Of a stretch of DNA of 64,000 nucleotides, positions 1 through 64,000 are shown piece by piece. The notes beneath the pieces were generated by a model, which searched no databases, had not been told where the DNA came from, and saw nothing but the letters and a program-made list of their open reading frames with translations. The stretch is from Squalus acanthias (taxonomy: Eukaryota), in contig CM059432.1 of assembly GCA_030390025.1 (NCBI GenBank), forward strand, positions 41,418,001 to 41,482,000, written 5' to 3'. A program made the position numbers and the translations under genes. Position 1 is the stretch's first letter. Every line of letters starts with the position of its first letter.

Positions 1-140
1 ATGAATAAACTTCTCCTCAACTCCCCTCTAATCCTTCTACCAGTTACTTTAAATCTGTGCCCCCTGGTTATTGACCTCTCTGGTAAGGGAAATAGGTCCT
101 TCCTATCCACTCTATTTAGGCCCGTCATAATTTTATACAT
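1..140 (-). mobile_element. CR1 LINE fragment (RT C-terminal region)
   Basis: Minus strand reads approx. YKIMTGLNRVDRKDLFPLPERSITRGHRFKV, matching the CR1 ORF2 C-termini at 55560-55680 and 58940-59060. Confidence 0.8.
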
Positions 141-690
141 TCCTCTTCTCCCTCCCTCTCCTCCCACTCTTCTCCCCCTCCCCTTCCTCTCCCTTTCCTC
201 TCTTTTCCTCTCCCCTCCCTCTCCTCTCGCTCTCCTCTCCCCACCCTCTCCTCTCCCTTCCTCTTTGCTCCCTTCCTCTCCTCCCTCCCTCTCTCCTCTC
301 CCCACCCACTCCTCTCCCCACCCCCTCCTTTCCCCCTCACTTTCCTTTCCCCCTCTCTCTCCTCTCCCCTCCCTCTCCTCTCCCCCTCCCTCTCCTCTCC
401 CCGTCCCTCTCCTATGCTGCCTCCCTCTCCTCTCCCCCTCTCCTCTTCTCCCTCTCCTCTCCCCATCCCTCTCCTCTCCCCGCCTCCTATGCTTCTTCCC
501 TCTCCTCTGCCCCTCTCCTCTCCCCATCCCTATCCTCTCCTATGGTAACTCCCTCTCCCTCTCCTCTACACCCTCCTTCTTCCTCCCTCTCCTCTCCCCC
601 TCTGCTCACCCCATCCCTCTCCCCCTCTACTCTCTTCCCTCCTTCTCCTCTCCCCCTCTCCTCTACCCTCCCCTCTCCTCCCTCCCCTAT
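140..690. repeat. Polypyrimidine (C/T) low-complexity tract, ~550 bp
   Basis: Almost exclusively C and T (ctctcc/cctct units). Confidence 0.95.
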
Positions 691-692
691 AT

Positions 693-1150
693 ACCATACA
701 GGACAAAGCAGTCCGCTTGATTGGCAACCCATCTACCACCTTAAACATTCACCCCTCCACCACTGGCGTACCGTGGCTGCAGTGTGTACTATCTACAAGA
801 TGCACTATAGAATCTCGCCAAGGCTTCTTCGGCAGCACCTCCCAAACCCGCGACCTCTTCCACCTAGAAGGAGAAGGGCAGTCGGCGCATGGGAACACCA
901 CCACCTCCAAGTTCCCCTCCAAGTCACACACCATCCGGACTTAGAAGTATATCGCCGATCCTTCATCGTCGCTGTGTCAAAATCCTGGAACTCCCTACCT
1001 AACAGCACTGTGGGAGTACCTTCACCACACGGACTGCAGCGGTTCAAGAAGGCGGCTCACCACCAGCTTCTCAAGGGCAATTAGGGATGGGCAATAAATG
1101 CTGGCGTTGCCAGCGATGCCCACATCCCATAAACAAATTTTTAAAAAAAA
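693..1150 (+). mobile_element. 5'-truncated 3' end of CR1-group LINE, same family as 40082-43203
   Basis: Closely matches the reverse complement of ~40085-40540 (HHWRTVAAVCTIYKMH...; tail gggcaattagggatgggcaataaatgctgg...cacatcccat followed by A-rich end). Confidence 0.9.
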
Positions 1151-1206
1151 TCCTGAGGTGAGGAACTTTCATTCAAGAATGTAGCAAGGGAGGGAAAGAA
1201 AAAAAT

Positions 1207-1347
1207 GAGTCGGCAGCCCGTTTTACATCTTTCCCGATTTTTATTACCGTGGACTTCAATGGAAATGAAAATCGGGACAGATGTAAAATTGGCTGCTGAT
1301 TCACTATCACCTGTTTTACTCTACCACACAAAGTCAAGATATACCCC
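1207..1347. repeat. Palindromic non-autonomous DNA element; partial second copy at ~38460-38562
   Basis: Arms cagcccgttttacatctttcccgatttt / aaaatcgggacagatgtaaaattggctg around a central gacttcaatgg. Confidence 0.6.
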
Positions 1348-1811
1348 ATTATTACAAAACATAGCAATGATACATGGAATGGTGCAAAAGCTGAATCTCT
1401 TTGATTAGAGTTAAGGAATAATGCGGGAACTGTTACTCTATCATAGACTGTTGAACAGTTAAAAGGATTCAGAGAAAGAGATATGGGGGAGACTTTCGGG
1501 TTGAGCATGGAATGGGTTCGATATCAGCGGTGCGCATGCTGCACCCGCCCAAAACAGCAGTCGGGCATCCGAACCACTTTCAGGTTTGAGCCTCATTAGC
1601 ATTTCTCGGTGAGCTGCATGTGCCAAACTGGTGACGCGTTACAGCTCGCCAATCTGGTGAGGAGGAAAATCATCTGGCTGCTGCATATGGCCGGCCGATA
1701 GATACGACCTGATGAGGTGGGGAAATACAGTTGCCAGGGGTGCGATTTTAATGGGGCCAGGAGGAGTACTCCTGCACCTCTTGGCTCCACAAAATCTCTT
1801 TTAAAAACCTT

Positions 1812-2568
1812 GGGGGAAAAATTCGTTAGTGACCATTTTGGGTCGCTAACATCGCCTGGGCGCTAAATTTAGCGCCCGGCGAAAAATAGCACCGGTGATC
1901 GCTCACTTCAGTTTTAGCACCCCAAGAGGGAGGTGGAGCGCTAATTCAAGTGTTCCACTTCCTTCTTAGAGCGCTAACCTCGAATATCGGGGTGGTACAT
2001 TCTGCAGCGCGACGCACTGGGCCACGCAGCGCTGCCACATGGAAGGGCTCTTCCCCTCATTAAAAGGGAGGGTCCAAGCCCACAACTCTGCTGGGCCCTA
2101 CCTGGACCACCGGGGAGCGGGGTGTCGTGCCAGCAGCCCAGCACTCAAGAGGAGTGCCGGGCTGCCAGATCGCAGCACGGACACCGCGTTCAAAGATGCA
2201 ACGGGCTGCAACAAGTAAGTCGGCCGATTTTTTTCCCTGCCCGCCACCTCCCCTTTACTTACTGCCCCGCGAGCCTCATACTGCTCTGTTCCCGCCCCCT
2301 GAATCGGTCGCTGTCATCGCCCGGCGCAGATTCAGGGGGCGGGGGCCATTTTTGCAGGCGGGGCAAAAACGGGGCGCTGTGCACAGTGATGATGTCGTCA
2401 TCACCTGCGCAGCGGTGCGGGGCGCTACCGATTACCGCTGCCGCTAAACTCCCGCTGAATTTAGCGGGAGTTGTTAGCGGCGCCACGCCCGGGCAAAAAG
2501 TAATTCGCCCCCCGTTAATGATCCCGGGGGCGCTAACGAGAGGCGCAAATGTACCGAATTTCTAGCCC
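1812..2568. mobile_element. Harbinger-type MITE nested in an older GC-rich MITE (~1484-2760)
   Basis: TIR gggggaaaaattc / gaatttctagccc, 3-bp TSD CTT on both sides, many subterminal TAGCGC/GCGCTA motifs. Confidence 0.85.
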
Positions 2569-3027
2569 CTTACCTTTTGGGAGAGACCTCTAGTGGACTC
2601 TACCGGTTAGGCCTCTCAACGCTTGGATAAAGTGGTCCTGGTAGGCGCTGCCCAAGATTCACCCATTTTTCCCTGAAATTTGTAATGGGGTCCTACAACA
2701 CACGTAGGGCCCCAATTTGAATATTTAATCAGCATTCCGCCTGTTTTGGGCATGACTAAACATGATCCACTTTTCTTGCAAGCTTTTTCCCTCTAACAAT
2801 GCTGACCATGCAGTTTATTGAGCTCATCACTCGTCTCTTCAAAATTTGCCTTTCTAAAGTTGAATGTTTCCATTACTCTGTTGCCATGATGTTCTCTGAC
2901 TCTGACCTGCACTGCCTACAATTTTCCAATATACACAGCCATCAGACAAGGCCACCCATCAGCAGCATGAACGCATTAAATTACCCGAAGTGTGCTCAGG
3001 ATCATATTTTCACTTCCACTGCACCCT

Positions 3028-3252
3028 TTATAGCTTTCCCAATCGATCTCTGGTAAATTGAAAGCACAGATAACAATTGAATCTGTTCCTGTACATGCTT
3101 CCCTTACTTGACTTGAAAGTTCTTGGCCTAGTCCTTCCTCCTGGTGGTCTATAGCAGATGCCCATAATTAGCTTCCTTTCCCTCGTGTCCTTTATTCCTA
3201 TCCATAGGATTTCCACCTTATTTGTACCTAAACCAGATTCTGGGTCTCCCAT
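3028..3252 (-). mobile_element. Degraded CR1 endonuclease fragment
   Basis: VEILWIGIKDTRERKLIMGICYRPPG resembles the CR1 APE motif (ESLW...GVCYRPP). Confidence 0.7.
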
Positions 3253-3642
3253 TTTATTTCTATATAAAGCCTTGAGGCATCATTTCCCCCACTTGCTAGA
3301 TTATATAGGATCAGCAGACATGGATGCAGAGGATTGCCGTGTTCTCCTAAGAATCATCCACCCAGTGTTTCTTCTCCTTTAAATAATGTGGGCTCTGTGG
3401 AATGCGACGCAAGGAAGGCATCATGACTGCTTCCTGAATAATGGCAACTGACATGCATAATGAATGTTTCTGAGTCACATACCAGATGAATTTTGATTGA
3501 GTGTACACACTTTTGAGGAGCCCTGATATCCAGACTATGATGCCTTGTACTTGAAGGAACTGCCACTCAGTGAAACTTTTGATTTCTGTCCAGCTGATGC
3601 TTCCTTTCCACAGGAAGAGTGATGAATGTGATGCAAACATAA

Positions 3643-3782
3643 GCGGGAATTTCCTTGGGGGGTTCTCCTGATTGGCTGCCGTAATTGGAAGATTGACAGA
3701 AATCCCGTTGACGTGTTGTATATGGGGCTTCTGCTGAAGTTACGGCAGGCGATGTGGAGAAGCCCTCAAAGAAATTCCAGAT
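3643..3782. repeat. Short palindromic MITE-like element
   Basis: Imperfect inverted arms ggaatttccttgggggttctcc...gccgtaa / ttacggc...ggagaagccctcaaagaaattcc. Confidence 0.55.
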
Positions 3783-4019
3783 GACAAGTGTTTTTTACTT
3801 CCTTAATATGTGTGCACTGCAAACTGCCTGATCAAAAGATACTGACGGATGCAGAAAGCCATTTGGCTGATCTTAATTCATCCATCCTGAACAACCCTGC
3901 ACTTCCCCCATTGCTGCTTTTATTTGTTCCTTCAATGATTCCAGAGTTTTCACCTCCCCACTCTGTTCAAAGTCCATTCCAAGTGTAGATCACTCTCTGC
4001 ATGATGAACTTCCTAATAG

Positions 4020-4720
4020 CAGTCCTAAAATTACCCTTTACTAGTTTGAAACATTGTTGCCTTGTCCTACTCCCACCGTTGAATTTAAAGTAATATTCTG
4101 GATTAACCTTTTGCGTACCATTTACTATCTTTATACTGCTATAAAATCACTTTTCAGATGCCTCTTTTCCAGGCTGAAAAACCCAGGTTTGTTCAGTTTG
4201 TCCTCATTAGTCCTTGCCAAAAGATCCAGAGGGAAGATGAGGAGAATTTATTTCATGCAGCGAGTTGTTATGATCTAGAATGCAATATCTGAAAGGGTGG
4301 AGGAAGCAGATTCAATAGTAACTTTCAAAAGGGAATTGGATATATACTTGAAAAGGAAAAATTTGCTGGGCTATGGGGAAAGAGCGGGGGAGTGGGACTA
4401 ATTGGATAGCTCTTTCAGAGAGCTGGCACGGGTACAGGCACAGAATAGCCTCCTTCTGTGCTGTAAGATGCTACGATCCTATAACTCAGATCCTTGACAC
4501 TAGGGATCAGCCTCATCTTTCTTCTCTGCACTGCCTGCAGCACTTGAATATCTTGTTATTTCTTGGCGACCAGAACTAGACATGGTATTCAAGGTGTGGT
4601 CTGACCAGAAAACTATACAGTTTGATGATTTCCTCACGTATTCAACTGTTTAGGCTATGTAGTTCAGCATTCTATTGGCTTTGTTGATTGCAGCGGTGCA
4701 TTGGTTGGACATGTTTGGCA
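4020..4720 (-). mobile_element. Old CR1 fragment (-) interrupted by a CR1 3' end on + (~4215-4482)
   Basis: Minus strand has CR1 RT C-terminal similarity ([12 protein letters not shown] region ~4575-4610); plus insert has typical CR1 3' sequence (FKRELDIYL..., 3'UTR). Confidence 0.7.
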
Positions 4721-5817
4721 TTGAGTCTAATTAGTCATTGTTTGACCCACTCATATTTTGTTGAACTAAATCTCACTTATATGCCTGGTCTTGCAGATTC
4801 CTGTCCACTCTGTGCCAAATTCCTGTTCAGGCCAAACCTGTTTTCTTTTCTTTCTCTGCAAAAAAGAAATCACTGTCTATGTCTCACTCAGTCAGCCTCA
4901 AAAATGCTTCACAGGTCACACGACCCAGATTGAATGATGTAAACCTGGCCACCCAACCACGTCTGATTTCTATAAATCACATAAATAACATTAAATATTT
5001 AACCAAGTAACAATTTAACACCAATATGGCACCATTTACAAGGGTTTCTAAGAAGAAAAAATGATCCAAGGGTTAATTTTCCACATTTACAATCTGGTGC
5101 GGAGTGGTGCATGCCATGAGAACACAGTGGAATATTGGGTGCAGAGGATTGTGCTCATTATACACAGCCCATCATTTTAAATGCATGGAAAATGAGGGTA
5201 ACGTAGCATTTTTCTCTGCACCTTATGTTGTGACATGCACGCTCAGCATACATTGCTCTACTCAGTGTAAAAGGAAGAAGTTTTACCCTTGATATGGCAT
5301 GTAGGTAAGTCGATAGCACCCATGGTAGAGATTTCATGTAAAAGAATCTAGAGATTACTCCATACTCAATTGTGAATTCAGAATTTTGGAAAAGCCTGGA
5401 AAATTCAAAACTAAGGGATGGCAGCCAATCCTTTTTGGAAAGAGGTGAGAGACAACTCATGTTACTTAATGTGGAGTCAGTCCATATCCATTTATCAGTC
5501 ATAATTGAAAACCAAACACAGTGATCTGCTGTTCCAAGTACAAACATTTACACCAACATTACATTAAATCATTCTTGTTAATTCCAGTCTGTTTTACCGT
5601 CTCATCCATTTATTTGAACAAACACAGCTCTTAAATCATGCACACCTTCAACAGACCTTGGTGGTTTCCCTTCCCTTTCTCATTGCCTCTGCAGTCTCTA
5701 CATTAATATTGTTCCAACCCATTCCCTTTAAAAGAAAATAAGGTCTGTTAATTTTAATGAATATCAAAAGAAACAAATTGAAAATGCTGGAAACCTAATG
5801 ATGGCCCTAAACTTGAA

Positions 5818-6993
5818 GGGGTAGGTTTTGGTCTGGGCCCGTTTTCAGGCCCAGACTTGGTGCTGCATGTTAAACACACACCTGAACCGAGAGGCCCGAG
5901 GATCGATGGAAATTGGTTCTTGGACCTCATCATCATACTCAGTGCGAGGTGCCGGCACAGGTCATGCCTGAGCAAAGAGATTAATGACGGACTGCCTTCC
6001 TCGCCGGCAGCTTCCCTCAGGTAAGTCCTGGGAGGGGGGTGTTGGAGCAGGCTACGGGGAGGGGTGTGGGGGGCGCAGGTCGCAACTCTTGTGGAGCTGG
6101 AGGAGCAATCCTTCTCTCCTGGCTCCACAGTAATGGTATTTAATGTTTTTTTTAACTTGCCTTCCGCTGGCATTGCTGGGGCCGCTGAAGAATCCTCAGT
6201 GGGGCAGGTCCGCCCCTGCCTCATTCATTACCAACGACTTTCAGCAAGGGTCCCTTCAACAGGCGTTAGGACCTTAATTCACATACTTAAGGGGCCTAAT
6301 ATCTGTTTTAGGTGTATGCCCCATGAATTTAGTACAGGTTGAGCGTCCAAAATCTGGAGATCCGGACTCCGGGATGATTGGTGGCAGGGTCGTCTGGAAT
6401 CCGTAAAATGTTCCGGAATCCGGAACTCCAGATTTTGGACGCTCAACCTGTACTTCAAAAAGCCATTAACTTTTGTTGTCTTTTTTTGAAAAATCCTATG
6501 AAAAATGCGAGTGATGCAATAAAACTTTGTGTTGTGTTTTATCCTTCTTAATCTGCACAGCTCCACTAAGTGTTTCCGCCAGGCTGCGGCCACGGCACCA
6601 TGCTGCCCTGGTGGCCTAGTGTGGGCCATCGGATGCTCTGCAGAGCTCACAGCGTCCCTCCCCTTTAACAGAAGGGGAGGGGCGGAGAAACACGTCAGCG
6701 CTGCGCGGTGCGGCCCAGGCATTTCCAGACTCAGAACGTGTTTCTGATGTCCGAAGTCCGGAAACGCCCGAGCTCAGGTTGCGATATTTCCGGACTTCGG
6801 ACATCAGAAACACGTTCCGGAGTCCGGAAAAACACAAAAACCGGCTCGGCCTTGGTCCCGAGGTTGCCGGATTCAGGACGCTCAACCTGTACTGGGACCA
6901 ATGCCTACGCAGATTGAGTGCATCCATTCCCACTGCTAAATCTGTATACTTTGTGCCCATCTTACACCTGCAATACATACCAAATTCTATCCC
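5818..6993. mobile_element. Harbinger-type MITE hosting a Tigger-like insertion
   Basis: TIR ggggtaggttttgg / ccaaattctatccc, TSD GAA on both sides. Confidence 0.7.
6335..6889. mobile_element. Tc1/mariner (pogo/Tigger-like) MITE
   Basis: TIR caggttgagcgtcc / ggacgctcaacctg, TA TSD; extra right TIR ending at 6450; 31-bp perfect internal inverted repeat 6734-6817. Confidence 0.85.
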
Positions 6994-7555
6994 GAAATGT
7001 CAACAGAGCTGTTGTAATTCAATGCATACCTGTTAAGTTTATTTTCTGTTCTAGAGATTTAGGGGGAGAAATTCAGTTGGTTAGCGCCTCCAGTTAGCGC
7101 CTGGCGGGGGCACTAACGGGACGCTGAGGCAGTAGCACCACGGCGAGGCAACTCCAACGCCGCACGCCAAATTCGGCCCCCCCCCCCCCACCCGTGGCGC
7201 CACTACGAGTTAGCGCCGGGGACTTCAGCGCCAGGCAGCTCGTGACCTCAATGAGTGTGTCCGATCTGCCAAATTGAGTATTGCCCCCGCCTTAGCGCCT
7301 CGCCCCGACAGCGACAAGGAGAGGAGGTGTGAAGCAGTCGGTAGCTGGCTCCAGGGGCGCTACTTAAAGGGATCATGAATAATGAGTCGCAGCTGTCAGG
7401 TGAGTGCAGCTTCACTGCTTCCTTGTCAGTTTGACATTGTGCAACAGTTTAAATCAGTCATTTAAAGGTTGTTTAGTCTCCGGAGTGTTGTGGCTACTAA
7501 AAATTAGTTACATTTATTCTCACAAAATATCAAAGTGCTGCACTTGGTTACATTA

Positions 7556-8732
7556 ATGGGGGCTGTACTGGCAGTCGACCTCACCCTCTAGGATTTACTG
7601 CGGAGGGAGCGTAGGCAGCGAGAAAGATTGGAACATGAGGCCAGAGGGAGGAGGAGGGTCATCAGGGTTCTCAACAGGAGGCCTTATCCTCTGAGGGTCT
7701 TCCAACAGCAATTCTCCTACCTCCAATTAAGCCAGGAGCAGTGTCTTAGAAGGCTCCACTTCAGCAAGGAGGTGGTCACAGAACTCTGCCATCTCCTGCA
7801 ACCAGACCTCGAGCCTCAGATCAGGACGAGGACGGCTCTCTCAGTGGCAGTCAAGGTCACCATCGCGCTCAATTTCTTTGCCAGTGGATCCTTCCAGTCT
7901 GCAACAGAAGATATAGGTAACAACTTGCAGTTCGCTGTCCATCGCTGCAGCCAGGAGGTCACAGAGGCTCTCTACAGTAGGAGAAGGGACTACATTTCCT
8001 TCCCCATCACCAGCGAGAAGCAGGACGAGCGTGCATGTGGCTTTGCCAGGAAAGCGAGATTCCCCATGATGCAGGGCGCCATTAACTGCATCCACGTGGC
8101 TTTGCGAGCACCACATAACAATCCTGAGATCTTTCATAACCTGCAAAGGCTACCACGCACTTAATGTCCACTTGGTGTGCGACAACAGACCGCGAATCCT
8201 CAATGTGAATGCCTGCTATCCTGGCAGCAGCCACGATGCCTTCATCCTGTGCCAGACTGATGTTCCAGCACTCTTCCAGCCACCACATCAAGCTTGCGGC
8301 TGGCTGGTCGGAGACAAGGGGTATCCGCTCTCTACCTGGCTCATGACTCCCCTCTGCAACCCCAACACTCCTGCCCAGCACTCATATAATGAGAGCCATA
8401 CTGCCACCAGGAACATCATTGAGCTGACCATCGGGGTGCTCAAGCAACGGTTCCGCTGCCTTGATCACTTGGGAGGAGCCCTCCAGTACTCGCCAGAGCG
8501 GGTGTCCCATTTCGTTGTGGTGTGCTGCATGCTCCACAATCTGGCCATCATGAGGGCCCAGTCCTTGCCAGCAGGGATTGCGGGACCACCTCAGGAGGAG
8601 GAAGAGGGAGAGGCGGAGGAGGACGATGAGGAAGATAAGGAGGAGGAACAGGAGCGAGGGAGGAGGCAGCCACTCAATCGGCCTTCCGGAAGGGTGGTCC
8701 GTGACCACCTCATCAGACTGTGGTTCCAGTAA
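7556..8732 (+). pseudogene. Harbinger DDE transposase (HARBI1-like), inactivated
   Basis: Motifs GAINCIH (catalytic D reads N), YPGSSHDAFI, GDKGYPL, IELTIGVLKQRFRCL, CCMLHN; in-frame TAG at codon 12 and a +1 frameshift near 8140. Confidence 0.93.
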
Positions 8733-8897
8733 ATTCAACCCCAGATCCCCGTTGCTCAGCACATCCCCATCATTCCATCCCTGTCACAGGCCATATCACA
8801 GCACACAGCTGAAATGAGACACAGTACAAAATTATCCGAAGTGAATTAATAAATTTATCAATAATCAGTGAACACATCTTTACAACAAAAACATTTA

Positions 8898-10792
8898 CTA
8901 TTCACCCTTGTACAATCTCTTAGTGCCTCTCGTTACTGTGCCTTTGCCTGCTCTAGTGCTCCTACGAAGTGTTGGCCCAGTGGTTGCAGCAGGGCTGGTG
9001 GAAGGCTGTCGAGTGTCCGTGCGGGAGAGTTCAGATGGCCTTACAGGATGCCCTCAACCAGCTCTGGGCCTGGAAGGTCGGCTGTAGACTGCGCTACCTC
9101 AGCATGGGCGGCAGCAGTCTGGGCTGGCTGGATGACAGGCAGCGACAAGGGCATAGGTGGAGTGGCAGTGGTGGGATCAGAAATGCTGTCATCCTGAGAG
9201 AGGACAGCAGGGTCCTGCTCCACTGACCCACTGCCACTCCCCCGGGGCAGCACCTCAGCATCCCTAGCAATCTGTTGCAGCACAGATTGCTGGCCTGCTG
9301 TGACACCGTGAAAGCCCCGGTGGACGGTGGTAGACCCAGCCACGATGGCAGCAGTCAGAGCTTGCGTGGCATCAAGCTGAGACTGCCTGAGAGCAGTCTG
9401 ATATGGAACGGCACCAACCATAGACTGCATTACAGCACGAAGACGTTGCATTGCTTCTGCCTGTGCTACAATGGAAGCTGCCAGATCGCCCATCACATGC
9501 GGCATCAGGTCTGGGTCGCCACGGTCTCTCTGGGAGTCTCCCATTATTTCCAGACTGGAAATGATGGGTTCCATGGGGTGCGCAGAGCTTTGTGCAATGT
9601 TGGAGGCGGACTCCTCTACACTCCTTACCATTGCCGACAGGCTCTTGGGCACCCTTGCCATTGCCGTGTGAATGCCCATGACCCTTCTTCTAAAGGCCTC
9701 CCCATCGAGGTCCTCATCTGAGTCCTGTGCAGTAGAACTCACGCGTGAACTCGCCCTCCGGAGAGCTGGCCCCTGAGCTACCCTTTCGCCCTGACCTTGC
9801 TGCAACCCGCTCGTTCCCGGTGCCTCACCCTGTGCAGATCCCACTACTATACTAGCCTCTAAAGAATGCGTAGTGCCAGTATCTGAGCTGGTGCCTGCGG
9901 GTGAGACATGCAGTGACGCGGTGTGTTCTTCCTCCTCCTCTTCTCCCGCCTCGCTCTCAACGGTGCCCTCAGAGACAGGCTGCTCCGGTGCTTGCTCATT
10001 ATCTGAAAGCATAAAGGCACAAGAGATGGGTTAAGGTGAAGGGAGCGGGGCAGGAAGGGAGAAATGCACGCATACAGCATGATTAGCTGGAAAGTGTGAA
10101 AGGCTTGTGGGGTGAGGGGGAAGTGGGATGTGAGAAGAACGAGTAGGGATGAACATACCATTGTTGTCCCCAAGGGGGTCAACGTTACCAGTGGCCACGG
10201 TGCCCAGCACCTGATGCCCAATGATCTCCAGGACTCTATTTTCCAACGCAGACAGTGGTTGGGTGTAGGCTTGTCCCCCACCTGTGTGCTCCTGCTCCCT
10301 CCTGTTGTGAGCCACCTTGGCCTGCAAGAGAAAGGAAAGTGTGTGAGTGAGTGTGGAGCAATGTGTTTGGGTGATGTGCCTGCCATAGTTGAATAGCTGT
10401 CATTGTGTGCAAGGTGTGAGATGTGGGTGTGAGTGTTGGTAGGTAGAGATTTTTGGTGGGTGAGTGCTGGGGGTGTAATGCTTTGGCCAGTGTGTGCAGT
10501 GTGGTTCAGACGGTGATATGTAGCATTTGTTGAGGCATTGACTCACCCTGACCACCCGAGTGAGGTCGTTAAATTTCTTCCTGCATTGTGTGTGGGTCCT
10601 GGGGACCACAGTGCTGCCCGAGACCTGATGGGCAACCTCCCTCCACATGGCACGGATGACTTGTGGCGAGGGCCTCCTGCCACTTGCCAAGTAAAGCACC
10701 GCCCTCCGTCTCTCCACAGCGGACACCAACTCCTCCAATGCTTGGTCTGAAAATCTGCGGGCTCTCTCCCTGGGGCGTGGATCTGCCATCAT
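8898..10792 (-). pseudogene. Harbinger Myb/SANT-like (NAIF1/MSANTD-type) DNA-binding protein, 3 exons: 10792-10547, 10321-10159, 10002-~8898
   Basis: Exon 1 RFSDQALEELV...W.EVA..V...RTHTQCRKKFNDL; GT-AG introns (gtgagt...ttgcag; gtatgt...ttcag) join the exons in frame; frameshift and stop near 9080-9040 (the true 3' end is inferred). Confidence 0.85.
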
Positions 10793-11844
10793 GAAACCTG
10801 CTTGAGTCGTCCGGTTCCTGCTTGCACAGGTTCACAGGCAGCAATGCTGAGAATGAGGTTCTGCAGCATCAATGAACCTCCCCTTTAAGAACTGGAAAGA
10901 GCCTGTGGTAATGATGACTTGTGATTAGACTGCACCTGATATTGGGTAGCGCTTTGAGTGTAACGCCACTGAGCAAGGCCGTTAGCGCTTGATTTAGCGC
11001 TCCCATCCTTTCTTTGAGCGATGACAATGAATTTTGCGTACAGCGAGATTCATTGGTGCCTGGCACTAAATCTCAAACTTTTCCAAAGTTAGCATCCATT
11101 CCTGGGCTACAATGAATTTCTCGCCCTTAAGATCTAAAACCACAAGCCTCATGAGGATTAACCGTTTAACTAAATGTGCTTTTCATTTTGAAATCTGGAT
11201 GTGATTTTAGTCATTCAACATTCACAAAAATAAATGTGCCGTTCATTTCTAATGGCAAAAAGCCAACAAAAATATCAAAGCACTCCCATGACTAATAATC
11301 CTGATTAAAACTAAATTAAAAAACATAAAAAATAAATCATGGTTATTTAACTTTAAACAGAAATTTGTCCAGATACTGTGGTATAAAGTAAATACACGTG
11401 GGATACTCTGTTATCTTCCTTGCTTGTGTTACCAAGTATACGCTGCATGGAGTGAATATGTATGAGTCATAAAATAATGTGTTGAACTCTGATGCATTTC
11501 TCAAGGGAAACAATTTTGCCTCCATAGGGAGAAGCGTTATCACATAGGTATTACGGGGATAGTGCATTTCAGACATGGAACATTATAGGAATCTACAGTA
11601 CTCCTCTTAGATCTAAAAGAGGTTTAAGGAGGTGATTGGAAATGAAGAAAACAAGCCACAGGTAATCTTTGTTCTTCAGGATGATTCTAGAATAGTGAAT
11701 TGTTTCTGCAGAGATTGAAGCGTGGTAGAGCTTGGTATGATCGAGCCAGATTGGTAATGGATGGCCAAGCCGGTTGTGCACCAGATACTCTCAAGTCTGT
11801 ACTCCTCGGGCTCATATGTGCGTTACACTCGCCTCAAAATCTGT

Positions 11845-12574
11845 GGCCCAGATTTTCCAGGGCCTAGGACCGCGTACGCGGCCGTAAGTGTCTCGCAAGT
11901 TCCGGGTTTATGCATGCGCTGCGTATGCGCGAAAACCCGGAACTTGCGATCTGTCAAGAACCTTCTTGACAGATCCTCTGCATCCCGGGAAATGGGCTTT
12001 CGCTGGCGGAGAGTTGGGCTATTTGCCTAACTCTTGCCCAGCGAATGCCCATGAAACTCTTACGCCTGGTAAAAGCACGCATAAGGCCTTCTTTTACCAG
12101 CGTAAGGGTGAAAATAAATATTAAAATAAATTTAAAAAATCATTTTAACATTCAAACACCTGTAAAATAAGTTTGTGTCACTTTTGGCCCCTTGAAAAAT
12201 GTTCACATTAAAATAAAATTTTTGTTTTAAATGTTTAATTAAATTGTATTTTAATTAATTTTAAACGTAATTTTTTTTATTTCAGTGCTGTAAAAATTAG
12301 TTTTTTGGGTGATTCCTATTAAGCTTATGGAGATTCCGTACGTAGATGGAATAATGGGGCTCCCCTTTCTGATTGGTTGGGCCGGCCCACGTGATCCCAG
12401 GGACACTTGCGAACCACATGCGCCCCTGGGATACGTGGGCCTCTACGCAGGCGTACGCGTAGAGGCCCAGGAGCGTGAGTCTCCATGGATACAGGACCAT
12501 CGGGTAGGTGCATACTTTTATTGCGGTTCGGAGGCATCCGCCCACGGGAAACCTCCGACCGCAAATTCAGGCCC
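11845..12574. mobile_element. Harbinger-type MITE with GCGTACGC-type subterminal motifs
   Basis: TIR ggcccagatttt / aaattcaggccc, TSD TGT, GC-rich arms and AT-rich centre. Confidence 0.8.
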
Positions 12575-13554
12575 TGTGTCTCAATCAGGTTTTGAAAATG
12601 TTTCTAGTTATCATTTCTCTGTAGTTGCTAATTCAGAGGCTTAATATCTGGGCATGTTAAGACAAGCATTCTAAGGAGGGATGATTTAAGCATGCAACAC
12701 TATCCTTTATAATCTTGCCTAGGCTAACAGACTACTCCTATCAGTTCTTTGCCTTTAATCATACTGATCTGCAATCACTCTAGTTGTATGTGTGAGGCAT
12801 TTTTTCTGTGTCGCACTCTTCACCACTTACAGCTGTCACCGAGAACTCAGTCTGGTCCATTTAGTTCAAAGTCAAACAAAATTAAGTAATTGCGTTTTAT
12901 TGTATGGTATAAGATTGAGAAATTACCCAAAAATTTAATTTGAAAGTGGTTGTATTGGTCTGTGTGAGTCAGTAACTCCTAAAGTTTGAGAAAGTTAAAG
13001 TAAGCAAATACAAAAGATAAGGGGAAAACAAATACAAATGCTGGAAATCTGGGGCTAGAGATTCGGCTCCATAGCACCCGATTTCTCGACGCTACAGGTG
13101 CCGTTTTGTGATGAAAATGGCGTCCGTGGCACGCGTGCACACTTCTGGTGCGTGCCACACTGGACGCCATCTTGGTGAGGGCGGGGGCTAGGAGAGTACG
13201 CCGGAAGTATGTTGAGTAGGTAGATTGTGACGTTAATCAGCGTGCAAATCTGATTTGACGCCAGCGCTACCATTTTCATCTTCAATGTTGGAGCTAACAC
13301 CCTGTCTTAACCTCATACAGCTGAACTTGCGTTCAGCAGCAGCAAGGACCACCCACCAGCAATATTTAAAGGGATCAGCAACCACTCTAAGGTTGGTTGC
13401 TGATTAATTTCTACAACCTTGTGTAAGTTTCTGGAAGTGTTTGGAGCTTTCCAGAGATGTTTAAAGTTAGTGAGGTGACAGGGAGTGGTGCTGCAAGTGA
13501 AGAAGGCCTTGGTTCCAACTTCAAGAGTTCTGGTCAGACCACTTGCTCCCAGTC

Positions 13555-14310
13555 ATGGGTGCTCTAGTTTTCATCCCCCTTGGCCTGCAGCATGACAGGG
13601 AGATGGAGCAGAGGCAGCGAAGAAGAGGATAAGCTGCTCACAGAGGGAGGAGGAGGAGGGCTCTCAGCAGGAGGCCTTACTCATGTAGGGTCTTCCGAGA
13701 GCAATTCTCTTACCTTAGCCTGAGCAAGGAGCAGTGTGTGAGGCGTCTGCGCTTTACGAAGAAGGTTCTCACAGAACTCTGCCACCTCTTTCAACCAGAC
13801 CTGCAGCCTCACACCAGGGCAAGGACAGCGCTGCCAGTGGCTGCGAAGATGACCGTCACCCTGAATTTCATCTCGTTGGGATCATTCCAGGCTGGAGCAG
13901 GCGACATCTGTAACATCTCGCGGTTTGCCGTCCACTGCTGCATAAGAGAGGTGACAGACGCTGTTTATGCCAGGAGAGGGGACTTCATTGTCTTCTCTCT
14001 GACCAGAGAGAAGCAGGCAGAGCATAAACTCGGCTTTGCCAGGATAGTGGACTTCCCCATGATGCAGGGCGCCATCGACTGCATACATGTAGTTTTGCGG
14101 GTGCCGCTTCTAAATACCGAGTAGTACCGCAACCACAAAGGTTACCACTCGCTGAATGTACAGTTGATATGCAACTATGCTCAGCACAGCATGATGGTGA
14201 ATGACTGGTATCCTGGCAGCAGTCATAATGCTTTTATTCTGTGCTAGTCCGCTGTTCCCTCAGTCTTTGAGCTACCACGACAAACCAGAGGGTGGTTACT
14301 GGGCGACAAG
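13555..14310 (+). pseudogene. Harbinger transposase, truncated after GDK
   Basis: MGALV start, GAIDCIH, YPGSSHNAFI, WLLGDK; several in-frame stops. Confidence 0.9.
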
Positions 14311-14425
14311 TGGCAGCACAACAGACTTGGATTGTAAAAAGGGCTCAGTCCCATTTTTGAATATACTTCTATCTTTGTGAGTTTTGTATTCATCAAGGAG
14401 AAGAATCTTACTGCTTCCAACTTGG

Positions 14426-15945
14426 AGGACAGATTGCTGGTCTGCAGTGACACCCTGCAACCCCCTTTCCACACTCGTAAACGCAGCCATGATAGCAGCA
14501 GTCTGAGCTTGCATGACTGCAGTCTGAGCTTCCACTGCAGCACTCAGATGCTGGGTGTCTTGTGTTTGTACTACAATGGAAGCTGAGACAACAGCCATCT
14601 GACGCTGAATCATGGTTGGGTCCACAAGTGTACTTATGGAGTTGCCCATCACTTCCATGCTGGAAATCATGGACTCCAAGCTCTGCACAAAGCCTTGTCC
14701 AAGGTTGGTGCTGGACTCCTCCATAATCCTTGACATTGCACTGAGGCTTTCTTGCAGGCCTGCCACTCCACTAAGCATTTTGATGTGTATACCCATCAGC
14801 GTTCTTCTGTAGGCCGCCCCATCGAAGTCCTCATCGGAGTCCTGTGCAGCAGAACTCGACCTCCGGGGATCTGGCACCTGCGCTACCCTTTCCCCATGTC
14901 CTGGCTGCAGCCCACTCGTGCCCGGTGAGTCACCACATGCAGATCCCACCTCTAAGCTACCCTCTAAACTCTGCGCAGTGCCAGTATATGAGCTGGAGGC
15001 TGCGAGTGTCAGAACGAGTGATGGCATTTCTTCTTCATCATCACTCTCCTCTCCCTCTTCTTCTTGCACTACTGGCTGGGCAGGTTGTATTTCTTGGCTC
15101 TCTGAAATGAGAAAGGCACAAGGGTAGGGTTGTGGTGAGGGGAGGGGGTGGGGGGAAGTAAGCGGGGCATGCTTACACCATGTGCAGCTTATTAATCAGA
15201 AGAGATTGTGGGATGAGGGGGAAGTGGGATGCCAGAAGGAGGATTACGTATGAGGATACCGACATCTTGTATCCTTTCAGCCCCACCGCTGGCCACTGGC
15301 TCAGCGATGCCCCTCCCAATAATGGCCAGCACCGTCTCCTCCATGGGGGTCAGGTTTTGCAGGAGCACCTGTCCTCGCCGGTTAGGTTGTGTGGGCGCCA
15401 GTTGTGTGCCACCTTTTCCTGCAAGAGAAAGGGAAGTGTGTCAGTGAGTATAGTGCAATGTGTTTGGATGATATGCCAGTCATGGTTGAATAGCTGACAG
15501 TGTGTACAAGCTGTGAGATGTGGGTGTGAGGCTTGCAACAGTGGTAATTGTGTGAGGGTGAGGTGAAACTATGAATGTGAGGTATGAGTCGTGTTTGGTA
15601 GAGATTGTTGGTAGGTGAGTGATGGGGGTGTGGTGCATTGAGCAGTGTGTGAAGCTAATGGTGTAGATGGTGGGTTATGGCATTTGAAGATGAATTCACT
15701 GACCCTCACCACTTATGTGAGGTCATTAAAATTCTTCCTGCGCTGCGTCCAGGTCCTCAGGGCTAAACTGCTTCATCCACCACAGCGGCTATCTGCTCCC
15801 AATGGGCTTTACACATTTGCCTGGAGGGCCTCCTGGCCCCCTGTAGAAACATTACCACTCTTTCGAGTTGTCCTCCTGCACCAAGGCCTTCAGTGCTGCA
15901 TCGGAGAACCTTGTAGTGCACTCTTTCCCCAGTCGTGATATCATC
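14426..15945 (-). pseudogene. Harbinger Myb/SANT-like gene remnant
   Basis: RFSDAALKALV, RKNFNDL, EKVAHN and SSAAQDSDEDFDG segments are homologous to 8898-10792. Confidence 0.8.
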
Positions 15946-18895
15946 GCTTTTTTTTTGCTGCTCTGACTCTCTTCCCCAGCCAGTTCAATGAGCTGCTGCA
16001 GGCAGAATGCACCTCCCCTTTAAAAGGTGCAGATTGGCTTTCAGTAGTGCAGGCTAGTTTTAAGTGGTGCGCGCACGAACTTGGGCCCCCTGCTGAGCGC
16101 TCAGCCACTCAGCAGGGCGCTGAGCATTGGATTGAACCCTGCAATCATGCTAATCAGCAGGCAGCACGAAGTTCGGGTGCTGCCTGCATTCCTTTGAACG
16201 GGCACGCGGTGACCGTGCATCGTGATCCCCGCGCCTGTTTTCGGGGGCAAACTAATTTCTAGGCCCTGAAATATTAAAAGAAAAATAAATATGCAGTCCG
16301 CCATCAGATGTGAGAAAACATCAAATTAACATATAGGAAGAAGCCCCAACCCTAAATATACCTATCTCCAGTATTTTCTGCTTTTTAAATTTGATTTTCC
16401 TTGTGAAAAACGTATATACATATATTTAATGAAGTCGCTGTACACTTTGTCATATTATACTTACAGAGGAATATATTGGTACATTGGGATAGGCACATTT
16501 TTTGAGAATCAGTATAATTTGTTGACGGTCTCTTTGGTTTGGCTGGGTCATGAGTATTGATTGTCTTAAAAGTTTGGTGATGGTCTATGTAGGGGGTGGT
16601 GTGTTCGGGGTCAGCCTCACCTCTGACTCAGTGAGCGGTTCGAATCGCTCCCACGCCCCTGGTTCTAGACCTTGGACTTATTTAAGGGTTGTGAATAAAG
16701 GTGCAGTAGACAACAGGTTTGATGAAAGAACTTTGACCTTTATTCAAGGAAGTAAAACACAACACAAAGGGGTAGAAATTAGGTCGCGCCCCATTTGGGG
16801 CGCAAATATCGTCCGGACGCAAATATTAGCGCCTGGCGCTAATTATCGGCACTGACAGGAAACTTCACTTTTACCGCCCCGGGAGGTGAGTGGAGCGCTA
16901 AAGCAGGCGCTGCACACCTCTCTTAAGGCGTAAAGGCCGAGCAGTGAGGCGCTAACTCGGAGCGCTGGCGAAGCTCATGTAATGTCAGTCAGCAATGGAA
17001 CACACACACAATGGCACGGGCCAGTTCTTAAAGGGGATGGTTAATCTTGCTTTCCATCCACATCCTGTTCATTGCTGCCTTGAATCTCGGCCTGGAGAGA
17101 CTTGCACATCAAATGTGCTGGAAAGAACAATGGAGCGTACCAGGCAAAGAGCTCAGAGTGCAGCTCCCACAGTCTCTGCTAAATCGATACAAGGAATGGC
17201 AAATCAAAATGAACCTGCAAAGTGCTGCTCAGTACCCAAAACTCCTTCACACAACGTTGAATCTCTCCAGAAGTCTCTCCCTCTCTCTCTCAGAATGCGT
17301 AGTTCAAAAATGCCACCAACAATAAAAGACAGGAAGAGGCCCCCTTTAAATAGCGCCCCCCCCCAGCCCCACAGCGATTTCGAGTTGTCCTCCTGCACCA
17401 AGGCCTTCAGTGCTGCATCGGAGAACCTTGTAGTGCACTCTTTCCCCAGTCGTGATATCATCGCTTTTTTTTTGCTGCTCTGACTCTCTTCCCCAGCCAG
17501 TTCAATGAGCTGCTGCAGGCAGAATGCACCTCCCCTTTAAAAGGTGCAGATTGGCTTTCAGTAGTGCAGGCTAGTTTTAAGTGGTGCGCGCACGAACTTG
17601 GGCCCCCTGCTGAGCGCTCAGCCACTCAGCAGGGCGCTGAGCATTGGATTGAACCCTGCAATCATGCTAATCAGCAGGCAGCACGAAGTTCGGGTGCTGC
17701 CTGCATTCCTTTGAACGGGCACGCGGTGACCGTGCATCGTGATCCCCGCGCCTGTTTTCGGGGGCAAACTAATTTCTAGGCCCTGAAATATTAAAAGAAA
17801 AATAAATATGCAGTCCGCCATCAGATGTGAGAAAACATCAAATTAACATATAGGAAGAAGCCCCAACCCTAAATATACCTATCTCCAGTATTTTCTGCTT
17901 TTTAAATTTGATTTTCCTTGTGAAAAACGTATATACATATATTTAATGAAGTCGCTGTACACTTTGTCATATTATACTTACAGAGGAATATATTGGTACA
18001 TTGGGATAGGCACATTTTTTGAGAATCAGTATAATTTGTTGACGGTCTCTTTGGTTTGGCTGGGTCATGAGTATTGATTGTCTTAAAAGTTTGGTGATGG
18101 TCTATGTAGGGGGTGGTGTGTTCGGGGTCAGCCTCACCTCTGACTCAGTGAGCGGTTCGAATCGCTCCCACGCCCCTGGTTCTAGACCTTGGACTTATTT
18201 AAGGGTTGTGAATAAAGGTGCAGTAGACAACAGGTTTGATGAAAGAACTTTGACCTTTATTCAAGGAAGTAAAACACAACACAAAGGGGTAGAAATTAGG
18301 TCGCGCCCCATTTGGGGCGCAAATATCGTCCGGACGCAAATATTAGCGCCTGGCGCTAATTATCGGCACTGACAGGAAACTTCACTTTTACCGCCCCGGG
18401 AGGTGAGTGGAGCGCTAAAGCAGGCGCTGCACACCTCTCTTAAGGCGTAAAGGCCGAGCAGTGAGGCGCTAACTCGGAGCGCTGGCGAAGCTCATGTAAT
18501 GTCAGTCAGCAATGGAACACACACACAATGGCACGGGCCAGTTCTTAAAGGGGATGGTTAATCTTGCTTTCCATCCACATCCTGTTCATTGCTGCCTTGA
18601 ATCTCGGCCTGGAGAGACTTGCACATCAAATGTGCTGGAAAGAACAATGGAGCGTACCAGGCAAAGAGCTCAGAGTGCAGCTCCCACAGTCTCTGCTAAA
18701 TCGATACAAGGAATGGCAAATCAAAATGAACCTGCAAAGTGCTGCTCAGTACCCAAAACTCCTTCACACAACGTTGAATCTCTCCAGAAGTCTCTCCCTC
18801 TCTCTCTCAGAATGCGTAGTTCAAAAATGCCACCAACAATAAAAGACAGGAAGAGGCCCCCTTTAAATAGCGCCCCCCCCCCAGCCCCACAGCGA
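15861..18895. repeat. Tandem duplication, 1517-bp unit (15861-17377 and 17378-18895)
   Basis: Identical ORF sets offset by 1517 nt; the only difference I noticed is a C-run of 9 vs 10; TT microhomology at the junction. Confidence 0.95.
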
Positions 18896-20240
18896 TTGAT
18901 AGCGTTCCAGTCTTCTGGTCGTTGGAAGCGCCAGGCGGTAAGGCAGGGGGCGCCACTCAATTTCCGCTACGGGGCGCCACAAGGCGTTGCACCATGGAAT
19001 GACGTCACAATCTGCGCGCGCAGGTGGTCGCAGCGGTAAGTTTTAGCGCCGCCGCACAATCTCAAGTTAAGTTCTCGAGCGGCGCAAACATCGCTGCGCC
19101 CGGGCGTTAGCGGCTTTGCGCCCCATTAGCGCCCTCTTAAGGCGCTAACGGGAGGCGCAACCAAGTGAATTTTTACCCCAAACACTCTTATCACTCTAAA
19201 AGTGGGGAACACTTCGGTACAAGCAAGGGAAATAACATTAGGAGAATACTTCACCCCTCCCAATCCCACTTCACTAGCTAGGTTGGACTCTGGAGAACCA
19301 GGGATAATGCTCACCAAACGAATCCTTGACAGTTGAGAGTTAGGGTTTAGAGTCTTTTGAGTAAAAGGTATCATAAGGCCCTTGTTGCCGCGAGGTGTCC
19401 GATGGTCACTGAGGCAGTCGCTCTGGTTTCTTCTTGCGTGTCGGTCTGCTTGTGAAGTTGTTGGCCTTCTTTGTTGAACTTCTTGCTGTAACTCCGCCTC
19501 TGTTTAAACTGTCTTCTTCCGAGCTGTGGAACTGCCTTCTTGCAGAACTGTGGAAACTGCCTTCTGCCTGCTTCTGTAACTGCCGCCCCTGACTTCTGTT
19601 CAACACAGGCTTTGAATTCTGTTGAACTTGAACTCCCTTCTTACTGAACTGTCGTAACTGCTTGATGGGCCTTCAATTATACTAAATTGAAGTGGCCTTG
19701 TCAAAACCAAATCCAATCCTGGTCATTGTAAGACCTCGTTAACAGTAACAACTTTACTAGCATGTTAACTGGTTTTGTAAATGTGTGAAGTAGTTCTCCA
19801 TCCTGTCGATCTGTTGTTTAATCGGAGTTTGCATTGTCCTCGTGTTTTGGGTTTCTTGACTGGGCCTGGGGATTTTCAAAAAGTGTCTTGAATTATTCAA
19901 TTTTGGATGTGTTGTGAGGTTTTGGGTGAGGTTCTTCCTCCTGCCTGGATTGCAGTGCAAACAAATTCCAGACAGCTTGACCCCAAAAGCTGTCCACTGC
20001 CTCGCCACACCCCTTCACAGCCTGTCTTGTGTCTGTGAAAGGTGTTTTTCCCCATAGTCATTTTCAAAAGTCATTTTTCCTCAGGGTTTTTCTTCCCTGA
20101 TCTTTAAAATGTCCAAAACTGAGGTTTTTACCTCAAATCACTTCACTTAGGTCTCATCATCCCAAATTCGTAGGAAGAATCCAAAAATCACCCCTTTTAG
20201 GGTTCTATACGAGTTTCTGGGGAATTTTGCGAAGCTTACA
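16520..20240 (-). mobile_element. Long solo-LTR-like element (intact copy 18037-20240, ~1.3 kb without its MITE; left part duplicated at 16520)
   Basis: TG...CA ends (tgttgacgg / gaagcttaca), flanks aatt/catt (imperfect TSD), AATAAA on - (ctttattc), internal short tandem repeats ~19450-19660. Confidence 0.55.
18286..19179. mobile_element. Harbinger deletion-derivative MITE (partial duplicate at 16769-17377; relative at 37029-37911)
   Basis: TIR ggggtagaaatt / aatttttacccc, TSD AAA. Confidence 0.85.
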
Positions 20241-20993
20241 CATTGTATGATTTGGGGACTTCTTCTTTGTGGTGCCTCAGGAGAGGGTTGTCAGTTTGAG
20301 GCTCCCATCTCACTTTCTTGAGCAGTGGTCTGGGTCATTGAGGGAGGTGTTTGGTCATGTTGGCTTGATAATTCCCAAGTTCTAAGCCGAGCCCATACAT
20401 CACTCTTTCTGATTGGCATGTGTCCTACAAATTCCCATACTGCCACATTGGGGGAATGCATCATCTTACAGCTAGCTGTGGCAGTTGTGCTAGCCTGCAT
20501 GTTGCTAGTGATATTTGCATCCCAATGGGTAGACCCAGCAGGCATGGGCTTGGATATGCAGGGGTTGTGAAGTCTGTGGTCATTCGGTCATCTGCCAAGA
20601 ATGGCTGAATAAGAAGGGCAGGAACAGAACAAGTGCAGCAATCCCTCCAGTATTCATTCCCTCAAACTAGATATGGGGTGTGGTACGCTTGAAATATTAT
20701 TCTGCTAGTTGTGAGGATGTGAGTCCATATTTTTCTTTTGTTAATTTGTTCTCAGGATATGGGTGACCCTGGTAAGGTCGTATTTATTGCTCATCCCACG
20801 TTGCCCTGATTGTCGCTCTTAAGCCTCTCTGTGACTTTCTCTGTTGCAGGCTCCCAGTATGTTGTGTGCTGCCCAGTGTAAAGGCATGTGATGATATCAG
20901 CTCTTGCACCCAAAGCACCACATTGATTTTGGCATTTAATATATTATTGGTCGAATACACATTTTATATGGTTCTCTTTGTTTCCCTCCCCAG

Positions 20994-21110
20994 TTAAAGT
21001 CTGCAAGTGCACAAACGCAAACGAGTGCTTCATTGCTATAGAAGGTGAAACTGGATCATCAAAAGTAGGTCTTGCAGTTGGAATACTGCTTGGGACCTTT
21101 GCTGTTATAG
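20994..21110 (+). CDS. CDH17: Cadherin-17-like penultimate coding exon (membrane-proximal Cys region and start of transmembrane helix)
   Basis: Polypyrimidine-CAG acceptor and GTAGGT donor; (V)KVCKCTNANECFIAIEGETGSSKVGLAVGILLGTFAVI resembles the CDH17 VTFCSC...VGMAVGILL segment. Confidence 0.85.
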
Positions 21111-21235
21111 GTAGGTGCAGACCAAGAACCAAGCTGCAGGCCTAATATGAGCTTCTGTGGCAAAAGTGTAATTTAAATTTTTTTTCTAGAGAAGTGACTT
21201 AAATAATAACATTTATTCACAAAATGTTCCCATAG

Positions 21236-21339
21236 GTTTGATCCTCGCAGTGGTCTTTATAAAAATGAAGCACAATAAAAATGGAAAAGGCAATAACACA
21301 GGGACTAAAGCAGAAGGTATGCCTCTGGCTAAACGATAA
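21236..21339 (+). CDS. CDH17: Cadherin-17-like last coding exon (end of TM and short cytoplasmic tail)
   Basis: CATAG acceptor, phase-compatible with the previous exon; GLILAVVFIKMKHNKNGKGNNTGTKAEGMPLAKR*; ILAVVFI and a very short tail fit 7D cadherins, closer to CDH17 than CDH16. Confidence 0.85.
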
Positions 21340-21825
21340 TACCAGAAACTTGAATATCTACTACACCCGAAGGAAATTATTTCACAGGGTCAACTTTGCA
21401 GTCTTCTGAAGATCCTTTTCCAAATTCTTCCAGGAATTATTCTTTTTATTGAGTGACGAAAGTTTTGAGTACAATTTAATTTGGTGTTGATTTTACCAGG
21501 CACATTTATTTATAACTGGAATTTTACAGAACCCTTAAAAAATTTAGACGGATGTGTGCTTCGAGTGTGTTCATTACATTCTATTGTGCTGTTAAAAGTA
21601 CTGTATAATATTTGGAATGTCATTCATCACTCTCACTTTCTAGAACTTTAATTTGTATCTTATTTTGAGCAAACGTGACTATTTTTGGAGTTTTTTTGTT
21701 AGGATAGAAGATCTGTTTGATTTGAAAAAAATTGAATTTGCAATTAAAATTTGATTTCTGCCAATTTGCAAATGTTTCTTGCCAAAATTACAGTAATGGT
21801 TATTTTATTATTTTATTTGCTAGTT

Positions 21826-21831
21826 AATAAA
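21826..21831 (+). terminator. Candidate polyadenylation signal of the cadherin gene
   Basis: AATAAA ~490 nt after the stop codon, preceded by a U-rich 3'UTR. Confidence 0.55.
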
Positions 21832-22189
21832 GTCTGTAAAAAGGGATGAAATTGGGTGAGTGCAAGTCAAGCCAATCATATAGAACAAGCTAGTGTACTC
21901 TCTGCAATTGTCAAAGGGACACTGTCTTCATGAATTACATTTTGGCATCCAAAATGAAAGGGCCAAGATTTTCAATATTTTTTTTAAATGCCTTGGCCTT
22001 AAGCCAGTTAGTTTATACCTGAACTTTTGTTTAATGAGTGAGAAGAGCTATGCATCATTTCTGTTTTGATGAAGTCACATGTCAGTGATGCAATGATACA
22101 GTTTGACCTGATTCTCATTATTGTGTTTCATGTTTGTTAAGAAAAATATTGATAAATACTTCTTTATGACTACAGTGGACCTTTGAATA

Positions 22190-22560
22190 TTCTGATAGGT
22201 CAGCAGTGCTGAGTTAGGTGAGCTCAGCCAGAGCAGTGATACAAACACTGTGCATGGCATAAGCACCTCTGGGGTAAGGAGCAGAAAAATTAGCCAGGAT
22301 TCTCGCTCCTGAGAACTATCCAGTGACCTCTGCTGCAAAATGGTCATGTGTGAACAGCAGTTGAGGACATGGTTGGGCTTGGCTGTGATGCTGTCCATGG
22401 TGAACAGCCTGACAGCACTCACTGTCTAGGCTCGCACACGAAGAATGCTCCTGCGCAAAATATTGGATGGCTGATGGAGCTGTATCCCGACAAGCGTCAG
22501 TGCCTTCAGGAAAAGAGGAGAGAACAGGAAAGAGAATTAGGTGGGTTGGGGGAGAAATAG
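22190..22560 (+). mobile_element. LF-SINE-like ancient SINE
   Basis: gtgctgagttag...aaaaattagccagg...ggcttggctgtgatgc...cactcactgtctaggctc...gtcagtgccttcagg matches the LF-SINE body as I recall it. Confidence 0.75.
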
Positions 22561-23649
22561 TTGCTGTAAATACACAGCTTCAGTAACACTCCAGATAGAT
22601 AGACTGTTTGCTGGAATCGTTTGTGTTCCAAGGATACCTTTCTTCTCGTATTCTTTCTGGCTCTTCATGTCAATGAAGGTGCTGTGTAAATAAGATTTAT
22701 GTTTGAATGATGATGGTTTTTGTGCCAGTTGTTTTTAAGTATCTTTCCACTATGTTAATATTGAACTGAAATGTTCATGGCACAAAACGAACAATGCTTA
22801 TGATGCTTCTGCTACAACCCGAGAGGACAAGTTTTTAAGAAAAAGATGAATGCAATTCCTTTATAATCTGGTGTGATCGTGCTTGAGGTGGCAGTAGATA
22901 TATTGCTGATTTTGCTTGTGGAAATGATGTTTTTGGCCTCAAAGTGTTTTCTTCTTACTTGCTGTATGTGTTACTTTTAATGTGCAAACATCTGCCAAGC
23001 TGACTTCTTGTGCTGCAGTGGTCATTTTCTTCTGCCCATGACATTCTTGTGGGACTCCTTATTACTGGTGCTCAGGGATGACTGGCAATACTGATCATTA
23101 ATAGTACAGTGCCAGGAATATCATGCTCCTGGACCTGGCTACTGGAATGACTAGTTTGTTAGAAATTACTTAAACATGTATTTTTTTTTATACCATGGTA
23201 TAATACCATTTTTGAACTTCTCTAAACTTACAGAAACCCCGTGAGATGAACCAACAGAATAGGGCCTCATCTGTCTGGTTGTCAAATTAGCAGATTTAGC
23301 TTCAAGTCAGAGAGAAAACCTTATTATAACGTTTTATCAAGCTGCATACAACATCTCAAAGCTGATGCAAACAATCACAGTACAATGTCAGCACAGAACC
23401 TTCTTGTGCGGAATATTTATCTTTTGTGGGGGTAAATATTCTGCGAGATGTGCATTTGAAATATTTTGAATGTGACATTTTCCAAATTGTGGATTGCTCT
23501 TGAGGATTATAGTGCTAAGATATTGCAGTGTTGCCCTGAGAGAGATTGAGGTGGGGTTGAGTGTGTTTGTAACACTCAATTAAAAGTGTGCCAGCTAAAT
23601 AATGCATTAGCTTTTGCACTGCAGCTATTAGAAATCATAGGAACATAAT

Positions 23650-24392
23650 GGCCCAGAAATTAAACACCGAGTGTTCACGCGGGGGTAAGGCTTCCCCGCG
23701 ATATCTCACTCCGCGCCTACCTTTTTCCTCCGGGCCCACACAAACTTTAGTTTCAAGGCTGCAGCTGTGCCGTGCTTGCGTGACCCAGAGACGCAATTAG
23801 TTCGTGTGAGCTCTGGGATCACGTGATTCAGTTAGAGCCAATGGCAGCACACCATCTTTCATTCATAGTTTTGACAGCAAGGGCTGTCAAAGCTATGAAT
23901 ACTATACCCCCCCAAAAGAACAGCTAAACCTCAATTAAATAAAAAAAAAGCCATCACATTAATAAAATAAGTATAGTTAAATAAATTAACCACTTTAAAC
24001 AAAAAATTAAATTTTTGAAAAAATTTAAAATCTTTTTAAAAGTTATAAAAATAAACTTACCTTTCTTTAAAGTCTCTAAAAAAGATAAACCTGTTGAAAT
24101 GTTTTTAAAATAATACTTAATTAACTACTTACCTTGTTAAAAGAGGGTCTTACGCCTCCTTTCTTTATGTGTAAAATCTTCCATGCTTACCTGCGCGTTC
24201 AAAGCACTAAGTGCACTGCGTGTGCGCAGCCTGTAGTGGGCACGCGGTTCACTTAGGAACCGCCCCCTTTTGAATTCACGAAGTGCCGGTTTCCCGCGCA
24301 TGCGCAGTGCATGCTGGAAACCGGCAATTGGAGACCTAAAACGCGAGAGTACACAGTGCGTACTCTCGCGTATTAGGTCTAATTTTCGGGCT
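23650..24392 (+). mobile_element. Harbinger-type MITE family A, copy 1
   Basis: Highly similar to 49278-50028; TIR ggcccagaaatt / aattttcgggct; flanks aat/att. Confidence 0.9.
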
Positions 24393-24549
24393 ATTATATA
24401 ACTGCATTGTACCCAGAATCACATTTAGCTTGTCTGAATGTTATAATAATTAATTGCATGGAAATAGTCCCCAATATCCAACATTAAATAACTAGAAAAC
24501 CATTGCTTGTCTTTTTTTTCTTGTAGGGTTGAATCAAGGTAAATGTACC

Positions 24550-24760
24550 TGTTGCTCCCCTATTGGTTCAGTAGGTGATGTGGCATTAAACTATATGGAC
24601 CAGGAAGGTTCCTGTTACAATCTGTAGTCTGTGCTGTTAGTGGATCTTAGTCAGGATGATAATAGGGCCTTTCTAATGGGCTCAGCATAGCTGGTCTTGG
24701 GAGGGAGAAAATTAGTCAGGATTTCAACGTCCAGTGACTTGGGATCAGCTAAATCAGCAA
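24550..24760 (+). mobile_element. LF-SINE-like fragment
   Basis: gaccaggaaggttcc...tctgtgctgttag...gggagggagaaaattagtcagg is similar to the copies at 22190 and 27857. Confidence 0.55.
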
Positions 24761-24897
24761 ACACAGGTGACCTTTTGGTCAGGATACCTCACCTAAGCAG
24801 CGAAGCAGCTGAACCATTGGAGGAGTGCAGATGAAAGACTAAATGCTGAAATGCAAGTACAGCACTTTGAAGTCAGATTGCTTCTATATATATTTAG

Positions 24898-25290
24898 GAA
24901 CCAGGTGGTGCAGTGGGTTGTCACATTATCCTTTCAGCTGTGGGGTCTGGGTTTAAATTAATGGGATGAAAGTTTCCTCTTTCTGCTGGCTTTAAGGGTC
25001 CTACGTAAAATGAAATTGGACAGTCTTAATTCAGCTGCTAGTGTGTCTGTAGCACAATTTAATACAAAATGGGAAATCACAGAGATAGTGGCCACAAGGA
25101 TAGCTAGTGTGGGCAATGGAAAAAAATCTAACTGCTGCATTAGGCATATTGTTAGGCAGAGTAAGAGAAGTGTTGCTCTGCATCAGACCTGTGCCATCCA
25201 TGAGACTTGGGGAGCTGTTCTACACTGGCACTGGGTGCCAAGTTGGAAGTAGTCAGATTCTTCTCCTTGATGAATACAAAACTCACAAAA
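24898..25290 (+). mobile_element. Old tRNA-headed SINE-like repeat; related fragment at ~45030-45170
   Basis: Degenerate A/B-box head (ggtggtgcagtgggtt...gggtttaaat); 3' part is similar to 45030-45170. Confidence 0.45.
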
Positions 25291-25800
25291 ATAGAAGTAT
25301 ATTCAAAAATAGGACTGAGCCCTTTTTACAATCCAAGTCTGTTGTGCTGCCATTGTATTGTTTTTGTACTTTTATACGAATCACACGATTCCAAGCTGTA
25401 ATATTTTTATACTCGGTCCATCGTCAATGCTAGGGATGATGAAAACTGCAATGAAATATTAAGTAACTAAGCCACTCTAATATAACATTTTTGTATGGTC
25501 TGGGTATTAAAAACAAATTAAAAAAATAAAGAAAAAGATTACAAGTTTTTTTGGAAAATTTATTTAAAAAGAAGCCTTTATGGGGTCTGATTTTATCTTT
25601 TTTCTGCTTGTGTAAACTTATGTTTTTGTATTTCCCTTGATGATTTTCTGTATACACCCAATTTGTTTCTAAATATGTTGACGTTTTAATTGTTTCATTG
25701 GGTCCCTAGCTCTGTGTGTATGTGTGTGAATGTGAAGAAAATTCAAAAACCAATTTAAAAGAAAAAAGGACTTTATTGATTTAATAAAGATAGAGCTAAT

Positions 25801-27591
25801 GGCCGCGATTTCGCCGACCGATGCGGGTCCAGGGCGGCCGGGGTCGGTGTCACGGTCCCAGCCCGCTGCCTACTGCAGCCCTCACTCTCCAAGCGATTTT
25901 TCGTTGATGGGGCTTGTTAAGCCCGCCCTGCAAGGTTCCCGGCCAATTATTAGGAAGTGGGTCTGATGACGTCATTTGATGACGCGTCGCCAGCCGGTTA
26001 CCTTAAAGGGGCCATGTCCAAATTGATCTTGACAGTTCAGCTGTCAGTATTCTACAGCATTGAGGTGAAGCAAATACTGACAAGCACTGCACAAAGGTGC
26101 ACGGCTGCACCCAGGCTCTCTCCATATGCACGCAGGGAGGTTCTCTTCTCTTCCCATGGGCGGAAGAGACCTCCCCAGGAGATCAACGCAGCCTGGTTGC
26201 ACATTGCACAGGAGAGCAGAAGCAGGGATGTCATCAGGAGGACCAGGCTGCTGTGGCACAAGCCTTTCAATGATTTGAGCTGATCACGAAACGTTACTGC
26301 CAAGCCACACTCAACCTCACCCTGCTGTGCCACTCATCACATCCACATCACTCTGCCTTCCCTACCCTACTCCTGCATATCTTCACTCACACCAACTTAC
26401 CTTGCACCTCCACCCATCCCTCTCTATCTACATTATCACTTCCCCATCTCACTAGCCACCCCTCACACTCACCCTCATCCTACTGCAAGCATACGAACTA
26501 ACAACACACAAGGGTAGGCACCTGGGTGGTTTAGTCAATGTTCATGTGAAATTTCTGTTAATGTATTGTCAAACATTGAAATCTACATTTTCAACACTTT
26601 ACCTTATTGGACAGATCTGTGCTCACCTTTGAAAGTGTCTTAGTGAGTTCCAGTGAATATTGAGACATAATCCCCGCCCCCCCCCCCCACCCCCCCCCCC
26701 CACCCCCCCCCCGCATTTGTGATGAGTGTGAAAGGAATGGCTTGGACATTGTAGGGATGCTTTATGGTGTTGGTGTGGGGTGGTGTCAACCTGGCGCATC
26801 ATGTGGCAGCCAAAGTGTGCAGCGTCAAGTGAAGTAAATCCGGCCATGGTGATGTCAACGCTGGCCTCCCGGGCAGCAATGTTGTCAGGGGCTGATGCCT
26901 TGTGTCCTGTGCAGCTTCAGGTGATTGCGGGGAAGGTTGGTATTGTTGTTGGTGATGTTGGTGTGCCTGGTGAGGTTGGTGCTGGGGCTTATCGTGGAGG
27001 GATTCAGAGGACCAAGGTGAGATTTTTTCAAGGGCACCGATGTTGCTGGAATAGATGGCAGCTGAAGTTGAGATGACAGAAGCGATCTGTCAATGGTGAG
27101 AGAGGTTGCTCCAAGGAGGTGACAGTGGATAGAGAGTTTACTCCAAAACCTTCCAAACTGCATAAAGCTCAAAAGTGTCTTCCAAGTCCTGAAGGCTCAA
27201 GCTTCTGACATTGGAAAGTGACCAGCCCTGAAATGGTAGCTTTCATACCACTTTTGCAGCTGTCACCTAATCTCAGCAATGGGGAGACATAGAGAACCCG
27301 ACCTACTTACCTGACGTGATGTCCGAACGACGTGAACCCCGTTAAAAAAGTGGGAAAATAGAAATAGGCTGGCAAAATGGTAGTTAACAAGCGTTTAACA
27401 AGCATTTAACTATCTTAAATGCCTCCCCCGCCGGTTGGTGTCGGGTCTAATCTGAAATTGCAGACCCGACACTTTGGAAACTTACATGGAGGTGGGTTCG
27501 GAGCGGGTTCCCAACCCGCTGTCAATCATTTCGATTTTGACAGCGGACCCGCCTCTGAACCCGCCCTCTGAGTGCCAGTAAAATCGCGGCC
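25801..27591 (+). mobile_element. Harbinger deletion derivative retaining a Myb-domain remnant
   Basis: TIR ggccgcgattt / aaatcgcggcc, TSD AAT; RREVLF...W..IAQE...KPFNDL remnant ~26100-26280. Confidence 0.88.
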
Positions 27592-27856
27592 AATCTGTGT
27601 GTAAAATTAAAAAGTAACTTTCAGCTCAACATGCACTATATGATTTCAGCTTGTTAACTGAGCTACTGGATGACAGACTGGTGAGGTTCAATATTGTCCT
27701 CTGCAAGACCACTGAGGTAATTATAATTGGGATGTGAAGTGGTTGTGTAGTGTAACTGGGATGAAGTATACTTAGAAGGTAATTTCACACCGCTTTCGCA
27801 TCACATCAGTTGCAGTATAACTAGCCTGATGAAAAGCCAAGTATAATAAGTTCCCA

Positions 27857-28220
27857 GGCGGGCTCCCTCAGTGGCTCCGTGAGTAGCTGCACAACACAGA
27901 CCCAGGTTCGATCTGCAATCCATGCTGATTTTAGCCAGGAGGTGGTAGAGGTGTGAGGATTAGCCTCAATGTCCCTAGATCAGGAGAGGGGAAATTCTTC
28001 CAGGTTCCCACTCCTGATCATTGTGTGTGGCTGTCAGGTAAGGGCATGATTGAGTGAGGCTGCAATGTTCCCCATGGTTGAATAGCATGTTGATACTCAC
28101 TGTAAAGGCTCACAGACAAATAATGACAGAGTACTGGAAGGCAACTGCCTGTGGAATTGCAACCCAGCAACAGTCAGCATCTTGAGGAGAGGAGAGAGGG
28201 AAGGTGCGGGACAATTGGTG
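27857..28220 (+). mobile_element. LF-SINE-like copy, near full length
   Basis: tRNA-like head (ccaggttcgatc), body ending gtcagcatcttgaggagaggag; colinear with 22190-22560. Confidence 0.7.
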
Positions 28221-29275
28221 ACAAAAATATAAATAAAAATTCCCTAGGATGTCACTCGACCACTTAAAATAAGGAACTAGCGCATGGTAAAATATTTGTG
28301 TGCATGTCTTTCATAGAGATACTAATAAACTGCACGGAGGCTGCAAGTTGGAACTTGAATGTTTACTTCATATTTTTTCTCCATCCTACAATTGCTTTAA
28401 ACCTTAGTTATGCATTTATATGAAAGTTACACTTCATCCCAGTTACACTACACAGCCACTTATCATTAGTTATGCATTTATATGAAAGAAGTAAAACACC
28501 TTTGTAACAAATAGCTATGATGCAATGATTGCAAACACTCTTAAACCAATATAATCAATATGATGGATGCCAGGGCCACTGGAAGGTCGTGGTGAATTTT
28601 TATTGTGGAATCATGAAAACTGCACTCCCATGTGAAAATCATCCTGCTCTATCTCCAACTCTCCCTTACTGTCACTCCCAGGTCCTACCTCCGGTTGCTT
28701 CAGGACCTGAACACTGCTGCACACTGTGGATGGAAATTATTGCAAGATAAGAAATTCCTGCCCACAGTGAACAGCAGCGATTGACCCCTTGGAGCAGCAC
28801 CTGCAGCCAATGGGAGGTGAGGCAAATCAGGAAGGAAATGCTACAGTGATGGGCAGGGAGGGGATGAGGGGGCGAAGAGTGCTAGAGTGGACTGGTGGGG
28901 GAGGTGGGGGGCAAGATAAAGAAAAATGGCTCAATGAACTGGGAAGGGAGGGGAATTAATGAACAGTTTTAGAATTAAGTGAAACAATTTTAATACAATT
29001 TAACAATCAGATTTAGCAACAGAGAGTTCCATATGTATACCGATAGCCCACGATTTCCCAGCAAGAACGAAAGAAAGTCCCCACAGTTTTTGCCACCATA
29101 TTCTACAATTTTCAGACCCTAAACATTGCATACAAGCCACTGAATTTGGCTGCTATAACAAGTATTGAAAGGCTGTACAAACATCATGGCCGCATACATG
29201 GGAATAAATGTCTTTAGTAAAAGTTAAATATTGGTTTTGTGAAAAAGCATTCTGTGTCAAGGGGAGAGAGACCTT

Positions 29276-30090
29276 GGCCTGAATTTTTATAGTTTGGTGG
29301 GTTGGGAGCGGGGGGACTCGGAGCGTTTGGGAAACCCGGGAGAATGGGTTTCCCACAGGCCCAGCCGAATTTAAGGGCAGGGTCTGATGTGCATTGGAAA
29401 CCTCAGTTTCCAACACACAGCCAGCCAGATTGAGAGTCTGGCTGGCTGCAGGTGGGTAGGCCTGCGCACTAAGCCACAGAGAGGAAGGAGGGTTCGCATG
29501 GGGGCGGTGGGGTGGTCGGTGGGGGGCCGGAGGAGCGGTGGGGAGGGGGAGTTCGGGACCGATCGGAGGGCTGGAGAAGCGGGGGTGGGGTGTCGGAGCA
29601 TCATCAGAGGGCCAGGAGGAGCACAGAGGGGGAGGCTAGGTGGGGGTGGGAAGGAGGAGGAGGAGGGTGGGGAAGGCAAATGACATCGGCGGGCCGGAGG
29701 CACATGGGGGCGGTGGCCTTGTGGGAGGGATCAGAGGCCTGGGGGGTATTGGAGGCTTGGTGGGGGGATCGGAGGCCCGAGGGGATTGGAAGCCTGGATG
29801 GGGGTGGGGGGGGGGGGGAATCGGAGGCCTCGTGGAGGGGGTCTCTGATCGTGGGGCTTGGGTGAGGCAGGAACGCTGGATCCAGGAGGTAAGTGTAAAG
29901 GCAGCCTCATTATAATATTTAAATGAATGACTCGCCTCCTGGGAGCGGGTTGGCTGCCCGCCCCCATCCCACCTCCGTTAAAACCGAAGTGGACAGATTG
30001 GAGGCGGGTTCTGGTTGGTATTCAGATTTTTAACACTTTAACTTCCCACACAACCCCAACCCATCTGGATTTTGGGTTAAAATTACCCCC
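29276..30090. mobile_element. Harbinger-type MITE with G-rich centre (related to 43312-44115)
   Basis: TIR ggcctgaatttt / aaaattaccccc; flanks ctt/ctg; shared ctggatccaggaggta...gcctcatta..atatttaaat core. Confidence 0.75.
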
Positions 30091-30773
30091 CTGCCCTTGT
30101 GTAACCCAGCTTAGTGATATCATTGTTGACAAAATCACACTCCACTTACTCAGAAAATGCTTGTTTCCAGTACAGAGGATTACTTGTCAGCACAGAAAAA
30201 GATTGAATTCTGTTTAATAATATTAGACTTTTATTTTGTAGCATTGCCGAGGAATCATATTCCTCCCACACTCCCTGACACAGAATGGTGGCTTCTGCAA
30301 CTCCAAGAATAGCAGTACCCTGGTTTTAACTACTTTCTTCAATCTGTTTTGGCATTAAGCTTTACACTAGTGGACTAATCAGCTGCACAGTGAGTCAGCT
30401 CTTCCTTTCAATCTACTTTTCCCCGCTGAGTATCCTCATATTACAGTGTTTACTTTGTGTCATTGAGTAACCATCATTCAGGAACAGCTTCCCAGGTGCT
30501 GCTATTGACTAACTATGAGTGTGCAGGGAAAAAATGAACAGGAAAATAAAGTACCAACAGGATCTATGACTGGATCTGAGTCACACAACAAATAAAAGGT
30601 CGAAACCACCTTATGGCTATATTTATACCGACTGTTACTTCTGCCATTGTGGAAAGCACCTCATTTACATTATATGTTTCGACATCAGTTGGGTCTGTTT
30701 GAAAACACACAGCCTCGAAAATCTGCAGTCTACAGTGCACTCCCACCGTAACTCTGACAGGACTGTGCCAGAA

Positions 30774-31212
30774 GGGCTGGAAATTAGGCCACAACCTGGG
30801 TAGGCTGTGTTCCAGTCTTATGCTGGGCTACTGTGGGGCCTTGTAAGAGGCCTGGACCAACCCCTCAAAAAAGCCAGCAGCACGGGATGGGGTGAGAACT
30901 CCCAAAGCCAGGCACTCTCGGCCTCCCATTAGCTATTTGCAGCAATACACCAGGTGAGACAAAGTTTGAAAGTTACTGCTTTTTAGCTGTGGTGCCTACC
31001 TGGCCTGCATCATGGTCTAGACTCCCAAAAAGTAGAGACAATCTTTTTCCCATCGCAGCTCCTTTACCCCCCCCCCGAAGTATCCCTAGGGTGCCCACCA
31101 TTGATGTGGAAATTAAGGGACTTCCCCCTAACCCAACCAAATTTGGCAGGGTCAGCAGTGGAGGTGCTTATGCTCAGATTCACCCCTTCCCTCCTCTGCT
31201 AATTTTCAGCTC
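30774..31212. mobile_element. Older Harbinger-type MITE
   Basis: TIR-like gggctggaaattag / ctaattttcagctc; no TSD preserved. Confidence 0.5.
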
Positions 31213-31889
31213 CATGATTTAAAGATGCAAACAGGGATTATTTTGGTTGAGCCGGTATCTTCCTCAGTGCTTGGGAAAGTTCCATACAGACCAATAATAG
31301 CAAAACCACTTTGCTGGCTTGTATGGAGGCAGGTGTCAGTATCACTGTTGAAAACATCTCATTGACATTATATATTTCTACATCAATTGGGTCTGTTGTG
31401 GCTAGCGCCACCTCTAATTGGGAACCACTTTGGATTTTGCTGCCAAAGAAGACAGCTCTGCCATCAGAGACGGGAGTCAGAAGCACCATTTTTTGATGAT
31501 GTGTGTTACCTTCAATGGCAGCAGTGCGACTTTTTTTCTATTCACAGATTGAGATGTGGTGGTGGCAACATATGAATGGACCATCAGTTAATATTGATCA
31601 AATGTATTACAAATATATTACTGAGTGAGGTGGAATTTGAGGATCTTGGGCTGACTGCAGGGGGACATTGCTGTACTCATTCCTTATGCAGCTTCCCTTT
31701 CACCACTGCTGAAGAGGCACAAGACCAGAGTCTGAAAGTGAATAACCGAAAGAGGTAAGATGAAGAGTAAATTTGTGTTATTTAAGTAATATATCTGGAA
31801 ATCATATAAGATTCACTCTAAATACATGGTAAAGCAGTACTCTTCTTTAATAAAAAGAGAAAATGCTGGAAATACTCAGCAGGGCAGGC

Positions 31890-32335
31890 AGAAAGAAAGA
31901 AAGACTTGTACTTATAGAGCACCTTTCCCAACCTCAGGACGCTCCAAAGCGCTTGACAGCCAATAAAGTACTTTAGAAGTGTTGTCACTGTTGTAATGTA
32001 GGCAACACGGCAGCCAATGTGTGCACAGCAAGCTCCCATGAACAGCAATGTGATAATGACCTGTTTTTGTTATGTTGATTGAGGGATAAATATTGAGCAG
32101 GACTCCAGGAATAACGCTCCCGCTCTTCTTCAAAATAGTGCCTGGAGACCTTCTACATGTACCTGAGAGGGCAGACTCGGTTTAACATCTCATCCAAAAG
32201 ACGGCACCTCTGACAGTGCAGCATTCCCTCATCAGTTCACTGGAGTGTCAGCCTAGATTTTTGTGCTCAAGTCAGACTTAGAACCCACAACCTTCTGACT
32301 CAGAGGTGAGAGTGCTGCCCACTGAGCCACGGCTC
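31890..32335 (-). mobile_element. Deu-domain SINE (SacSINE1/AmnSINE1-like)
   Basis: Reverse complement of 61530-61980; tRNA-like head, central ...gggagcttgctgtgc...ttggctgcc, L2-like tail with (tttc)n. Confidence 0.85.
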
Positions 32336-32724
32336 ACACTGCAGCATCGTTGGGTCAACAGGTGAGTACCCAGCGCATACTCACCCGTGGAGACCCGAAT
32401 TTCTGGCCCATTTAATAAGTTTTATCTCAAAACAGAAACTGTTGGAAATGTACAGCGAGTTCCTCAGCTTCAGAAAACAGGTTAATGTTTCAGATGGATA
32501 TCTTTTGTCAGAACAAACTTAAATTTTATTCTAGTTTAATAAATCAAAAGTCTGCTGTTGATGCAATGAAATTTAACTCATTTTTAATTTTAAAAAGTCT
32601 TGTGATGATAGAAAGCCAAATTAAACCTTATTAATGTGCCTTTATTTCTGATAATAATCAATATAGGCCTACAATGGCCCAAAAAATGGATAATATATTT
32701 TAAAAGAAGTGCTCAAAAGATAAA

Positions 32725-33449
32725 GGGGGGGAAATTTCCCTCGTTTGCGCCTCTGGTGGATTTTTGCCCCCCAACCCCCCCCCGAGGCGATAACCGCGCC
32801 TCCCCCGAAATTCCGCGGGAAGTTAGCGGCGGTGCAACCGGGTATCGCCCCGATCTTCTGCGCCTGGAGATCATGATGTAATCTCCGGGCGCAGTGCCCC
32901 GGTAGCGCCTCAGGATAAAAATTCCCCTTTGCGCCCCGCAGCAGCGCTGGGCGATGTTACCGAATGCTGCAGTGGTCGCAAACAATGAGGCCAGCCGCTC
33001 ACGGGCCGCAACTTAAAGGCATGGTGGGCGGCCAGCCAAAAAAAAAGCTGATTTTTAAAAACATTTATTTTCGGCCACCGGTCGCGGTGTCCGTGCCGCG
33101 ATCGCTCAGCCCGGCACTCCCGCTCCCCGGTGGCCCAGAAATCTACAATGAAACCTCAAGAGCTCGCAGCGTGGGGCCCATCCCTTTAATGCAGGAAAGA
33201 GGCCCTGCACCGCGGCAGTGCCACATGTGGCCACATGTGGCGCTGCTGAGCACATCGCCCCAGATCGGGACATTCCCTGTCTCTTGCGCTCCAAGAGGCA
33301 AGTGGAGTGTTTGATTTAGCGCTTCACTTCCCTCTTGGAGCAAAAAGAGGGAATTTAACAAATGTTTGAAAAGGTTAGTATCTGGCGCTAACTTTCCAAA
33401 CATTTTTCACTTAGCACCCCAAATGGCCCTCGAGAGGAATTTCTCCCCC
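32725..33449. mobile_element. Harbinger-type MITE (TAGCGC family)
   Basis: TIR gggggggaaattt / gaatttctccccc; flanks aaa/aga; resembles 1812-2568 in reverse orientation. Confidence 0.8.
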
Positions 33450-33974
33450 AGAGTCTTTTAGTGCAAAAGTGTATAATTGCTATTAATTATTTTTCTTTAT
33501 TCCACTAGAATTTTCAAAAGTACTGTTTTCATTATTCTTGTGTCATCATATTCTTGTAGTCCAGTATTAAAGGATAAAAATTATTTTCTAAAGAATACAG
33601 GGACTAGGAGACCAACCAGCAAAAAATGCTCTATATGACACTGCAGTGCTCCGGTAATCTGTTGGATAAATACACAACAACCTAGCTGACGTTGGCCTCA
33701 GTTGCCTGTTCCATTTCAGGATGTGGAATTGTTTTAATCCTTAAGAAGGCAGCTGTGCATCATATTTGTGGGGTCATTTTCAGGACTGTGAGCTTAATCA
33801 GTTTGCAGTTAGCAGTAATTGTTTACAGTGGCACCACAAGTAGGGAATTTGATATCTGGTCATCTTTTCCTGTTGGTTGGCCTAGGCTTGAATAATGAGT
33901 GGTTGACAATAAGCAGATCCTGTATATAAAATTTGATATATAAAAAATTAATGTGGTCTTACCTAACTAAGATT

Positions 33975-36243
33975 GAGACCATCCGTTCAGCTGCCACTTC
34001 CCTTCCTTCCCCTAGATGACCGGGCCACACTTCCTCTAAGGTTCCCCCCTGCCCTAGCTCTGAACTCACATCTTTCTCCAGTTTCTCTCCGATCTCCCCT
34101 CATGACCTCTCTGTGCTCATCTTGTCCATGAGACCCACTTCCTGCTCCCTCGACCCTATTCCCACCAAACTGTTGACAACCCAACTTCCTTTTCTGGCTG
34201 ACATTGTTAACAGTTCTCTCTCCTCAGGTATTGTCTCAATCTCCCTCAAATCTGCCGTCATCACCCATTGAACATGTCACCTCCCAAATCCATGCTCATC
34301 TTTCCCGCAACTCCATGTTTGAATCCCTCCAATCAGGTTTCCGCCCTTGCCACAGTACTGAAACAGCTCTCCTCAAAGTCACAAATGACATCCTTTGTGA
34401 CTGCGACAAAGGTAAACTATCCCTTCTCGTCCTTCTTGACTTGTCTACAGCCTTTGACACGGTTGACCACTCCATCCTTCTCCAACGCTTCTCCACCGTC
34501 GTTCAGCTGGGTGGGACTGCACTCGCCTGGTTCCATTCTTATCTATCTAATCGTAGCCAGAGAATCACCTGCAACGGCTTCTCTTCCCGCTCCCACATCG
34601 TTACCTCTGGTGTCCCCCAAGGATCTATCCTTGGCCCCCCTCCTATTTCACATTGAAGTGGGACATTGGCGTCCTTCAGGAATTAAGGGGTTAACAATGC
34701 AGCTTGCACACTAGAAACGGTTGAGACAGAGACCGGTGGAGATAGCTCAGACATGCTGACCACAAGGTCTCGATGCTTTTCAGGATTAGATGAAATTAGC
34801 TCAGAAGCACCATCTATGATTAACCACAAACTATGGAACCTAGAGATAAGTAAAACCACATGGGGCACAGCGAGACAGAAATGCAGACATGTGGTTTTAC
34901 TAAAGGTTACAAAATATAACAACAGGTGAGATCATAAAGCTCATGTGACACAAATTAGAATAAAAATATAGGCGAACAGTTATGTGACGCGAGATAGGGA
35001 ATTAGCCAATCAGCAACTCTGCACGTGGGCTTTAAGCCAATTAAAACTGTGTAACGGGATCATGTATGAGGCTGAGCTTGTATGATTAAGTGTATAAAAG
35101 ATTGCTTAAAATTTGTAACAGCGGAGAAGTCTCCTGGTGCTCCAGTAGAGATTGTCTCCCCACCGGTGTAATAAAGACTATTTGAATAACGATCTAAAAC
35201 CTTGTGTCGAGTGTTGGTTTAAAATACTCCACAACAACATCTACATGTTGCCCCTTGGCGACATCATCCGAAAACACAGTGTCAGTTTCGACATGTACGC
35301 TGACGACACCCAGCTCTACCTCACCACCACTTCTCTCGACCCCTCCAGGGTCGCTAAATTGTCAGACTGCTTGTCCGACATCCAGTTCTGGATGAGCAGA
35401 AATTTTCTCCAATTAAATATTGGGACGACCGAAGCCATTGTTTTCAGTCCCCACCACAAACTCCGTTCCCTAGCCACCGACTCCAGCCCTCTCCCTAACA
35501 TCTGTCTGAGGCTGAACGACACTGTTCACAACCTTGGTGCCATATTTGACCCTGAAATGAGCTTCCGACCACATATCTGCAGCATAACCAAGATCGCCTC
35601 TTTCCACCTCCGTAACATCGCCCGTCTCCGCCCTTGCCTCACCTAATCCGCTGCTGAAACCCTCATCCATGCCTTTGTTACCTCTAAACTTGACTATTCC
35701 AACGCACTTCTGGCTGGCCTCCCACATTCTACCCTATGAAAACTTGAGGTGATCCAAAACTCCAACTCCCGTTCACCCATTATCCCTGCGCTCGCTGACC
35801 TACATTGGCTCCCGGTTAAGCAATACCTTGATTTCAAAATTCTCATCCTTGTTTTCAAATCTCTCCATGGCCTTGCCCCTCCCTATCTCTGTAATCTCCT
35901 TCAGCCCCACAACCCCCTGAGATATTTGCGCTCCTCTAATTCTGCCCTCTTGAGCATCCCTGATTATAATCGCTCAACCATTGGTGGCTGTGCCTTCTGT
36001 TGCCTAGACCCTAAACTCTGGAATGCCCTGCCTAAACCTCTCTGCCTCTCTACCTCTCTTTCCTCCTTTAAGACGCTCCTTAAAGCCTACCTCTTTGACA
36101 AAACTTTTGGTCACCTGCCCTAAAATTTCTCCTTATGTGGCTCGGTGTCAAATTTTTTGTCTTATATTACTCCTGTGAAGCACCGTGGGACTTTTTTACT
36201 GTTAAAGGCGCTATATAAATACAAGTTGCTTTTGTTGTTGTTG
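33975..36243 (+). mobile_element. L2 LINE, 5'-truncated, RT region and 3' tail
   Basis: QSGFRPCHSTETAL, LLDLSTAFDTVDH, GVPQGSILGP, YADDTQLY, LHWLPV, FKTLLKAYLF; (ttg)n tail. Confidence 0.93.
34654..35236 (+). mobile_element. Solo LTR, 583 bp, inserted in the L2 RT
   Basis: TG...CA ends, 4-bp TSD ACAT, two CCAAT boxes (~35006, ~35037), TATAAAA ~35093, AATAAA ~35170; L2 sequence is continuous across it. Confidence 0.88.
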
Positions 36244-36754
36244 ACTATTCATATGTGTTACTTTCTGGTGCATGATTCAAATGGAAGTTCAGGTACTCGA
36301 ATCAATGAGACCTGCACTAAATTTGAACCATATTAATCTCACAGTTATGCTCACACTATGATTTTGCCTGTGGAATAAATGTAATGCATGTAGGAATTCC
36401 CTGCAACCTGACAATTTTGTCATTCAGTGCCACATTAGGTAATCACAGATCAAATATACAATACCTAGCTGCAGATCAAAGCTGTCTTCATTGTGCTCCA
36501 ACAATGTTCCTTTGTCCCAGCCTCAGGAGATCTCCCTGAGTGAAAATACCAATTTTCCGCCAAATTAGTTTGTGATCTGGGCCCACCAGGCACTGGATTG
36601 AGACTGCTTACATTTCACATAAGACCTGATGGTCAGCAGACAGGGGAGTTTTTCATTCAGTCTCATAGCTTGGCTGTTGTATGAAGCTATGCTATTTTTT
36701 TTAGAAACAAATATCTCAAAATGAGTAGCTCTAAGGATTCACATTCAGCTTCTT

Positions 36755-38450
36755 AGAATCATAGGAACAGGAGTAGGCTATTCAGCCCCTCGAACCTGTT
36801 CCACCATTCTATTAGATTACGGCTGATCTGTACCTCAACTCCATTTACCCGCCTTTGCTCTTGATACCTTTTCCTAATAAAAATCTGCCTATCTCAGTCG
36901 TGAAAATTTCAATTGACCCAGCATCCACAGCCTTTTGGGGAGAGAGTTCCAGATTTCTACTACCCTTTGTATGAAAAAATGCATCCTGATTTCACTCCTA
37001 AATAGCCTAGCTCTAATTTTAAGAGTAAGGGGGAGAAATTCGGTATCGCCCCGTTTGGGGCGCAATTATCGGCCAGGCGCAAAGTTCAGCGCCTGGCGCT
37101 AATTATCGACTCCGACTGCAAACTTGGCTTCTATCGCCCCTGGAGGTGATTGGAGCGCTAAATCAGGCGCTACACACACCTCTCTTAAGGCGCTAACGCT
37201 GAGGAGCGAGGCGCTACCTCAGAGCGCTGTCAAAGCTCATGTGATGCCAGTCAGCAATGGAACATAGACACACTGGCGCCAGCCAGTTCTCAAAGGGAAG
37301 GGTCGATCTTGCTCTCCATCCACATCCTACTCATTGCAGCCTTGAATCTCGGCTTGGAGAGACCTGTACATCAAATCTGCTGGAAAGAACAATAGAGAGG
37401 CCCAGGGAAAGAGGTCAGAGTGCAGCCCCCATAGTCTCTTCTAAATCAATGCAAGGAAGGTCAAATCAAAATGAACCTGCAAAGTGCTGCTCAGTACCCA
37501 AAACTCCTTCACACAGCGTTGAATCTCTCCAGAAGTCTCTCTCTCTCTCTCAGAATGCGTGGTGCAAAAATGTCACCGACAAAAAAAGGCAGGAAGCGGT
37601 TGCCTTTAAATAGCGCTCCCCCAGTCCCTTCCCGACTGCAAAATGCTCCCCTCAACCTGTCGTTGTTAGCGGCAGGCGGTAAGGCAGGGGGCGCCACTCA
37701 ATATCCGGTCCGGGGCGCTACCGGGGCGTTGCACGCTCGACTGATGTCACGATCTGCGGGCGCAGGAGATCGTGATGGTAGTGTTTAGCGTCGCCGCAAA
37801 ATGTCTGTTCAATTTCGCGAGCGGCGCAAACATCGCCACGCCCCGGGCGCTAGTTGCTTTGCGCCCCGTTAGCGCCCTTAGGGAGGCGCAAAGCAACCGA
37901 ATTTTTCCCCCTAAGTCCCTTGATCTAGATTCTCCCACCAAAGGAAATAATTTCTCCGTATCTATGCAATCGAATCCTTTGTCATTTTAAAGACCTTGAT
38001 TAGGTCACCCCTCAACCTTCTAAACTCAAGAGAATACAAGCCAAATTTATACAAACTGGCTACATAATTTAACCCTTTAAGCGCCGGTATCATTCTGGTG
38101 AATCTGTGCAGTACCTCCTCTAAGGCCAATATATCCTTCCTGAGGTGTGGTGCCCAAAATTGAATGCAATACTCCAGATAGGGTCTGACCAAGACTTTAT
38201 GCAACTGAAGCATAACTTCCTCAGTTTTGAATTCAAACCCCTTTAATATACAGGCCAACATTCCATTAGCCTTTTTGCTTATTTTTTGTACCTGAGCACT
38301 AGCTTTTAGTGGTCTTTGCATATGGACACCCAAATCCCTTTGCTCCTCCACAGTTCCTAATCTCTTGCCATTAAGAAAGTATTTCGACTCCTCTTCCTTG
38401 GATCCAAAGTGGATAACCTGACACTTCCCCACATTGAATTCCATCTGTCA
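36755..38450 (-). mobile_element. CR1 LINE 3' part interrupted by a MITE
   Basis: ORF 37962-38444 with LVRPYLEYCIQFWAP and YSLEFRRLRGDLI; CR1 3'UTR. Confidence 0.9.
37029..37911. mobile_element. Harbinger deletion-derivative MITE
   Basis: TIR gggggagaaattcgg / ccgaatttttccccc, TSD TAA; minus strand keeps an ATGGGGGCTGCA start like the transposase start at 7556. Confidence 0.9.
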
Positions 38451-39159
38451 TAATTTTGCATAATTTTCCATTGACTTCAATGGAAATAAAAATCGGGAGA
38501 GATGTTAAATGGGCTGCTGATTCACTGTCACCCTTTTTATACTATCTCACAAAGTCAAAATTAAGTGAGTTGGCGGACAGATGAGAGATGCAGTTTAAAT
38601 TAAAGTGTGAGGTAATACACTTTGGATATAAGAAAGTCAAATGGAAATGCAATCAAATTGAGAAAGGCCTTTGGGGGGCCAGGTGGGGGAGGTATCATGA
38701 GATATGTGTGCCCCAGTACATAAGTCATTAATAGCTGGCTTGCATGTGATAAAAGCAATCACAAATAGTAATGGGATGCTGGGCGTCAACATGGGCTATA
38801 GAATATAAGATAAACAAAGTGCTACTGCAATTAGCCTGAGCTGGCCAGATGATATATTAGGGTAAATTTTATAAGCCTTGCGCTGCTACAGGGCCATGCC
38901 TGCAGCTATTCATATCAGAAAATTGCAGGCAGCACACTTATGATTTTCCAATATGTGTTAGCTGTATGCAAGGCTCCACGGATGCTGAAGGTCCTCACAA
39001 AATGCACCCTTTCAAGTTCGATTTTGGATGCTCCACCTTAAGAATTATACAGGCCTCAGCAAAATCCAGCAATCATTCATCAGAATGAACCTGGGATGAG
39101 GGCACTTGGAAAACTTGGTTAATATTCTCTGCTATTGAGGGGTAATCTGACTGAGGTAG

Positions 39160-39840
39160 GAACATAAGAATTAGGAGCAAGAGTAGGCCATATGGTCCTT
39201 TGAGCCTGCTCCGCCATTCAATAAGATCATGACTGATCTTTGACCTCAACTCCACTTTCTTGCTCGATCCCCATATCCCTTGATTCCCCTGGTGTCCAAA
39301 AATCTACTTATCACAGCCTTGAATATACTCAACGACTCAGCATCCACAGCCCTTTCAAGCCCAGAATTCTAAAGATTCACAACCCTCTGAGTGAAGAAAT
39401 TTCTCTTCATCTCAGTCTTAAATGGCCGACCCCTTATCCTGAGACTATGCCCCCTAGTTCTAGACTCTCCAGCCAGGGGAAACAACCTCTCAGCATCTAC
39501 CCTGTCAATCCCCTTCAGAATCATAATTTGTTTCAATTAGATCACCTCTCATTCTTCTAAACTCCAGAGAGTATAGGCCCAATCTACTCAATCTCTCCTC
39601 ATAGGTCAACCCTCTCGTCCCAGGGATCAATCGAGTAAACCTTCGTTGCACCGCCTCTAAGACATGTATGTCCTTTCTCACATAAGGAGACCAGAACTGC
39701 ACACAGTACTCCAGGTGTGGTCTCACCAAAGCCCTGTACAATTATAGTAAGAGTTCTTTACTCTTGTACTCCAATCCCCTTGCAATAAAGGCCAACATGC
39801 CATTTGCCTTCCTAATTGCTTGCTGTACTTGCATGCTAAC
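39160..39840 (-). mobile_element. CR1 LINE 3' end
   Basis: [18 protein letters not shown]...[12 protein letters not shown]; ttcttatgttc tail. Confidence 0.9.
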
Positions 39841-40081
39841 ATATTGGCCCTGAAATTGCGGTGTCTGCGATAGCGTACTCTGAGAGTATGCCATCATATT
39901 CTCTTTGAAAGGCCCTGCAAGTTCCAGATTTCTACATGTGCTTGCGCATGTGCGAAATCCAGAATTTGTGATCTGTCCAGGTACGCCTGGACAGATCATC
40001 CAAACCGCCTGAAAACTCAGTATTGCTGGCACAGGGTGGGCTATATATCCAACAACTGCCCAGCAATTGCTCACGCAACTC

Positions 40082-43000
40082 TTTTTTAAAATTCGTTTTT
40101 ATGGGATGTGGGCATCGCTGGCAAGGCCAGCATTTATTGCCCATCCCTAATTGCCCTTTGAGAAGGTGATGGTGAGCCGCCTTCTTGAACCACTGCAGTC
40201 CGTGTGGTGAAGGTACTCCCACAGTGCTGTTAGGGAGGGAGTTCCAGGATTTTGACCCAGCGACGATGAAGGATTGGCGATATACTTCTAAGTCAGGATG
40301 GTGTGTGACTTGGAGGGGAACTTGGAGGTGGTGGTGTTCCCATGTGCCTGCTGCCCTTGTCCTTCTAGGTGGAAGAGGTCGCAGGTTTGGGAGGTGCTGC
40401 CGAAGAAGCCTTGGCGAGTTGCTGCAGTGCATCTTGTAGATGGTACACACTGCAGCCACGGTACGCCAGTAGTGGAGGGAGTGAATGTTTAAAGTGGTAG
40501 ATGGGGTGCCAATCAAGCGGGCTGCTTTGTCTTGGATGGTGTCGAACTTCTTGTGTGTTGTTGGAGCTGCACTCATCCAGGCAAGTGGAGAGTATTCCAT
40601 CACACTCCTTACTTGTGCCTTGTAGATGGTAGAAAGGCTTTGGGAAGTCAGGAGGTGAGACACTCGCCGCAGAATACCTAGCCTCTGACCTGCTCTTGTT
40701 GCCACAGTATTTATGTGGCTGGTCCAGATAAGTTTCTGGTTAATGGTGACCCCCCCAGGATGTTGATAATGGGGGATTCGTTGATGGTAATGCCATTGAA
40801 TGTCAAGGGGCGGTGGTTAGACTCTCGCTTGTTGGAGATAGTCATTGCCTGGCACTTCTGTGGCGCGAATGTTACCTGCCACTTATCAGCCCAAGCCTGA
40901 ACGTCGCCCAGGTCTTGTTGCATGCGGGCATGGACTGCTTCATTATCTGAGGAGTTGTGAATGGCTCTGAACGCTGTGCAGTCATCAGCGAACATCCCCA
41001 TTTCTGACCTTATTTTGGAGGGAAGGTCATTGATGAAACAACTGAAGATGGTTGGGCCTAGGACACTGCCCTGAGGAACTCCTGCAGCGATGTCCTGGGG
41101 CTGTGATGATTGACCTTCAATCACCACAACCATCTTCCTTTGTGCTAGGTATGACTCCAGCCAGCGGAGAGTCCCCCCCTGATTTCCATTGACTTCAGTT
41201 TTACTAGGGCTCCTTGATGCCACACTCGGTCAAATGCTGCCTTGATGTCAAGGGCAGTCACTCTCACCTCTGGAATTCAGCTCCTTTGTCCATGTTTGGA
41301 CCAAGGATGTAATGAGGTCGGGAGCAGAATGGTCTTGGCAGAACCCAAACTGGGCATGAGTGAGCAGGTGCCGCTTGATAGCGCTGTCAATGACACCTTC
41401 CATCACTTTGCTGATGATTGAGAGTAGACTGATGGGGCGGTAATTGGCCTTGTCCTGCTTTTTGTGGACTGGACATACCTGGGCAGTTTTCCATGTTGTC
41501 GGATAGATGCCAGTGTTGTAGCTGTACTGGAACAACTTGGCTAGAGGCGCGGCTAGTTCTGGAGCACAAGTCTTCAGCACGATAGCTGGGATGTTGTCAG
41601 GGCCCATAGCCTTTGCTGTATCCAGTGCGCTCAGCCGTTTCTTGATATCACGTGGAGTGAATCAAATTGGCTGAAGACTGGCTTCTGTGATGGTGGGGAC
41701 CTCAGGAGGAGGCCGATATGAATCATCCACTTGGCACTTCTGGCTGCAAACACTACAGCCTTGTCTTTTGCACTCATGTGCTGGGCTCCCACCATCATTG
41801 AGGATGGGGATATTCATGGAACCTCTTCCTCCCAGTTAATTGTCCACCACCATTCACGACTGGATGTGGCAGGACTGCAGAGCTTTGATCTGATCCGTTG
41901 ATTTTGGGATGGCTTAGCTCTGTCTATAGCATGCTGCTTCCACTTTTTAGCATGCATGTAGTCCTGTGTTGCAGCTTCCCCAGGTTGGCACCTCATTTTT
42001 AGGTACACCTGGTGCTGCTCCTGGCATGCTCTTCTACACTCCTTATTGAACCAGGGTTGGTCCCCTGGCTTGATGGTAATGGTAGAGTGAGGGATATGCC
42101 AGGCCATGAGGTTACAGATAGTGGTGGAATACAATTCTGCTGCTGCTCCACAGCGCCTCATGGATGCCCAGTTTTGAGCTGCTAGATCTGTTCTGAATCT
42201 ATCCCATTTAGCACGGTGGAAGTGCCACACAACACGATGGAGGGTGTCTTCAGTGGAGACAGGTAGATTGGTGAGGACAAGGTCAAGTAGGTTTTTACCT
42301 CGTGTTGGTTCACTCACCACCTGTCGCAGGCCCAGACTGGCAGTTATGTCCTTCAGGACTCGGCCAGCAGTGGTGCTACTGAGCCACTCTTGGTGATGGA
42401 CATTGAAGTCCCCCACCCAGAGTACATTCTGTGCCCTTGCTACTCTCAGTGCTTCTTCTAAATGGTGTTCAACATGGCAGAGTACTGATTCATCAGCTGA
42501 GGGAGGGCAGTAGGTTTCCTTGTCCATAAGCCATGAGACTTCATGGGGTCCAGAGTCAATGTTGAGGACTCCCAGGGCCACTCCTTCCCGACTGTATACC
42601 ACTGTGCCGCCACCCCTGGTGGGTCTGTCCTGCCGGTGGGACAGGACATACCCTGGGATGGTGATGGAGGAGTTTGGGACATTGGCTGAAAGGTATGATT
42701 CTGTCAGGCTGTTGCTTGACTAGTCTGTGGGACAGCTCTCCCAATTTTGGCACAATCCCCAGATGTTGGTGAGGAAGACTTTGCAGAGTCGACTGGGCTG
42801 GGTGTGCCATTGCCGTGTCCATAGCTGGTGCCGAGGTCGATCCATCCGGTTTATTTCTTATTATTTTGTTTTGTAGTAACTGAGTGGCTTGCTAGGCCAT
42901 TTCAGAGGGCAGTTAAGAGTCAACCACTTTGCTGTGGGTCTGGAGTCACATATAGGCCAGACCAGGTAAGGACAGCAGATTTCCTTCTCTAAAGGACATT

Positions 43001-43203
43001 AGTGAAACAGATGGGTTTTTACCACAATCCGATAGTTTCATGGTTACCATTACTGATAGTAGTTTTTTTATTCCAGATTTATTTAATTAACTGAATTTAA
43101 ATTCCCCAGCTGCCATGGTGGGATTTGAACTCACGTCTCCAGATCATTAATCCAGCTCTACTGGATTACTAGCCCAGTGACATTACCACTACGCTACCAT
43201 TCC
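40082..43203 (-). mobile_element. CR1-group LINE (APE endonuclease + RT, decayed) with tRNA-derived SINE-like 5' head
   Basis: [30 protein letters not shown]; box A (43186-43196) and box B (43121-43132) at the 5' end; A-rich 3' end; CTC on both flanks. Confidence 0.88.
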
Positions 43204-43311
43204 CTCGTACAGCTGGTGAAAGCAGGTAAAGGGCCTGCTTGCATCAGAATAAGGGTATATATAATGCTTAAATAAAACATTTAAAAATCCAAAATTATGC
43301 ACATACACTTT

Positions 43312-44115
43312 GGCTGGAATTTTCTCAAGGTTTAGGGCGGGGGCCTCCGAGATGGGCCTGATTTGAATGTGAGGCCTCGGATTCCCGATTGAGAGGCTGG
43401 CCAGCTGCGAGTGGGTAGGCCTCAGAAGCGAGGGTCTGGTCCAGGGGAGGGATCATGGGAGGGGGGTCGGCAATCAGCCGGGGTCGGGGGTCGGGGGACA
43501 AGATCGGCCGGGGTCGGGGATCGGGGCTGGGTGGGGGGGTCGGCCAGGGATCACGAGGGGTGGGGGGTCGGCCGGGGATCACTGGGGGTGAGAGAGGATC
43601 GGGACCTACCATCGGAGGATTGTGGCCGGCCTCATCATCATCGTGGGGGCAGGAGGCCGGGGGGAGGGGGGGTGGAGGCCCGGTTGTTGACGGGGTGGGG
43701 TAGGGGGGGAGGCCTGGGAGGTGATCGGAGGCCTGTGAGAAGGTCTCTGATTGCAGGGGGGGGGGGTGGGTTAGGTTGGGACCCTGGATCCAGGAGGTAG
43801 GTATAAAGCCACTTACCTCCGGGATGCAGCAGTGTCCACCTCTGTTTAACTGCCGGGTTTCACGAATTGTGTGAAACCCGTCCACAGGCAGTTAAACACA
43901 AAATGGAGGGGTAACGAGAAGCTTCCAGCCTCATTACAATATTTAAATTGAGGTAACGCCCCCAGGGATTGGGCTGGTTGCCCGCCCCCATCCCGCCTCC
44001 AAAAAACTGGAAGTGGGTGGGTTAGAGACGGGATCAGGTCAGGAATCCCATTTTTAACACTTTAACTGCCCCCATGCGCCAAACCCACCCCTTCTTTTAG
44101 GGGAAAATTCTGGCC
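43312..44115. mobile_element. Harbinger-type MITE with G-rich centre
   Basis: TIR ggctggaatttt / aaaattctggcc, TSD TTT. Confidence 0.8.
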
Positions 44116-46056
44116 TTTAAATGAGTTATGCAAGTATTGGCCCAGATTAAATGTTTAAAATTATTTATCAAAAAATGTAATTTTTATTGAGGTTGGTGCA
44201 ATGAAGGAATTTATGAATAAAATTGCAATCCAGTACAATGTATCATTATTAGAATTCTGTACATTCTATAATTATTTGGGGATTCCATTGCATATCATTA
44301 CGGAATTTCCTTCGTAAATGATTGCAATGGAATCCTCCTTTGTCACTGGAGGACCGGGCCCATGTGATCCCAGGGATTCTTCCGAACTGCCTGCGTCCCT
44401 GGGATCCGTGGGCCTTTAAGCTGCTGTCTGCCTGGAGGCTTGAGACCGCTTCACAGCCTGGCCAGCCAGCAGGTAATTTCTGAATTGTTTCACGGGTCGG
44501 AGGCGTACTCCGGAGGTACTCCTCCGACCGCAATTTCTAGGCCTCTGTACTTCCTGTACGAGGGCACCTAAATCTCTCTGAACACCAACAGTTAATCGTT
44601 AATAAAGCAGGAGTGACATCAGCACACCTTGCCTCATTTTCCTGGGTCTCTGCTTGGTGAAGGACCAAATAGATTGACACCCATGAAAAGTGATGCTTTG
44701 TGATTGCACCCAGTCCCCTCAGCTGGGACAGGCAGTAAACACATGAAGGCACCAAAAGGATAATTACCGTTTCTGCCAGGTGCAGCAACATTGGATCTTT
44801 GAATCTGGAGGCCTTCTGGCTGTTGTTTTCGGACGGCAACCAGAAGTCCCCATAAGTTGTTAGGCCATTACTGCTGCTGCAGGCCTCCTTTGTTTCTGGG
44901 AAAAAAGCCCCTTCCTAGTGGCATTCCTATACCAGGGGAACATCAGGCCCCACTTGTAGCTGGAAATATAGGTTGGTCCACGCAGGGAAGGAAAATCCGC
45001 CCCAGTGTCTGAGCAATGTTAAGAGCTAAGGCATGTTGTTGAGGTGGAATAGAGGGAGCTTTACACTGAATCTGGCTGTGTTAAGCCTGAGCTAGAAGCA
45101 TTTGATGCTGACACTGGAAATGAAAAGATACAAACAGTTCCCAGCACTAACATTCCTCATTTCAATGAAACAACAACAACATCTGGCATTGGCAAACTTG
45201 CATAATCAAATAAATTCTAATCATTGAGGTAATAATAGCTTAAATACAATTACATTTTTTGACCAACTTTTATTCAGGTCATTTCATCGATACAACATGT
45301 ATTATTCTGGAGCTTATCCTCTCAAATCAAGCAAGTGGTGCATATGCTGTCCTAACATACTAATCTCTTCGCTCCATTTAATAATCTCCTGTAATCTGTT
45401 TTTCAAAAGTGATATCATTTCTGACTGATTGAAATGTTAGATCATGTTAAAATGCTGCGGCCTAGCTCCTTTTTTTTACCTTTGATATGTTGTTGAGTTC
45501 TGTATCTTTATCGCGTAAATACAAGCTCTTATCTCATACTCCATACTCATAGCCTGGAGCTACTGCTGAGTTCATATGGAAAATATTTTGATTCCCAACA
45601 TGCCTGGGGGACAATGAGTTTTCTTAATGCAATAGGAAAGAAAGGGCTGGTTTCAATAAACACACAAAATGATGAGGTTAGGAGAAGCATTACTGAAGTA
45701 TGGGTTTTTGAACATCTCCACTTTTTATTTAGCAGCTGTAAGTGATTCCGTGAACTACATTTGGTAGAATCACTGGGTAATTTGAAGATTTATGGTTTTT
45801 TTAAATTTGTAAAGTCAATAAAAAGTAACAGAATCCGTTTTCTTGGTGCTTCCATAAAATCAAGTCTTTCAAATCTGTAAAAGCAAATGCTCTCTATACA
45901 GTTAATTCCAGTTGTTTTTCTTTAAACTACTTTTTATATTTCAAAGCAATTTGTTAAGGCTGTTACAATAAGATACAATTTTAAACAATAACACTAGAAT
46001 CAATGATTAATTGAATTGCTATAACTGTAACATTAACAGTAGAACTGAGGCTATAA

Positions 46057-46205
46057 GAAAGAACTTGCAGTTATTTAGCACCTTTCACAACATCAAGACG
46101 TCCCAAAGTGCTTCCCAGTCAATGAAGTGCAGTTACTATTGTAATTTAGGGAAATGCAGCAGACTCAGAAGTGAGAGCGCCACCAGTGAATCATGGCTGG
46201 CACCT
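46057..46205 (-). mobile_element. Internally deleted Deu-SINE fragment
   Basis: Tail (aagaaagaacttgc...tcccaaagtgc) joined directly to head (gactcaga.gtgagag) of the 31890 family. Confidence 0.6.
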
Positions 46206-46293
46206 TTGAAAGAAAAAGATCCAGCCTGTCCATCATAATTGTGACACCTTATGTATCACAATAAATACACTCTCCACTCCACCCAAAAGCTAT

Positions 46294-47292
46294 TGCCGCG
46301 ATTTACCCTACCTTGAAATCTTTATTTTCAACACTTTGCATTCTTGGACAGATTTGTGTGCACCTTTGGAAGTGGCTTAGTGAGTTGCAGTGAATGGTGA
46401 GACATAACGGAACCCCCTCCACCCCCCCCCGCAATGTTGATGAGTGTGAAAGGAATGGCTTGGGCATTGTAGAGATGCTTTATGTTGTTGGTGTGGGGTG
46501 GTGCCAACCTGGTGCATTATGTGGCAGCCAGGGTGTACAACTTCAAGTGAAGTAAATGTGGCCATGGTGAGGCCATCCCTGGCCTCCCGGGCAGCAATTT
46601 GATTGGGTGCTGATGCCTTGTGTCCTGTGCAGCATCAGTTGATTGCAGAGAAAGTTGGTGTTGTTGTTGGTGCTGCTGGTGTGCCTGGTGATGCTGGTGC
46701 TGGGGCTGATCGTGGTGGGATTCTGAGGACCAAGGTGAGAGAGTATAAACGGCACCCATGTTGATGGAATAGATGGCAGGTGAAGTAGAGATGACAGAAG
46801 CGATCCGTCAATGGTGGGAGCGGTAATGAGGTCAGACTGGATGGAGACTTGTGTAAAGACTTGCAGCATCCTGATTCTGTAATGGAAATGCAGTTTGGAG
46901 AAGCTAATGGTTAAGGGAACATTTCTCAATCAGCTGAGAGCTTTGACTTGACATTTGAAGCTGTCAACTCATCAGCTGATTCAACGGCCACTGACCTCCT
47001 GCCTCAGCTTCACAGACAAGGTCTAGGCACAGCAGGAAACCGGTGGGCGACCTGTCAAATCCAAAAAACTGGGAAAAAACCATTGATAAGTGGTTGTAAA
47101 CAAGCCACTAATGATTTTAATTGCCTCCCTCGCTGCTGCCTGCTGGGTCTGCTCAGCGCTGGCAAACCCGACATCGGGAAAGTCCAGTGTGCGTGTTTTG
47201 ACAGTTGGTTCCCGACCCGCTGTCAATCATTTAAAAGTTAACAGCTGACCCGCCACCCATCCCGTCCGCTGAGCGCCAGCAAAATTCTGGCC
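46294..47292 (+). mobile_element. Harbinger derivative of the 25801-27591 family with nearly the whole left half deleted
   Basis: tgccgcgattt left end, aaaattctggcc right end, TSD TAT; colinear with ~26577-27591. Confidence 0.8.
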
Positions 47293-47299
47293 TATGTGA

Positions 47300-48790
47300 T
47301 CTCCTGGGAGAGGCAAAAAAAAGAGAAAAACTCAGGCCCCCCATTTGGGGAAAAAAATTGGGAAATTCCACTCCGACCCATCTAGGCGATTGAAACTAGT
47401 CCAGATCAGTCTGGCCCTGATAATTCTATGCAGTACCTACCTTCTGTAAGAGGTAATCTCTGCCCCAGCCAGAAACAGGTTCCGCTCTCACTTAAAGGAA
47501 TTCAGTGAATCAGCATCCTCCGCACGAGACAGCAGTCTGTTCTAGAGGTCCACTAATCTCTGGGAAAAGAACCACCTCCTGACATCCAACCTAGATCTGG
47601 CCTTATATAACTTAAAAGTGTGACCCCTGGTCCTCCCTAACCTATTTAATTGGAACAAACTGTCAACTGGAACACAATCCCTTCATCATCTTATAAACCT
47701 CAATCAGATCAACTCTAAGTCTACGCTTCTCTAAAGTGTAGAGTCTGACATGAATTGTCATTCATGAAAGAAAGACTTATGAAATAATACTGAGTGGCCT
47801 GCGGGTGGCGCTGTCCAGGGAGAGTATAAATACTCGGGCATGGGCCCAGCTTGCGCAGGACATTCTTAACAGGAACTAGTAAAGGACACAACTAGACCTC
47901 CATGTTGTAAAACAGTTGATTAAAGCCTTGTTTAACGCTTAGACCAAGTGCCTAGTAGTTTTCTTACGTCAGAGTCCTAATTCTTTTAGCCTATCTTGAT
48001 AACTAAGATGCTTTAAACTGGGAATTAGTCCAGTGACCCTCCTCTGCATCCTTTCCAAAGCCTCAAAATCACCCACCATGTGAGGAGAACAAAACTGGAC
48101 ACAGTATTCTAAGTGAGGCCTGACCAAGGTCTTCTACAATGACAAAATAGTATGCCTTATCTTATAATCAATTGTCCTATGAGTGCACCCCAACACCCTA
48201 TTCACTCTAGCTATTGCTTCAAGGCATTGCTCATGAATCTTTAGAGATGTATGCACTAGAATGGGGAGATCTCTCTCTTTCTTCACCTTCTTTAATGCTT
48301 TTCCCTGAAAGGATATGTATTGAACATTCGCCCTGTCCACATACATAACACTACATTGTCCCAATTTAAACATCAGTTGCCAGTCATGAGCCCAATCCCC
48401 AACACATTAAGATCCACTAATGCATTAGGGAATTGTCTAACAACCACACAGATCTTAGTGTCATCTGCATATTTGAAGGTCATGTCCTAAAACTTACATC
48501 TAGATCATTAATAAAAATAGTAAAGAGCAACGGTCCCAACACCGATCCCTGCGGGACACCACTGGTGACCGGCCTCCAAACAGATCCAAATCCATCTATA
48601 ACTACTTTTTGCCAACATCCTTCCAGATAGTTCTCAATCCAGCTCAATATATTACCACTAATACCAAAGGCTTCGCTCTTGTAGAAAAATCTCTTGTGTT
48701 GTACCTTATCAAAAGCTTTTTGGAAGTCTAAGTAGATAATTTCTACTGTGCTTTCCTCATCTACCATCTTGGTGACTTCTTCAAAATGGT
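47300..48790 (-). mobile_element. CR1 LINE RT region and 3' end
   Basis: [29 protein letters not shown]-like, LVRPHLEY. Confidence 0.9.
47746..47971 (+). mobile_element. Small solo-LTR-like element, 226 bp
   Basis: tgac...gtca ends, 5-bp TSD GAGTC, TATAAATA and ATTAAA; second copy at 56241-56469. Confidence 0.85.
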
Positions 48791-49277
48791 ATCATTTAAG
48801 CAAAACAGCTCCATAGGTACAATTTTTAAAATGAGCGCAATAGGGACTTTAAAAAAAGTACCAGAATGGGGTTAATTTTTTTTTTAACTAGAGAAGTTTA
48901 CTGTAGTAAGTTTGGAGAGTAGATTGTGTTAGGGGGCTGATCCAATGAAGGTCATAAAGAACTGGTTGGGATTATCCTTGTGTAGCAGAGTGAAAGTCTC
49001 CTATTCTTTATCTGAACTGTGGTTGGCATCCATACTTTCCACTCTATTGACAGCTGTTTTTTTTCCACATTATGTTTTTTTATTTCAAACAGAAGAAATA
49101 AGGATGATTGAAAACAAGTCCATCCTAGTATTTTTATATCTGGTTAACATCAACACAGCTTTTAGCAGTTTATTTTCCATAATACAACTTGTCTTTTTCC
49201 ATTACACTGTGAATCCATTATTTTTCATACCCTTATCATATATTTCATGTTCCTGATACTTTATTGAGAAACATATT

Positions 49278-50028
49278 GGCCCAGAAATTAAACACGGAGC
49301 GTTCCTGCGGGGGTAAGGCTTCCCCGCGATATCTCACTGCGCGCCTACCTTTTCCCTCCGGGCTCACACCAACTTTAGTTTCAAGGCCAGTCCCACATGC
49401 AGCTGTGCAGTGCTTGCGTGACCCACAGACACAGTTAGTTCGTGCGAGCTCTGGGATCACGTGATTCAGTTAGAGCCAATGGCAGCACACCATCTTTCAT
49501 TCATAGTTTTGACAGGACAACTGTCAAAGCTATGAATACAACTTACCCCCAAAAGAACAGCTAAACCTCAATTAAATTAAAAAAAAACCATCACATTAAT
49601 AAAATAACTATAGTTAAATAAATTAACCACTTTAAACAAAAATTTAAATTTTTGAAAAAATTTAAAATCTTTTTAAAAGTTATAAAAATAAACTTACCTT
49701 TCTTTAAAGTCTCTAAAAAAGATAAACCTGTTGAAAAAAATTAAAATAATACTTAATTAACTACTTACCTTGTTTAAAGAGGGTCTTACGCCTCCTTTCT
49801 TTATGTGTAAAATCTTCCATGCTTACCTGTGCGTTCAAAGCACTAAGTGCACTGCGTGCGCGCAGCCTGTAGCGCGCATGCGGTTCACTTAGGAACCGCC
49901 CCCTTTTGAGTTCACGAAGTGCCGGTTTCCCGCGCATGCGCAGTGCATGCTGGAAACCGGCAATTGGAGACCTAAAACGCGAGAGTACACAGTGCGTACT
50001 CTCGCGCATTAGGTCTAATTTTCGGGCC
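49278..50028 (+). mobile_element. Harbinger-type MITE family A, copy 2
   Basis: TIR ggcccagaaatt / aattttcgggcc, TSD ATT. Confidence 0.92.
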
Positions 50029-50489
50029 ATTTTATCAGGAAGAAAAGCTTCATGTGAAACTAGCCGCGTTATGCAAAGTCAATTTGATGGTGCAAGCATT
50101 GACCAGTTTTGGCTTTCCACTATGTGCAGTTCCTTTCATCCAAAACGAAACTTGGAAGCTTTTATTACAATTTGGTTAGACTCCAGTCTGGCCCTTTGTT
50201 CTTTTCTTTTCATCTAGCAAGACATCATAATTTGTAGCCTACGGGTGACTTTCAGTCATACAGCCATCAAGAGAAAGTCAACCAGCCAACCCATTACCTT
50301 GCAAATCTGTTGCTTGCTTTAAGGTTTGACTGCGAATAGCGGGCACAATTTTCACTTTGCTTGTTACTGAAAACTTTAACTCAGCAACTCCTTTACAATG
50401 CTAAAATAATACTCAAGACAACGGGAGGACCACAGGGTAGATTTTCCTCTTTGGGCATCTGACAGGAACAGCATACCTGCAGTGTACTG

Positions 50490-52198
50490 TGAAGGAGTTG
50501 CCTGATGTAGAGTTTCGCAATTATCGCGATTCAAAATAACATGAGAGAAGCAGATTCAATTGATCATTTTTATTAAACGAAATGCTGTCCTGATAATAAA
50601 GGACACAGAAGCCTGTAAAATGGCTGCCGCGCATCGTGGCAGAAGCTTCCAGAGACACAGTGGGCAGACAAGATGGCGTCGAATATACATTCAGTATGAG
50701 ATTGGATCATACTCGGTACACATTGATAAAGACAGGATGCAACCCGTTTGCATTTTGAACAATAGCAATGATATAAGTGCTGGAATCGTTTCCTACGCAC
50801 AGTAAGGATCATTGAACTGGGCCATCGAGAACCCATCTAGACACATCAATACACAAATACCCCCCCGGCTCAACAATGAGAGAGACATTGGCGGGTGATT
50901 AAGCCAGTATTCGGGGGGCCCCAAAACCAGTCGAGGAGACGATTCATACACATCCTGGCTGGCTCAACAATGGAGAAGGTATTAACAGATAGTTGGCCAG
51001 TTTCAGATGCTACCGAAACCCGTTAAGAAGATAATCGCCCCATGCTGGGAGTTTTGAGCGCCAAAATCACACAAAGGATAACATTTAGATTTGAGCGGGA
51101 GATAAGGCGGACAAAACGGTATAACTATAGAGGACAAATGTCCATCGGTCTCTTCCTGAACCCTGGCTTGACTTTTGGGCTCTTGATTCGCTCTCTTGCT
51201 TCCTGGCCTCTTCCTTGACTCTGGGCTCTGGATTCGTTTGATTCTCTTGACTCTCTGGATTTTGCTCTCTTGACTCGCTCGCTCGCTTCCTGGACTCTTT
51301 TGACTCTTGACTCTTAGCCGTGCTGGTCGGTTATTCGAGTGTTGGGTGGAGCTCAATCGGAACGAGCCGCCTCGACAAGGGCAAGTAACAGGGTACACCA
51401 TCCCGAGTGTCGGTAAACGGTGTCCGGACCCGGAGGCCCGAGTGACGAGAAGAAAGACGAGAAGAAATTCCACGTGCCGCCACGGTCAGTAAACCCCGAC
51501 CGCGCCCGAAAATATAACGACAGAACTCATCTTTGAATTCTACCGACTTCTACATGTACCGTTTCCTTTGAATTCTACGGATTACTGCACGATCCGGTTT
51601 GAGTCCATCGACTGCTTCATGACATCAGGGAGTCTGGCTTGCCTTTCGCGGCAGCGAGAGTAAACAAGTGGGGTGCAGAAACCCTTCCAAACACGTGACA
51701 GTCAGGCGCTGCAGCGAAATAAGCTGAGTGCCTCACTTTAAAATTTCCGAAGTAAGCCGAGTGGTGAGCATGTTTTCCGATCCTAGAAATCCAGACGTAG
51801 TTTAGGTATTGTTAAGGGAGGGTGGTTTTTTAATAAGGTTAAGGTATAATGTGTTCCCCTTTTTACAATGTGCCGTGTGTTCTCCATTTCCATAGACCAA
51901 GCTTTATGAACGTGTGTATACTTGTACTCTCTTTGATCTGCACCTATGACATGTATTTCATGATTTTAGACACCATGCAATAAAGATATTCATTTCGTGC
52001 TATTCAACCGGGTCTATTTGAGTTTTTCTCTGCATTACTGCTCCTTGCATCTAAGTCCAGGTGTCAGAACCGTAAGGGTGAGTGGGTCGAACCACTCACA
52101 GGTGCTTATTGCAAAAGGCTGGCCGGAGACCAGAGCAAGCAATAGTATAGGCAACGAAGGCCTAACCTCGCACCAGTACCGTTGACACGCCCCTTACA
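50490..52198 (+). mobile_element. Long (~1.7 kb) solo-LTR-like element
   Basis: tgaagg...ccttaca ends, (a)ctg on both flanks, CpG-rich interior, ctcttgact repeats 51160-51315, AATAAA ~51979; appears to interrupt an old MITE starting ~50435. Confidence 0.6.
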
Positions 52199-52542
52199 CT
52201 GAGGAAAGAGGTTCCTGCAATTTTTCCATCCCAGACCATTTGCAGGGTGCACATGCACTTCAGGTGCAGGCCTGTACTCTGGCAGGGCCTTGCACTAAGA
52301 ACCAGCAGGCAAAATAAGAGCATAACAGGGCTAGAAGTCCTGTGGAGAGGGGAATTCCAGAAAAATGTCAACGTGCTTTCTCTTTCAAAGTGTCTTCAGT
52401 CTTCCCTGCAGACTGGAAAGACTCTGGGGGTCCCAACACAAGCCTCGATATATAGTTTATTTGGACGTCCCTCTGCTGGGACACTCATGGACTAATGAAT
52501 AAGAAGGGAAGGCAGGAAGCCAGGAACACCTCCTCGCCTTTA

Positions 52543-54790
52543 GGAATATAGGAACAGGAGTAGGCCATTTAGCCCCTCAAGCCTGTTCCACAATTCAATG
52601 AGATCATAGCTGATCTACGACCTAACTCCATATACCTGCCTTTTCCCTTAATACCTTTGGTTAACAAAAATCTATCAATCTCCGATTTAAAATTAACAAT
52701 TTCTCTAGCATCAACTGCCATTTGCAGAAGAGAGTTCCAAACTTCTACCACCCTTTGTGTGTAGAAGTGTTTCCTAATTTCACTCCTGAAAGGTCTGGCT
52801 CTAATTTTTAGACTATGCCCCCAGTCCTAGAATCCCCAACCAGCAGAAATAGTTTCTCTCTGTCTACCCTATCTGTTCCCCTTAATGTTCGGAAAACTTC
52901 TAAATTCCAGGGAATACAACCCTAGTTTGTGTAATCTCTCCTCGTAATTTAACCCTTGGAGTCCAGGTATCATTCTGGTAAACCTACGCTGCACTCCCTC
53001 CAAGGCAAGTATATCCTTCCTAAGGTGTGGTGCCCAGAACTGCTTAAAGTACTCCAGGTGTGGTCTAACCAGGGCTTTCTATAGCTGAAACACGACTTCT
53101 ACCCCCTAGTATTCTAGTCCTCTAGATATAACGGCCAGCATTCCATTAGCCTTTTTGATTATTTTCTGTACCTGTTCATGACATTTTAATGATCTATGTA
53201 CCTAGACCCCCAAGACTCATTGCACCTTCACTGTTTTTAGCTTTTCACCATTTAGAAAGTACCCTGCTCTATCCTTTTTAGGTCCAAAGTGGATGACCTC
53301 ATATTTGCCTATATTGAAATACATTTGCCACAGTTTTGTCCATTCACTTAATCTATCAATATCCCTTTGTAATTTTATGCTTTCATCTACACTGCCCACA
53401 ATACCGTCTATCTTTGTGTCATTGACAAATTTGGATATGTGGCTTTCTATCCCATCATTAATAATTATGGTGAATAGTTGAGGCCCCAACACAGATCCCT
53501 GCGGGACACCACTAGTAACATCCTGCCAATTAGAGGACCTACCCATTATCCCTACTCTTTGTCTCCTGCCGCTCAGCCAATTTCCTAATCAGGTCAATAT
53601 TTTGCCTTTAATTCCCTGGGTTTCAACTTTAGTTAATAGTCTCTTATGTGGGACTTTATCAAATGCCTTCTGGAAATCCATATAAATAACATCCACAGAC
53701 ATTCCCCTGTTCACTACTTCAAAAAATGTAATCAGATTCGTCAGGCATGACCTACCTTTCACAAAACCATGCTGGCTCTCTCTGATCAGCTGAAAATTTT
53801 CAATGTGTTAAGTCACCCTATCATTAATTATAGAGTCTAGTAATTTTCCGACAACAGATGTTAGGCTAACTGGTCTATCATTCCTTGGTTTCCCTCTCTC
53901 ATCATTCTTAAAAAGCGGAGTGGCATGCGCAATTTTCCAATCTAAAGGAATGGTTCCTGAATCGAGAGAACTTTGGAAGATTATAGTTAGGGCATTTGCA
54001 ATGTTCTCACCTACTTCCTTTAAAACCCTGGGATGGAAACAATTTGGCCCTTGGGGATTTGTCACTCTTTAGTGCCATTATTTTCTTCATTACTGTTATT
54101 TTACTTACATTCATTTTGGTGAATCCCTGTCCCTGATTTAATATTAGTTTCCTGGGATTTCCGGCTTGCTGACCTCTTCTTCTACTGTAAATACTGATGT
54201 AAAGTAATTATTCAACAAGTCCGCCATTTCCTTATTTTCATTGACATTATTACCGTTATCACTTTTCAAGGGGCCAACATTGATCCTGACCACCCTCTTT
54301 TTCCTAATATAATTGTAAACATTTTTTGTGTTGATCTTGATATCCCTTGAAAGTTTCTTTTCATACTCCCCTTTTTGTAGCTCTTACTATCTGTTTTGTC
54401 ACCCTTTGCTGTTCTTTGTATCTTTCCCATTCTCCAGGATCTGTGCTATTTTTTACATTTTTGTATGCTTTTTCTTTTAGTTTTATGTTGTTTCTTACCT
54501 CTTTAGTCATCCATGGCTATATTTTTTGGAAAGTAGAGCTCTTACCCCTTAGGGGTATAAACTGGTTCTATATCACATTAAATTATTTTTTGAACACCTC
54601 TCTTCTGTCATTTTAACCATTAACAGATTTGCCCAGTTTACTGTGGACAGTCTCTGTCTCATCGCATTGAAGTCAGCCTTACCTAAATCTTGAATCTTAG
54701 TAGTTATTTCGCGTTTTTCCCTTTCAAACACTACGTTGAACTCGATCGCTGTTAGATAAATGTTCACGCACCGTTAAGCCTTTGCCTTCT
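52543..54790 (-). mobile_element. CR1 LINE, decayed ORF2 and 3'UTR
   Basis: [33 protein letters not shown]. Confidence 0.9.
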
Positions 54791-56240
54791 TAACGCTGTG
54801 CCAGCAGTTAGTCCAGTCGTAAGCCCAGTGACACATTATTGGGGATGGCAAAAATTCCTAAGGCAGCGTAAAGGGGGCCTAATCCTGATGGAACAGACCT
54901 TACCCCTGTTTCCTCTTCACTGTGTTTGGGAACTGAACATTCTACAGGTTCTGCGAAGAGGAGATTCTCCCCTCACATATCAGGAAAACCTTTTCTTCTT
55001 GTGAATTTGTCCTGGGAAATACATTTTGGGTGCCCACTATCAACATTAGATACTCCCATGATAACTATAGTGCAGATAGATGCAAAATAAACCTCACTCT
55101 GCCTCACCTCCAAGTGACATTTTTGTTTTTAGGCATTCTGTAACTTCTCTGAATGTCCTGACTAATTCAGATCAAATTTCAGGGCAGTGGACCAATTTTG
55201 CACCAAACTTCATGCTTGACACAGTCTGCTAGGAACTGGACAGAGGCTGTCCAAGCTGCTAGGATCCTTACAGCCTAAAGACATAGGCAACTATCATCTC
55301 ATCATTATGGGTTGGATCACAGAATGATACGGCGCAGAAGGAGGCCATTTGGCCCATCTTTGCTAGAGCTATCCAATTAATCCCAATCCCCTGCTCTTTC
55401 CCCATAGCCCTGTACATTTTTCCCTTCAAGTATTTATCCAATTCTCTTTTGAATGTTACTATTGAATCTGCTTCCACCACCCTTTCAGGCAGTGCATTCC
55501 AGATCACAACAACTTGCTGTGTAAAAAAATGTTTCCGCATGTCACCTCTGGTTCTTTTGCCAATCACCTTAAATCTATGTCCTTTGGTTACTGACCCTCT
55601 GCCACTGGAAACAGTTTCTCCTTATTTACTCCATCAAAACCGTTCATGATTTTGAACACCTCTATCAAATCTCCTCTTAACCTTCTCTGCTCTAAGGAGA
55701 ACAGCCCCAGCTTTTCCAATCTCTCTACATAACTGAAGTTCCTCATTGCTGGTACCAGACCAGCAAATCTCTTCTGCACCCTCTCCAAGGCTTTGACATA
55801 ATTCCTAAAGTGTGGTGCCCAGAATTTAACACAATACTTCAGCTGATGCCTAACCAGTGTTTTATAAAAGTTTATCATAACTTCCTTGCCTTTGTCTCTC
55901 CTCATTCTTCCGACCAAAATCTAACACTTCTCTGCTTTAAATTTCATCTGCCATGCGTCTGCCTATTTTACCAGTCCTCCTGAAGTCTGTTACTAACCTC
56001 CTCATTGTTTACTATATATCCGAGTTTCATATCATCTACAAACTTTGAAATTATGCCCTGTATGCCAAAGTCCAGGTCAATAATATATAGCAAAAAGAAC
56101 CGTAGTCTAATACTGACCACTGGGGAACACCACTGTATACTTCCCTCCTGTCTGAAAATCAAGCTGTATCTTAGCCAATTTTGCATCTATGCTGCGACTG
56201 TCCCTTTAATCCCATGGGCTTTAATTTTGCTAACAGGTTT

Positions 56241-56469
56241 TGACATGAATCTTGTCATTCATGTAGAAATGACTTATGAAGTAATACTGGGTGGCCTGCT
56301 GGTGGCGCTGTCTAGGGAGAGTATAAATACTCGGGCATGGGCCCAGCTTGCTCAGGACATTCCTTAACAGGAACTAGTGAAGGACACAACTAGATCTCCA
56401 TGTTGAAAAACAGTTGATAAAAGCTTTGTTTAATGCTTAGACCAAGTGCCTAGTAGTTTTCTTACGTCA
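56241..56469 (+). mobile_element. Small solo-LTR-like element, 229 bp
   Basis: Same family as 47746-47971; 5-bp TSD GGTTT. Confidence 0.85.
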
Positions 56470-56641
56470 GGTTTATTATGTGGTACTTTGTCAAGTCCAT
56501 ATACACAACATCAATCCTCTCGATTACTTTATCAAAGAACTTGATCAAGTTAGTCAAACACGATTTTCCTTTAATAAATACGTTAATTAACAAATTAGCC
56601 CATACTTTTCCAAATGGCAATTAATTTTGTCCCAGATTATT

Positions 56642-57384
56642 GGGCCAAAAATTCATCCCGCGACGCGAGAGTACGCATTGCGTACTCTCGCGTATTCTCT
56701 CTCCAATTGCCGGTTTTCTGCATGCCCTGCGCATGCGCTGAAAACCGGCACTTGGTCTTATGAAAAGGGGGCGGTTCCTCGGTGCATCGCGTGCGCGCTA
56801 CAGGCTGCGCGCACGCTGTGCACTTCGTGCTTTGGACGTGCAGGTAAGTACGGAAGATTTTAGAAATGGAAAAAGGAGGAGTAAGACCCACTTTTAACAA
56901 GGTAAGTAGTGAATTAAGTATTTTTTTGAATTTTTTTTAACAGGTATATCTTTTTTAGAGACTTTAAAGACAGGTAAGTTTATTTTTATAACTTTTTAAA
57001 AGATTTTAAATTTTTTCAAAAATTTAATTTTTTATTTAAAATGGTTAATTTATTTAACTATACTTATTTTATTAATGTGATGGTTTTTTTTAAAATTTAA
57101 TTGAGGTTTAGCTGTTATTTTGGGGGGGTGTAAGATTCATAGATTTCACAGCACGTATGTGAAACTTATGAATGGAAGATGGTGTGCTGCCATTGGCTCT
57201 AACTGAGTTACGTGATCCCACAGCTCGCACGAATTCACTACGCCGGTGGGATACGCAAGCACTGCCCAGCTGATGTCTGGAACATCAAGTTCGTGCGAGC
57301 TGGATCTGAAAAAGCACACGCGGAGTGAGAGATCGCGGGGAAGCCTTACCCCCGCGGGAACAGAGTGAGATCAATTTCTGGGCC
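56642..57384 (-). mobile_element. Harbinger-type MITE family A, copy 3 (more diverged, inverted)
   Basis: TIR gggccaaaaatt / aatttctgggcc, TSD ATT. Confidence 0.88.
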
Positions 57385-57684
57385 ATTATCTCTAAAAGTT
57401 TCCCCACCACCGACGTTAGGCTGACGGGGCTGTTGCTGCCAGATTTATCCCTCTCCCCTTTTTTAAACAGGGGTGTAACATTTGCAATCCTCCAGTCCTC
57501 TGGCACCACTCCCATATCCAAGGAGGATTGGAAGATTGTGGCCAGAGCCTCAACAATTTCCACCCTTAATTCCCTCAGTAATCAAGATGCATCCCAGCCC
57601 GTGTGACTTTTCTATTTTGAGGACTGCCAAACTTTTAAGTACATCCTCTTTATCTATTTTTTATCCTATCCAATATCGCTACTG

Positions 57685-59331
57685 AAAGAAATTAGTATTA
57701 GTAAAAAAGTAGTACTGGAGAAATTAATGGGACTGAACGCCGATAAATCCCCTGGACCTGATGGTCTACATCCTAGGATTTTGAAAGCGGTGGCTATAGT
57801 GATAGTGGATGCATTGGTTGTCATTTTCTAAAATTCCATAGATTCTAGAATAGTTTCCGGAGATTGGAAGGTAGCAAATGTAACCCCACTATTTAAGAAA
57901 GGAGGGTGAAAGAAAATGGGGAACTACAGACCAGATAGCCTGACATCAGTAGTAGGGAAAATGCTAGAATCTATTATTAAGGACATGGTAACAGGGCACT
58001 TAGAAAATAATAATAGGATTGGGCAGAGTCAACACAGATTTATGAAAGGGAAATTGTGTTTGACAAATCTGTTAGAGTTTTTTGAGGTTGTAACTAGCAG
58101 AATAGATAAGGGGGAACCAGTGGATGTGGTGTATTTGGATTTTCAGAAGGCATTCAATAAGGTGCCACACAAGAGGTTATTAAACAAAATTAGGGCTCAT
58201 GGGATTGGGGGTAATATACTAGCATGGATTGAGGATTGGTTAACGGACAGAAAACAGAAAGTAGGAATAAACGGGTCATTTCCGGGTTGGCAGGCTGTAA
58301 CTAGTGGGGTACCGTAAGGATCAGTGCTTGGGTCTCAGCTATTCACAACCTACATCAATGATTTGGATGAGGGGACCAAATGTAATATATCCAAGTTTGC
58401 TGATGATACAAAGCTGGGTGGGAATGTATGTTGTGAAGAGGATGCAAGGAGACTTCAAGGGGATATAGACAGGCTAATTGAGTGGGCAAGAACATGACAA
58501 ATGGAATATAATGTGGAGAAATGTGAAGTTATCCACTTTGGTAGTAAAAATAGAAAAGCAGTGTATTTTTTAAATGGCGAGAGATTGGGAAATGTTGGTG
58601 TTCAGAGGGACCTGGGTGTCCTTGTACACGAATCACTGAAAGTTAACATGCAGGTACAGCAAGCAATTAGGAAAGCAAATGGTATGTTGGCCTTTATTAC
58701 AAGAGGATTTGAGTATAAGAGTAAAGACGTCTTACTGTAATTATATAGGGCCCTGGTGAGACCACACCTGGAGTATTGTGTACAGTTTTGGTCTCCTTAC
58801 CTAAGGAAGGATATACTTGCCATAGAGGGAGTGCAACAAAGGTTCACCAGACTGGTTCCTGGGATAGGGGGATTGTTCTATGAGGACAGATTGAGTAGAC
58901 TGGGCCTATATTCTCTAGAGTTTAGAAGAATGAGAGGTGATCTCATTGAAACATGCAAAATTTTTACAGGGCTTGACAGGGTAGATGCAGGGAGGAATTT
59001 CTCCCTGGCTGGGCAGTCTAGAACCAGGGGGTCACAGTCTCAGAATAAGGGGTCGGCCATTTAGGACTGCGATGAGGAGAAATTTCTTCACTCAGAGGGT
59101 GGTGAATCTTTGAAATTCTCTACCCCAGAGGGCTGTGGAGGCTCAGTCGTTGAGTATATTCAAGACAGAGATCGATAGATTTTTGAATATTAAGGGAATC
59201 AAGGGATATGGGGATAGTTCAGGAAAGTGGAGATGAGGTAGAAGATCAGCCATGATCTTATTGAATGGCGGAGCAGGCTCGAAAGGCCAATTGGCCTACT
59301 CCAGCTCCTATTTCTTATGTTCTTATGTTCT
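57685..59331 (+). mobile_element. CR1 LINE, 5'-truncated, relatively young
   Basis: Colinear RT domain with point stops ([21 protein letters not shown]); (ttcttatg)n tail; TACTG on both flanks. Confidence 0.93.
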
Positions 59332-60286
59332 TACTGCTTCCTCCTTTACTGCTACATTGGCAACATCCTCTTCTCTAATGAAAACAGAGCAAAGTACTTA
59401 TTTAGACCCTCAGTCATGCCCTCTGCCTCCACAAGAAGATCTCCTTTTGGTCCTTAGTTGGCCCCACCCTTCCTTTGACTACCCTTTTACTACTTATGTG
59501 TTTATAGATTGGTGCCTCACCCACTGCATCACCTAGCTCCTATAATTCTGTTGTTTGATGTAAAGCTACATGTCAAAACTCAGTGGTCAAATTGGTTTGG
59601 GTAATATCAAAATTGCTCATTTGTAATAATAAACTATTCATGATAAAATCTGAACCGGAAAGCTCAAACTTAAAAAATATCGCCCATACTTGGTTAAAAA
59701 ATAAACAGTTGCATAAAGTGCTGCTAAAAAGATCAACAGTTGCTTTCTCACACCCCGTGTTGAGAAACGTCTCAGCTTGTGTAAACAGCAGATGTTTGCT
59801 CTTTATATTTGATATTCCTCAGCTGCTACTATTCACAAACTAATACACGGCTAATTTTCAACCAATCATGATCAGGGCTCCTATCTGGAATGGTTGCTCA
59901 TGAGCGGAGAATTCCCTAACTAATGTGCTTTTGGAAATGACAGTAACCGTATTGCTGCACAATATAAAATTGTGCTGGTGCTGCAGGTCTGATCAGAGAT
60001 TTTTAAACATTGCTCTTCAAGTCTGTATAGCAGGGTTGAATTGGGGAGTCTGCCAAGTTATGATCTGTACGGCATAGATTTCCCGCTCGTTCATGTGCTG
60101 AATAATAATGCAATTATCAGTTTACAGGCTTGTGAAAAATTCCACTTTTGATGGTATACTTCACAATTATATTTGCATTTTCCCATTTTTGATAATTTCA
60201 TTTATAGGGACCTAAAACGTGATGTGCAGTGGTAGTGGCACTGCTGCATATTGGACAATGATGCCTCATAGTATCAGGTTTTGAGT

Positions 60287-60667
60287 GGGGTTGCCAAACC
60301 TCCAAGATTAGCCTGGAGTCTTCAGGAATTAAAGATCAATCTCCAGGACACTCTGTGAACAACCCTGAAGAAAAATCACAGGGGCATTAAACAAATTGTG
60401 TCTTTTTTCATTTTCTTTGAACACTTCTATTTTTTTAGTTATAAAAATATTGGACTTGGGAGAAAAAAGCTGGTTCACTGACAGTCAAGAATCATCCAAT
60501 TGGTAATGAAGAGTATTTTCGCTTTCCAATTAGCATGGGAAGGCGGTGCAGCGAGAGGATGGTCATGTTGGGTTGCCAATGGTGGGAGCATGGGGGCAGG
60601 TCAATTGGAGGCAGGAGGTCATGCAAGGAAACCTCCAGGAATACATTCAACCAGAGTTGGCAACCTT
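60287..60667. mobile_element. Non-autonomous DNA transposon with GGGTTGCCAA-type TIR
   Basis: ggggttgccaa / ttggcaacctt ends, AGT on both flanks. Confidence 0.65.
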
Positions 60668-60779
60668 AGTGTTGAGGCTTGGGGCCTGCTCAGTGCCTGG
60701 AGTGCATAATGCTGTATAATCTGTTGAGAGTCAGTGCAAATGTTGTGCATGAGGTCCATTAAGGCCCCCAAAAATATGT

Positions 60780-61170
60780 TAATAGGGCATATAGAGACAT
60801 GAATAGGTTAGTGGAATGGGCAGTCCGATGGCAGATGCAATATAATATGGATAAGTGTGATGCAATACATTTTAGGGGAAAAAACGAGGAATGGGCGTGT
60901 ACACGCATTGGAAAGATGCTGAAGGGTGAGGATGAACAGTGAGTCCTAGGGGTTGAAGTATATTATTTCCTGAAAGTGCTAGTGCAGGTAGATAAAGCCA
61001 TAAAAGAGGCCAATAGCATTTTGGATTTTATAAATAGGGGCATAGAGTATGACTAAAGAAGTAATGATGAATATATACAAAACACTGGAGTAATGTGTGT
61101 AGTTTTGGGTGCCCCCTTAAAGAAAGAACTGTAAAGCCATAGGGAGCATATAGTATAGATTCATCAGGAC
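60780..61170 (+). mobile_element. Old CR1 fragment; ~100 bp of it recurs at 61421-61525
   Basis: WQMQYNMDKCDAIHF resembles the CR1 WQMEYNVEKCEVIHF motif. Confidence 0.65.
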
Positions 61171-61529
61171 TTGCCTCCACATGGTGTACCAGCTTGCCAG
61201 TGTATTCCCAGGCTGGGAGTTTCCTCATCCCCAGCCTGGGAGTCCCCCTTCCAACACAGGGGACCATGTTTGTGGAGGACAGAGGCTTTGTGAAAACTGC
61301 TGAAAAAGGCCAGAAGATCATATGGGAGCAGAGGTGCATTAACACATGGGCCTCCGGGACCTGTACATAGCCAAATATGGGCCCCCCAGTAAAGCTCACC
61401 ATTTCATTATTAACTAAATAATGGCAGATGTAATATAATATGGATAAGTGTGATGAAATACATTTTAGGGGGAAAAATGAGAAATGGGCATATACACTCA
61501 TTGGAAAGATGCTGAAGGGTATGGATCAG

Positions 61530-61980
61530 ACTCAGTGGGTAGCACTCTCACCTCTGAGTCAGAAGGTTATGGGTTCAAGTCCCACTCCAGGTACTTGAGC
61601 ACAAAAATTTAGGCTGACACTCTAGTGGAGTGCTGCCCTATCAGAGATGCCGTTTTTCAGACAAGACGTTAAACTGAGGCCCTGTCTACTCTTTCAGGTG
61701 GACGTAAAAGATCCCATGGCACTATTTCGAACAAGAGCAAGGGAGTTATCCACGGTGTCCTGGCTAATATTTATCCCTCAATCAACATAGCAAAAACAGA
61801 TTATCTGGTCATTATCACATTGCTGTTTGTGGGAGCTTGCTGTGCGCAATTGGCTGCTGCATTTCCTACAATACAACAGTGACTACACTTCAAAAAGTGC
61901 TTAATTGGCTGTAAAGTGCTTTGGGATGTCCTGAGGTCGTGAAAGGTGCTATATAAATGCAAGTCTTTCTTTTTTTTCTA
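61530..61980 (+). mobile_element. Deu-domain SINE (SacSINE1-like), near full length
   Basis: Box B gggttcaagtcc, central domain, tail aaaggtgctatataaatgcaagt similar to the L2 tail at ~36203-36225. Confidence 0.85.
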
Positions 61981-63697
61981 TAAAACCCGCTAAGAATTAT
62001 GTAATATAATAAATGACTATATAATATTTAATTATTCTCCTACCAGCACTGAAATAAAAGAAGCATTTTAAGTTAAATAACTCAAAGCAATGAAATACCT
62101 TCTTTCTACTCTGAGCTAAAGTGAGGATGCCGGTCTCCTGTGGAAATAAAATGGATATTGGGGAGGGGGTTGAGCGGGAGTGCCCAGGCCCAAAGGATTC
62201 TTAATCTGGCTCCTTTGGGAGCAGAGTCTTGGCAGTGGAAGCAGCATCCAAATGAAAGACAGAGCAATGTGGTCTGGAGCAGGCAGCTTTAACTTGTAAA
62301 TTGAAGTTGTAATTAGGAGGCAGGGAAAACAGACAGCGATGGTGAAGAATGGAGTTGCAGAGGGGTAAAGCTCAGCACCTCAGGTGCCACCTTGTGGAAA
62401 AAACACGTATGGTACCAAAGGAGCAAGACTCTTGGTGCAGAGACACCAGGACCACATTATTGGCTCAATCTATAATATATGAAATTTGCGAGGCTTGCTG
62501 CGCACTCCTTATTCGGGCATCTCCACTGTGACCCACTGTCAGTCCTGCAGCTACAAACTTCTACCATTAGATGGAGCTTCATATCCTAGTCACACCTATA
62601 CCTACAGCAGCATTGTTCAGACAGCTTCACAACTCCAGGACACAGCCAACATTCCGAACCTTACTCCTGGCTAACAGTATGTTTGGGACAAGTAACTACT
62701 CACCATTTTCTCCTTCCGTTGCTTCAATTTCCCCCTCTAAATTTTTTAAGTAAATGATTCATGAAAATTTCCTCAGCGTTTTTCCATAGGCTGTTCCTGC
62801 ACGATACCCATTTTCTAGGTTCCAAGGTTTTCTGCTCCTTCTTAAAAATGTTTTCCCCACCATGATAACCTATCCTTAAGCTTTCCTGACTGTTGTTGGC
62901 AGCCTGTCAGATTTTCCGTTTTTACAGCTGGGTTTTGATGACTTTTTTTGTGTTTGTGGGATGAGGGGTTGTTGGGGTGGTGGGGGAAAGGTTATGGTTT
63001 CATGCACCTTTGCTGAATTTTGTGCCATGTATTAATTGCTAGCAGAAAATTGTACAATGACATCCTTTCACACATGCCCCCTTGTCCCCCTACCCACACA
63101 CCTTAGTTTGATGACAACTTGAACATCGAGCCAAGCATTGTCTGGCCTACACATCCTTACTCGTTTTCCTCGGCCTATTTTTGCCAGCTCATGAAAGAAG
63201 ATAGCACTGATAGTATCACATTAATAATGTGAAATCAAACATTGGTTTAAAAAACCTCTTGCACTGCAGTGATGGCAAATTATTGTTTCGTGACCCAAGA
63301 AAGTCAAGTTAAACAGAAGAGCCTCACATTGTTGCCGGCTTAATATTGTTACCGTATCAAAGTATCTGAGTTTATTTTGAGATTTAATTAAGTTTCAAAT
63401 GTAGTTCATCCAAGATATGGTTAACACCAGGGAGCATGCTGCGATGGGAGCCTAGAGAACACCTCCGTGCAGATCAGGGAGGCCTATACAAAGAAATGCA
63501 TGGTGTATTTTAACCTGCATATGGACTAGGAGAGAAATAGCAGCATAAGCAAAGAATAGAGAGCCGAAATTCTTTGGTCCTCTACCCTACAATCCTGCCA
63601 TAACACGGGTGGGATGGGACTGACTGGATTGCTCTACAGAGAGCCGGCATGGACTCGATGGGCCGAATGGCCTCCTTCTGTGCCGTTATGACTCTAT

Positions 63698-64000
63698 GGG
63701 GGAAAAATTCAGTTGCTTGCGCCTCCCATTAGCGCCTTAAGAGGGCGCTAATGGGGCGTAAAGCAGCTAACGCCCGGGCGCAGCGCCACCCACGCCTCCC
63801 GAAAAATTCAGCGGGAGGTTAGCGGCGGTGGCAGCCGGTAGCGCCCTGTGGCGCTGCGCCGCCGGCGATGACGTCATCGCCGTGCGCAGCACCCCGCTCG
63901 CGCTCCAGCCGTGATCTTCAGTCGCGCCCCCTGATTTACCACCAGACGCTATGTCCGACGGGTTCAGGGAGGCGTACGTGCGGCCGGGGCGGCGATATTT
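63698..64000. mobile_element. Harbinger-type MITE, cut by the window end
   Basis: gggggaaaaattcagttg TIR and TAGCGC repeats like the ends at 19179 and 7062. Confidence 0.8.

Follow-up and report, generated by a model that had tools for sequence, protein, structure and literature searches.

A Zenon LINE of sharks and rays with a tRNA-like head and sequence signatures of possible polymerase III transcription

Retrotransposons are divided in textbooks into LINEs, which are made by polymerase II (Pol II) and code for proteins, and SINEs, which are made by polymerase III (Pol III) and are non-coding (PMC5786205). According to a proposal in PMC2666806, whether ORF1p is needed depends on the polymerase. 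The elements closest to the one described here are the Zenon LINEs of the CR1 group. The main text of Stuart et al. (2026, PMC13343379) reports Zenon in five elasmobranchs, the coelacanth and hagfish, with ORF1 absent from every sequence surveyed and with poly-A tails, which are held to be ancestral in Zenon. The full-length elasmobranch consensuses are published at 3.24–3.31 kb, and the published table lists few intact copies (0 of 2,313, 1 of 1,419 and 3 of 612). The published "top ORF2 length" of 739–747 aa matches no start codon that we could identify. In that main text tRNA, Pol III and polymerase III are never mentioned, SINE appears only in the title of a reference, and derived SINEs are not mentioned. 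A Zenon without ORF1 is also described in Lepidoptera (PMC6740152), where it yields Persaeus, short poly-A elements formed by the 5' and 3' ends of the LINE. Finally, RTE-1_DAn and the elements related to it are LINEs which have a tRNA-like sequence matching many SINE2 elements (Kojima 2018, PMC5786205). They resemble our element in this respect, but belong to the RTE clade and are named in one sentence of that paper, which is silent on position, promoter function and T content.

We have analysed a window of 64,000 nt from the dogfish Squalus acanthias. Its minus strand contains at 40082–43203 a worn full-length copy, 3.12 kb long, of the elasmobranch Zenon LINE. The assignment is based on DNA identity with the 5' ends (first 400 nt) of the published Zenon consensuses, the head matching SquAca_Zenon-1. 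On the minus strand the element starts at 43203 or 43204. A tRNA(Thr)-like head, which contains A and B boxes, comes first; a block of about 140 nt, one endonuclease-reverse transcriptase frame, a stem-loop near the 3' end and finally an A tail follow in this order. The sequence features described in the original prediction are all in place. The element resembles SquAca_Zenon-1, -2 and -3 and the CarCar, ScyCan, RhiTyp and HypSab consensuses reported in PMC13343379: a single APE-RT ORF, no ORF1, an A tail, a length of about 3.3 kb and the same 400 nt at the 5' end. Compared with the first 400 nt of these consensuses, it differs by decay alone. A second copy of the family, truncated at its 5' end, is found on the plus strand at 693–1149; it matches at 93% over 459 nt and has the same tail variant.

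The LINE interrupts a host MITE at 39846–44543, which is delimited by 17-nt terminal inverted repeats (39846–39862 and 44527–44543). Comparison of the flanks shows on the plus strand a target-site duplication CTC at 40079–40081, on the tail side, and at 43204–43206, on the head side. Since the published Squalus consensus begins with GGG, the element may extend to include the G at 43204, which would leave a duplication of only 2 bp. When the insert is removed, the host site is colinear with a related copy at about 11894–12138 over about 247 nt, gapless at the junction. The alignment score is 117, its two halves give 74 and 46, and the maximum among 278 random stretches is 32. The MITE thus rejoins across the insert as had been claimed, and the single pair of duplications around the whole insert bears out that head and ORF were inserted as one unit. 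The joint of the empty site is absent among the 15 joints listed from the sequencing contigs discussed below.

The head is found at 43111–43203 of the minus strand. ARAGORN identifies it as tRNA-Thr(agt), the sole tRNA called in the 64-kb window. Its Rfam tRNA score is 20.3 bits, below the gathering cut-off of 29, and the match is limited to positions 7–64 of the 71 in the model, so that the full acceptor stem is missing. The head also has an extra hairpin in the variable region. Its folding energy has a z value of -1.49. A motif pattern locates the A box (tagcgtagtgg) at 43186–43196 and the B box, 65 nt away from it, at 43121–43132; no other A+B pair was found by this pattern on either strand of the 64 kb. 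Both boxes are near-canonical in four of the five elasmobranch species, and by eye the B box is degenerate in the stingray.

The head is not peculiar to this locus. All seven elasmobranch Zenon consensuses begin with the head and the block, as judged from the first 400 nt of each; they come from white shark, catshark, whale shark, dogfish (three) and stingray, that is four sharks and one ray. None of the three outgroup Zenon starts (two from hagfish, one from coelacanth) has it. Among 1,003 consensus starts two block motifs are found exactly in these seven and in no others, while a 38-letter stretch of the head is matched exactly by SquAca_Zenon-1 alone. Six B-box 10-mers have six matches in the first 400 nt of the 1,003 consensuses, all of them in elasmobranch Zenon. 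The start points of the consensuses agree within a few bases, and by eye the pairing of the variable-region hairpin is kept through two double-sided changes between Squalus and the galeomorph consensuses. In proteins, a whale-shark gene model (P0031) has residues derived from the block fused to the start of the endonuclease. The closest proteins are pieces within gene models of sharks (Heptranchias 87%, Heterodontus 79%, and whale shark), and two word-index searches for long relatives gave two proteins and one, all of them shark host genes with exonised pieces. We also studied metagenome loci, which are CR1-group relatives with 23–43% identity to the search protein and not all of them Zenon: ARAGORN found no tRNA in the 50 scanned out of 80, and no A+B pair lies upstream in any of 25.

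It is therefore practically certain that the head is a family-level trait of elasmobranch Zenon. It is a real feature of the whole family, kept in the sharks and in a ray, and Zenon with a tRNA-type head is an abundant shark-and-ray family of autonomous type. The same junction of head and ORF in seven of seven consensuses from five species agrees with the suggestion that a whole family, rather than a one-off product, is involved. We infer that the head was gained in elasmobranchs, or spread among them, on a Zenon already without ORF1. The original prediction considered the absence of ORF1 anomalous, as CR1-group LINEs would normally have it; this does not apply to Zenon, which has no ORF1 in any of the sequences surveyed in PMC13343379, so that a single ORF is ordinary for it. 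As to whether the structure is already catalogued, the consensus sequences are published, but the tRNA head appears to have gone unremarked in the main text of that paper. We have found no account of a tRNA-headed Zenon or of a LINE made by Pol III; Repbase, Dfam, SINEBase, subscription journals or the Zenodo consensuses may hold one.

From the start of the element to the endonuclease there are 433 nt with no long frame, which leaves no room for an ORF1, as had been noted. After the head comes an AT-rich spacer at 43021–43105 of the minus strand, with A or T in 62 of its 85 nt; its A runs reach at most 7 nt and its T runs 3 nt. The block follows at 42878–43020 (minus strand) and is nearly invariant across the elasmobranch Zenon consensuses. 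It had been compared to the central domain of MetaSINEs, a likeness which does not hold: by eye the block is unlike BivaMeta-SINE1 and BivaMD-SINE1, a comparison which covers bivalve members of the MetaSINEs, and neither of two Meta motifs is matched in the head with up to 3 mismatches. Six block motifs have no match in the supplement of PMC4824008. A V-SINE identity was also discarded, since the V-core motif has no match in the window at 3 mismatches and bivalve V-SINEs are unlike the block by eye. The block has no blastn match in the 80 metagenome loci of related LINEs, and its pattern has none in metagenome contigs. Its folding energy is ordinary (z -0.61), which gives no support to an IRES-like structured block.

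An A-rich tract and a basic leader occupy 42771–42877 of the minus strand, with short deletions in this copy, and the motif TNIWG of the endonuclease begins at 42770, about 108 nt past the end of the block at 42878. The single frame of APE endonuclease and reverse transcriptase spans 40147–42770 (minus strand). Pfam recognizes, in pieces separated by frame shifts, Exo_endo_phos_2 (E 1.6e-11) and RVT_1 (E 1.1e-16). In tblastn the single-ORF relatives of 962–983 aa are colinear over 42836–40160 in several frames, with 29–40% identity. In this copy the frame is broken by five or more indels, and there are several deletions besides. The sequencing contigs show indels or loose ends near 42755, 41836, 41788, 41262, 40750 and 40158, which indicates that the frame breaks at these sites are private to this copy. 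The claim of a single ORF is thus borne out for the family, while the present copy is not one intact ORF. The family stop codon TAG is at 40149–40147. It is followed in the 3' UTR by a stem-loop (40103–40147, minus strand) of -25.4 kcal/mol, z -2.81, which only 2 of 200 shuffled sequences fold as well as; it is probably the recognition site of the reverse transcriptase. The A-rich tail is at 40082–40102 (minus strand), and 873 contigs have a loose end at 40102. There is an A6 in this copy, an A8 in the second one and an A run in the consensus of the 873 loose ends. AATAAA is found near the 3' end, and the TTTT directly before the A6 is a minority variant within the family. A T+ SINE-type 3' end (AATAAA, TTTT and A tail) is present in both copies of the window but was rejected for the family, as the majority tail in contigs has no terminator. 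A piece of protein from the 3' end has no match in viral contigs.

Contigs from four of 24 listed sequencing runs were compared with the element: X1 (guessed to be DNA), X15 (guessed to be RNA), X23 and X24. Summed contig depth is no copy number and leaves some events uncounted. In X1 it is 1.17 million in the endonuclease, 1.56 million in the head and about 8 million at the 3' end. With respect to the endonuclease bins the head is 1.33x deeper and the 3' bins 6.9x. This is the usual profile of 5' truncation, with head and endonuclease alike in depth. In X15 the head is 7.6x deeper than the endonuclease bins. X23 comes from a different organism and has 155 reads; four of them have loose ends at 40157 which run into the end of the block. 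X24 gave a single read.

In X1 and X15 nine of the 15 joints listed, beside which there are a further 2,342, connect the head (42877–42907) with the 3' end (40149–40229). Those between 40149 or 40157 and 42877–42881 are found in 22, 11, 28 and 16 contigs of X1 and in 3 and 4 of X15. They demonstrate a head-plus-tail element of about 400 nt, so that the SINE-like derivatives which had been foreseen do exist in public contigs. The clustering at 42878 is due in part to a deletion in this copy, and the breakpoints are therefore approximate. The several breakpoints between head and tail suggest that SINEs may have been derived later from the LINE. On the other hand, the head may itself have been an A-tailed SINE fused onto a clipped Zenon, as the A-rich tract behind the block and the lack of an AUG suggest. 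Both events are compatible.

A SINE is short and non-coding: only the derivative of about 400 nt has these features, which are absent in the 3.1-kb element with its endonuclease and reverse transcriptase. Joined 5' and 3' ends of a LINE, as in Persaeus, are again found in the derivative only. Unlike Persaeus, which is stated in PMC6740152 to have no tRNA homology or Pol III promoter, the shark derivative has both, and by its anatomy it is a SINE. It is built as Bov-tA, SINE2_Gav and CoeSINE4 (PMC5786205), with a tRNA head followed by 5' and 3' parts of a LINE. In these three the head has been added to a non-autonomous deletion product, whereas in shark Zenon the coding element itself bears the head. 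Bipartite derivatives without an ORF are listed in PMC5786205 for RTE, Ingi, Vingi and R2 only. The MetaSINEs, as described in PMC4824008, also have a head nearest to tRNA(Thr), in which A and B boxes are present, and according to PMC11481361 the partners of bivalve Meta SINEs can be CR1-Zenon elements. The shark element differs from them in that it codes and has no Meta domain (66 bp) following the tRNA part. Sharks have other tRNA-derived SINEs with tails in common with CR1-group LINEs, namely HE1, whose partner is the HER1 LINE, and SacSINE1, as reported in PMC3747384 and PMC5499810. HE1 belongs to the V-SINEs, whose core motif, as said, has no match in the window, and SacSINE1 to the Deu-SINEs.

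The shortest Pol III terminators are given in PMC8466645 as TTTT and TVTTT. From 43204 to 40102 (3,103 nt) there is no run of four T in the sense strand and there are 16 in the antisense strand. In these tests, which are post hoc and refer to one decayed copy, mononucleotide shuffles lead one to expect 4.66 sense runs (P 0.007). The deficit is weaker against dinucleotide (P 0.095) and trinucleotide shuffles (P 0.23), which absorb part of the signal, and it is not significant in codon shuffles (P 0.32 with the element's own pool, 0.064 with Phe at background). Elsewhere one out of 1,092 overlapping 3.1-kb windows is free of TTTT, as is one out of 53 related LINE loci; the seven T-poor loci have 2.3 runs per kb. 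Two long CR1 pieces in the 64 kb have eight runs each and another one, of 684 nt, has only one. The Harbinger element at 7042–10238 has a TTTT-free stretch equally long, and one Harbinger strand in the window is equally depleted with respect to mononucleotide shuffles (P 0.028).

Codons show a more specific feature. Phenylalanine is coded by TTT once in 17 cases and by TTC in the other 16, against a share of 0.40 for NNT codons (P 0.002); none of 68 related loci has a TTT share this low. TCTTT and TATTT are absent and TGTTT occurs three times, which makes three terminator-like motifs in all, compared with 4.5 in dinucleotide shuffles (P 0.3). Two of the three TGTTT and five of the 12 TTT runs overlap letters where most contigs differ (hypergeometric P ~0.006, the TTT count involving 5 of the 22 listed positions). 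The enrichment of these runs at letters private to this copy indicates that the family is poorer in T runs than the copy itself. By eye TTTT is absent from all seven elasmobranch consensus starts, as against its presence in all three outgroup starts.

The start of translation may also be peculiar. Upstream of the leader this copy has nine ATGs, distributed over head, spacer and block. By hand reading of the main consensuses of five species, no stop interrupts the endonuclease frame, going upstream, until one is met where the block ends, and this open stretch contains no ATG; for four of these consensuses homology was used to set the frame, as the 400-nt consensus starts end within the leader. 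The conserved ATG of the leader is out of frame, also by hand reading. This copy has an in-frame ATG at 42845, which is ACG in the consensus and has been framed by a deletion. The relatives P0007 and P0010 start with a Met about 30 residues ahead of the same endonuclease motif. Of 25 metagenome loci 20 have an in-frame Met and five have none, so that the lack of AUG is not unique. As the consensuses were read by hand, their frame without AUG is a hint rather than a finding. An uncapped RNA would be in keeping with it, and R2 elements offer a parallel for translation from such RNA. For a protein of about 950 aa translated from an uncapped Pol III RNA we have found no precedent in the literature.

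These signatures, which come from sequence, favour to a moderate degree a coding retrotransposon that would be made by Pol III. Full-length transcription by Pol III, with non-standard translation, is the best reading we can offer, with chances slightly above even. TFIIIC would bind the A and B boxes and Pol III would make the whole RNA of about 3.3 kb; we propose a full-length product because the sense strand appears purged of T-run terminators. The polymerase would read through the A tail of the element into the flank, as it does in Alu. Translation of the uncapped RNA would start without scanning or without an AUG, possibly with help from the block. The protein would then bind the 3' stem-loop and insert the element by target-primed reverse transcription, mostly as 5'-truncated copies, while internal deletions which keep promoter, block and tail would be ready-made SINEs. 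That all the parts hold together, namely full-length Pol III RNA, a 2.9-kb frame avoiding T runs, uncapped non-AUG translation and repeated birth of SINEs, kept across sharks and rays, is somewhat more doubtful, and we would put it just short of even.

The most serious alternative, though an unlikely one, is that the head is inherited in the family while the coding RNA is made by Pol II, which would either start at the block, acting as an internal promoter, or read through from host introns. The role of the boxes would then be confined to short RNAs and the SINE derivatives, and the scarcity of T would be compositional. The weakness of the TTTT deficit in higher-order shuffles and the TTTT-free Harbinger stretch in the same window speak for it. 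So does the excess of head over body in X15, which means that the promoter may mainly serve short RNAs, and the AATAAA near the 3' end together with the poly-A tail, reported as ancestral in PMC13343379, points the same way. Composition does not account so well for the avoidance of TTT codons, specific and unseen in 68 relatives, nor for five of the 12 TTT runs being due to mutations of this copy. Moreover, nine upstream ATGs and no in-frame AUG, as read by hand, are a poor fit to a capped mRNA which is scanned.

It is improbable that the tRNA-like fold acts instead as a signal for processing and translation, being cleaved on its 5' side from longer Pol II co-transcripts, with head and block recruiting ribosomes to the uncapped RNA. 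LINE clades headed by ribozymes are known (PMC5786205); in R2, RTE and Ingi a self-cleaving ribozyme plays this part at the 5' end, and such a role would agree with the paired changes seen by eye in the hairpin and with the uniform start of the consensuses. But it predicts no avoidance of T runs, and in four of five species the boxes depart little from the canonical form. Cleavage by RNase P needs an acceptor stem, which is unmatched here in Rfam. As for a one-off template switch, or a SINE beside a truncated LINE, such chimeras are known in general, but the identical junction in seven of seven consensuses from five species and the one pair of duplications around the whole insert rule it out for practical purposes, and the similar depth of head and endonuclease bins also speaks against it.

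In the fuller reading, in which all these parts hold together, the divide between Pol II LINEs and Pol III SINEs would, if true, be erased. Three questions become testable through an abundant family whose coding RNA bears a SINE promoter: whether Pol III can make an mRNA of several kb that is translated, whether the need for ORF1p depends on the polymerase, and how SINE bodies originate. Here the body of the SINE is visibly the 5' region of its partner LINE. Even if the promoter serves short RNAs only, elasmobranch Zenon would still be an unremarked structural variant and would provide an undescribed pair of LINE and SINE in sharks and rays.

Both copies of the Zenon LINE in the window, at 693–1149 (+) and with its tail at 40082–40102 (-), share a minority tail, in which TTTT is found ahead of the A run. 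Within the tail this TTTT would act as a terminator for Pol III, and the copies which have it perhaps form one subfamily. An old stretch of 74 nt at 20734–20807 (-) has 73% similarity to the 3' stem-loop and tail of the Zenon element, but the DNA upstream of it shows no such similarity; the stretch may perhaps be the tail of a related SINE or LINE.

The canonical CR1-type LINE fragments found in the window (36755–37027, 39157–39840, 52548–54116 and 57689–59311) were used as controls for T runs. Among the related metagenome LINEs only one (L055:137–1856), in a contig without the 5' end of the LINE, is free of runs of four T (T4), and its use of TTT is also low (4/20).

The window contains other repeats. 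Two related copies, 67–71% alike, of a Harbinger/PIF-like transposon are found at 7042–10831 and about 13114–15760; from their translations we take the + frame to be DDE transposase-like and the - frame Myb/SANT-like. In the first copy the + strand is T4-free over 3.2 kb. A 1.5-kb unit at 15861–18897 forms a near-perfect tandem (99.9% over 1,520 nt); either the unit was duplicated recently or the assembly has introduced the second copy. An element of about 770 bp has three copies, 84–93% alike (23639–24399, 49267–50035 and 56663–57389); its ends are palindromic, MITE-like.

Pieces of the Zenon ORF also appear in frame inside annotated shark host proteins (P0001, P0002, P0003 and P0022; annotated as aldo-keto reductase, storkhead-box, FERM-domain and CWC25), which corresponds either to annotation error or to exonisation.
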